Assembly (NCBI GenBank): GCA_964016885.1
Contig: OZ024741.1
Location: forward strand, 19,034,001-19,098,000
Source of the DNA: Eledone cirrhosa
Taxonomy: Eukaryota
Length of the DNA stretch: 64,000 nt
Direction of reading: 5' to 3'
Each line of letters begins with the position of its first letter. Position 1 is the stretch's first letter. The notes below the pieces were generated by a model that made no database searches, had not been told where the DNA came from, and worked only from the letters and a program-made list of their open reading frames with translations. Positions 1 through 64,000 of the stretch are shown piece by piece. The position numbers were made by a program, and so were the translations under genes.

Positions 1-225
1 TAACCCCCCATATATATATATATATATATTAGGTATAGGATTATCGTAGATGCAGTAATGGTTAATTACTACACTGGATAGAGTTGACGTACGGTGAGAG
101 GTTACTCAACGAGTTATGGAAGAATTGTTGAAGAAACTTAGTTCCTGATCCTTCTGTATTCCGGAGTGTAGATAAAGAATGAATAATAACAGGTAGACAT
201 CATAAAAAGGTAATTTATTCCGTGG

Positions 226-335
226 GCTTACAAATGTTTCCACGGTGGTTATACAGCCTAGTTATGCTATGTGCAAATCTATAACTATTTGCAGAACTCA
301 ATTATCAAATGTTGTGACCACTGTATCATCAGAGC
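226..335 (-). ncRNA. Type I hammerhead ribozyme motif (mirror copy)
   Basis: Reverse complement of 1408-1517. Confidence 0.65.
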
Positions 336-1407
336 AGAATGGTTAAAATGTACAATGTAAATACCCTTAAGTGAGGTTATTGGTGAAGATAGAGTAGAAT
401 AGGAAGAGAGAAAAGAAGGGGAGAGGAAGAGAGAGAGAAAGATATGCAGGGGTTGGAGAAATGGGAGAGAGCGGTTTGTAGATATCTTAATCAAAATGTT
501 GTGGTAGGGGTTTTATTATACTGGTTACTCTCAAAGCGACCACCTTAAGCGATGCGTTGATAGTGAAGGTTGGAATTATTTATTGCCCCAGAGGGCAGGT
601 TCATAGATGTGGGGAGGGAGGTAGGCCTAGGGCGAGAGAGAGAGAGAGAGAGTGGAATGGATAGAGAGGGAGTGATAGAGAGGGGACAGACGAAAACTAT
701 GGGGTGGGTGAACATTGGATTCATAGTAGTAATTTACGAATTGCACTAAGTTCCTATTTATAGTGATAAGCAGGGTATTGTCTTGTAGTGTAAGGGAAGA
801 GAAAGTGGTTAGATAGAAAGCAATGTTATAGTTACGGGTTCGAATGTTAAGTTATTTTATAGTGAGAGAATTTAGCTTTCAGTTTGTGGTTGCAGTACAA
901 TGATCGTAACATTCAAACCCGTAACTATAGCATTGCTTTCTAGCTAACCACTTTCTCTTCCCCCACACTACAAGACAATACCCTGCTTATCACTATAAAT
1001 AGGAACTTAGTGCAATTCGTAGATTACTACTATGAACCCAATGTTCACCCACCCCATAGTTTTCGTCTGTCCCCTCTCTATCACTCCCTCTCTATCCATT
1101 CCACTCCCTCTCTCGCCCTAGGCCTACCTCCCTCTCCACATCTATGAACCTGCCCTCTGGGGCAATAAATAATTCCAACCTTGACTATCAACGCTTAAGG
1201 TGGTCGCTTTGAGAGTAACCAGTATAATAAAACCCCTACCACAACATTTTGATTAAGATATCTACAAACCGCTCTCTCCCATTTCTCCAACCCCTGCATA
1301 TCTCTCTCTGTCTCTCCATCTCCTCTTCTTTTCTCTCTTCCTATTCTACTCTATCTTCACCAATAACCTCACTTAAGGGTATTTACATTGTACATTTTAA
1401 CCATTCT

Positions 1408-1517
1408 GCTCTGATGATACAGTGGTCACAGCATTTGATATTTGAGTTTTGCAAATAGTTATAAATTTGCACATAGCATAACTAGGCTGTATAACCACCG
1501 TGGAAACATTTGTAAGC
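1408..1517 (+). ncRNA. Type I hammerhead ribozyme motif with long stem II
   Basis: gct-CTGATGA-tacagtggt...accaccgtg-GAAAC-attt-GTA-agc. Confidence 0.65.
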
Positions 1518-1602
1518 CCACGGAATAAATTACCTTTTTATGATGTCTACCTGTTATTATTCATTCTTTATATATATATATATATGTATATATATATGTG
1601 TA

Positions 1603-1664
<62 letters not shown>

Positions 1665-1893
1665 TATATAACGAAGGGATTGTGGTAAGGAACCAGATGG
1701 ACCATAATGCACCAGAGTACTCAATACTTAGGGTAGTAGAGTAGGTAATAGGAAAGTGGGTAATATATATATGTGTGTGTGTATATATATGTATGAAGGA
1801 CCGTGACCAGTGGAGAGATGCTGTGCTGAATAGGACCCGTCCCACCCTTGCAAGCAGGGAAAAGCAGACGTAAAATGATGATGATGATGATGA

Positions 1894-1937
<44 letters not shown>

Positions 1938-2514
1938 ATGTATGGAGTTTGTTATTTGCTGAATGCTTTCCATGGTGTTCGTTTCTGATTCTTGACTGTT
2001 CTCTTGTGGGGTTGTTTTAACTACCGTATTGATGTCATCTATGTGGAGTACACTGGAGTACATAGTCACTGTTACACAGTTCTCTTCTAGGTGTTCCTTA
2101 AATGTCCTGTACCACCATACCATAAAGAGGTTTGGTTATCAGACCATCCCACACAAACAGTGGCAACTTTGAAACACACTTGTATTAGTGCCATAAAATC
2201 AATCAAAAATGATCCCCTACTGGGAAAGTTAATCCTACAATTACAGATACCTAAAGTTCTTTTAACTTCCGACATAATACTCCAGTTTGCACCACATCTA
2301 AAACATCTACTTTATAGGGTCTACTTTAAAGTTTCCCAGTTAACAAGGACTTTAAGTTCTTCACGGACTTACCAGAAATAATATAAATAACAACTTACTC
2401 TAAAGATTTGAATTATTAAAGAACACCAACCACCAGTGAAGTCATTCTTCTCTTTTTTTAAACACACACACATACGCAAAAAAAAACCTGCAAATATTGG
2501 AAAGAAATGAACCT

Positions 2515-2790
2515 TACATGCTTCTATGGATGTGTAACAGTAATCTACATGAACAGCGTAAATGCACTGAGAAACTGGGCATAAGTGGGATGAGATGCAG
2601 TGTGCAAAAGAGGATTGTTATGGCTATGTGATGTATATGAAAGATGGCAGCCATATAAAAAAGTACAGGGTCCTCAAAGTTGATGGGACCTACAGAGTAA
2701 GAAGACCCAGGAAGACTTGAGATGAGGTGATAAAAGCTGACCTTGCACAATTGCACCTCTCAAAGGCAATGACATAGGATTGAGGCATTA
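2515..2790 (+). mobile_element. Old RTE LINE 3' fragment
   Basis: Similar to 11930-12200 (atgcttctatggatgtgtaacagtaat...gaggtgataaaagctgacctt). Confidence 0.7.
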
Positions 2791-2798
2791 TACAGTAT

Positions 2799-2833
2799 TT
2801 TCTAATGAAGGACTAGTGTCTGAAACGTTAAGA
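2799..2833 (+). ncRNA. Degenerate minimal hammerhead (G5A)
   Basis: ttt-CTAATGA-aggac-tagt-gtct-GAAACGTTA-aga, with palindromic AACGTT in stem III. Confidence 0.55.
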
Positions 2834-2926
2834 CTCTTTTCTTACTATATCAAGCATAAAACTAATATATTTCTTCATTGTACTGTTTGTACTCTGTGGT
2901 TTGCGTTGTTATTTTTATTTATCTTT

Positions 2927-2962
<36 letters not shown>

Positions 2963-2964
2963 AC

Positions 2965-3317
2965 ATGGAGGCACATGGCTTAGTGGTTAGAGCATTGGCC
3001 TTGCAATCGAAAGGTTGTGAGTTCAATTCTCAGACCGGGTGATGTGTTGTTTCCTTGAGCAAGACACTTTATTTCACATTGCTCCAGTTTACTCAGCTGT
3101 AGAAATGAGATGATACAGACTGGGGTCCATATCATTCCACTGCAAAGTGGTCGTGGAGGTGCCACGGCAAAAAAGCACCCAGCACTCACTGTAAATGAGG
3201 TTGGTGTTAGGAAGGGCATCCAGCTGTAGAAATCAAGCCAGAATCAGTTCCCGTCCCACCCTTGCAAGCAGGGAAAAAGTGAAAAGTGGACGTAAAATGA
3301 AATGATGATGATGATGA
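2965..3317 (+). mobile_element. tRNA-derived SINE with RTE-type 3' tail
   Basis: A box tggcttagtgg and B box gagttcaattc. Tail matches the RTE 3' UTR (aggaagggcatccagctgtagaaatc) and ends in (GAT)n. Confidence 0.75.
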
Positions 3318-4309
3318 CACTATAAATGTGGTTGGGGTTAGGAAGGACATTCAGTTCTAAAAAAAACCCAGCCAAAATACAGTTCCATTTGATCAAGGTA
3401 TGGCATGACCAACTGGCCAGACTTGTATCATAAGGACAACATGTCTAACCCATGAAAATATGATGATGCATACATGAATAGTTTTATGGTTGTATAAATC
3501 TAGATACATCATCATCTTCCATCCATTTTCCCTACACATATACTGTATATATCTATGTCAGTTCCTATTATTTCAGGATATGGTAATACAAAATACCTCA
3601 GTCCTATTAATATGGAAGATAACAATGTCAATAACGATGATAATGAGATTAACAACTCTGATTATATAAATAAACCAACTCTATTTTCTCAGATAATTTA
3701 CATAAATATTAATCAATGCAATTATATTTCTCAAGACTTTGTCCTCCATTTCTAGCAAGATAATTATAACTTCTTCTTGTCTGCTATTATACACTGCCTA
3801 TCCACATAGTGACCACCCCTCACTAATAATCTCTGACTGTCTATTATACACTGCCAATCCACATAGTGACCACCCCATCCCCAAATGTGACAGAAGCTCT
3901 GTCTATACCTGTAGATAAACTGCTTCCAGTGAATTTATCCACAATACTTTACAGTAGGATTGGAGTTAGGTTTGGTAGTCTTTATATATAGTTGTTTTTA
4001 GATGAATTTACTTAGAATATGATTGAACACCTATAGACAGAATTCTCCCTCTCTCCTCTCTACTTTACATAAAACACCACGCTATCTCAATAGAATACCA
4101 CTCTATTTAACCAGAATGTCTCTATATCGCAATAGAATACCACTCCTTACAACGCCTCTCTCTCTATATATATATCAAGCACCTCTCTTTCTCACTACAC
4201 ATAAACACATATATTTAGTCCTGAGGAGTCTCTCCGACAAAACATGTGGCCCCTGCCTCAATATTACAAATCATCATCATTACCATCATCATTGTTGCTA
4301 TGAAAAAAG

Positions 4310-5930
4310 ATTGGTATGAATGGTAGAATTAGTTGAGTGTTTGATTTACTACCTCGCAGTATTAAGTTATATTACTTCATATTCTGAGTTCAAATCTCAC
4401 TGGACTAGATTTTATCTTTCATTCTTTTGGAGTCAACAAAATAAAGAAATTGGGTTGATGTCATCAACTAGACCTCATTAATTCCTAACTATAAGACCTT
4501 GTGTTAGAAATCATTGTTACTGTTATTGTTGTTTTCATTGTGGTTGAATGTATTATTGTCTCCTCTTTGCAGGACCAAGGTTATGGGACCAGCAAACGCC
4601 CAGATAGGCCTGTTCCAGCTGAACGAAAAACTCGACCAGTTCAACGACAAGCAACCCTGGATGATGTATGTATAGATTTATATACCTTGAAAACCCTCAG
4701 CCTTAATTTATGTGTTTTGTTACGTCCCATACTTGTCACTCTTGTTAAAATATAATCATCAGTGGTGGGGTGGCAGGATTGGTAGAGCAAGAGGCAAAAT
4801 ACCTTGTAATATTTAATTACAGTACTTTATATTTTGACATCAAACATTGCTGAGATCAACTTTGCCTTTCATTCTTATGGGGGTCAATAAAATAAAGTAC
4901 CAGTAATGCACTGGGGTTGATTTAATTGACTTTTCCCTGCCCCCAAATTATTGGCCTTGTGCTTAAATCAGAAACCAGTATTTAATTACAATACTTTATA
5001 TTCTGAGTTCCAATCCTGCCAAGGTCAACTTTGCCTTTCATCCTTTCCAGGGTCAATAAAATAAAGTACCAGTCAAGTATTGGGGTTGATTTCCCAACTT
5101 TACCTTTTCCCCAAATTTGCTGGTTTTGAGCCTAAATTAAAAATCTATATTCAGTTATGATGCTATATATTTTGAAATCAAATCCTGCTGAAGTTCGCAT
5201 TACTTTTTTTCTCTTTCCAAAGTCAACAAATTAGAGTACCAGTTACCTGCTGGGGTTCATAGAATTTACTGTAACCCTCTCCATAATTTTGACACTGTAT
5301 CACATTATTAGAAATTTATATGGAACAAACTACCAGCATCAGTTGTTAGTTGTCGAGATACTGCATCCTTCAAAAACTTCCATGCTTCCCGAAATTCGCC
5401 AACACTACACCTGATAATCCCCCTCCATACATACACGTGTGTATATCATGACTCATACACTGTTACTTTCCTGACATTTGTACATTATTCTATGTACTAT
5501 ACATGCACCTTTGATGAGTTGTAGTGCACCTGAGCACTGTACACAATTTTCTGGATTGGCACGAGGGCGATGGATTGGCAGTATCGGTAGAGGGTCGGAC
5601 GCCATGCTTGACGCCATTCTGAGTTCAAATCCCGCCGAGGTTAACTTTGCTTTTCATCCTTATGGGGTTGATAAAATAAAGTACCAGTAATGTACTGGGT
5701 AATTGCTGGCCTTGTGCCAAACGTAGAAACAATTATTATCATTACAAGGGAGGTGGATTGGCAGTATAGATTGCAGCATAGTTATGGCCCTTTACGTTCT
5801 GAGTTCAAATCCCGCCAATGTTATAACTTTGCCTTTCATCCTTACAAGGATGATAAAATAAAGTACCAGTAATGCACTGTGGTAATTGCTGGCCTTGTGC
5901 CAAATGTAGAAACAATTATTCTTATTACAA
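4310..5930 (+). mobile_element. Cluster of tRNA-derived SINE copies (about 6, some tandem) on both sides of the 4573 exon, plus a LINE 3' fragment at 5320-5550
   Basis: Repeated ttctgagttcaaatcc...gcctttcatcc...aaaataaagtaccagt...ggccttgtgcc. Confidence 0.75.
4573..4665 (+). CDS. Unconventional myosin V-like gene, medial tail exon (DQGYGTSKRPDRPVPAERKTRPVQRQATLDD)
   Basis: Acceptor tcctctttgcag, donor GAT|gtatgt, 93 nt, phase 0-0, joins the 7080 exon in frame. Assignment to myosin V is by context. Confidence 0.7.
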
Positions 5931-6536
5931 TTATTTGTTCTGTACTGTTATTCCAGTCTGATCCCAGTCTTTGACCATAACTTCAACCATGTGAATGAAA
6001 TTTGGTTGATGGAAACTGTTGAAGCCAGTGAAAGGGACCTCCCTCATTAGTAGATGTAATCTATTGCCAGGTTTAACACCATTACTTAACAGTACCCCTT
6101 AGTTGGATCACCATTGTTAAGGTCTCCTGTTTGAGGATAACCTTTTTCTGACCATATTTCTAAAAACAATTTCTGTACTGCCATTCTGTTTTAATTATCA
6201 AGATAATCAAGAATTATGGAAAATGTTAGTGAAATAACAAACTTTGAACTTGATAATAGATAATGTTTAACTACTGGAATCTAATATTATCTGGTATGCA
6301 ATAATGAGATTTCAGGCAAAAGTTTGAATTTAAATTCAAACATTTTATTAGAGGGCTTTTGAACAGGTTGGTACTTAATATTGTTAATTCTTGTTGCTGG
6401 AATTTACAAGAGGTCAGTCTTCCTTTCTTTCTTCCTATGACTATTGAATGCCCTGTAAAAAAAAAAAAAAATAATAATAATAGTTGCTACCCTTCATCCT
6501 CTGACAAAGCTGTAAAAAGAAAAATGAATTTATCAT

Positions 6537-6885
6537 TTAACTCTTTTCATACAAACTGCCTGATCCACCCCACTTAATTCTATGATGCTGTTTATTTTAA
6601 AGTGTTTATATTTATCTAAAAAAAAACCTTCCATCATGATTTTACATAAGAACCTTTGTTAAATTATCTTCCAAGCCATCTTAAACCACCCCTTGTTCTA
6701 TTATATAAGACTGTTTGTTTTAAAGTGTTTATATTTATCTAAAAAAATCTTACAATGTAACTTTATGTAACAAACAACTTAATGAGAAAGTTACTAATTC
6801 CTTTCAAATTCTTGATTATTTTAGAAATTGTTTAATAATCAAGAGGCTGTATCTTTCATTAGAAGTGTGGAAATGAAAGGGTTAA
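6537..6885. mobile_element. piggyBac-like MITE
   Basis: TTAA-ctcttttcat...atgaaaggg-TTAA, with an internal duplication of about 120 bp. Confidence 0.5.
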
Positions 6886-7079
6886 CTTTCTCTAAATACA
6901 CAAACACTACCTAACTAATTTTATTGAAGTTAACCAAGAAAACATCTTACCTAAACTAAATATTGATATTTACAGATTAGAGGGAAGTTAAATGTGACGT
7001 TTGTTTGTTTTTGTAAAATAATATGTTTTTAAAATAATAATGTTTGTAAAATATTAATGTGAATAATGTGTATTTTTAG

Positions 7080-7226
7080 CCTGATAAGGAAGACCTCAGC
7101 CTCCTGTTGAAGTTACAGAACCACATTAAAGAGCTACAAAAAGAAAATAAACGTTTGATAACAGAGAGGGAACGGCTTGACGAAGACAACAAAGATAAAG
7201 GAAATACTGTGTATAATTCTCTGAAG
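7080..7226 (+). CDS. MYO5: Myosin V-like coiled-coil exon (PDKEDLSLLLKLQNHIKELQKENKRL...VYNSLK)
   Basis: tttttag|CCT...AAG|gtgagg, 147 nt, phase 0-0. Resembles the myosin Va segment DMSLFLKLQKRVTELEQEK...YESLK, recalled from memory. Confidence 0.85.
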
Positions 7227-7499
7227 GTGAGGGGAACAATGGGACCATTGATTGTGTAGAGAGTGAGTGATGTTCCATAGTTAAGGTTGTTTAGTGCATA
7301 ACACTTGAACAAATGTGCTGACAAACAGAATAGCATTCATTGATTCTCTCACTCTGCTCATTGAAGTCTTTTCAACCCACACCTATTTAAATTTCCTTGT
7401 CCATCTCCCACATTCACTACACTGACTCCCTGCTATACTCCAACATGGAGTACAGCTGCAACTTCCACTCACCCTCTACCACACTCACTACTATGACTC

Positions 7500-8030
7500 C
7501 AACATGGATTGTAACCTCATCCTCCACTCACCCACTACCACACTCACTACTCCTTAGTACAACCTCATCCTCCACTCACCCACTACCACACTCCTTAGTA
7601 CAACCTCATCCACTCATCCTCTACCATACTCATTCTTTAGTACAACCTCATCCTCCACTCATCCTCTACCATACTCACTACTCCTTATTATAGCCTCATC
7701 CTCCACTCATCACCTTCTACCATACTCACTACTCCTTAGTACAACCTCATCCTCCACCATACTCACTACATCATCATCATCATCATCATCATCTTCGTTT
7801 AACGTCCATCGAAGATAATGATGATGATGTAGTGAGTATGGTAGAGGATGAGTGGAGGAAGAGGTTGTACTAAGGAGTAGTGAGTATGGTAGAAGGTGAT
7901 GAGTGGAGGATGAGGCTGTAATAAGGAGTAGTGCACCTTAGAACAACCTCATCCTCCACTCATCACCTTCTACCACACTCACTACTCCTTAATACAACCT
8001 CATCCTCCACTCATGCTCTACTACACTCAT
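7500..8030. repeat. Degenerate 42-48 bp minisatellite with an inverted block
   Basis: Unit acaacctcatcctccactcatcctctaccatactcactactccttagt; 7817-7932 is inverted. Confidence 0.8.
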
Positions 8031-8054
8031 ACTTAAGTTACTACCTCCTTCCAG

Positions 8055-8175
8055 ATGCAAGAACTTGAGAATGACAATGACAGGATGAAACGTGAGATCA
8101 GCAACCTGATGGCTGCCTTAGCCAAGACTCCCAAATATGAAGAAGGATCCACCGATGCTGGCAGAGCATTTAAAA
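8055..8175 (+). CDS. MYO5: Myosin V-like exon (MQELENDNDRMKREISNLMAALAKTPKYEEGSTDAGRAFK)
   Basis: cctccttccag|ATG...AAAA|gttagt, 121 nt, phase 0-1. Resembles myosin Va [22 protein letters not shown]. Confidence 0.85.
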
Positions 8176-8375
8176 GTTAGTACTTCTCTCTTCCCCCGCT
8201 CTCTCTCTTAATTATATATATATATATATGTGTATGCATACTGTGTGTGTGTATACTCTGTGTGTGCATACTGTGTGTTGTGTACTGTGTATGTGTGTGT
8301 TGTGTGTACATGGTACGTATGTATATGTGTGTGTGTACATGGTATGTATATATATATGTGTGTGAGTGGTGTATA

Positions 8376-9145
8376 TCATCATCATCTTCGTTTAACGTCC
8401 ATCTTCCACGCTAGCATGGGTTAGACGGGAGTTGTCCCACTTGAGGCAAGGTTGGTCGGGTGACCATGTCTCGCTCATATAGGACTGTCTGGCAGGTTTT
8501 CTACAGCTGTATGCCCTTCCTAACACCAACCACATTTACAGTGTGGAACTGGGAGGTTTTTACCGTGTTACCTACACGGCCACATTACAGCGTGGACTGT
8601 GTGTTTGTCGTGACACCTACACGGCCACATTACAGCGTGGACTGTGTGTTTGTCGTGACACCTACACGGCCACATTACAGCGTGGACTGTGTGTTTGTCG
8701 TGACACCTACACGACCTCAATCTCATTATCTTATTTATTTGGACTGGATGTTGTAGTACCAACTTTACAGAGAGAGTTGGTGGGAGTGGGAGAATAGGGT
8801 AGTGGATTGTGGTGTATATTTGGTTAAGAGGTGCCTACTGACTGTAGGTTTCGCTTTGACCATAGGCAATCGGGTCTTCTGTATTACTGCGTAGCGCCAA
8901 AGATCTCGGTCCAGTAACATTGTCTTAGAGAGGTGTGTGTAAGGTCAGAATTTATCAGATCGTCCTAGGTTTTTCTGGGTCTACCTACTCCGTAACTACC
9001 ATCAATTTTGATCGCCCTGCACTTTTTTATACAACTGTCGTCTTTCGTGCACATCACGTGGCCATACCAACGTAATCTTCTCTCGAGTAAACAGCATCTG
9101 ATCCCTCTTATTCCTAATTTCTCCCTTAGTTCATTTATGCTTTGA
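8376..9145 (-). mobile_element. RTE LINE 3' fragment with a 45-bp triplication at 8571-8712
   Basis: (CAT)n-cgtttaacgtcc tail and reverse complement of the LRWYGHV-coding region. Confidence 0.75.
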
Positions 9146-9342
9146 TGTATGTATATATATGTGTGTGTGTGTGTGTGGATGGTGTGTATGTATATGTGTG
9201 CGTGGTGTGTATGTGGGTATAATTATCAATGTTGAAGCTAAATTTTAATATATATGTCTGCATGTGATTGATGGCTGAGAGAAAGGAGTACTCAATACCG
9301 AAATAGTTTTATAATCATTATATTGAGGCTAAATAGTGAGTC

Positions 9343-9388
9343 TTGTTACTCTGGAGTTTCGCCTGTCTATCACAGGGTCATCAGATAA
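9343..9388 (-). ncRNA. Type I hammerhead ribozyme motif
   Basis: Minus strand: ttat-CTGATGA-c-cctgt-gatag-acagg-c-GAAACTC-ca-GAGTA-acaa. Confidence 0.6.
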
Positions 9389-9942
9389 CTGTTGAGTAAC
9401 AAGACTCACTTTTTCGCCTTAATAAAAATGTATATATGTGTGTGTGTGTGTATGTATATATATATATATATATATATAATGAAGTGTGTGTGTCTGTGCA
9501 TGTATATATATATAATAAAGTGTGTATGTATATATATATATAATATAATTTATGTGTGTGTGTATGTATGTATATATTTATTTATATATATATATATGTG
9601 TGTATGTGTGTGTTTGTGTATATATATTTATATGTGTGTGTGTGTATATTTATATATATTTATATGTGTGTTATGTATACCATCTAATCCATGCTAGCAT
9701 GGAAAATGGACGTTAAACAATGATTATATATATATACATACAATATATTAATAAACTATATTTATAAAACCATAATTATTTTATTATATATATTTATATA
9801 TTTCAAGGGCAACCAAGGCAAATTTTGGTGCGCTTTCATCAGATAAAATACAAAATTTGTTTTATAAATGTTGACATACCTGCAGAAAAACAACCCTGAT
9901 GGTTGAAGGTTCTCTGGATAGTAATTTATAAAACAAATTTTG

Positions 9943-10008
9943 TATTTTATCTGATGAAAGCGCACCAAAATTTGCCTTGGTTGCCCTTGAAATATATATA
10001 ATAAAATA
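9943..10008 (+). ncRNA. Type I hammerhead ribozyme motif (antisense mirror at about 9778-9851)
   Basis: tattttat-CTGATGA-aagcgcaccaa...ttggttgccctt-GAAA-tatata-TA-ataaaata, 8-bp stem I. Confidence 0.75.
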
Positions 10009-10356
10009 ATTATGGTTTTATAAATATAGTTTCCATTTATTAATATATTGAATATTTACTCCAGTAAATTGTTGAGTGCTTTATATCAGTTATAAAACTT
10101 TTAAGCTTGTGGAATCCCAACAAATTAAATATAACTTTTGCATATATATATATATATATATTTAAAAGTTAAACAAGTTTCAATGAATAAATCAAAGAAT
10201 GAGTTTTACAATAGATTGGAAGCACTCAATAGATATGGTTTTCCAGAGTTATTAATATTAATTCAAAATATTAAGAAAATAGATATTCTTGTGATCAAGA
10301 ACTTAAATTAAATATTTTGAATATTAATGGTCAACCAAATAAGTTTAGGAATATAT

Positions 10357-12571
10357 ATTCAAGCATGTTTTACAACGTGAGGACCAGAAACAGGAGGTAT
10401 TCAAGATTGCGAGGCAGTGTGTCAGAGATAGTTGTGATGTCATTGGAGAGAAGTGTATCCGGAATGATAAAGGTGAGCTTGCCCTCACAAGTGCTGAGAA
10501 GAAAGATGCATGGAAGAGTCATTATGATAGATTACTAAATGAGGAGAATGCATGGGAAGAAGAGACCCTACCCCACGTAGACCCTATAGAGGGACCAGCA
10601 GTACAAGTCAGCGGCAGCGTAGTAAGTAAGGCAATCAGAGATATGAAGATAGGGAAGGCAACCGGTCCATCGGGTATAGCTGCCGAGATGCTGAAGGCAT
10701 CTGGGTCTGTAGGTCACACTATAACCACACGTATCGTTAACCAGGTAATACTAGAGGGGGCCATACCAAAAGATTGGTGCAGTAGCATCATTGTCAACTG
10801 CTACAAAGGTAAAGGCGATGCACTAGATAGAGGAAACTATAGAGGTATAAAGTTGATGGACCAGGTCATGAAAGTAACAGAAAGAGTTATAGCACAGCTG
10901 ATTAGGGACCGGGTGAATATAGACGAGATGCAATTTGGGTTTGTACCAGGGAAAGGCACCACTGATGCGCTCTTCCTTGTGAGGCAATTACAGGAAAAGT
11001 ACCTAGCTAAAAGTAAGCCACTCTACTTGGCATTTGTCGACCTTGAGAAAGCCTTTGACAGAGTTCCACGTGCAGTAATCTGGTGGGCTCTTAGAAAACT
11101 AGGAGTAGATGAATGGCTTGTGAAAGCGGTACAAGCCATGTATAGGGGAGCAGTCAGCAAAGTTAGGATTGGCAATGAGTATAGCGAGGAATTTAGCGTA
11201 CAGGTTGGGGTCCACCAGGGCTCTGTTCTTAGCCCTCTCCTGTTCATCATAGTCCTGCAGGCAATAACGGAGGAGTTTAAGACCGGATGCCCATGGGAAC
11301 TCCTGTATGCTGATGACCTCGCACTCATAGCTGAATCTATGGTAGAACTAGAAAATAAATTCCAAACCTGGAAGCAGGGACTAGAGAGAAAGGGCCTCAA
11401 AGTCAACATGACAAAGACTAAGGTCCTTGTAAGTAGACGAGAAAACAGAACCCAGATCCCCTCAGGGAAATGGCCTTGCTCAGTATGTAGGAAAGGTGTA
11501 GGTAGAAACTCCATTCTCTGCCCCAAATGCAAACAATGGGTACACAAGAGATGTAGCGGGATCTCAGGAAGCTTAATTAAGAATGTAGGATTCACATGCA
11601 GCAGCTGTGCTGAAACAGCAAGCAAACAGCCACAGGAAACAAGTACCACCAATCTCTGGGAGGGCCCTGTAGAAACAGTAGACAGCTTCTGCTACCTAGG
11701 TGACCGAATTAGCAACGGAGGTGGGTGCTCAGAAAGTACAATAACTAGGGTAAGAACGGGATGGAAGAAGTTTAGGGAACTACTACCACTGCTAGCTGCA
11801 AAAGGCTTCTCCCTCAGAATGAAAGGCAGACTGTATGATGCGTGTATCCGAACAGCGATGTTGCATGGTAGTGAGACCTGGGCGCTGAAGGTGGAAGACT
11901 TACGTAGATTAGAGAGAAACGAAGCCTGCATGCTCCGATGGATGTGTAACAGTAATATACGTGAACGACAAAGCATAAAGGAATTGAGAGAGAGACTGAG
12001 CATAAGAGGAATCAAATGCTGCGTGCAGGAGAGGCGGTTACGCTGGTATGGACATGTGATGCGTATGAAGGATGACAGCTGCATAAAAAGGTGCAGAGCA
12101 CTAGAAGTTGATGGAAACCGCGGAGTGGGGAGACCCAAGATGACTTGGGATGAGGTGATAAAAGCCGACCTTACCCAACTACACCTCTCAAAGTCAATGA
12201 CACACGACCGTGACTTCTGGCGTCACGCAGTAATACAGGGTACCCGACCTCCCATGGGTACATGCTGAAGCATATAAACAATATGCCCCCCCCCCTCCAC
12301 CGCAAGGTGGCCGTGGAGGTGCCACGGCAAAAAAAGCACCCAGCCCACACTGTAAAGTGGACGTGTAGGCGCCACGAAAAAGCACCCAGCACTCACTGTA
12401 AATGAGGTTGGCGTTAGGAAGGGCATCCAGCTGTAGAAATCAAGCCAGATCAGTTCCTGTATGAGCAAGGCATGGTCAGCCGACCAGACACTGCCCACAA
12501 CAGGACAACCCGTCTAACCCATGCTAGCGTGGAAGAACGGACGTAAAACGGTGATGATGATGATGATGATA
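10357..12571 (+). mobile_element. 5'-truncated RTE-clade LINE with intact RT ORF (stop at 12268)
   Basis: RT motifs FVDLEKAFDRV, QGSVLSP, YADD, FCYLG and LRWYGHV; (GAT)n tail. Confidence 0.95.
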
Positions 12572-12621
12572 TTATATATATGGATAATTGTCTAAAAACT
12601 TGAACATAAATTACTCCCCTT

Positions 12622-12659
<38 letters not shown>

Positions 12660-12956
12660 CAACTCTCTTTTGTCTTTCGAGGCAACTACTAACTATAGTA
12701 TCCCATCAGCTGTTTTCTTCCGCTTTGCTTTCCTTTCTTTCCTCTTTCTTCAGTAATTTAAAATTGTTTTAACTGTTATATTGATACCATGTATTTCTTA
12801 AGCTGTCTCACACGCACCCTCTCTATTGTATGTATTATATATTTTTCTCATGTTCTCAATATTAAGGTATATAAATATTGAGTTTTGTCATATATTACTC
12901 ACTACCATGACTGAATCTTAACCATCTACTATGTCAGAGTATGTCATGCATCATCT

Positions 12957-13023
12957 TATTTTATCTGATGAGGACGTACTGTTGAACTTAACTCAGTACC
13001 TCTGAAATATGTATAATAAAATA
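12957..13023 (+). ncRNA. Type I hammerhead ribozyme motif
   Basis: tattttat-CTGATGA-ggacgtactg-loop-cagtacctct-GAAA-tatgta-TA-ataaaata. Confidence 0.8.
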
Positions 13024-13229
13024 TACTTGATCACAAGAATATCTATTTTGTTAATATTTTGAATTAATATATATATATATCTTTCTATCCAACTTTCTAT
13101 ATGTCTGCCTCTTTATCTACTTATTCAATCATCCCCCTTCCTACCTGTATGACTCTACCCACCCCCTCTCCAAATACATACTTAACTGTCATTTCACCAA
13201 ATAACCTCTCTCTCTCTCTCTATGTCCAG

Positions 13230-13416
13230 ACCAATATGACACTATGGTGGAAGAGCTTGAACGGCGAAGGTCTGAGATATTGTTCATAAAGACCATCTGG
13301 CTTGGAGACAACATTGAGAAGAAGGAAGAAGGTCACAGCAGACCACACGGTGGCGAGGATGTCAGTGAAGAGGAGGAGTTGAAGACAGCGTTTGAGTTCC
13401 ACCAGAAATTGAACAG
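13230..13416 (+). CDS. MYO5: Myosin V-like exon (NQYDTMVEELERRRSEILFIKTIW...EEEELKTAFEFHQKLNR)
   Basis: (CT)n tatgtccag|AC...AACAG|gtaagt, 187 nt, phase 1-2, in frame with the 8055 exon. Resembles myosin Va EELDVRKEEVLILRSQL and EDGELWLVYEGLKQANR. Confidence 0.85.
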
Positions 13417-13759
13417 GTAAGTCAACAGCCCTGTGCCATGTCCTCCCCACCTATAATCTGTGTGTGGCTGGGGTAGAGTGGGGGGTGTGTGTCTTTAGGG
13501 GACTATCTGTCTATGTGAAGAGGGTGTATGTATGTGTGTGTGTGTGTTCGAAAGTTCCACGGGCTGTTAAAGATGTTAGACAGCAAATCAACTATCCCAC
13601 ACCCTCCCTAATTTGTCTAGGGCCTTATTAACCCATGTCCAAAGGATTCCAGGCGTTTCAGGACCCCTAAGCTGATCTTACATAGATGCTGTCGTGATTT
13701 GAAAGTTGTCTCTTATTTCTGACTCAGTTTTCAAGCTGTTTTCTTGTTGCCTCCTCCCT

Positions 13760-13864
<105 letters not shown>

Positions 13865-13865
13865 G

Positions 13866-13971
<106 letters not shown>

Positions 13972-14339
13972 CTCTCTTCTTTCTCTCTCTTTCTCTCTCT
14001 CTCTCTTCCACACACTCATACACACACACACACACCACCACACACACACACAGAATCATTCAGAGAAGATGATGTTTGGAAGGGGTTAAATTTAAATGTC
14101 CTAATCCTTCCAGGGTATGACAGGACAAATACTCATGTACCAAAACACTTGTAACAAAAATTGGGATAATATGTTGATGATGATAATTTCTTTATTAACC
14201 ACAAAGAGTTCTCGGGGTGACATAATGTGGAATGTTTGCATGTAAAAATATTATAACAAAATAAACACAATGTAAAATTAAAAGAAAATTCCACAATAGT
14301 TAGGGCAAGATTTCTGGGACTCCTTCATGGAGAAAACTC

Positions 14340-14640
14340 ACAGAAAGCTGCTACCACTCTAACTACTAGAGCATGTACCCACTTCTGGTCCTCATCCAAT
14401 CTGCTGGTGTTTACTTAGAGCAGGCCTAATCACTCAGATCATGCTTGATATTCTCATTCACCTTTCAAGAAATTGGTTGGAAGTCAGCATCTCTCTCTCC
14501 ATCTTTATTTTCCTTTTCAAGTGAAAATTGAAAAAGTTAATCAGGTCCTTGTCAAAGGAGAAAGGATCTGTCCACAACCCTTTCAACTGTGTCCACCACA
14601 GAGAGTTTGAAGCACTATGGATATCTGCCAATGACCTAGC
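14340..14640 (-). mobile_element. Old Tx1/L1-like LINE 3' fragment
   Basis: LWWTQLKGL...FHLKRKIKMEREML aligns with the C-terminus of the 60387-61595 ORF. Confidence 0.7.
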
Positions 14641-14649
14641 TTTGATGTT

Positions 14650-15085
14650 TGGCAACTCACTTGGTAGACACCCACAAGATTAACCAGCTTTTCAACAACA
14701 ACCCTGAACACCTTTTTGAATTCCATATGTCTAATACCCATGGACATGCTTACAAAGTCAGAAAACAGTACAGCTCCCATAACTTATGGAAACAATTTTC
14801 ATGCTCTGAGTTGCTGAAGCTTGGAACAAACAACCTGCATCAGTTGTTAGCTGTCAGGACATTGCATCCTTCAAAACCTCCATGCTTCCGGAAAATTGTC
14901 AACACTACACCTGATATTCCCACTCCATACACATGCACACATGCATGTCTGTGTGTATTTCATGACTCATACACTGTTTACTTTCCTGACTTTTGTACAT
15001 TATTCTATTCTATGTACTATACATGCATTTTGATGAGTTGTAATGCACCTGAGTACTGTACACAATTTTCATTAGCATTATGAAT
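14650..15085 (+). mobile_element. CR1/L2-like LINE 3' end
   Basis: NTHGHAYKVRK...AWN-like C-terminus; same family as 55180-56437. Confidence 0.7.
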
Positions 15086-15089
15086 AATA

Positions 15090-15285
15090 AGGGCGGTGGA
15101 TTGGCAGTATCGGTAGAGGGTCGGACGCCATGCTTTGACGCATAGAGTTACGGCCCTTGCCATTCTGAGTTCAAATCCCGCCGAGGTTAACTTGGCCTTT
15201 CATCCTTACAGGGTCAATAAAATAAAGTACCAGTAATCTACTGGGTTATTGCTGGCCTTGTGCCAATAGTAGAAACAATTATGAA
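15090..15285 (+). mobile_element. tRNA-derived SINE, near full length
   Basis: A box tggcagtatcgg, B box gagttcaaatccc; same body as the 4.3-5.9 kb copies. Confidence 0.75.
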
Positions 15286-16439
15286 TAATAAGTGAGTGGC
15301 TAAAAGGATATATCATCCTACAGAAAGTGTTACCCACATAGTGAGCACATACAAAATGTTAATTCAGAAAGGATATAAAAGAAAACCTGACAAAGTCTCT
15401 GTGTACCTTCATATATAAATACCATAGACCATTTCTCTTCAGATCCTTACGTGTGTATGTGCGCACGTGTTGCTGTGTAATTATGCGTGTGTGTGTGTCT
15501 GTATATGTATTTCTATCTAATTATGCATATGTGTGTGTTTTCCTGTATATGTATTTCTATCTATTTATGCATGTGTGTGTGTGTGTGTGTCTGTATATGT
15601 ATTTCTATCTATTTATGCATGTGTGGTTCTGCATGTGTTAGCAAGAACCTGAATGCTTTGGTTTAATAGTTTTGTTTTTAAAGATATTTTTCAGTTTGTG
15701 TAAATGCAATCATTATTATTTACCTTTTATCCTTACGGGGGTCGATAAAATAAAGTACCAGTAATACACTGGGATAATTGCTGGCCTTGTGCCTAAAGTA
15801 GAAACAATTATTATTTATATTATTTGTATTATTATTATTATTGCCTCCTAAGTAACCGTCACTTCTAACAACTGTATTGTCTATTAACCCAGCAACTGTC
15901 TTGCATGCCGTTCTTTGTAGGCCAGATAATTGCACATTTGCACCTGCACAACAACATCGAGAGATATGCAATGGTGGGGTTTGCTGCACACATCAAAACC
16001 ATGATTGTGAGGGTAAAATACTCAACCTTGCCAAACAGATCAGGTGACTGGCTCTGGTTCCCTCTCTAGCCTCCTCCTTCACCTCCTCTTTTCACTTCAT
16101 CCTTTTGATGATGTTTATTGTTATTATTATTGTTTGCATTTTGAATTATCCTCTCTTCTGCCTCAACATTACTTTGTGTCTCACCCACCCACACCTACAC
16201 ATCTCTTACCCCTCTTCCCATTTTCCCATGAAGTGATTTTACTTTGTTTATTTAAATCGTTGTAACTGCTACATGGTTGATGGTTACTCCTACATGTTGG
16301 TATACAATTACCAACACCAATACCACTGATGGTTGCTGCTACATGTTAGTATACCAATGCCTCTAGTCACTGCTATATGTTGGCGGGCCATTACCACGGC
16401 TACTTGCAGCTACATGTCGGCATACCAAGGTCATTAGTG

Positions 16440-17032
16440 ACCGCTACATGTTCGTGTGATGTTATCAACACCACAGGTCACTGCTACATGTTAAGTGTGA
16501 GGTTACCAACACCACAGGTCACTGCTACACGTTTGTATGACATTACCAACACCACAGCTCACTGCTACATGTTAGTGTGAGGTTGCCAACACCACAGGTC
16601 ACTGCTACATGTTAGTGTGAGGTTGCCAACACAGGTCAATGCTACATGTTAGTGTGAGGTTGCCAACACCACAGGTCACTGCTACATGTTAGTGTGAGGT
16701 TGCCAACACAGGTCAATGCTACATGTTAGTGTGAGGTTGCCAACACCACAGGTCACTGCTACATGTTAGTGTGAGGTTGCCAACACCACAAGTCACTGCT
16801 ACATGTTAGTGTGACATTACCAACAGCACTGGTCACTGCTACATGTTTGTGTGACATTACCAACAGCACTGGTCATCGCTACATGTTTGTGTGAGGTTAC
16901 CAACACCACTGGTCACTGCTACATGTTTGTGTGAGGTTACCAACACCACTGGTCACTGCTACATGTTTGTGTGAGGTTACCAACGCCACAGATCACTGCT
17001 ACATGTTAGTGGTGTGAGGTTACCAACACCAC
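16440..17032 (+). repeat. 40-bp minisatellite with 37-bp variants, about 15 units
   Basis: ggtcactgctacatgttagtgtgaggttgccaacaccaca. Confidence 0.9.
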
Positions 17033-17224
17033 ATTTGTACAGGGTTAAAAATTGATGATGGGGGGGGGGGGGGGGGGGGGGCTAATAGATTATATTGACC
17101 CCAATACATGACTGGTACTGATACATTATTTTGTTCACGTTCAGAAGGATTGAGGGTGAAGTTATACATGGAAGGAACTCAGAATGTGTTAGTTTTGTTA
17201 ATCATCCCAGAGTTGAAGCAGCAT

Positions 17225-18050
17225 AATAATAATAATGAAATTATTATGTAAAGTGCTCAGGTGCACTACAACTCGTCAAAGGTGCATGTATAGTACATAG
17301 AATAATATACAAATGTCAGGGAAGTGAATAGTGTATGAGTGATGATATACATGTGTGCATGTGTATGGAGGGGGAACATTAGGTGTAGTGTTGGCGAATC
17401 TCGGGAAGCATGGAGGCCTTAAAGGATGCAGTGTCTCGACAGCTAACAACTGATGCAGGTAGTTTGTTCCATGGAGGCCTTAAAGGATGCAGTGTCTCGA
17501 CAGCTAACAACTGATGCAGGTAGTTTGTTCCATGGAGGCCTTAAAGGATGCAGTGTCTCGACAGCTAACAACTGATGCAGGTAGTTTGTTCCATGGAGGC
17601 CTTAAAGGATGCAGTGTCTCGGCAGCTAACAACTGATGCAGGTAGTTTGTTCCATGGAGGCCTTAAAGGATGCAGTGTCTCGACAGCTAACAACTGATGC
17701 AGGTAGTTTGTTCCATGGAGGCCTTAAAGGATGCAGTGTCTCGACAGCTAACAACCGATGCAGGTAGTTTGTTCCATGGAGGCCTTAAAGGATGCAGTAT
17801 CTTGACAGCTAACAACCGATGCAGGTAGTTTGTTCCATGGAGGCCTTAAAGGATGCAGTGTCTCGACAGCTAACAACTGATGCAGGTAGTTTGTTCCATG
17901 GAGGCCTTAAAGGATGCAGTGTCTCGACAGCTAACAACTGATGCAGGTAGTTTGTTCCATGGAGGTTTTAAAGGATGCAGTGTCTCGACAGCTAACAACT
18001 GATGCAGGTAGTTTGTTCCATGCTTCAGCAACTCTGAGCGTGAAAATATG
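17225..18050 (-). mobile_element. CR1/L2-like LINE 3' end containing a 61-bp x10 tandem array (17409-18021)
   Basis: Unit catggaggccttaaaggatgcagtgtctcgacagctaacaactgatgcaggtagtttgttc. Confidence 0.85.
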
Positions 18051-18179
18051 TAATTGAATGGTTAAGAAGTTTATCTTGGAATCAGTAGGCTCTGGGTTCA
18101 GTTCCACTGTGTGTTATCTTGGGCAACTGTTATGTAACATAACTTTAGGTCAACTTGTATATTATGAGTCTTCTTGTCA

Positions 18180-18560
18180 TATGACATATGTAGAATAGTT
18201 AGAGAGACAGGTCAAGACCAGCAAGCCAAACCAGGGTGTCATTTGTAGTATTACAGATTGCCTCCATGGTGCCGAGAATGTGTCTCTGAGGGGCAATCCT
18301 GAACAACTGCAGTCTCATGCTGGGCTATCTTTCATTTTCCATTGCTGGAGATGATGGGCTGTCCTAGCATGTATTTTGCAGATCCGATTAAGGGACACGC
18401 ATTGCCTTCTAGGAAGGTCAAAGCCAGCTGGTTTAGATGTGGGGTCTTGGGCGAGGTTTTGTAATTAAAACTGGGTGGAAGCCTGTTTGATAGACTACCT
18501 GTAATTGACAGTACCACCCTTATCACACACTGTCCATCATCCAAACTAACGGAGATCCAT
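18180..18560 (-). mobile_element. Degenerate Ingi/Vingi-like LINE 3' fragment
   Basis: Minus strand reads PAGFDLPRRQCVSLNRI...HLQQWKMKDSPA*DC. Confidence 0.5.
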
Positions 18561-18909
18561 TCAATGATATCAATACCAGTTGCCTACTGAGATTCTATGC
18601 TATCAGCCAAAACCTATAAAGCATGTATGCTTAATAAAATTCTCAGGGAGATTCAACATAACACAGAATATATATAAAGTGTTTAAGCTCCTTAATTATC
18701 CCAGAATATTCTGGATTTTTCTCAGTGTTCAGTTTGCCATCCCCACTTCTACATTCTCCATTTATCTTGTGCTCCCACCAACCATCTCAGCTCTCACTCA
18801 CCATTCTCTTCTATTTACCATATTCTGTCTTTATCATTATTACTTCCCCTTATTTCAACTCTTGGAACTTTCCAGAAATTTTCTTAATTACCTCCACCTC
18901 TTCCTCCAT

Positions 18910-19640
18910 TTACTACTACTACTTACCCCACAATTACTACTGCTACCACTACCCCCATTACTACTACTACTACTACTACCCCCATTACTACTACTACTAC
19001 CCCCATTACTACTACTACTACTACTACTTCTACTACTACTTCACTACTACTACAACTATTACTACTACTGTCTATGCTACTACCTCTACTAATATTAATA
19101 CTTCTACTACCACCACCACTAATAATACCATCACTATTACTATTACTACTATTACCACCACTACTACTATTACCACCACCACTACTATTACCACCACCAC
19201 TATTACTACTACTACTACTACTACTGTTACATTACTACTACAACTACTGCTGCTACTACTGTTACTGCTGCTACTACTACTACTATATTACTGTGACTAC
19301 TACTACTATATTACTGCGACTACTACTACTACTATTGCATTACTACTACTGCTACTACATTACTACTACTGCTACTACTATTACTACTATTACTATTGCA
19401 TTACTACTACTGCTACTACATTACTACTACTGCTACTACATTACTACTAGTGCTACTACTATTATATTGCTACTACTACTATTGCATTACTACTACTGCT
19501 ACTACTATTGCATTACTACTACTGCTATTGCATTACTACTGCTGCTACTATTGCATTACTACTGCTGCTACTATTGCATTACTACTACTACTACTACTAT
19601 TACTACTACCACTATTGCATTACTACTACTACTACTACTA
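18910..19640. repeat. Degenerate (TAC)n trinucleotide tract
   Basis: Direct inspection. Confidence 0.9.
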
Positions 19641-19745
19641 TCCACTCCTCCCTCTCCCTTACTCTACAGTACACTCACACACACACGCACTCACATATAT
19701 ATAATAATTATGTGTAACCACCATTTTACCAGTTATAACTGCATA

Positions 19746-20728
19746 TTGCCTGATATTGCATGTAACTCTACATCTGGAAGTTGCCTGATATTGCATGTAA
19801 CTCTACATCTGGAAGTTGCCTGATATTGCATGTAACTCTACATCTGGAAGTTGCCTGATATTGCATGTAACTCTACATCTGGAAGTTGCCTGATATTGCA
19901 TGTAACTCTACATCTGGATGTTGCCTGATATTGCATGTAACTCTACATCTGGATGTTGCCTGATATTGCATGTAACTCTACATCTGGATGTTACCTGATA
20001 TTGCATGTAACTCTACATCTGGAAGTTGCCTGATATTGCATGTAACTCTACATCTGGATGCTACCTGATATTGCATGTAACTCTACATCTGGAAGTTGCC
20101 TGATATTGCATGTAACTCTACATCTGGATGTTGCCTGATATTGCATGTAACTCTACATCTGGATGTTGCCTGATATTGCATGTAACTCTACATCTGGATG
20201 TTGCCTGATATTGCATGTAACTCTACATCTGGATGTTGCCTGATATTGCATGTAACTCTACATCTGGATGTTGCCTGATATTGCATGTAACTCTACATCT
20301 GGATGTTGCCTGATATTGCATGTGACTCTACATCTGGAAGTTGCCTGATATTGCATGTAACTCTACATCTGGATGTTGCCTGATATTGCATGTAACTCTA
20401 CATCTGGATGTTGCCTGATATTGCATGTAACTCTACATCTGGATGTTGCCTGATATTGCATGTAACTCTACATCTGGAAGTTGCCTGATATTGCATGTAA
20501 CTCTACATCTGGATGTTGCCTGATATTGCATGTAACTCTACATCTGGATGTTGCCTGATATTGCATGTAACTCTACATCTGGATGTTGCCTGATATTGCA
20601 TGTAACTCTACATCTGGATGTTGCCTGATATTGCATGTGACTCTACATCTGGAAGTTGCCTGATATTGCATGTAACTCTACATCTGGATGTTGCCTGATA
20701 TTGCATGTAACTCTACATCTGGATGTTG
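19746..20728 (+). repeat. 35-bp minisatellite, about 28 near-identical units
   Basis: tgatattgcatgtaactctacatctgga(a/t)gttgcc. Confidence 0.95.
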
Positions 20729-21702
20729 AGATGGAAATAACTATTGTTATTATTACTATGTTACTATTAATGTGTATTTATATATTTGTTGACCTCATGT
20801 ACAATATATATGAGTGTATGTGTGTGGTTTCATGAACTGGGTGTGGCCTGGCCCCCTTAGAGTGAAAGAAGTTAATGGCTGAAACACTTGCTTGAGGGGG
20901 GTTTCTTTTCTCAAGACCTTCTGCTGTCCAGCTGTCCTGAGAGTTTTTTTTACAACTGTGTGTGTGTGTGTGTGTGTGTGTGGGTGTCGTGACCTGGCTG
21001 TGGCCTGGACCCCAAAGAGCGTAAGAGAGTTTCTTACCAGTGTGTGTGTTTGGAGACCAGAAATTTCACATGTGCAGGGAGTACTTGGTGTATGTTAGAT
21101 ATATATATATGATAAATGCACCCAATACACACTGTAAAATGGAAGAGCATCCAACTGTAGAAAGCTTACCAAACAATGTGTCATGAGAACCCTCCAGTCA
21201 TGTCAACCTCTCTAGTGTTGGTGATCTACATGATAAACACACCCAGTGCACACTGTAAAGTAGTTAGTGACAGTAAGGACATTCAACTTTAGAAATCTTG
21301 CCAAAGAAAGGGTAGGGAGGACCCTTCAGTTGTGTCAAAGACAACAAACTCCCCTGTGCATTATATAGAATATGAGACTGTACATGAAAAAAGAAAAGGG
21401 GTGTAATCGATGGTAGTACCGTTTCTCGCTTATAAGCGGTTGTCAAGGCTATATACCCCTTCGCTTCTGCCGAGACTAAGTATGAGACATAGTCACTACT
21501 TAAAAATTCATAGCAAATGGTCTTCAAAATGCTTTAAAATAAACATACAGTATATTATCAAATATATTCTACGTACAACTTAATATATGTTCCTTATATA
21601 AAATTGTGTTTCTGGATTTTAATTTAAATAGAAACCCTTTAAAATAGGTGGCTTTATTTCATAGAAACTAAGGAGGTTTTCAGGGGGTTGCTATCAAAAG
21701 TA

Positions 21703-21931
21703 TTAACCCTTTAGCATTTAAACCAGATGTATCCAGTCAGAATTCTTTCACCTCTTTTGGTTCAAACTGGCTGTGACCAGCCACTCATACTGATGTTAAC
21801 GTATTGTTCTCAAAATAAATAATAGCAAAATCTCATAGATTCGATATTATGTAAGATAATTATGTAAGGTAAAGCCTTTACTGTGAAAATATAATAGTAT
21901 ATATAGAGTAATGTAAATACTAAAGGGTTAA
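21703..21931. mobile_element. piggyBac-like MITE
   Basis: TTAA-ccctttagcatt...aatactaaaggg-TTAA; related copy at 50358-50567. Confidence 0.65.
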
Positions 21932-22281
21932 GGTTATGTACATATATCTGAGGTGCACTCAGCCACAAATGCTATATAAAGAACAAGGAGGTTGTTTGGT
22001 TGATTAAACAAGTGGAACACTAAATTCATTAAAACTTACAAAAAAATCCACTTTATCTGCTGTAGAAATGTGTACACTTATGTATATGTGTATATACATG
22101 TGTGTACACATATGTATATGTGTATATACATGTGTGTACACATATGTATATGTGTATATACATGTGTGTACACATGTGTATATGTGTATATACATGTGTG
22201 TACACACATGTATATGTGCATATACATGTGTGTGTGTCTATGACCTTTAGGTATTGTCAAGAATAGGAAAGTGTTGTATGT

Positions 22282-22880
22282 ACAGTATACCCCATTTATC
22301 ATGGGGTATATGTTCCAGAACCAACCGTGATAAATGAAAAGCCTTGATATAGAGAGACCACAAAAACAACCGTTGTTTTCATAGTTTAAGCCTTAAAATA
22401 CCTTTTCCGACATGCTTTAAGTACATATAAAATCATTAAAACACACTTTTGTATTTAAACACCAAAAACAGCCAGTAACTATCATATAGAAACTATCACC
22501 AACCATCATACCACTAGTTACCAATGAGGACCATTGCCAGCCACGGTAGCCACTTGGTAATACACTGCACATCTCCCGTCAATTTATGAAGGGTTTGTAG
22601 TAGATTAGAGAAAAACACATCAGTAAAACAGTAATGGAATGAAAACTAAAAAATATTTTTTTACAGTTAAAAGCCTTAAGATGCCCCTTCCTTACGATGT
22701 ACACTTGAATCAGATCGAAACTTATTTAATAAGTTTAAATTTTAAAAACTTTTTATTCAGACGTACCACGATAAGAAAATAGATATGTTCTATGGAAATA
22801 TCCGTGATGTAGCGAGGATTACCGCAATAGGGAATTAGATACGTTCCAAAGAAAATTCCGCGATGTAGCGGCGGATTACT
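22282..22880. mobile_element. Degenerate pogo/Tigger-like MITE
   Basis: TA-CAGTA start, with imperfect complement ...cgcgatgtagcggcggattacta-TA at the end. Confidence 0.4.
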
Positions 22881-23654
22881 ATATATATATCATATATATG
22901 TATGTGCGTGTATATCATATGTGTGTCTATGTGTGTGTATATATATTTATTCATTTTATTATAGAAATGAATATACCTTTTTTTATAGTGGTCACCTCCC
23001 AATTTACATTGGGACCCTATCTATATATATCTCTAGTGATCAACTCAAGGGATGTGACTGTCTGTGTTTTATTAGTATTCCTGTCTTTCCTTATATTTCT
23101 TATTTTCTCTCTCTCTCTCTCTCTCTCTCATCATCATGAACGTTTAACGTCCCTATTCCACACTAGCATGGGTTTAGATGGGAATTGTCCCACTTGAGGC
23201 AAGATTGGTTGTCTCGCTCGTATAGGACTGTCTAGTAGGTTTTCTACGGCTGGATGCCCTTCCTAACACCAACCACGTTTACAGTGTGGACTGGGAGGTT
23301 TTTACCGTGTTACCTACACGGCCACATTACAGCGTGGACCGTGTGTTTTTTGTTGTGACACCTACACGACCTCATTTATTTAGGACTGGAACTGTCTATT
23401 CATATGAAATATATAATATATATATATATATAACGAAGGAGTTGTGGTAAGGAACCAGATGGACCATAACGCACCAGAGGACTCAATACTTAGGGTAGTA
23501 GAGTGGGTAATAGACGTTGTAACGGCTTGAGCTCTACCGTCGGGGTCATACATTTTCCTATATATATATATATATAATGATTTGATATGAATAAAACAGT
23601 TCTAGTCCTGTGGAGCCATTTCCATATTAAATAATAATATATATATATTATCAT

Positions 23655-23700
<46 letters not shown>

Positions 23701-25701
23701 ATATATATATATATATAATTGAATCAAGTATTTCAATGACCTAAATATGTATATAAATATATCATTACATGTAGAATATTAACTTTCTCTCTCTATACCT
23801 GATCTTATCTGTCAGGGAACAACAACAACAAACACTACCACCACCACCACCACCACAATAACAGTCACTGCCACCACAACAACAAACACTACCACCACCA
23901 CCACCACAATAAGTCACTGCCACCACAACAACAAACACTACCACCACCACCACAACAACAGCAACAATCACTAGCACCACCACCACCATCACAACCACCA
24001 CCACAACAACAATCACTAGCACCACAACCACCACCACAACAACAACCGCAGCAATCACCACCACTACCACCACCACAACAACAACAATCACTAGCACCAC
24101 TACAACAACAAGAACAACATTTTCATTTCATGAAATAGGAAACAGAAAGAGGACTGTTGACACCACACCAAATAAATCTTGTATAAATGCTTCTGCAGAC
24201 TCCCCCCCCCCCTCCACTCCTGGGGTGGTGCAGCCCCATCACTGCCACACCCTCCCTCTTCCCCCTCCTATTCTTCTGTGACCCCAGAATCCTTGCCCTT
24301 CATTTTCTGATTTTAAATATCCGTAGTGTTGTTATTTGAAATAGATTTGTTTGATATTTTTTAAATTTTTATTAATAAAACCATATCTAGTGAATGTCTC
24401 CACCGCCACCCCCAACACACACTTTCACTCATGTAGTTTACCAACCAACAGAGACACGGTCACCCGATCAATCTTGCCTCAAGTGGGACAATTCCCATCT
24501 AACCCATGCTAGCGTGGAAGATAGACGTTAAACGATGATGATAATGATATATATGGTACCATGAAAATGCACCTAGTACACTCTGTAAGGGTGTAGAAAG
24601 GGCACCTCACTTTTATGTTGGTGAGAACAAGGGCACCTCACTTTAGAAACCATGCCTAAAAGGGTTGAGAAGATCCTTCAGCTGTGTCAAAGACACAATA
24701 ACCTCTCTAGTGTTGGTGATCTACACATTAAACACACACAGTACATGCTGTAAAGTGGTTGGTGATATGAAGGGCATCCAGCTGTAGAAAGCTTTCCAAA
24801 CAGGTTAGGATGATCCTTTAGCTATGTCAAGGGCATGACACTCTCCCTAGTGTTGGTGATCTACATAATAAAAGCACCTAGTACACACTGTAAAGTGGTT
24901 GGTGTTAGAAAGGGCACCCAGCCATAGAAACCTTGCCAAACAAGAAGGTTAGGAGGACCCTTCAGTTTGTGTCAAAAGACACAACTTCTCTTCATCATTA
25001 ATAATGACCATACATAAACAGGATACATACCTCCTTGGCCTGGGTCATCAGTCACCCTGCTTCAGTACTGACTCAGTCTATGTAGATCCGTCCCACCCTC
25101 ACTAGCATGGAAAGTGGACGTTATAGTTTCATTGTCTGAAATCTCAATGAATTGTTTGTTTAATATCTGTTGAGTATGTGATATAAAAACAATACAGAAA
25201 TCGTACCAAAATGACAATAGACAAAACAGCCAATATATATTTGTTTCTTCAAATTCAAATAAGTTTTGATAAATATATTTCTGTGTGAAGGTGCATGGCC
25301 TAGTGGTTCGGGTATAGAACTCCCAGGGTAGGCAGTGTGTTGTGCCTTTGAGCAAGTCACTTCATTTCACATTGCTTCAGTCTATTCAGCTGGTGTCCAG
25401 TCAAGGGTAAAAGTTTTTTTTATATTAGGACTCGGGGCCCATATTAAAACTTCCTATGAGATTCAACCTTGAGCGAGTCACTTCATTGTTCTGGTCCATT
25501 CAACTGGAAATAATGGGTTGTAGCTGTAATTCAAAGAAGCAGCTTAGTCAGTCATTTCATGTTGAATCTTCAGAAGAAATAAATTAAGAGTACGTATGTC
25601 TATGGAATGCTCAGCCACTTGCACATTAATTTCATGAACAGGCTGTTCCATTGATTGAATAACTAGAACACTCTTGTCAGCAATTATACATATATATATA
25701 T

Positions 25702-25767
<66 letters not shown>

Positions 25768-25919
25768 ATTATTCTATGTACTATACATGCACCTTTGAGG
25801 AGTTGTAGTGCACCTGAGCACTTTACACAATAATTTCATTATTATTAAATGAAAGACCAAGGAAAACAGTCGTTGCACATACATGTTAGGTGTATGAAAC
25901 TTTGTTTATACTATGTGTA

Positions 25920-26820
25920 TGTCATCATCATCATTTTACGTCCGCTTTTCCCTGCTTGCAAGGGTGGGATGGGTTTTATTCAGCATCTTTTCACTTGTCA
26001 CGGTCCTTCGTCATCTCCACCATGAGCTTCAGCGATCTAAGGTCTGTTCTCACCACCTCCGCCCATGTTTTTCGTGGTCTACCTCTACCACGTCTTCCTT
26101 CAACTGGAATTTCCTGGCACTTCTTCACTCATCGGTCACCCTCCATGCGCATCACATGTCCATATCACCGCAGTCTCCTCTCTCGCACACTACATTCTAT
26201 CCCTCTCAGACAGTTTCTCTCTCAACACATTCATGCTTGGTCGTTCACGCACATTGACATTGCACATCCAATGGAGCATGCTTGCCTCATTTCTCTCCAG
26301 CCGTTGCATATCCTCTGCAGTTACTGCCCATGTCTCACTACCATGCAGCATCGTGCTCCTCACACAGGCATCATATAACCGGCCTTTCGTACGCAGGGAG
26401 AAACCCTTTGTCAGCAGAGGAAGCAGCTCCCTAAACTTCTTCCAACCCATCCTTATTCTAGATACTATGGCCTCGGAACCCCCCCCCCCATGCTACCACC
26501 ACTTCTATAGCACCCGTCTGCATTTGAAAAATGTGTCTATCAATGCAACTTCTACTATCTAATTTCCTTGTACATCTACTGCATACGTATTTCTCCCTAC
26601 CTGTTAGTTTGCCTGCTATCCCGCTACATCTCTAGTGTACCCAGGATCTGCATTGTGTGCATTTTATAGAATTTATGCCAGTTTTTTTTCTGCATACCGA
26701 ACATGGCCATTTCCCTGATGGAATCAGAGTTTTGTCCTCTTTTCTACACATCAACACTTTTATCTTAGCTAGGTTCACTCTCAGTCCTCTTGCTTCTAAC
26801 TGCTGTTTCCATAGCCAGAA
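25920..26820 (-). mobile_element. Old RTE LINE fragment with deletions
   Basis: GWKKFRELLPLL..RLYDACVRSTMLHGSETW and GKWPCSVCRK. Confidence 0.85.
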
Positions 26821-26831
26821 TTTATTCTCTA

Positions 26832-26895
<64 letters not shown>

Positions 26896-27040
26896 AAAGA
26901 AATAAGATTTCGCTTCAAGCATAGCTTTATACAAAAATGTATAGAAATTTCGTATTTCTAAAGAAACATGGTTTTAGGAAGCTATAGCTATGCAAACACC
27001 GGGGGTTAACGCCCTCTGGTAGTGTCCAACAGAAGCAAGA

Positions 27041-27093
27041 GGGACAACCGTCTATGCATTTCAGACTTGACTGGCCTTCTTCAGGACGGTCCC
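27041..27093 (-). ncRNA. Type I minimal hammerhead ribozyme motif
   Basis: Minus strand: accgtc-CTGAAGA-aggc-cagtcaa-gtct-GAAA-tgca-TA-gacggt, with palindromic ATGCAT in stem III. Confidence 0.75.
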
Positions 27094-27310
27094 TCCCACC
27101 GCTTGCTACTGCTGGACTTGAAAACATTGGAGAATATATAGTTTTCTCGTCTGTGTAAATGAGGTGATTAATCTCATTTGCATATGAAGCTGCATAAGTT
27201 GGCTCAACTTATAATAGAAAAGAATACCATTCTGTCATACATTAACCCTTTAGTTACCAACCTGACCAAAATCAGCTCTGGTTCTATGAAATAAAACCAC
27301 CTATTTTAAA

Positions 27311-30300
27311 TCATCATCATCATCATCATCACCGTTTTACGTCCGTTCTTCCACGCTAGCATGGGTTAGACGGGTTGTCCTGTTGTGTGCAGTGTCTGGT
27401 CAGCTGACCATGCCTTGCTCATACAGGAACTGATCTGGCTTGATTTCTACAGCTGGATGCCCTTCCTAACACCAACCTCATTTACAGTGAGTGCTGGGTG
27501 CTTTTTCATGGCGTCTACACGTCCACTTTACAGTGTGGGCTGGGTGCTTTTTTGCCGTGGCACCTCCACGACCACCTTGCGGTGGGGGGTGTGGGGGCAT
27601 ATTGTTTATATGCTTCAGCATGTACCCATGGGAGGTCGGGTACTCTGTATTACTGCGTGACGCCAGAAGTCACGGTCGTGTGTCATTGTCTTTGAGAGGT
27701 GTAATTGGGTAAGGTCGGCTTTTATCACCTCATCCCAGGTCATCTTGGGTCTCCCCCACTCCGCGGTTTCTATCTGCACCTTTTTATGCATCCTTCATAC
27801 GCATCACATGTCCATACCAGCGCAACCGCCTCTCCTGCACACAGCATTTGATTCCTCTTATGCTCAGTCTCTCTCTCAATTCATTTATGCTTTGTCGTTC
27901 ACGTATATTACTGTTACACATCCATCGGAGCATGCAGGCTTCGTTTCTCTCTAATCAACGTAAGTCTTCCACCTTCAGCGCCCAGGTCTCACTACCATGC
28001 AACATCGCTGTTCGGATACACGCATCATACAGTCTGCCTTTCATTCTGAGGGAGAAGCCTTTTGCAGCTAGCAGTGGTAGTAGTTCCCTAAACTTCTTCC
28101 ATCCTGTTCTTACCCTAGTTATTGTACTTTCTGAACACCCACCTCCGTTGCTAATTCGGTCACCTAGGTAGCAGAAGCTGTCTACTGTTTCTACAGGGCC
28201 CTCCCAGAGATTGGTGGTACTTGTTTCCTGTGGCTGTTTGCTGCTTGCTGTTTCAGCACAGCTGCTGCATGTGAATCCTACATTCTTAATTAAGCTTCCT
28301 GAGATCCCGCTACATCTCTTGTGTACCCATTGTTTGCATTTGGGGCAGAGAATGGAGTTCTTACCTACACCTTTCCTACATACTGAGCAAGGCCATTTTC
28401 CCGAGGGGATCTGGGTTCTGTTTTCTCGTCTACTTACAAGAACCTTAGTCTTGGTCATGTTGACTTTGAGACCCTTTCTCTCTAGTCCCTGCTTCCAGGT
28501 TTGGAATTTATTCTCTAGTTCTACCATAGATTCAGCTATGAGTGCGAGGTCATCAGCATACAGGAGTTCCCATGGGCATCCGGTCTTAAACTCCTCCGTT
28601 ATTGCCTGCAGGACTATGATGAACAGGAGAGGGCTAAGAACAGAGCCCTGGTGGACCCCAACCTGTACGCTAAATTCCTCGCTATACTCATTGCTAATCC
28701 TAACTTTGCTGACTGTTCCCCTATACATGGCTTGTTCCGCTTTCACAAGCCATTCATCTACTCCTAGTTTTCTAAGAGCCCACCAGATTACAGCACGTGG
28801 AACTCTGTCAAAGGCTTTCTCAAGGTCGACAAATGCCAAGTAGAGTGGCTTACTTTTAGCTAGGTACTTTTCCTGTAATTGCCTCACAAGGAAGAGGGCA
28901 TCAGTGGTGCTTCTTCCTGGTACAAACCCAAATTGCATCTCATCTATATTCACCCAGTCCCTAATCAGCTGTGCTATAACTCTTTCTGTTACTTTCATGA
29001 CCTGGTCCATCAACTTTATACCTCTATAGTTTCCTCTATCTAGTGCATCGCCTTTGCCTTTGTAGCAGTTGACAATGATGCTACTGCACCAATCTTTTGG
29101 TATGGCCCCTTCTAGTATTACCTGGTTAACGATACGTGTGGTTATAGTGTGACCTACAGACCCAGATGCCTTCAGCATCTTGGCAGCTATACCCGATGGA
29201 CCGGTTGCCTTCCCCATCTTCATATCTTTGATTGCCTTACTTACTACGCTGCTGCTGACTTGTACTGCTGGTCCCTCTATAGGGTCTACTTGGGGTAGGG
29301 TCTCTTCTTCCCATGCATTCTCCTCATTTAGTAATCTATCATAATGACTCTTCCATGCATCTTTCTTCTCAGCACTTGTGAGGGCAAGCTCACCTTTATC
29401 ATTCCGGATACACTTCTCTCCAATGACATCACAACTATCTCTGACACACTGCCTCGCAATCTTGAATACCTCCTGTTTCTGGTCCTCACGTTGTAAAACA
29501 TGCTTGAATTTTCTATCCTCTGCTTCCCTCCTAGCTAAGTATACTTGTTGCCTAGCTTCCCTCTTGGTCTCTATGTAATGTACCCTGCTCCCCCCGTTCT
29601 TCCATTCTTTCCATGCCTGTCTCTTGGCGTTAACTGCTTCATCTACCTTATTGTTCCACCACCAAGTCACTCTCCTCCTGCTTGAGGTCTTACTCCAGCC
29701 ACAGACCTCATCCGTCGCCTCTAGTAAATTATTTTTTAGGAACTCCCAGTTCTCTTCTACGTTAAATGTCTGTATCTGTTCCTCTTTACTGTCATAGGCG
29801 TTGAGTAAAATATCTTTAAATCTGTTACTGGCTGAGGGGACTTTCAGCTTCCAGATCTTTCTTCTCCAGGTTGGCCTCTGTTTCCGGGTTCGTCTAATTC
29901 TGACCGTGAGGTCGCTGACAACTAAGCTATGTTGGGATGTACATTCCTCACTAGGGAAGGCTTTTGTGTTTACGACCGTCCATCTGTCACGTCCTCTGAT
30001 GAGGATAAAATCTAACTGACTAGAGTGCTCCCCTGATCTATAGGTGATCAGGTGGTTGTCGGGTTTTTTAAAGTTTGTGTTACATATCGACATGTCATTG
30101 GCGTCGCAGAATTCTAGGAGTCTGAATCCTTCCTCATTCCTTGTGCCAACTCCATGGCCTCCATGTACTCTATTGAAGCCGTCGCAGTGTTTACCTACGT
30201 GTCCTTTAAAATCTCCTGCGATGATTAGGAAGTCCTTGTCGTCTGTTAGAGCAGTAGTGTGTATTAGGGACTCGTAAAACCTATCCTTAAGTTCGTCTGG

Positions 30301-30740
30301 CAGCTCCAATTGGGGTGCGTAAGCTGATATTATTGTGGTAATTGTCTTATTCAGGACTAGTCTGAGTTTAATGATTCTTGCATTTACCCTGTACACTGAG
30401 ATTACTTTATCTACCCACTTGTCAGCTAATAGTATACCTACACCACCCATCCCATCGTCATTTCCCACCCAGAAAAACTTGTAGCTCTGGCTTTTTCCTA
30501 CAAGGACTCTAGCAGACTCTTCTCTCCATCTAGTCTCTTGCACACAGCATACATCAACTTCCTTTCGCTCTAGCATTTCTACGATTTCTCCTGCTCTTCC
30601 TTTCATTGAGCCTACATTGATGGTACCAACTCGGAGTTTTGGGCATTTGTCGACACTCGTAGGGGAGGGTCTCTGGGTTGGCGCTTCACGTGGGTGCTTT
30701 AAATATATACAATAAGTCCTGCCATTCATTCACCATTACC
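27311..30740 (-). mobile_element. Near full-length RTE LINE (APE endonuclease + RT), premature stop at 27955, inserted in a TTAA MITE (27242-30904)
   Basis: 924-aa ORF with GTINVGS, QETR, SAYAP, AGDF, LDFI and RT motifs. AGA>TGA relative to the 10357 copy. Confidence 0.95.
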
Positions 30741-32859
30741 AATTTGAATTAAAATCTTCCAACATAATTTATATAAGAACCTTACGTTAAGTTTACTATC
30801 TTACTAATGAAATAGTTAATAATTTTAGTAAATTCCTCAAAATTCTTCATGAATTAATTAAAATAGAGTGTACTTCATTAGAAATGTGGTCATGAAAGAG
30901 TTAAAGTATTAATCTTCCTTACTCTGCCATACATACTCTTATGTATCTGTGTTTTTTTATGCAATTCTTTTATCTATGAACCTAAGTGTATTTGTTTGTG
31001 TGGCTCTGTAGGTTTCTGTGTGAGGGTATAGCTAGGTGTTAGTTATATCAGTGTGTGTGTGATTTCTTTGTCATGTAGTTCTTTCATCTATGGACATTGT
31101 GTGTGGAGGTGGGTATGTACTTGGAAGTTGACACAAAATGTTTCCTCTTTACAGTTTAGAAAAATAGGTCAGGTCAGGTTAAGACAAAATTCATAGTTTG
31201 ACCCTAGTGGGTTTGTTTCTTTCATTTCATAATTTTCCCCAAAAAGACCCCCCAGACACACACATGCACACAGCATATAATTTAATCTTTTGATCAGTAA
31301 ATTACTTACCTTTGTATCATTATTTCACTTCCTACTCTTTCCCTACCTTGTTCAGACTTCACACCTAAACATAGAAATGGGAGGTAGGGCTTGAAACAGT
31401 ACAGTACCAGTAATATATATTGGTATGCTCATATCCCATGTATTCTCGAATATAAGCTTACCCCTCCCTATTTTAGGTCTGAGAAATGGGCAAAACTCGA
31501 AACCCTGTTTATAAACCAATGCAGCTAATCAACACATTATGGTTAGATGGTGAATATAAGTTGGACCACCACCATTTTACCAGCGATTTCTTTCTTTTTT
31601 TTTTTGTCTCATAGTCCTTCGTTTATATTCAAGCATATACAGTAATTCCTGCCATTTATTCACCACCACCATTGCAGTCTTTATTTAGGCTCTGATCCCA
31701 AGTTATATTATCATCATCATCGTTTAACGTCCATCTTCAATGCTAGCATGGGTAGATATTATGTGATATCAGTTGTAGGTTCATTGCTAGTCCTGGAAAT
31801 AAGCATGTATAGGTACAGACATATCTGTGTAGTTAATGTGCTTTCTTTGCAACCATATACTTGTAAGTCTTATAACAAGGCCCTTTGAGGTAGTGTCTTC
31901 TACTATAGTCTTGGAGTGGCCAATACCAAGTGAGTGAAATTTGGTAGATGTGTGGAAGCCTGTTGTATGTGTGTGTCCATACCTATGATTACATTTACTG
32001 TTTGTTTATGTCTTTTAACTGAGCAGTTTCACATGAGAAAAAGTAAGTTCCAAACTTGAAAAAATAAGTACTGGAAACAATATGATTGACTTGAAAGACA
32101 TGCCCCAGCATGGCTGCAATCTAATGACTGAAACCTGTGAAATAATTTTTAAAATATATCCACATATAAGACAGTGGTAACCATAATTGTGGTTTACCTG
32201 CTTCTCATCTCTGTTTAATGAAGCTACAGTCCTGTGTGAGGCAGGAACCTAGTATGTTATCAAGCACTCACAGTTCTCTACATACCAGGAGAGTATGGGT
32301 GGCTACATTCTCGAGTAGGTATTGGATATCAACAGAACTCAACTAAACAGCCTATTCAGGACATTTAGCCTGGGGTCTATGAGCAACCTACAGTACTTCT
32401 TGGCCTAGTAGTGCTATTGGGGGTCATTGGTATTGTCAGTTAAAAATAAACTCTACAAGCATTTTACCACCATCTGTGTGATTTGTCTCAATGCAGGCAA
32501 GGAAACCATATTAGATGCACTTGTTAATGACTGACAAGTCATAAGATCCCAGGTTTGATCTCATTGCACAGGACCTTAGGCAGGTACCTTTTATATTCCC
32601 TTGGGTAAGCTCATTGCATTGATTGTTACTGTTAGTACAATGGGTCCTACACGACCACTTTACAGTGTAGACTGGGAACTTCTTGTCTTGACACCTACAC
32701 AGTCACTTTACAGTGTGGACTGTAGTTAACAGTATGCATTATAATATATATGTATGTATGGTCCTGTAACTCCTGATAGTCATAGGGGCGCCGTATTGGC
32801 ATATGGCGTTTCTTGGGCAGTTTAAGCCTGGCAGAGCCCATCCCTCTCCAGGCCATATA

Positions 32860-33059
32860 TGTATATCAGATAGGGTGTGGTAAAATACCAGGTGGACGAT
32901 AACCCTCCAAAGTACTCGATACTTGGGGTAATAGAGTGGGTAATATGAAAAGATTCAGGACCCCGATGGCTGAGCTCCGGCCGTTTCGATAACTAGATCC
33001 GAACTGTTTGGATCTAACTGTTGAAACGGCTGGAGCTCAGCCGCTGGGGTCCTGAATCT

Positions 33060-33066
<7 letters not shown>
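32860..33066. mobile_element. Short Penelope-like remnant with a hairpin of about 55-bp arms (32943-33066)
   Basis: tatgaaaagattcaggacccc...ggggtcctgaatcttttcata; related to 1672-1765 and 23432-23560. Confidence 0.55.
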
Positions 33067-33112
<46 letters not shown>

Positions 33113-33936
33113 AGCATGGCAAAATGACATAAAAACAATGATGATGATATATAGAGAGAGGTGTGTGTATTATTTTGTACTGACTGTCATAGAATGAGAA
33201 ACACACCTGATGTTATTGATGGGAGTGTTCTGTATTTCAAGCATAACAGGACATACACAATACACGTGTGCATTGTAAGGAAGAGACCTATATGCTACTA
33301 ATACTACTACTACTACTACCAAGCAATCTACCCTCTTATGTACCCCCCCCCCCCCCCCCAGTCATTATCATCATCATCATCACCATTATCTATTATTACA
33401 AAACCACGTTACCTCCAACACCCATTTCTCTCACTGCCACAACAACCACCACCACTTAGTATACCACTACTACCACTACCACTACTACCACCACCAACAC
33501 CACTACTACTACTATTATTATTACACACGTGTTGCAATTATTACTACCACCAGCAGCACTATTACTACTACTACTACTAATCAGCTATCACTATTGCCCC
33601 ACCACCACCACCACTACTACTACTACACCCTTGCAAGCAGGGAAAAGCTGACGTACAATGATGATGATGACACCAGTGCTGCCACCTGTAGTTGTACCTC
33701 ATTTCTCTTTAGTGTGGTTTACATTACACACTATATAGTTTGGGGGGGTGTTTCTTCACTGTTTTACCTCACCACAGTCAGGCTAGGGGGGAGCCACATG
33801 TAAACAACAAACAGGAACAACATGGAGATAAACAGACAGATAGCCAGTCAATGTCAATACAGACAGATAGTTCAACTGATAGATATATAGACAACCAGAA
33901 GGAGATATGAGCAACTACTGACTATCATATAGACCA

Positions 33937-33972
<36 letters not shown>

Positions 33973-34102
33973 TCATTTTATTAAGGCTGACTGGTGAGTC
34001 TTGAGGGTCATCAGACAAGACTCACTATTCAGCCTTAATAAAGTGAATATTAAAACTCTATTTCGGTATTGAGTACTCCTTTCTCACTGCCATCAACCAC
34101 AT

Positions 34103-34182
<80 letters not shown>

Positions 34183-34433
34183 TGTTTTTACATTTCACAG
34201 CTCATTCCTATGTAGCTATAGTTGGCCTCAAGCAAGGTAGTATATAGCAGATTTATTGGGTATTTTAATGATAGGGGCCTCAATTCTACCATATGATGAT
34301 ATAGATAGACCAGAAGGAGATATGGACAAAATACTGGCCTTTACATAAGTTGACCATCTATTATATAGATGGACAAAAATACTGACCAGTGGATAGATTG
34401 AATATATAGAACATTGTGTACTGTATATTGTAG

Positions 34434-35540
34434 AATGGCATCAAACCCACCCATAATGTCACCCTCATCCAACATCAACAACAAAAACATGTCTGTATAT
34501 TTTACTGAATATTTACAACTACAACAGCAACAACAACAGTGGAAGACAGTAGAACTGAAAGCTGTTGATGAGGACTGTTACAGTGGTGATGATGATGAGG
34601 GGGTGGTGGAGGAGGAGGGGGTAGTTGATAGCTTCACTGATACCACTACTATTAGGACTACCACCACTACCTTTAATGGCAGGGATGACCACCACCACAA
34701 TATTAACCATGACATCAACACCACCACTGCCAACACCACCACAGATATTTCCAACTACACCAACACCATAATGGCTATCAATGATATAAACACAACCACT
34801 ACCACACATACCATTGACATTGCTAACACCACCACCAACAACACTGCCAACACCAACACCGACATCACCAACACCACCACCAACAATACTGCCAACACCA
34901 ACAACACTGCCACCACCAACATCACCAACACCAACAACACTGCCACCACCAACACCACCAACAACACTGCCACCACCAACACCACCAACACCACCACCAC
35001 CTCCACCATCATCAACAACAACGATGATGAAATGAATATTAAAGAAGCTGGCTGTGAGGTTGATGAAGTGGAACAAGAGATGGGGGTATGTGATGGGATT
35101 GTGACCCCACCACAATACAGAGAACAGGAGGGCTTAGATGTAGAAGTAGGTGACACACCCGTGTCCCCACAGAGGAAAAGAGTACAGAGAAAGAATGATG
35201 TAGTTAATGGTGGGTTGTTCCCCCTGTTTACCAGAGAAGACACAGTGGAAGATGTGGGGTCAGCTGATAAGATCAAGTCCCCACTGGTTTCCAGAGAAGA
35301 TACAGTGGAAGAGGAGGGGGTAGTTGATAGGATAGTATCCCCAGCCTTCACCGCAGAAGCTACAGTGGATGAGGGGGTAGTTGACACAGCAGTATCTCCC
35401 CTATTGATGAGAAAAGACAGAGGTGAGAGGCCTGTGTTCCCCGAGTGGAAGAGAGAACACAGGAAACATGGAATGGTAAATTACTTGTGGGAACAGACAG
35501 ATCTCTGTGAACATCTCCAACACCAGAAGAATGTCATCAA
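34434..35540 (+). CDS. Putative large alternative (cassette or first) exon of the myosin V gene; acidic, Thr/Asn-rich
   Basis: About 369 open codons. Acceptor ttgtag|A and donor AA|gtaggc are both phase 2; ATG at 34435. Internal 57-60 nt repeats keep the frame. Confidence 0.5.
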
Positions 35541-35761
35541 GTAGGCAGACTCTTTTATATTTCACACACTAACACACACAGTGACACTGACACACACACA
35601 CACACATACTGTACTGTGGTGGGGGTCACAACCCCATCACACACACACACTGACACTCACACACACTAACACACGTATTGGACCTTTGTATGTCTGTTCC
35701 GACTAGTATAAAGACACACACACACACATGCTGGACCTTGTCTGTCTGTTCCAACTAATAT

Positions 35762-35816
<55 letters not shown>

Positions 35817-36599
35817 CATGTTGGACCGTCGTTAGTTCTAATGGCAATGAGTATGTTCCATTTTTTTTTTTAACTATGGAATAGCCTGCTTATGAAATAA
35901 ATGTACAAGTGGCTGAGCATTCCACAGGCATGTGTACTCTTAACAAGTCTGGCCCTTTGGATTACAGCTACACCACATATTTTCCAGTTAAGTAGACTGG
36001 AACAACGTGTAATGAAGTGACTTGCTGAAGGATACATTGCCAGGACACACACACATAAATTCTGTATACATATATATACTGTATTTACAGATAGATATGA
36101 CCCGATCTCTCACAAAGAGACAGCCCATCCTACCTTAGCATGGACATATGACGATGATCATGATATTTATGAGAGATAGTATATTGTTTTGTTTTTTTTC
36201 TGAAATGACATTTATTCACAATTGTATAAATAATATTACTCATTATTTATATACAATATATATATAATTTATATATATTATATATATATATATATATAAT
36301 TTATATACATTAATATGTAATTTATATACAATATATATATATATATATAATTTATATATATTAATATGTAATTCTTACAGAATGAAAATAGACAAATAAC
36401 ATATACAATACTTAACAAATATATAAGATAAAACAAAACAACAATTCACCACCAAGTGTAACAAATGACGGCACATCATAAGGGTCAACAGAACACTTTG
36501 ATGTATATTATTAGTTGTAGACAATTCTTGAAAGTGTTTGGGATGTGTGTGTCAGCATTGTTGACCCTCTCATCTGAAAACTACCACCATACCCCTGCC

Positions 36600-36890
36600 C
36601 TAATAGGTCATCCACCTTGTGGTCCCAGCCGACAGGCTGGAAAGCACATTGACTGAGAGGACAGCAAGGGAGACTCACTGGAACAGCCATTCCATCTTGT
36701 GGGGCTTACACCTGCGGCCAGGCAACTCCGCTGTGATAACAGTGAATAGGGATGTGGTCTGAGGGCTAAGAACACCTGAAGTTTCCACAGCTACAGGCTC
36801 TACCACAAACCTACTAGAGAGCGGCTGATACTTGGACAGGTTGCCCACCTTAGTCTGATGGGCAGCGAAGCCCGAGCTGGTCCTCAAATA
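36600..36890 (-). mobile_element. CRE-like (restriction-like endonuclease) non-LTR 3' fragment
   Basis: KYQPLSSRFVVEPVAVETSG...WLFQ*VSLAV. Confidence 0.55.
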
Positions 36891-38747
36891 CAGAATATAC
36901 TCTTATTTACACTAAATACACACAAACACACTCACCTTCATCATGATCATTGTCTGGCATAAATATGTATATATGAATGCATATGTATATTTACACACAT
37001 TTACCAAAAGTACACACACACTTACACATGTATACACACTTATATGCACACAGTTACATAAAATACACTCAGTTATATACCGCAGTATGAACAGTACCTT
37101 ATCTTTTACTACTGTGCCCCAAATATTCTATATCAATTGAATGTGTGTATATGGTCATTGAGACAGGCAGTTATGTATGTATATTTGTTGGTGTGTTGGT
37201 ATGTGTGTATATATATATTTGTATGTATTATAGGTATGTGTGTGCATATATATATTATATACATGCATGTGTGTATGCATTATAGGTATGTGTGTGCATA
37301 TATATATTATATATATATATACATACATGTGTGTTTATGTTTTATAGGCCTGAGTATGCATATATTGTTATACTTGGGTCATGCTGCCAATAAAAACACA
37401 TGTGCCTGTTGAATTTCCCTTCACTTGATTATTAGTTGAGTAACTAATCCATTCATTGGTTTGTTTAGTAACTAGATGGTCGTTTAATTATTAATTGTTA
37501 TGGTAATTGTCGAAGGACTTCATCACACATCCTGTGACCTCAATGAATATTCTTGTTACACCTATTTCTCCAATTTTACTTTATCTTGTATTTTTAGGTG
37601 TATATCTGGTTATTGCATGCATGTACATTTGTTTTTGTATGTGTGTGTTACTACTTCTATGAGCTTCAGTGTTTAAAATGCGTATGTGTGTGTTTGTGCA
37701 TGTGTTTGTGTTTTTATGACCCGTTCCTCCTCCAAGTCTTTGTGCATATGTGCATCTTTTTTTTTTTCTTGTCTCTCTTGCTCATCACTAGGCAGTTGTT
37801 ATTTTAAATATTTTGTATTCTGTGTGTGTGAGCAAAAGACTCCATGTATCCTACTAGACTTGTTCTTGTGTGTCCTTATATTGCCCTCAGTTACTATGCT
37901 TTGAAATTGTTGTTATTCCATTCATACTTTCTATTGAGTTTCAGCTTACATTCAGTTGTGTGTCACTTCCTTGATCTACCTGAACATGGCATCTGTTCAG
38001 TTTGTAGATATAATTTTTATTTTTAGTGAGGCCCCATATTCAACTTAACAATAACACAAGAAAAATATTTAACTGCTGAAATCTAATATTATCTCTCATA
38101 TAACAATGTGATGTTCATTTCAGGTTTGAATATAAATTAATAGAAGTGGCTTTGGGCAGGTTGTTAATAGTGCTAAGATATACAACAGCTATTTCTATAT
38201 AACATGTGTATGCACACAATCTGGGGGTAGATGTGTAAATCAAACTGATAATAAACAAGTCTTGTTTGACTTACAAAACATTGCAGAATTTGAAAATATA
38301 GTCACCACAATTTACCCAATTGAATAAATTAGGTAAAGTACCCCTGGAGATGGCATATGAGAGATGCCTGATTTGATTCCTCACAAGCATCTCTGTCCGT
38401 CTTTTTTCTGTTTCCAAGGGTACTTGACCTGGTTTATCAAACTGTTATCTATAGTTAGAATAAGGAAAATGCAAAGTTTGGTGTAGATGTTAACGGGTAC
38501 TTTATTAAAGGACTCTTTAACATCTTCACTGAACTTCACATTTTCCTTATTCTACATATACTCTGTCACTGACTGACAAATCATATTTGGAAGAAAATAT
38601 ATGTTGAGTGCTTGAACCGAATTGCATCATTATTTACTGGTTGGTATGTTGGTTGCATAGTTGGATGCATACGTAACAGCATGTTTACTGTACTCTCTCT
38701 CTCTCTCTCACTCTTTCTCTCTATCTCTCTTTCTCTCTATCTTTCTC

Positions 38748-38790
<43 letters not shown>

Positions 38791-38839
38791 CTGACTCTCT
38801 CTCTCTCTCTCTCCCTCTATCTTTCTCTCTATCTTTCTC

Positions 38840-38922
<83 letters not shown>

Positions 38923-38937
38923 ATATATATATATATA

Positions 38938-41010
38938 TAGTGTATCCGGAATGATAAAGGTGAGCTTGCCCTCACAAGTGCTGAGAAGAAAGATGCATTG
39001 AAGAGTCATTATGATAGAGAATGAGGAGAATGCATGGGAAGAAGAGACCCTACCCCAAGTAGACCCTATAGAGGGGCCAGCAGTACAAGTCAGCAGCAGC
39101 GTAGTAAGTAAGGCAATGAAAGATATGAAGATGGGGAAGGCAACCGGTCCATCGGGTATAGCTGCCGAGATGCTGAAGGCATCTGGGTCTGTAGGTCACA
39201 CTATAACCACACGTATTGTTAACCAGGTAATACTAGAAGGTGTCATACCAAAAGATTGGTGCAGTAGCATCATTGTCAACTGCTACAAAGGTAAAGGTGA
39301 TGCACTAGATAGAGGAAACTATAGAGGTATAAAGCTGATGGACCAGGCCATGAAAGTAACAGAAAGAGTTATAGCACAGTTGATTAGGGACCGGGTGAAA
39401 CTAGATGAGATGCAATTTGGGTTTGTACCAGGAAGAGGCACCCCTGATGCCCTCTTCCTTGTGAGGCAGTTACAGGAAAAGTACCTAGCTAAAAGTAAGC
39501 CACTCTACCTGGCATTCGTCGATCTCGAGAAAGCTTTTGATAGAGTTCCATGTGCTGTAATCTGGTGGGCTCTTAGAAAACTAGGAGTAGATGAATGGCT
39601 TGTGAAAGCTGTACAAGCCATGTATAGGGGAGCAGTCAGCAAAGTTAGGATTAGCAATGAGTATAGCGAGGAATTTAGTGTACAGGTTGGTGTCCACCAG
39701 GGCGCTGTTCTTAGTCCTCTCCTGTTCATCATAGTCCTGCAGGCAATAACGGAGGAGTTTAAGACCGGATGCCCATGGGAACTCCTGTATGCTGATGACC
39801 TCGCACTTATAGCTGAATCTATGGTAGAACTAGAGAAGAAATTCCAAACTTGGAAGCAGGGACTAGAAAGAAAGGGTCTCAAAGTCAACATGACAAAGAC
39901 TAAGGTCCTTGTAAGTAGATGAGAAAACAGAACCCAGATCCCCTCAGGGAAATGGCCTTGCTCAGTATGAAGGAAAGGTGTAGGTAGGAACTCCATTCTC
40001 TGCCCCAAATGCAAACAATGGGTACACAAGAGATGTAGAAGGATCTCAGGAAGCTTAACTAAGAATGTAGGCTTCACATGTAGCAGCTGTACTGGGACAA
40101 CAAGCAAACAGCAACAGGAATCAAGTACCACCAATCTCTGGGAGGGCTCTGTAGAGACAGTAGACAGCTTCTGCTACATAGGTGACTGAATTAGCAGTGG
40201 AGGTGGATGTTCAGAAAGTACAATAACTAGGGTAAGAACGGGATGGAAGAAGTTCAGGGAGCTACTGCCACTGCTAGCTGCAAAAGGCTTCTCCCTCAAA
40301 ATGAAAGCAGACTGTATGATGCGTGCATCCGAACAGCAATGTTACATGGTAGTGAGACCTGGGCGCTGAAGGTGGAAGACTTACGTAGATTAGAGAGAAA
40401 CGAAGCCTGTATGCTCCGATGGATGTGTAATAGTAATATACGCGAACGACAAAGCATAAATGAATTGAGAGAGAGACTGAGCATAAGAAGGCGGTTGCGT
40501 TGGTATGGACATGTGATGCGTATGAAGGATGACAGCTGCATAAAAAGGTGCAGAGCACTAGAAGTCGATGGAAACTGCGGAGTGGGTAGACCCGAGATGA
40601 CCTGGGATGAGGTGATAAAAGCCGACCTTACCCAATTACACCTCTCAAAGGTGATGACATACGACCGTGACCTCTGGCGTCACGCAGTAATACAGAGTAC
40701 CCGACCTCCCATGGGTACAAGCTGAAGCATATAGACAATATGCCCCCACACCCCCCACCGCAAGGTGGACGTGGAGGTGTCACGGTAAAAAAGCACCCAG
40801 CCGACACTGTAAAGTGGATGTGTAGGCGCCACGGAAAAGCATCCACACTCACTGTAAATGAGGCTGGTGTTAGGAAGGGCATCCAGCTGTAGAAATCAGT
40901 TCCTGTATGAGCAAGGCATGGTCAGCCAACCAGACACTGCCCACAACAGGACAACCCGTCTAACCCATGCTAGCGTGGAAGAACGGACGTAAAACAGTTG
41001 TGATGATGAT
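38938..41010 (+). mobile_element. 5'-truncated, degenerate RTE LINE
   Basis: Same family as the 10357 copy; stops near 39920, 39968 and 40186, frameshift near 40305. Confidence 0.95.
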
Positions 41011-41321
41011 ATATATATATATATATATAAATAAAATAAAATAACAGGAGGCTGGACAGGTATATTCCAATACCTGATGATATCACCGGATTCATATGGA
41101 ACCCGGTCATTGACATGATCAGAGTATAATAAACCTTTCAAGGATTTACACAACTCCAGCCTCCTGTTATTTCATTTATAATTAACTCCGTATTCGCACC
41201 ACCAACTACACAAACGAAGATGGGTGAACTGCACTGCGTTGAGTACTCTTCACAATATTACACCAGGATTGACCATACGGAATGACCAGTTCTATCCAGT
41301 GGTGAACCAACAAACCTAAAG

Positions 41322-41366
<45 letters not shown>

Positions 41367-42004
41367 AGAATTGTACAGTGATTATGTATGTCAAGAAAAG
41401 GTAGAGGAGAAAATAGCCCAGGAGAGTGTTGTGTGTGTGTATATATATATGTTTGTATGGGTGGGTGTATATGTGTGAGAGCATTGGATGTTCCTATTCA
41501 TACAAGATCATTTTAAGTATATACACATCTATCAATTAATTGTATTGTTTATGTGTGTGTGTGTGTGGGTGCAAGTGTCTGTCTATATGACTGTGTTAAT
41601 GTGTCTGTATGTGTGACAGTGTTCTGTTTGCCTAGCACTTTAGCCCCCACCCCACACACTGTCTCTCTCTTTCACTGTCACATATGTACACACACACATA
41701 TATATATATGTATATATATAAATACATATTTACAAACACATATGCTTACATGAATACATACACACACACTTACGTACACACCTACATATAATCATGTACA
41801 CGCCAACACGTATGTCTGTCTGTGTTAGAACCACCTCCTCCTCCATCTGTATTGGACTGGAATGCTCTGTGGCAGTGAGTACAGCTGAAGGGCTGAGGTT
41901 ACACCAGCTGTGTGTGTGTGTGTGTGTGTGTGTACTGACCTGGGGTCAAACAACACACTATGGGTGAATGAATTTCCTGGCAGAATTCACACTCAACTGA
42001 CTGT

Positions 42005-42340
42005 TCATAATTGTTTCTACTTTAGGCACAAGGCCAGCAAATACTCAGTACATTACTGGTACTTTATTTTATCGACCCCGTAAGGATGAAAGGCAAAGTT
42101 AACCTCGGCGGGATTTGAACTCAGACTGTAAAGGGACGTAACTATTCATAATTGTTTCTACTTTAGGCACAAGGCCAGCAATTACCCAGTGCATTACTGG
42201 TACTTTATTTTATCGACCCCGTAAGGATGAAAGGCAAAGTCAACCTCGGCGGGATTTGAACTCAGATCGTAAAGGGACGTAACTATGCTGGAAAGCATGG
42301 CATCCGACCCTCTACCGATACTGCCAATCCACCGCCCTAT
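42005..42340 (-). mobile_element. tRNA-derived SINE with tandemly duplicated 3' body
   Basis: Reverse complement of the 15090-15285 type, with a unit of about 140 bp present twice. Confidence 0.75.
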
Positions 42341-42994
42341 CCACGTAACTATTCATAATGGTTGCTGTTGAGAGCTCTGGTGTCCTTAGTCACCAGACTG
42401 TTTTTTTTGCCTGTAAAATTGTGAAGGATGCTCCAGCTTGATTAGTGGCTGATGTAGTGGGTGTAGCTGGCTATTTTCTATGGAAATGTTTTCACCACCT
42501 TGTCTATAAGTGAGGGACAGACAGGTTTACACAGTCTGTCCCTCACTTTCCTATTCGCCCTTTTTTCTCTCTTCCTGTTTGTTATGCGAAATATTACTGT
42601 AAAGTGGTTGGTAATAGGAAGGTCATCCAGCTGTAGCATACTTGCCAGACAAAGGCTTGGGAGGACCCTCGGTTGTGTCAAAGGCATGACAACCTCTCCT
42701 GAGCAATTGATAGAACATGAGACACTACATAAGTACACAGGTCCCTGGCGTGTCTGGGAGATCAGTGGCTCTGCTTCAGTACTGACTTGGTCTATATGGA
42801 CCTGTCCAACCCTTGCTAGCAGGGAAGGTGGACATTAAAACGACAATGATGATGATTCATGTGAATAAAATTTGGCTACATTTAAGTATGATACATTATC
42901 TGAGTGATCTTTACGTAGAATGACAGAGCTACAGGGAATATTGTTGATACAGGACATTAACACTGGCTTAAATAGTGTCTAGGAAGAAGACACA

Positions 42995-45900
42995 CTCACA
43001 CCATACACACCATACACTCTGTACACACCATACACTCTGTACACACCATACACACTGTACACACCATACACTCTGTACACACCATACACTCTGTACACAC
43101 CATACACACCATACACTCTGTACACACCATACACTCTGTACACACCATACACTCTGTGCACACCATACACTCTGTACACACCATACACTCCATACACTCT
43201 GTACACACCATACACTCTGTACACACCATACACTCCATACACTCTGTACACACCATACACTCTGTACACACCATACACTCTGTACACACCATACACTCCA
43301 TACACACCATACACTCTGTACACTCTGTACACACCATACACTCCATACACACCATACACTCTGTACACACCATACACTCCATACACTCCGTACACACCAT
43401 ACACTCCGTACACTCTGTACACACCATACACTCCATACACTCTGTACACACCATACACTCCATACACTCCGTACACTCTGTACACACCATACACTCCATA
43501 CACTCTGTACACACCATACACTCCATACACACCATACACTCCATACACTCCGTACACACCATACACTCTGTACACACCATACACTTCATACACTCCATAC
43601 ACTCCGTACACTCTGTACACACCATACACTCCATACACTCCGTACACTCCATACACTCTGTACACACCATACACTCCATACACTCTGTACACACCATACA
43701 CTCCGTACACTCTGTACACTCTGTACACACCATACACTCCATACACTCCGTACACTCTGTACACACCATACACTCCATACACTCCGTACACACCATACAC
43801 TCTGTACACTCTGTACACACCATACACTCTGTACACTCTGTACACACCATACACTCCATACACTCTGTACACACCATACACTCTGTACACTCTGTACACA
43901 CCATACACTCCATACACTCTGTACACACCATACACTCTGTACACACCATACACTCCATACACTCCGTGCACACCATACACTCTGTACACACCATACACTC
44001 AGTACACTCCGTACACTCCATACACTCCATACACTCCGTACACTCCATACACTCCATACACTCCGTACACACCATACACTCTGTACACTCTGTACACACC
44101 ATACACTCAGTACACTCTGTACACACCATACACTCCATACACTCCGTACACTCTGTACACACCATACACTCCATACACTCCGTACACACCATACACTCTG
44201 TACACTCTGTACACACCATACACTCTGTACACTCCGTACACACCATACACTCTGTACACACCATACACTCCGTGCACACCATACACTCTGTACACACCAT
44301 ACACTCAGTACACTCCGTACACTCTGTACACACCATACACTCCATACACTCCGTACACTCTGTACACACCATACACTCCATACACTCCGTACACACCATA
44401 CACTCTGTACACTCTGTACACACCATACACTCTGTACACTCCGTACACACCATACACTCCATACACTCCATACACTCTGTACACACCATACACTCCATAC
44501 ACTGTACACACCATACGCTCCATACACTCTGTACACACCATACACTCCATACACTCCGTACACACCATACACTCTGTACACACCATACACTCCATACACT
44601 CCGTACACACCATACACTCTGTACACACCATACACTCCATACACTCTGTACACACCATACACTCTGTACACACCATACACTCCATACACTCTGTACACAC
44701 CATACACTCCGTACACTCTGTACACACCATACACTCCATACACTCCATACACTCTGTACACACCATACACTCCATACACTCTGTACACACCATACACTCT
44801 GTACACTCTGTACACTCCATACACTCCGTACACACCATACACTCCGTACACTCCGTACACTCCGTACACACCATACACTCTGTACACTCTGTACACACCA
44901 TACACTCCATACACTCTGTACACTCTGTACACACCATACACTCTGTACACTCTGTACACTCTGTACACACCATACACTCTGTACACACCATACACTCCAT
45001 ACACTCCGTACACACCATACACTCTGTACACTCTGTACACACCATACACTCCATACACTCTGTACACACTGTACACACCATACACTCTGTACACTCTGTA
45101 CACACCATACACACCATACACTCTGTACACACCATACACTCCATACACTCCGTACACACCATACACTCTGTACACTCTGTACACACCATACACTCTGTAC
45201 ACACCATACACACCATACATTCTGTACACACCATACACTCCGTACACACCATACACTCTGTACACACCATACACTCTGTACACACCATACACACCATACA
45301 CTCTGTACACACCATACACACCATACACTCTGTACACACCATACACTCCATACACTCTGTACACTCCATACACTCCGTACACTCTGTACACACCATACAC
45401 TCTGTACACTCTGTACACACCATACACTCCATACACTCTGTACACACCATACACTCCGTACACACCATACACTCTGTACACACCATACACTCTGTACACA
45501 CCATACACTCTGTACACACCATACACTCCGTACACACCATACACTCTGTACACTCTGTACACACCATACACTCCATACACTCCGTACACACCATACACTC
45601 CGTACACTCCATACACTCCGTACACACCATACACTCTGTACACTCTGTACACACCATACACTCCATACACTCCGTACACACCATACACTCTGTACACTCT
45701 GTACACACCATACACTCCATACACTCCGTACACACCATACACTCTGTACACTCTGTACACACCATACACTCCATACACTCCGTACACACCATACACTCTG
45801 TACACACCATACACTCTGTACACACCATACACTCTGTACACACCATACACTCTGTACACACCATACACTCTGTACACTCCATACACTCCGTACACACCAT

Positions 45901-48517
45901 ACACTCTGTACACACCATACACTCTGTACACACCATACACTCTGTACACACCATACACTCTATACACTCTGTACACACCATACACTCTGTACACACCATA
46001 CACTCTATACACTCTGTACACACCATACACTCCATACACTCTGTACACACCATACACTCTGTACACACCATACACTCCATACACTCTGTACACACCATAC
46101 ACACCGTACACACCATACACTCTGTACACTCTGTACACACCATACACTCCATACACTCTGTACACACCATACACTCTGTACACTCCGTACACACCATACA
46201 CTCTGTACACACCATACACTCTGTACACACCATACACTCTGTACAGACCATACACACCATACACACCATACACTCCATACACTCTGTACACACCATACAC
46301 ACCATACACACCATACACTCCATACACTCTGTACACACCATACACACCATACACACCATACACACCATACACTCCATACACTCTGTACACACCATACACT
46401 CCATACACTCTGTACACACCATACACACCATACACACCATACACTCCATACACTCTGTACACACCATACACTCTGTACACTCTGTACACACCATACACTC
46501 TGTACACACCATACACTCTGTACACACCATACACACCATACACTCTGTACACACCATACACTCTGTACACACCATACACTCTGTACACACCATACACTCT
46601 GTACACACCATACACACCATACACTCTGTACACACCATACACTCTGTACACACCATACACTCTGTACACACCATACACTCTGTACACACCATACACACCA
46701 TACACTCTGTACACACCGTACACTCTGTACACACCATACACTCTGTACACACCATACACTCTGTACACAACATACACACCATACACTCTGTACACACCAT
46801 ACACTCTGTACACACCATACACTCTGTACACACCATACACTCTGTACACACCATACACTCCATACACTCTGTACACACCATACACTCTGTACACACCATA
46901 CACTCTGTACACACCATACACTCTGTACACACCATACACTCCATATACTCTGTACACACCATACACTCTGTACACACCATACACACTGTACACACCATAC
47001 ACTCTGTACACACCATACACACCATACACTCTGTACACACCATACACACCATACACTCTGTACACCATACACTCTGTACACACCATACACTCTGTACACA
47101 CCATACACACCATACACTCTGTACACACCATACACTCTGTACACACCATACACACCATACACACCATACACTCTGTACACACCATACACTCTGTACACAC
47201 CATACACTCTGTACACACCATACACTCTGTACACACCATACACACCATACACTCTTTACACACCATACACTCTGTACACACCATACACTCTGTACACACC
47301 ATACACTCTGTACACACCATACACACCATACACTCTGTACACACCATACACTCTGTACACACCATACACACCATACACTCTTTACACACCATACACTCTG
47401 TACACACCATACACACCATACACTCTGTACACACCATACACTCTGTACACACCATACACTCTGTACACTCCATACACTCTGTACACACCATACACTCTGT
47501 ACACACCATACACTCTGTACACACCATACACTCTGTACACACCATACACTCCATACACTCTGTACACACCATACACACCATACACTCCATACACTCTGTA
47601 CACACCATACACTCTGTACACACCATACACACCATACACTCTGTACACACCATACACTCTGTACACACCATACACTCCATACACTCTGTACGCACCATAC
47701 ACTCTGTACACACCATACACTCTGTACACACCATACACACCATACACTATACACACCATACACTCCATACACTCTGTACACACCATACTCTGTACACACC
47801 ATACACACCATACACTCCATACACTCTGTACACACCATACACTCTGTACACACCATACACACCATACACTCTGTACACACCATACACTCTGTACACACCA
47901 TACACTCTGTACACACCATACACTCTGTACACACCATACACTCCATATACTCTGTACACACCATACACTCTGTACACACCATACACACTGTACACACCAT
48001 ACACTCCATACACTCTGTACACACCATACACTCTGTACACACCATACACTCTGTACACACCATACACACCATACACTCTGTACACACCATACACTCTGTA
48101 CACACCATACACTCTGTACACACCATACACACCATACACTCTGTACACACCATACACTCTGTACACACCATACACTCTGTACACACCATACATCTTGTAC
48201 ACACCATACCCACTGTACACACCATACACACCATACACTCCATACACTCTGTACACACCATACACTCTGTACACACCATACACACCATACAAACCATACA
48301 CTCTGTACACACCATACACACCATACACTCTGTACACACCATACACACCGTACACACCGTACACACCATACACACCATACACACCATACACTCTGTACAC
48401 ACCGTACACTCCATACACTCTATACACACCATACACACCATACACACCATACACACCATACACTCCATACACTCCATACACTCTGTACACTCCATACACT
48501 CCATACACTCCATACAC
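42995..48517 (+). repeat. 5.5 kb satellite of 9-bp units TACACWCYR
   Basis: Units tacacacca, tacactctg, tacactcca and tacactccg. Confidence 0.97.
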
Positions 48518-49029
48518 ATATATACATACACACTTATGTTTCGAACATAACTTGCATAAAATTATGATGGAAGGCTTTTAGACAAATATAAATACTTTAA
48601 AATAAACCGTTTATTACTGCAGAATGCAAGACATTCCCAGATTTGATATCAAACGGTTTAAAAAAATAAACTTTAACAATACAATTTAACAAAGGTTCTT
48701 ACATGAAATTATGATGGAAGGTTTTCAGATAAATATAAACACTTCAAAATAAACTGTTTTGTATGATAGAACTGAACCAGGGATAGTTTCAGGTGATTTA
48801 CTATCAAAAGATTTAACCCTTTACTTTCCATATTTCTAATGAAATATTTTTTATTTAATCAATTAATGAAGAATTTGGGAAGAATTTATAAAAAGTACAA
48901 ATATATTAAGATGGTATTTGTAACATAACAAAATGTTCTAATATAAAATTATCTAAGAACCCTTTAAAATGAGTAGTTTTGTTTCATAGAACCGAAAGCA
49001 GTTTTGTGTGTGTCTGTATGTTCTTCTTT

Positions 49030-49720
49030 GCCCACTTATTCATGAGAGGGTGGTGGGGGAAGAGTCCTGAAATACTCCTTCTAGTGGGTCCTGTCAGAAG
49101 CAACCGGCTCCAATTGATCCAGCTGGATCACCAAGCAAGACCAGCCAAGCTCATGAATATTATCCAACCATCTTGCTCGGGGCCAATCCCTAGGTCTCCT
49201 GCCAGTTGGTTTTGCCTGTAAAATCTGTTCAGTGATTCTTTTGTCAGACATTTTAACTACATGCCCGTAGTATCAGAGCTGTAATATCTCAATTCAGTGA
49301 AGTAGTGTCTCTACTGAAAGCAATTCTCTGATCCCCAAGCTACATACTCTATTGAGCAACATTACTCCAAAGACCCTTCAGAGGAATCCGATTTTGGCCG
49401 CTTATTTTCACAATCATATTCTATCGGTCCTACCCAAGATTCATGACCATAGGTAAGGGTTGACACAGATACTGAATTGAAGATAGCGAGTTTGGTTTTT
49501 ACACCTACCTCCCTCCTGATTACTGAATGCTAAAGCTGGAACATTACTGCACCAACTCCTGCAATTCTTGCACTTAATTCAGCTTCTTACATTCTATCAC
49601 ACATGAAAATGACCCCGAGATATTTGAATTTCTCCACCCACTTCTACACATATAGAGTGCACTGCACATGCTTTCTAGAGATTTTCATTACTGCCATGCA
49701 GCACTTAGATACAAACTTAT
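49030..49720 (-). mobile_element. Old RTE-like LINE fragment
   Basis: Minus strand encodes VEKFKYLGV and LTYGHESWV motifs. Confidence 0.6.
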
Positions 49721-50994
49721 TCAGTGTATGTCAGAGATCATCCTCGGCACAAATACTGAATTGAAGATAGTGAGGTTGTCTTTTACACTTACCTACCTTT
49801 TTCTGATTACCGAATACTTAATTCAGTGTGTCAGTATCAAAAGGGTTAATTAACTGTGACCTCCCTCTAAACTGTGGCCTTGTGCCAATGATGCTACTAT
49901 CATATATCAAACTTGGTTTAAACAGAACAGGTTTTAGTCACAATTTAGTTTTTCTAACAAAGCAGATTGGACTAGGGGTGGAGCAGAGGTTTCCTTAACC
50001 CCCAAGGAATTATAGAGGCACTGTCCTCACGTATGGTATGTCTTGGGCATCTTACACCTGATGGTACTCCAGGTGAAACACAGCCAATTTCTTCCAGAGA
50101 GGGAGAGAAAGAATTGACCCCAGTATTGGCACTTTACTTATCGACCCTTAAGAGATGAAAAGCAAATTTTGACCCTGGTGAGATTTTAAAACGGAGCACA
50201 ATTTTCCAGAACATTAACCAAAACATTTTTAATTCAACACCCTAGTGACTCTGCCAAATTCCCACCTTAGGGCTTTATGTTACATAAAGATTAAAACTTC
50301 CTTTGACACTAAACCATCTGAAACTGCCCCTGATTCTACAATACAGAACTTTTTGTTTTAACCCTTTAATGTTCAAACCAGCCAAAGCCGGCCAGAATTC
50401 TCTACCTCTTTCTGTTGAAACTGGCTTTAACTGGTCACTCAAACTGATGTTAAGGTATTGTTCTCAAAATAAATACTTTCAAAATCTCATAGATTCGATA
50501 TTATGTGAGATAATTATGTGAGGTAAAGCCTTTACCATGAAAATATAATAGAATGCTAAAGGGTTAAAGTGTTTGGATATTTATCTAAAACCCTGCCATC
50601 ACAATTTTATGTACAGATCTTTACAAATTCCTGATTACTTTTAAAATTATTTGAAAGTTATATACAGTATCCTCTTCTTTTCCTTTTTCTTCTTTTCCTT
50701 TTTCTTCTTTTTCTTTTACTTCTTTCTTACTTCTTTTTCTTCTCTTTTCTTCTTATTCTTATTCTTCTTTTTCTTTTTTCTTTTTTCTTTTTTCTTTTTT
50801 CTTTTTTCTTTTTTCTTTTTTCTCTTTTCTTTTTTCTTTTTTCTTTTTTTCTTTTTTCTCTTTTCTTTTTTCTTTTTTCTCTTTTCTTTTTTCTTTTTTC
50901 CTTTTCTTCATCTTTTTCTTCTTCTTCTTGAGATGGTCATGAGGCCAGAGTCCTCCTTCCGCCAGGTTCCGGCTGGATCCTCAAGCGTATACGC

Positions 50995-52741
50995 CAGAGG
51001 TTCTCAAACTTTTGGGAGCCCCTATCCCCACGGTCACGTAATACCCCCTCCCCATTTCCAGAGAGACCTACCTACAAACAAATTGTAAATAATATATAAA
51101 TAACATTATATATACTAGCAGAAAAACCACCCTCTGGTGGTGTTCTGCTAGCATGTGTAGTGTGTATATTGATATTATACGCAAGTATATATACATGTAG
51201 ATATGATACATCAAATAAAATCATAATTGACAATATACACAGAAATTGAACGAAGACTGCGTTACACTGTCTTATGTAATCAGTAACGTAATCCATGATA
51301 CATTAAAAAAGACGATATCTAATATATATTTGTGAAATGGGTGGTGGTTGAAATTGAGTCGTGCACGGTTAAATGGTAGTAGACGTTGTCAGACAGACAT
51401 GAAAATTTACACACCTATGTAAAAAGTGCCAAGGAAGCAAATAGACGAGGTTTCAAATCTCTAACTTGAAAAATGTGGTCCCCAGGGCCCCCAAACGGTC
51501 TATTTACTATCGCTTCTGGTGAGTTATTTCCCCCTGTTCTAATACTTGGATGAGTTATTTTCCGTAGTCGCTTTCAATATTGTCTTATTTACAATTTCAT
51601 ACAAATTTTTAAACTCATCAATTTTTTCATAACATATCAAACACAACGTTCTTTCGCTGTTTTTGAAAAATATTATTGAAAGTTTATTATAAAGAAGCAG
51701 TTTCATGAAAAAAAATAGAAATATGTACTTGGGGCTGGACGGCGTACAATGAGAAGTGGAGCGACGTGTAAAGCGTTGTTTATTAACAGCAAAATAGCAA
51801 TGTCGATGATATGCAAGTTTGAAAATGCAGATTATGAAGGTTTGTATGATAGTTTACACTTTGATTACCCTGGTCAACAAGAGGGGCCTCTATATATTAG
51901 ATGTTTATTAGAAGAGGGGGAAATAACTAACCCCAGTATTAAAACAGGGGGTTCGCAATTTAAGGGTTTTATTTCTTTTGTTAGAAAACAGTGACCTTTT
52001 TCGGTTTGGCATTATCATTTTTATTTTTATTCTAATACATGTTAACCACCACTAACAGTAAGTAGTATTTTTCAAAGTCAAATGAAAAGTTTAAAGAATA
52101 AATGCATGTAAACTTAATGAATGGGATCTATATGCCTTTGGGTTGCCGAGTTAATTCATTCAGTTTTTTTTAAAATATTCATTGTAAACTTAATGAATGG
52201 GATCTATAAGCCGTTTGGTTGCCGAGTTAATTCATTCAGTTTTTTTTTAATATTCATTGTAAACTTAAGGAATGGGATCTATAAGCCCTTTGGTTGCCGA
52301 GTTAATTAATTCAGTTTTTTTTAAATATTCATTGTCTTATTTAAAATAACATATCAAAAACAACGTTATTTTGCTGTTAATAAACTGTTGCCTTCTACAG
52401 TACGTTTCATTTTCATTTTTCAATTACAGTTGCTCTATATTAAATTTAAATACTTCTATAACGATCATACAGTACCGTTTTATGAAATCGATTTTGCAGT
52501 AGAATTTTACGAAATGCCAAACCGAAAAAGGTCACTGTTTTCTAACAAAAGAAATAAAACCCTTACATTGCGAACCCCCTATTCTAATACTGGGGTTAGT
52601 TATTTGCCCCCTCTTCTAATAAACGTCTTATAGAAGCCCCTCTTGCTGACCAGGGCAATCAATGTGTAAACTATCATACAAACCTTCATAATCTGCATTT
52701 TCAAACCCCAGGGGTGGTAGCACCCACTTTGAGAACCTCTG
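50995..52741. mobile_element. hAT/Charlie-like non-autonomous element with nested inserts
   Basis: Termini CAGAGGTTCTCAAA and TTTGAGAACCTCTG; internal inverted repeats of about 195 bp at 51817-52013 and 52512-52706. Confidence 0.6.
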
Positions 52742-53209
52742 TTATACAGTATCTTTCATTAGAAATATGGCAGTGAAAGTGTTAGGGTGGCAGGCAATGG
52801 TGTGCCAAGGGTGTTGGCTGATGAAGAAACACTGGCAGTAAGCCTGTTTGAACCTGTCACATATATTAGGCAATATTCCAACAACCACTCAACCATCTCA
52901 CTCACATACCACTCCCATATATCACAACTAACAAATCTTTAATATCTTTTGCAGTAGATTACTTTGTCTTGTTGTTTCATTGATTTTATTTTCTATAACG
53001 CTCAGGAGAATTTTTGGTAGGGGTGGCGGGGGTGTTTAAATATATATTTCGATTCTTTCCTTCGACTTTTGTAGCCATTGATTGTGTTGGTTCTGTGGTT
53101 CATATGACTGGAGAGAGAGAGGGAGATGGAGAGACAGAACGATAGACAGAGAGAGAGTTTCCGTTAAGTGATTACTTACAACAGGAAAAGAGGAAAGCAC
53201 ATTGGGGCT

Positions 53210-53249
53210 GCCATCATCATCATTGTCTGTATCATCATCATTATCACCT

Positions 53250-53280
<31 letters not shown>

Positions 53281-54997
53281 CCACCATCATTATCTTCTCT
53301 ATCACCCCCATCGTCATCACCATCATCTCCATCATCACTATCTCCATCATTATATCATCACTGTCTCCATCATCTCCATCATCATCACTGTCTCCATCAT
53401 CTCCATCATCATCACTGTCTCTATCACCATCAGCATCATCACCATCTCCATCATCATCACTGTCTCTATCACCATCAGCATCATCTCCATCATCATCTCC
53501 ATCACCATCATCTCCATCATCATCTCTATCATCACTATCTCCATCATTATGTCACCACCATCACCACCACCACCTCCATCACTACTACAACCAACTCTAC
53601 CATCAATATCACAATCATCATCTTCATCAATATCATCATTATCATCCTCTCGGAGGGTAATGGTGGTGATGATGGTGGTGGTGGTGGTGGTGGTGGTAGT
53701 TGTGATGGTGGTGGTGGTGGTGGTGGTAGTTGTGATGGTGGTGGTGGTGGTAGTTGTGATGGTGGTGGTGGTGGTAGTTGTGATGGTGGTGGTGGTGGTG
53801 GTGGTGGTAGTTGTGATGGTGGTGGTGGTGGTAGTTGTGATGGTGGTGGTGGTGGTAGTTGTGAAGTTGTGATGGTGGTGGTGGTAGTTGTGATGGTGGT
53901 GGTGGTGGTGGTAGTTGTGGTGGTGGTGGTGGTGGTGGTAGTTGTGATGATGATGGTGGTGAGGGTGGTAGTGGTGATGGTGGTAGTGGTTATAGTGATG
54001 GCTATGGTGGTGATGGTGGTAGTTGTGATGGTGGTGGTGGTTGTTATAGTGATGGCTGTGGTGGTGGTGATGATAATAGTGATATGGTGGTAGTGGTGTG
54101 GCAGCAGCAATAGGGGTTATAGTGATGATGATGGTAGTGATGAGTTGGGTGCTATTGCTTCCCCCATTGCTACTTTCACCACCACCACCATCTTCCTCTC
54201 CACCACCATCTTCCTCTCCACCACCACCTTCCTCTCCACCACCTTCATCTCCACCACCACCACCTTCCTCTCCACCCCCACCACCTTCCTCTCCACCACC
54301 ATCACCTTCTTCGCCACCACCGTCACCTTCCTCTCCACCACCACCACCTTCCTCTCCACCACCACCACCTCTCCTCCACTACCACCTTCCTCCACTACCA
54401 CCTTCCTCTCCTCCACCACCACCTTCCTCTCCTCCACCACCTTCCTTTCCACCACCACCACCTTCTCTACCACCACCACCTTCCTCTCTTCCACCACCAC
54501 CTTCCTCTCTTCCACCACCACCTTCCTCTCTTCCACCACCACCTTGCTCTCCACACCACCTTGCTCTCCTCCACCACCTTGCTCTCCTCCACCACCTTGC
54601 TCTCCTCCACCACCTTCCTCTCCACACCACCTTGCTCTCCTCCACCACCATCACCTTCCTCTCCACCACCACCATCACCTTCCTCTCCACCACCATCACC
54701 CTCCCCCCTCTATCTCTCGCCATGTTCTTTAGTTTCTAATCAATATATTCAATGTGTGCCACCACTCCTATTTCTCTTGTCTCCACCACCACAACCTTTC
54801 CTACACCACCACCACAACCTTTCATACACCACCACAACCTTTCCTACACCACCACCACAACCTTTCATACACCACCACCACCACAACCTTTCCTACACCA
54901 CCACCACCACAACCTTTCCTACACCACCACCACCACCACAACCTTTCCTAGCCGTCATCACAATCACCTTTCCTATGCCACCACCACCATCACCACT
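53210..54997. repeat. Compound (CAT)n/(GGT)n/(CCA)n low-complexity tract
   Basis: Direct inspection. Confidence 0.9.
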
Positions 54998-55179
54998 AAA
55001 GACAGCTGTGCTGCACATGGGGCCATTATTGAATAGAATGTAGCATTGATGGGGTTGGGGGAGAAGTGGTTGGTGATTGAAGACAAGATAAAGTAGAGAG
55101 GATAAAGTGGTTGACATTGAAATGGACAGAGGTAGAGTAGAGAGAACAACTCTTCAGCAATGTTGAAGACATGAAACGC

Positions 55180-56437
55180 CCACAAAATTATTAACCATCT
55201 TGCCAACAACAACCCTGAGTACCTTTTTGATTTCCATGTGTCTAACACACGTGGGCATGCCAACAGAGTCAGAAAACAGCACAGCTCCCATGACTTTCGG
55301 AAACATTTTTTCACGCTCAGAGTTGCTGAAGCATGGAACAAACTCCCTGCATCAGTTATTAGCTGTCGAGACACTGCATCCTTTAAAACTTCCATGGAAC
55401 AAACTACCTGCATCAGTTGTTAGCTGTCGAGACACTGCATCCTTTAAAACTTCCATGGAACAAACTACCTCCATCAGTTGTTAGCTGTTGAGACACTTCA
55501 TCCATTAAAGCCTCCATGGAATAAACTACCTCCATCAGTTGTTAGCTGTCAAAACACTGCATCCTTTAAAACCTCCATGGAACAAACTACCTGGATCAGT
55601 TATTAGCTGTCGAGACACTGCATCCTTTAAAACCTCCATGGAACAAACTACCTGCATCAGTTGTTAGCTGTCAAAACACTGCATCCTTTAAAACCTCCAT
55701 GGAACAAACTACCTGCATCAGTTGTTAGCTGTCGAGACACTGCATCCTTTAAAACCTCCATGGAACAAACTACCTGCATCAGTTGTTAGCTGTCAAAACA
55801 CTGCATCCTTTAAAACCTCCATGGAACAAACTACCTGCATCAGTTGTTAGCTGTCGAGACACTGCATCCTTTAAAACCTCCATGGAACAAACTACCTGCA
55901 TCAGTTGTTAGCTGTCAAAACACTGCATCCTTTAAAACCTCCATGGAACAAACTACCTGCATCAGTTATTAGCTGTCAAGACGCTGCATCCTTTAAAATC
56001 TCCATGGAACAAACTACGTCCATCAGTTGTTAGCTGTCGAGACACTGCATCCTTTAAAACCTCCATGGAACAAACTACGTCCTTCAGTTGTTAGCTGTCG
56101 AGACACTGCATCCTTTAAAACCACCATGGAACAAACTACATCCATCAGTTGTTAGCTGTCGAGACACTGCATCCTTTAAAACCACCATGGAACAAACTAC
56201 CTGCAACAGTTGTTAGCTGTCGAGACACTGCATCCTTTAAAACCACCATGCTTCCTGAGATTCGCCAACACTACACCTAATACTCTCCCCTCCATACAGA
56301 CGTACACATGTATATCATGACTCTTACACTGTTCACTTGCCTGATATTTGTACATTATTCTATGTACTATACATGCACCTTTGATGAGTTGTAGTGCACC
56401 TGAGCACTGTACACAATAATTTCATTATTATTATTAT
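55180..56437 (+). mobile_element. CR1/L2-like LINE 3' end with a 61-bp x15 array (55332-56250)
   Basis: NTRGHANRVRK...RKHFFTLRVAEAWNKLP...SFK, with (ATT)n tail. Confidence 0.85.
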
Positions 56438-58137
56438 AACAACCTCCTTACTGCTAGTGCTAAGTTAAAGTGGACCCTGTATACTCTGTAAAGTGAATAG
56501 TGGCAGAAAGGGCAACCAGCCATAAAACCCATGCCAAAAATAGAATGTTGGTAAGATGTTGTTCTATGAAGGTAATAACTCTGAATTTCAATTGACCTGG
56601 ACCAGAGGTGGGGGAACATTTTCGTGTTGAAAGGCCACATTATGTTACTTGTAATATAATAAGGATGCATTCAAGAAACCATAATTATGTAACCTTAAAA
56701 TCTACATTATTTTGTAAAAAATCTAATTACTATCTACTAATTATCTAAAAAATGAAAAAAAAAATTAATTTTCAAGCTAACAACCTTTTAATGACTTTGT
56801 TGTAGGAAAGTATTTTGATATTTCGTTGCAACATGGAAGCCCTTTTGATCTGCTAATTTTTTAATTTTGGCTGTCTATCGGTGTGGATTATTTCATTCAG
56901 TTTTATTTACTCTTTCGTATTTAAAATATGTTCATCTTATGGTTTAAATTAAAATTATAAGAGATAGAAAAAAACATATTGATAAAAATTTTTAATTTGT
57001 TGGAAATCTTTTATTTTTTCAAAAGACTGCACAGAATGGCATAGTAGGCCACATATGGCCTTAAGGTCACAGGTTCCCCTTCTTTGACCTGGACTGGGAC
57101 AACCATCCAACCCATGCCAATATGGAAATCTCTTCTGAGTTGAAATGTCCACATGGACTACTTTGACTTAGGTCTTTCAGGGGTCATTACCTAGAAATCA
57201 ATAAGGTTTCTTTTTTATTTATTTTATATTCTAGTTGTGTATGTGTGGATGTCTGTTTGTGTGTGTATGTGTTTATCTCTGTCACTATGATTGTATGTAT
57301 CTGTGTATGTGTATATGTCTGTATCTGTGTGTGTGTGTGTATATATCTTTGCCTATGTTTCTCTATATGACTGACTTTATACACATGTGTCTATGTATAA
57401 TCTGTATGTTTATGTCTATCTATGTCTGTCTGTGTGTGTGTGAAACAATGTCTGTATGTATATGTCTGTGTATCTGTGTGTGTGTGTGTATCTTTTGTAC
57501 ATGTGTGCGTATGTTTTTGTCTGTGTTTTTGCTTTTTTTGTATGTATGTGTGTGTATCTGTAAGCACATGTATCTGTGTGTGTATGTTTGTGCCTGTGTG
57601 TTTGCAATTTTCTGTATGTATGCACACATATCTCTCTGTGTATCTGTGTGTGTGTGTGTGTACATGTATGCTAATGTGTTTACTGTGTCAGTATGAAAGC
57701 AGGGCCTCCTGTGTAGTGGCTGTAGTTAATTCCAGAGATCCAGGGAGCCTCCCACATATGACACATTGTTAAACATCAGATCTCTAGTGGCTCGTTAATT
57801 AAAGGTATGAGTTAAACCACCGTCAAAGGTATGCTTGGATGACTCCTCTAGACGCCCCCTTCCCACACATCTTCTGTTCCACTCTTCTCCAACTTTTTGT
57901 TTGTTTATTTGCCTATCTGTCTGTCTAACTCTCTATCGGTAGAGCGTCAGACACTATGTTGTAGCATAGAGTTATAGCCCTTTGCGTTCTGAGTCCAAAT
58001 TCCACCAAGGTAAGCTTTGTCTTTCATCCTTATAAGTTCGATAAAATAAAGTACCAGTAATGCACTGGGGTAATTGCTGGCCTTGTGCCAAAAATAAAAA
58101 CATTACTAATAGAGAAACATATCCATCTATCTATCTA

Positions 58138-59051
58138 GGCGCCTGGCACATTGAATGCGCTCAGGCGCTCACAGTCCTCTGTCAAGTGGGTACGGCAATC
58201 AGTGCAGACTCCACTTCGACATTCTATAGAGGGTTAGTACATTACAAGTGCGACGAAGTGCTTGGAGAGACTCTGGGCGTCAAAGACGACGAGCTCACCA
58301 GTCTGTTCAGTAGGACTTTCCACCCGGCACCCATGGACAACTTCCAGAGGTCCCTGGCCTGGCAGTGCTACTGAGGAACTCTACCAGTTCGATCCAAGAG
58401 GACGTGTCCAGGATGTGAGCAGGACATTGAAGCCATCTTGCACGCAATTGTACGCTGCCCGGGCGTAACCGACTTGTGAACCAACGCAGAACAACTGCTG
58501 TCGCGTATGGGACAAATCCATTTGACTGCTGAGTCCATAGTAAGGATCAAACCGCCAACCTCCTTCAAAAACGAAAGAGAGGCGGTTTTCCTCTGTATAG
58601 TGGCTATGGTGAAAGAAGTTATATGGTGGACGAGATTGAGAGGACTGAGGACAGATGCCTTTCTCTCCGGACAACAACTCATTCCCTTCTTTAGGTACCA
58701 CTTTAGAAGGAGAATCAGTGGAGAGAGAGGCACTGCACCCCAGTAAATTTACTGAAAGGTGGGTGAATGTGGCAAAAATGGCCCTAGTGATTGGGCCTTC
58801 TCTGTTTATAAACCTGTAGATTGAAGAAGAGAGCAAAAGGAAGAAGGGAGGACTTACACAACACGTTCCTGAAGTTGAGGGTTATTCTATCTACGAGGTA
58901 TTAAACAACCCATTTGTGGTGCCTCCCCCCTATTGGGGATTTCGATTGTTATAATTGTTTGTTTTAATTTTTACACGATTGTATGTAAAATCCCTGGCAT
59001 GTGTCTCTGGTTTGTCTCCTTTTCTTGTGCACCCTTGTGGCAAATAAAGAA
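58138..59051 (+). mobile_element. Tx1-clade LINE 3' fragment A (degenerate)
   Basis: MDNFQRSLAWQCY...EVIWWTRL; ends aataaagaa followed by (CTAT)n. Confidence 0.8.
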
Positions 59052-59351
59052 ATCAATCTGTCTATCACTATCTGTCTATCACTATCTATCTATCACTATC
59101 TATCTATCTATCTATCTATCACTATCTGTCTATCACTATCTATCTATCACTATCTATCTATCTATCTATCTATTTGTACTTGTCCCCTTCTTTTGTGCCC
59201 CTGTGGCTAATAAAGAAATATATCTATCTATCTATCACTATCTATCTATCTATCACTATCTATCTATCACTATCTATCTATCACTATCTATCTATCACTA
59301 TCTATCTATCACTATCTATCTATCACTATCTATCTATCTATCTATTTATCT

Positions 59352-60180
59352 ACTGGCCAGCCTGTTCGGTAGGACATTCAGCCCGGGACCTATGGACAAC
59401 TTCCAGAAGTCCCTGGCCTGGCAGTGCTACCGAGGGGCTCTACCCGTTCGAGAAAAGCTCTACAGACACGGGCGCCCGGGTAGAGACCCCGCCAAAAAGA
59501 TCTGTCCCAGATGCGTGTGCGACGAGGAAACCGTTGCACACGCATTGGTACACTGCTCGGGTGTAGCCGATCTGTGGGGCTATGTCAAACAACTGCTGTC
59601 AAGGGTGGCACCGATCCGGTTGACCACCGAGTCTATTGTAATGATCAAGCCGCCTCCCCCCTTCAAAGATGAAGCAGAGGCGGTGTTTCTGTGCGTAATA
59701 GCCATGGTGAAAGAAGTTGTATGGTGGACGCGTCTGAAAGGACTGAGGTCAGGCACCTTTCTCTCTGGCCAACAACTGGTCCGTTTCTTCCGATATCATT
59801 TCGGAAGAAGGATCAGGATGGAGAGAGAGGTGCTGCACCCCAGTCGTTTTTATGAAAGGTGGGTGAAAGTGGCGAGAATGGCCCGTGTGAATGGGCCTTC
59901 TCTTTACATAAGCCTGTAGGTGGAAAAGAGGAAGGAACGAGGGAGCATCCCCTCTCTGTGCTCCTGAGGAAAAGGGTTGCACACTTTTTTCGGGGGTGTG
60001 TGCGACCCCCCAAGGCGCCTCCTCTCTATTGAGGATTTTGTTATAAATTTTATTTTTTGTTATATTTTATTTTATTTTTATACATTGTTATTGCCTCCTC
60101 CTTTTTGAGGACGCCTTTTTGTGTAAACTCCCCCCTTTGTACTTGTCCCACTTTTGATGCCCTGGTGGCAAATAAAAGAA
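59352..60180 (+). mobile_element. Tx1-clade LINE 3' fragment B
   Basis: C-terminal zinc motif ICPRCVCDEETVAHALVHC; flanked by (CTAT)n. Confidence 0.85.
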
Positions 60181-60340
60181 ACATATCTATTTATCTATCT
60201 ATCTATCACTATCTATCTATCACTATCTATCTATCTATCTATCACTATCTATCTATCACTATCTATCTATCTATCTATCTATCACTATCTATCTATCACT
60301 ATCTATCTATCACTATCTATCTATCACTATCTATCTATCT

Positions 60341-61832
60341 ATGGACAGACCTACATAAACATTTCGGTTGAGGGTAGGCGGTCCGCATGTTACCACTGCG
60401 CAAGCAGAGGTCACCTAAGGGCTGCTTGTCCTCAATTGACAAAAAAAAACCCACTTTTACCAACACCACGGCCAAGGTGTTTGCACTCACCCAGAAGTGG
60501 GCCGAGTGCAAACTATCCTTGAAAGGTCGAGCGGAGGTGGCGAACACTTTTATAGCGTCCGCCATCTACTACCGCTTGACCGTCGTGCCTTGTCCAGCCA
60601 AAACGCTCGCCAAAATGGAGCGCGCCCTCTTCCGATTCCTTTGGAAGAGGCGGGCTCCTTTGGTAAGAAGATCCATCTGCTGCCAACACCCTTCTAACAG
60701 AGGGCTGGGGATGCCGTGGTTGACGATGCGCAAACACGCGCTCAGGCTGCGGCATCTCTACGTATTCCTCACCGGACAACCGGTGTGGGCCCCGTTCGTG
60801 AGGCGAGCCTTCCCACGACTCGTCTCACTGACCGAGCTGCAGTCCTGGGTCAAGCAGAGACCGAGGAAAATGGGCGACTGGCACATCGAATGTGCTCAGG
60901 CGCTCACAGCCCTCTGGCAGGCGGACCCGGCGATCAGTGGAGACTCCACTTCGTCATTCTATAGAGGGTTGGTCCGCAGCAAGTGCGACGACGCGCTCGG
61001 TGAAACTCTAGGCGTGGAGGAAGATGAACTGGCCAGTCTGTTCGGTAGGAGCTTCCGCCCGGGACCGATGGACAACTTCCAAAAGTCCCTGGCCTGGCAG
61101 TGCTACCGAGGAGCTCTACCAGTTCGAGACAAGCTCTACAGACATGGGCGCCCGGGCAGGGACCCTGCAAAAAAGATCTGTCCGAGGTGCGTGCGAGACG
61201 AAGAAACCGTCGCGCACGCATTCATACACTGCCTGGGCGTCACTGACCTGTGGGGATATGTAGAACGACTATTGTCGCGGGTGGGACCAATCCAGTTGAC
61301 CACCGAGTCCATTGTCATGATCAAACCGCCACCCTCCTTCAAAAACGAAGGAGAGGCGGTTTTCCTTTGTGTGATAGCTATGGCGAAAGAGGTTGTATGG
61401 TGGACAAGGTTGAAAGGGCTGAGGTCAGACACCTTTCTCTCCGGCCAACAACTGATTCTTTTTTTCAAATACCACTTTGGAAGAAGAATCAGGATGGAGA
61501 GAGAGGTGCTGTACCCCAGCAAGTTTTATGAAAGGTGGGTGAAAGTGGCGAGAATGGCCCGAGTGAATGGGCCTTCTCTCTATATCAGCCTGTAGATTGA
61601 GGAAAAGGAGGAGGAGAGGAAAGGAGTACAAGCTCTTCGTACTCCTGGAGATGAGGGTTGCACATTTTTTTCGGGGGTATGTGTTACCCATATAAACTGT
61701 CTCCCTCTATTGGGGAAAATCGACTAACTTTTAAATACCATCTGTGATAACATTTTACACGTTTTTATTGTATGTAAACTTCCCCCTTTGTATTTGTCCC
61801 CTTCTTTTGTGCCCCTGTGGCTAATAAAGAAA
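60341..61832 (+). mobile_element. Tx1-clade LINE copy C: ORF1 zinc-knuckle piece fused to the ORF2 C-terminus
   Basis: CYHCASRGHLRAAC, then LSLKGR...FRFLW...GLGMP...CPRC..EETVAHAFIHC. Confidence 0.85.
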
Positions 61833-61983
61833 TATATCTATCTATCACTATCTATCTATCTATCTATCTATCTATCACTATCTATCACTATCTATCTATC
61901 ACTATCTATCTATCTATCTATCTATCACTATCTATCTATCACTATCTATCTATCACTATCTATCTATCACTATCTATCTATCT

Positions 61984-62300
61984 ATGGACAGACCTACATA
62001 AACATTTCGGTTGAGGGTAGGCGGTCCGCATGTTACCACTGCGCAAGCAGAGGTCACCTAAGGGCTGCTTGTCCTCAATTGACAAAAAAAAACCCACTTT
62101 TACCAACACCACAAATGACAACACAACCACCACCACCACGACAACAAGAAAAAACAACAGAGAACACTATTCCACCCAACCCCTCCCCACCCAAAACAAA
62201 TACAAAAACACACACAGACACTACAGAACCCCAAAACATACCCCTACCCATCAACACGGATGAGGAACCCCTATCGAGGGCACCCAGCGGCGATGAGGAC
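61984..62300 (+). mobile_element. Tx1 ORF1 fragment D
   Basis: First 130 bp or so identical to copy C, then continues in a Pro/Thr-rich ORF1 linker. Confidence 0.75.
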
Positions 62301-62358
62301 TATCTATCTATCTATCTATCTATCACTATCTATCACTATCTATCTATCTATCTATCTA

Positions 62359-64000
62359 TTCGTCACTGAACAACCGGTGTGGGCCCCGTTCGTGAGGCGA
62401 GCCTTCCCACGACTCGCCTCGTTGACCGAGCTGCAGTCAGAAGCAAAATACCTGCTCTGGGTAACGAGGGAGCCAAAGCTGTTAGCTGGGTCCGGGTGAC
62501 GGAGGCGAAAAGTGGCAACAAGTCAACGATTTGGTCTTTGAAGAACCAAGACGCACGCGTGATACGAGAGCCGAAGCAGATGTGCGCAGCCTTTCAGCGG
62601 CACTTTGCTCAACTGTTCGGGCAGGGTGGCGCGCCGGGAGGGCTGTCAAAAACCTGGTGGGAGAAGCGCAGACATGCGCAATCCCGACCAGGTCCAAACA
62701 CGACAACCTCCACCTCATGTGATACATCGTAGAGAGGGTAGGGTGTAAACCCGGCTTCGGTGGGGCCCTGATCAACTTGGATCAGTCTAAGGCTTTTGAT
62801 AGGGTTGACCATCATTACCTGGATGCGGTGCTCGAGGCGGCAGGCTTTGGACTCATGTTTAGGGGCTGGATTGCTGCAATGCACAACATCTGCTCAAGGG
62901 TCAAGGTGAATGGCTACCTCTTGGAGCCATTCCATATCATGCGATCCATCCGACAGGGATGCCCTCTCTCCTCCCTTCTGTACGTACTGACTCTTGAGCC
63001 ACTACTGCGGAAGTTGGAGCTATTGCAGGGCATCTAGAACCGGGACTGCAGAAAGCGGCGTCGGCCTACGCTGACGACGTCACAGCAAAGGTGTAGAGCA
63101 CCTCGCAAATCGAGGAAGTCGGCACCTTAGTGAAGGAATACACCAAAATCGAGCGCGCGCTCTTCCAATTCCTTTGGAAGAAGCGGGCTCCTTTGGTGAG
63201 AAGATCCATCTGCTGCCAACACCCTTCCAACAGAGGGCTGGGGATGCCGTGGCTGACGATGCGCAAACACGCGCTCGGGCTGCGGCATCGCTACGTATTC
63301 CTCACCGGACAACCGGTGTGGGCCCCGTTCGTGAGGCGAGCCTTCCCACGACTCCTCTCGCTGACCGAGCTGCAGTCCTGGGTCAAGCAAAGACCGAGGA
63401 AAATTGGCAACTGGCACATCAAATATGCTCAGGCGCTCACAGACCTCTGGCAGGTGGACCCGGTGATCAGTGGAGACACCACTTCATCAGTCTATAGAGG
63501 GTTGATCCGCAGCAAGTGCAACGACGCGCTCGGAGAAACTCTAGGCGTAGAGGAAGACGAACTGGCCAGTCTGTTTGGGAGGACCTTCCGCCCGGGACCG
63601 ATGGACAACTTCCAAAAGTCCCTGGCCTGGCAGTCCTACCGAGAAGCTCTACAGACATGGGTGCCCGTGCAAGGACCCTTCGAAAAAGATCTGTCCGTGA
63701 TGCGTGCGAGACGAAGAAACCATCGCGCACGCATTCATACACTGCCCGGGCATTACCGACCTGTGGGGCTATGTAGAACGACTATTGTCGCGGGTGGAAC
63801 CAATCCGGTTAACCACCTAGTCCATTATCATGATTAAGCCGCCACCCTCCTTCACAAACGAAGGAGAGGCGGTTTTCCTTTGTGTGATAGCTATGGCGAA
63901 AGAGGTTGTATGGTGGATAAGCTTAAAACGGCTGAGGTCAGACACCTTTCTCTCTGGCCAACAACTGATTCTTTTTTTCAAATACCACTTTGGAAGAAGA
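62359..64000 (+). mobile_element. Tx1 copy E, internally deleted mosaic including the RT core
   Basis: LDQSKAFDRV, RQGCPLS and YADDV, with stops and frameshifts; runs off the window. Confidence 0.85.

What the first reader, a model, noticed from the sequence alone, without database searches (positions are those of the whole stretch)
34434..35540. Hidden 1.1 kb exon that may give an extended or headless myosin V isoform
Seen: tag|A ATG continues exon 13416 (AAC AG|A) in frame, and AA|gtaggc is a phase-2 donor that would bypass the TAG. The last 14 residues, DLCEHLQHQKNVIK, parallel ELKTAFEFHQKLNR at the end of exon 13230 in length, pattern and phase. Inference: either a 369-aa disordered cassette in the cargo-determining medial tail, or an alternative first exon (MASNPP...) making a motor-less tail protein that could act as a dominant negative or adaptor.
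Basis: partly seen in the sequence, partly recalled or inferred. Interest (0 to 1): 0.75.

Follow-up and report, generated by a model that had tools for sequence, protein, structure and literature searches.

The report
Motor-less myosin V from intronic exon
An intron of an octopod's myosin V gene holds a 1.1-kb exon that is spliced onto the cargo-binding tail exons and likely starts its own transcript, which would make a natural motor-less form of this transport motor that probably competes for or tethers the motor's cargo.

Summary
The exon is real. In one RNA-like run (X1) a contig leaves the genome at 35540 and enters the next myosin V exon 97.5 kb downstream, in frame. The proposed acceptor at 34434 is not seen used: a contig reads unspliced from 34214 across it, and the 4204-nt full-length contig runs exon 13416 straight into the common exon. 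A TGA at 34399 blocks any upstream frame. So the cassette reading is unsupported; the likely product is a headless isoform of about 880-900 aa: a 369-aa predicted-disordered N-terminus on the distal coiled coil and globular tail. The joint matches mouse myosin Va residue 1321, where vertebrate exon D inserts. A separate conserved 123-nt cassette lies at 15921-16043. Not shown: start site, protein, conservation (no homologue); six upstream ATGs; one sample only. The design is that of headless Myo10, catchin/myorod and fly myosin rod protein; nine paper searches found no natural animal class V case. The scan noted a like design in myosin VIIa of another genome, not myosin V.

The parts
13230..13416 (+). 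Constitutive myosin V medial-tail exon (187 nt, ends phase 2); last exon unique to the full-length motor
   Evidence: 75-89% identical to cephalopod myosin V (5 of 5 hits); single copy in G000; joined to the common exon in a 4204-nt X1 contig
15921..16043 (+). 123-nt cassette exon (41 codons), orthologue of the 45-aa optional insert of Octopus sinensis RefSeq isoforms
   Evidence: tblastn 48% identity, E 3e-11; tttgtag / gtgact sites; not seen in X1
34108..34181 (+). (TA)n run whose end lies 23 nt before an initiator-like site; possible TATA-like element (inferred)
   Evidence: 4 of 256 (TA)8+ runs on both strands of 134 kb have TCAKTY at that spacing; post hoc
34197..34292 (+). Diverged single copy (about 80%) of a ~105-bp satellite found in arrays elsewhere; holds the initiator-like TCATTC at 34202-34207 and two AGs (34199, 34214) that could be acceptors
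   Evidence: (81 other matches of 82)
34214..34434 (+). Transcribed leader, unspliced to the ORF; stops in all three frames; five short uATG ORFs inside it plus one at 34210
   Evidence: X1 contig starts at 34214 with no loose end and crosses 34434
34435..35540 (+). Coding part of the exon: ATG in strong context (A at -3, G at +4), 368 codons plus a split codon; predicted disordered, acidic
   Evidence: AlphaFold single-sequence mean pLDDT 38.5; no Pfam family above cut-off; 3' half single copy
34645..35025 (+). Thr/Asn triplet-repeat tract (aa 71-197, 85 of 127 residues T or N); a 35-nt direct repeat (34929-34963, 34956-34990) breaks the contigs
35107..35397 (+). Five imperfect 18-20-aa acidic repeats; S/T-P sites at aa 224, 241, 244, 282, 302, 321
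   Evidence: pN about equal to pS between units (0.23/0.26, 0.26/0.32, 0.36/0.59)
35500..35540 (+). Last 14 codons, in heptad register with the coiled coil of the next exon; phase-2 donor GTAGGC follows, used in X1
   Evidence: Partner exon lies outside the window at G000:C2:19167081

Best explanation
The stretch 34214-35540 is an exon that is spliced in frame onto the myosin V tail exons and likely serves as an alternative first coding exon, so that it would give a motor-less isoform of about 880-900 residues that probably binds the motor's cargo receptors without moving them. Shown: open frame, the 35540 donor joined to the common exon, read-through across 34434, stops upstream in all frames. 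Inferred: (1) transcription starts in the intron near 34204 (TA run plus initiator-like site in an old satellite copy) or at an unrecovered leader exon; (2) translation starts at ATG 34435 or a later in-frame ATG, after scanning or re-initiation past short uORFs; (3) the last 14 residues replace the canonical helix so that the distal coiled coil stays in register and the tail can dimerise; (4) lacking motor, IQ arm and proximal coiled coil, it cannot fold into the head-tail inhibited state, so its globular tail is always free for Rab/adaptor binding, acting as a competitor (as engineered myosin V short tail does) or as a static tether through the acidic, S/T-P-rich N-terminus. About 0.85 for the headless transcript, 0.65 for the protein, 0.4 for the competitor/tether role.
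For:: X1 contig 35034-35542 with a 28-nt loose end; that end is the next exon; all 3 X1 contigs on that exon are one canonical upstream (4204 nt, depth 28.9), one candidate upstream (599 nt, depth 32.8) and one common downstream (1981 nt, depth 99.8); a 745-nt contig starts at 34214 and crosses 34434 unspliced; its collinear end (34958) is exactly where the internal 35-nt repeat must break a 31-mer graph. TGA 34399 in frame, stops in all frames of the leader; Met1 in A-3/G+4 context; open frame beyond shuffles; heptad register kept; orthologue tail from this joint aligns to mouse myosin Va 1321-1828 (E 4e-141), i.e. distal coil plus whole globular tail; 12 matches to the tail follow in order downstream. 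(PMC2156116 passages): an engineered 601-aa tail is dominant negative; natural headless isoforms from internal starts exist for Myo10 and muscle myosin.
Against: One RNA-like run, library kind not on record, one study. Contigs cannot show a start, strand or level; no contig bridges 34959-34971, so 5' and 3' halves are linked by inference. Six uATGs precede Met1. No homologue: 0 hits among 670 candidates of 647-2000 aa, 0 among 1.84 billion representatives; none of 11 read Octopus isoforms or 7 shorter proteins shows this N-terminus. Internal repeats show pN near pS. The maize class XI headless transcript gave no detectable protein. The contig's first two letters are an AG with a fair pyrimidine tract, so the 5' end may be an acceptor, not a start.
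Confidence: 0.65

Rival explanations
1. A headless transcript is made but yields little or no protein: a young exon born from satellite and triplet repeats, held down by uORFs, neutral or acting only at the RNA level.
For: Six uATGs; no homologue; pN near pS between repeats; leader is satellite-derived; maize O1 precedent.
Against: 369 open codons in phase with the tail, 0 of 2000 shuffles for the 3' half; strong start context; heptad-compatible end; contig depth like that of the full-length form (a hint only); fly myosin rod protein N-termini are also unconserved.
Confidence: 0.2
2. One reading: exon 13416 is spliced to 34434, inserting 369 aa into the full-length motor at the exon D position.
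For: Phase fits and the fused frame is open for 369 residues; the position hosts cassettes in Octopus sinensis and vertebrates; rare joints are dropped from contigs; a 2200-aa protein lay outside the length range.
Against: No loose end at 34434, contig unbroken across it; canonical 4204-nt contig unbroken at 13416; acceptor no better than the median intronic AG.
Confidence: 0.08
3. Poison exon: exon 13416 is spliced to an AG at 34199 or 34214, adds 13 or 8 residues and stops, giving a tail-less motor or a decay target.
For: Both AGs have pyrimidine share 0.68, top 9% of intronic AGs, and the contig begins on one of them.
Against: Canonical contig shows no branch at 13416; no other X1 contig overlaps 34214-34243 (depths); it leaves the long in-phase ORF unexplained; the AGs are inherited from the satellite.
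Confidence: 0.05
4. An independent intronic gene ending at TAG 35542-35544, or a chance ORF in low-complexity DNA.
For: The genomic frame does stop at 35544; a third of the ORF is triplet repeat.
Against: The only X1 contig over 35540 is spliced, with no cover of the intron beyond; non-repetitive parts are open beyond chance.
Confidence: 0.02

Closest known systems
Catchin/myorod (molluscan muscle myosin II gene) - PMC3912159 passages, PMC4410989 abstract
   Same: [quoted passage not shown]
   Different: Class II filament rod versus class V cargo tail; catchin's exon is found in several molluscs and the protein is purified; here no homologue and no protein evidence.
Drosophila myosin rod protein - PMC3912159 passages
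   Same: Alternative start inside the gene, unique N-terminus not conserved between close relatives.
   Different: Class II; N-terminus is a 5' extension of a shared exon; here a separate exon 97.5 kb upstream of the shared one.
Headless Myo10 - PMC5725431 passages
   Same: Unconventional myosin, intronic start sites, own first exon spliced to shared tail exons, proposed dominant negative or scaffold.
   Different: Its first exon is untranslated (adds 0-1 residue) and it keeps IQ motifs; here 369 new residues and no IQ arm.
Plant class XI headless forms: HDK and maize O1 short transcript - PMC3935558 passages
   Same: Coiled coil plus DIL domain without motor or IQ.
   Different: HDK is a separate gene by partial duplication; O1 short form has no large new N-terminus and no protein was detected.
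Vertebrate myosin Va exon D (aa 1320-1345, Rab10 site) - PMC7994366 passages
   Same: Same position: the shared exon begins at mouse residue 1321 of the isoform without D.
   Different: Exon D is a short internal cassette; this exon is 14 times longer and is not seen joined on its 5' side. The 15921-16043 cassette is the better positional analogue; no sequence homology with exon D was tested.
Engineered myosin V short tail (601 aa) - PMC2156116 passages
   Same: Distal stalk plus globular tail; dominant negative.
   Different: Artificial; this would be an endogenous counterpart.

Membership tests
Class V myosin gene (host) | Flanking exons orthologous to myosin V medial tail and DIL-domain tail | tested here: met
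Headless myosin isoforms from an internal start (Hdl-Myo10, catchin/myorod, myosin rod protein type) | Isoform-specific exon in an intron downstream of the motor exons | tested here: met
Headless myosin isoforms from an internal start | Spliced in frame to the shared tail exons | tested here: met
   (one run)
Headless myosin isoforms from an internal start | Not joined to motor-coding exons | tested here: met
   rare joints could be lost from contigs
Headless myosin isoforms from an internal start | Own transcription start site | tested here: inconclusive
   contig starts at 34214; TA run plus initiator-like site versus possible acceptors; contigs cannot show starts
Headless myosin isoforms from an internal start | Protein detected | not testable with these tools
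   no proteome or footprint data
Catchin/myorod proper | Product of the class II muscle myosin heavy chain gene | tested here: not met
   host is class V
Catchin/myorod proper | N-terminal exon shared among molluscs | tested here: not met
   no homologue; Mya model N-terminus unrelated, best E 2.4
Exon D-type medial-tail cassette | Located just before the exon that starts at myosin Va residue 1321 | tested here: met
Exon D-type medial-tail cassette | Joined on both sides within the full-length mRNA | tested here: not met
   (one run, contigs)
Exon D-type medial-tail cassette | Rab10 binding | not tested
   no binding test run

The most novel reading that the evidence does not exclude
Octopods make an abundant natural motor-less myosin V from a promoter co-opted from a TA microsatellite and a satellite copy, at the very intron where vertebrates insert exon D; its disordered phospho-regulated N-terminus turns the cargo tail into a tether or brake. 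A clam gene model with an unrelated 472-aa acidic N-terminus on the same exon boundary (P0029) would then show that molluscs use this intron repeatedly for headless forms.
Probability: 0.3. Interest if true: 0.75.

Novelty: new variant of a known kind. Interest (0 to 1): 0.6.

Why it matters
Myosin V tails are the standard laboratory tool for blocking actin-based cargo transport; a gene that makes such a tail by itself would give cells a built-in way to switch off or anchor vesicle, pigment-granule or ER transport. Natural headless forms are described for Myo10, muscle myosin and plant class XI; my searches found none for animal class V. It is unannotated in the cephalopod proteins reached here and is directly testable by RACE and an antibody to the tail (a band near 100 kDa or above).

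Tried and rejected
Run search: no RNA holder listed; 4 runs of one study, kind not on record. The many joints listed within 34489-34886 come from foreign triplet-repeat contigs and were ignored. Homologue searches for the exon's 3' half were empty; no search covered lengths 203-646 or above 2000 aa in the word-indexed collection. Atlas: the exon is not held; the clam N-terminus gave no usable hit. Pfam DUF2927 hit below cut-off, on the T/N tract, rejected. PDB searches with single short exons gave nothing significant. AlphaFold model too poor for a fold search. Exon-duplication origin of the last 14 residues: not significant. Selection test between internal repeats: uninformative to negative. 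Scan of stop-to-stop frames of 60+ codons in the 120-kb intron (filtered by triplet complexity and a donor-like GT; rows failing the filter not printed) showed, by eye, no other long non-repeat, non-retroelement candidate. Sepia and short Logan proteins (P0026, P0027, P0030-P0032) look like intron read-in artefacts, and the clam RefSeq pieces P0028, P0033-P0037 like split or duplicated models. One paper id from memory was not held. I recall a truncated C. elegans hum-2 form; searches and passages did not confirm it, so it stays an unverified recollection that could lower novelty. No complex prediction was run.

Full report
Host gene. The window is G000:C2:19034001-19098000 of a 3.0-Gb genome. 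Exon 13230-13416 matches cephalopod myosin V at 75-89% identity (5 hits among 53 candidates); further upstream exons lie near 4570, 7080 and 8050. Closest hits are Argonauta and Octopus, so the animal is probably an octopod (inference). The next constitutive exon starts at C2:19167081, equal to window position 133081, and the remaining tail exons follow in order (12 matches). The intron after 13416 is thus about 120 kb.

Observation. Its product has an acidic N-terminal 70 aa, a Thr/Asn triplet tract (aa 71-197), five imperfect 18-20-aa acidic repeats with S/T-P sites, and a short end that fits a helix. The non-repetitive parts are open more often than shuffles allow: 0 of 2000 and 15 of 2000 in the same frame, 35 and 385 of 2000 in any frame. 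The 3' half is single copy. A single-sequence AlphaFold model has mean pLDDT 38.5, in keeping with disorder but no proof of it.

Splicing evidence. Four runs of one study hold the stretch; none is on record as RNA. X1 (88 Mb of contigs) behaves as RNA because its contigs skip introns. Laid on 34190-35620, a 599-nt X1 contig covers 35034-35542 and goes on with 28 letters that are the start of the common exon; the two extra letters are GT in both. Laid on the common exon, X1 gives three contigs in all: a 4204-nt one ending in exon 13416 (depth 28.9), the 599-nt one ending in the candidate exon (depth 32.8), and a shared downstream one of 1981 nt (depth 99.8). So two kinds of upstream sequence converge on this exon. 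The 4204-nt contig has 4174 nt before the joint, about what the whole head needs (some 1340 codons in orthologues), and is unbroken, so no branch from 13416 to 34434 or 15921 survived assembly. On the other side, a 745-nt contig begins at 34214 with no loose end and runs through 34434 unspliced. Read collinearly it ends at 34958, exactly where a 35-nt internal repeat must break a 31-mer graph; the 3' contig would begin at 34972; nothing bridges the 13 nt between. Depth of contigs is a poor measure of level and contigs lose rare forms, so the near-equal depths are a hint only, and minor cassette use is not excluded.

Why headless. The leader 34216-34434 has stops in all three frames, including TGA 34399 in the coding frame. 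Any RNA carrying it can only make the tail by a fresh start. ATG 34435 has A at -3 and G at +4; seven more in-frame ATGs follow. Six short uATG frames come before it, all ending upstream; they may damp translation. The proposed acceptor at 34434 has the pyrimidine content of a median intronic AG, against the top 0.2-9% for the three real acceptors.

Where it starts. A (TA)n run ends at 34181 and an initiator-like TCATTC lies at 34202-34207, ten bases before the contig start; 4 of 256 such runs in 134 kb (both strands) have this arrangement (the consensus is recalled, the test post hoc). The site sits in a lone, 80%-identical copy of a ~105-bp satellite whose arrays read TCACAC there. Against this, the contig begins on an AG, and AGs at 34199 and 34214 have fair pyrimidine tracts: an unrecovered leader exon is possible. 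Either way the protein would be headless unless the donor were 13416, which would stop after 8 or 13 residues and is not seen.

Predicted protein. Orthologue tails from this joint are 512-531 aa, giving about 880-900 aa. The Argonauta tail aligns from its first residue to mouse myosin Va 1321-1828 (E 4e-141), in the brain isoform lacking exon D (passage); exon D is residues 1320-1345 and binds Rab10 (passages). So the new exon enters at the exon D position and the product keeps the distal coil and the whole globular tail, and lacks motor, IQ arm and proximal coil. All three exons that can precede the common exon keep its heptad register; the candidate has L, L, Q, I at the core positions. Sequence likeness of the last 14 residues to exon 13230 is not significant (59 of 537 background 14-mers score as high). 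In full-length myosin Va the tail is held shut by head and coil contacts that cover cargo sites (passages); a headless form could not adopt that state, and an engineered 601-aa tail is dominant negative (passages). Hence the inferred role: competitor for cargo receptors or static tether.

Conservation. None found: 0 of 670 candidates, 647-2000 aa; 0 in 1.84 billion. Of 24 homologues read at this joint, 6 O. sinensis isoforms carry a 45-aa cassette, 17 proteins carry nothing and one 67-aa fragment does not reach it; that cassette has an orthologue here at 15921-16043. Of 7 shorter proteins with the tail, one, a 912-aa Mya arenaria GenBank model, has a 472-aa acidic N-terminus joined at the same boundary; it is unrelated in sequence, comes from a locus with split and duplicated models and may be a prediction artefact. 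It is a lead, not support.

Literature. Seen: passages of PMC3912159 (catchin, myosin rod protein), PMC5725431 (headless Myo10), PMC9733927, PMC7994366, PMC10370119 (octopus myosin VIIa alternative untranslated first exons), PMC3935558 (maize headless O1 transcript, no protein detected), PMC9775386 and PMC5498135 (hum-2, no short form mentioned), PMC2156116; abstract of PMC4410989. Searches listed no paper on a natural headless animal myosin V, judged from listings; searches served comparison. Subscription papers and supplements were not searched, and RefSeq isoform lists of other animals were not surveyed, so novelty is provisional. Look-ups by place and sequence were empty.

Verdict. A real, spliced, unannotated exon; best read as the first coding exon of a motor-less myosin V isoform (0.65 overall). 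The kind is known from other myosin classes; the class V setting, the long coding N-terminus and the exon D position are new as far as searched. Evidence rests on one sample's contigs, without start site, protein or conservation. Interest 0.6.

Noticed in passing
window 15921-16043 (+): 123-nt cassette exon orthologous to the 45-aa Cys/His-containing optional insert of O. sinensis myosin V, at the vertebrate exon D position; not in X1 contigs.
   Followed up: partly
L008:1620 (G000:C2:19167201): The X1 downstream contig goes from the common exon straight to the NLSSK segment, without the 6-residue piece present in Argonauta, O. bimaculoides and squid proteins: likely an 18-nt optional microexon.
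   Followed up: no
window 34655: G>A in all four runs relative to the assembly; codon 74 AGG to AAG, Arg to Lys, frame intact.
   Followed up: yes
window 34197-34292: Lone copy of a ~105-bp satellite with tandem arrays on many contigs.
   Followed up: partly
window 27955-30729 (-), 10349-12268 (+), 39002-40725 (+): LINE-type reverse transcriptase frames, the longest 924 aa with an endonuclease-like N-terminus (recognised by eye).
   Followed up: no
window 42970-48580: 5.6-kb C-rich short-unit tandem repeat giving stop-free pseudo-ORFs of up to 1869 codons.
   Followed up: no
window 58000-64000: Several decayed copies of a second retroelement-like sequence with a zinc-knuckle-like motif (by eye).
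   Followed up: no
protein P0029 (Mya arenaria WAR29019.1): Gene model with a 472-aa acidic, Cys-rich N-terminus (two NPF motifs) joined to the myosin V tail at the same boundary; possible independent headless form or model artefact.
   Followed up: partly
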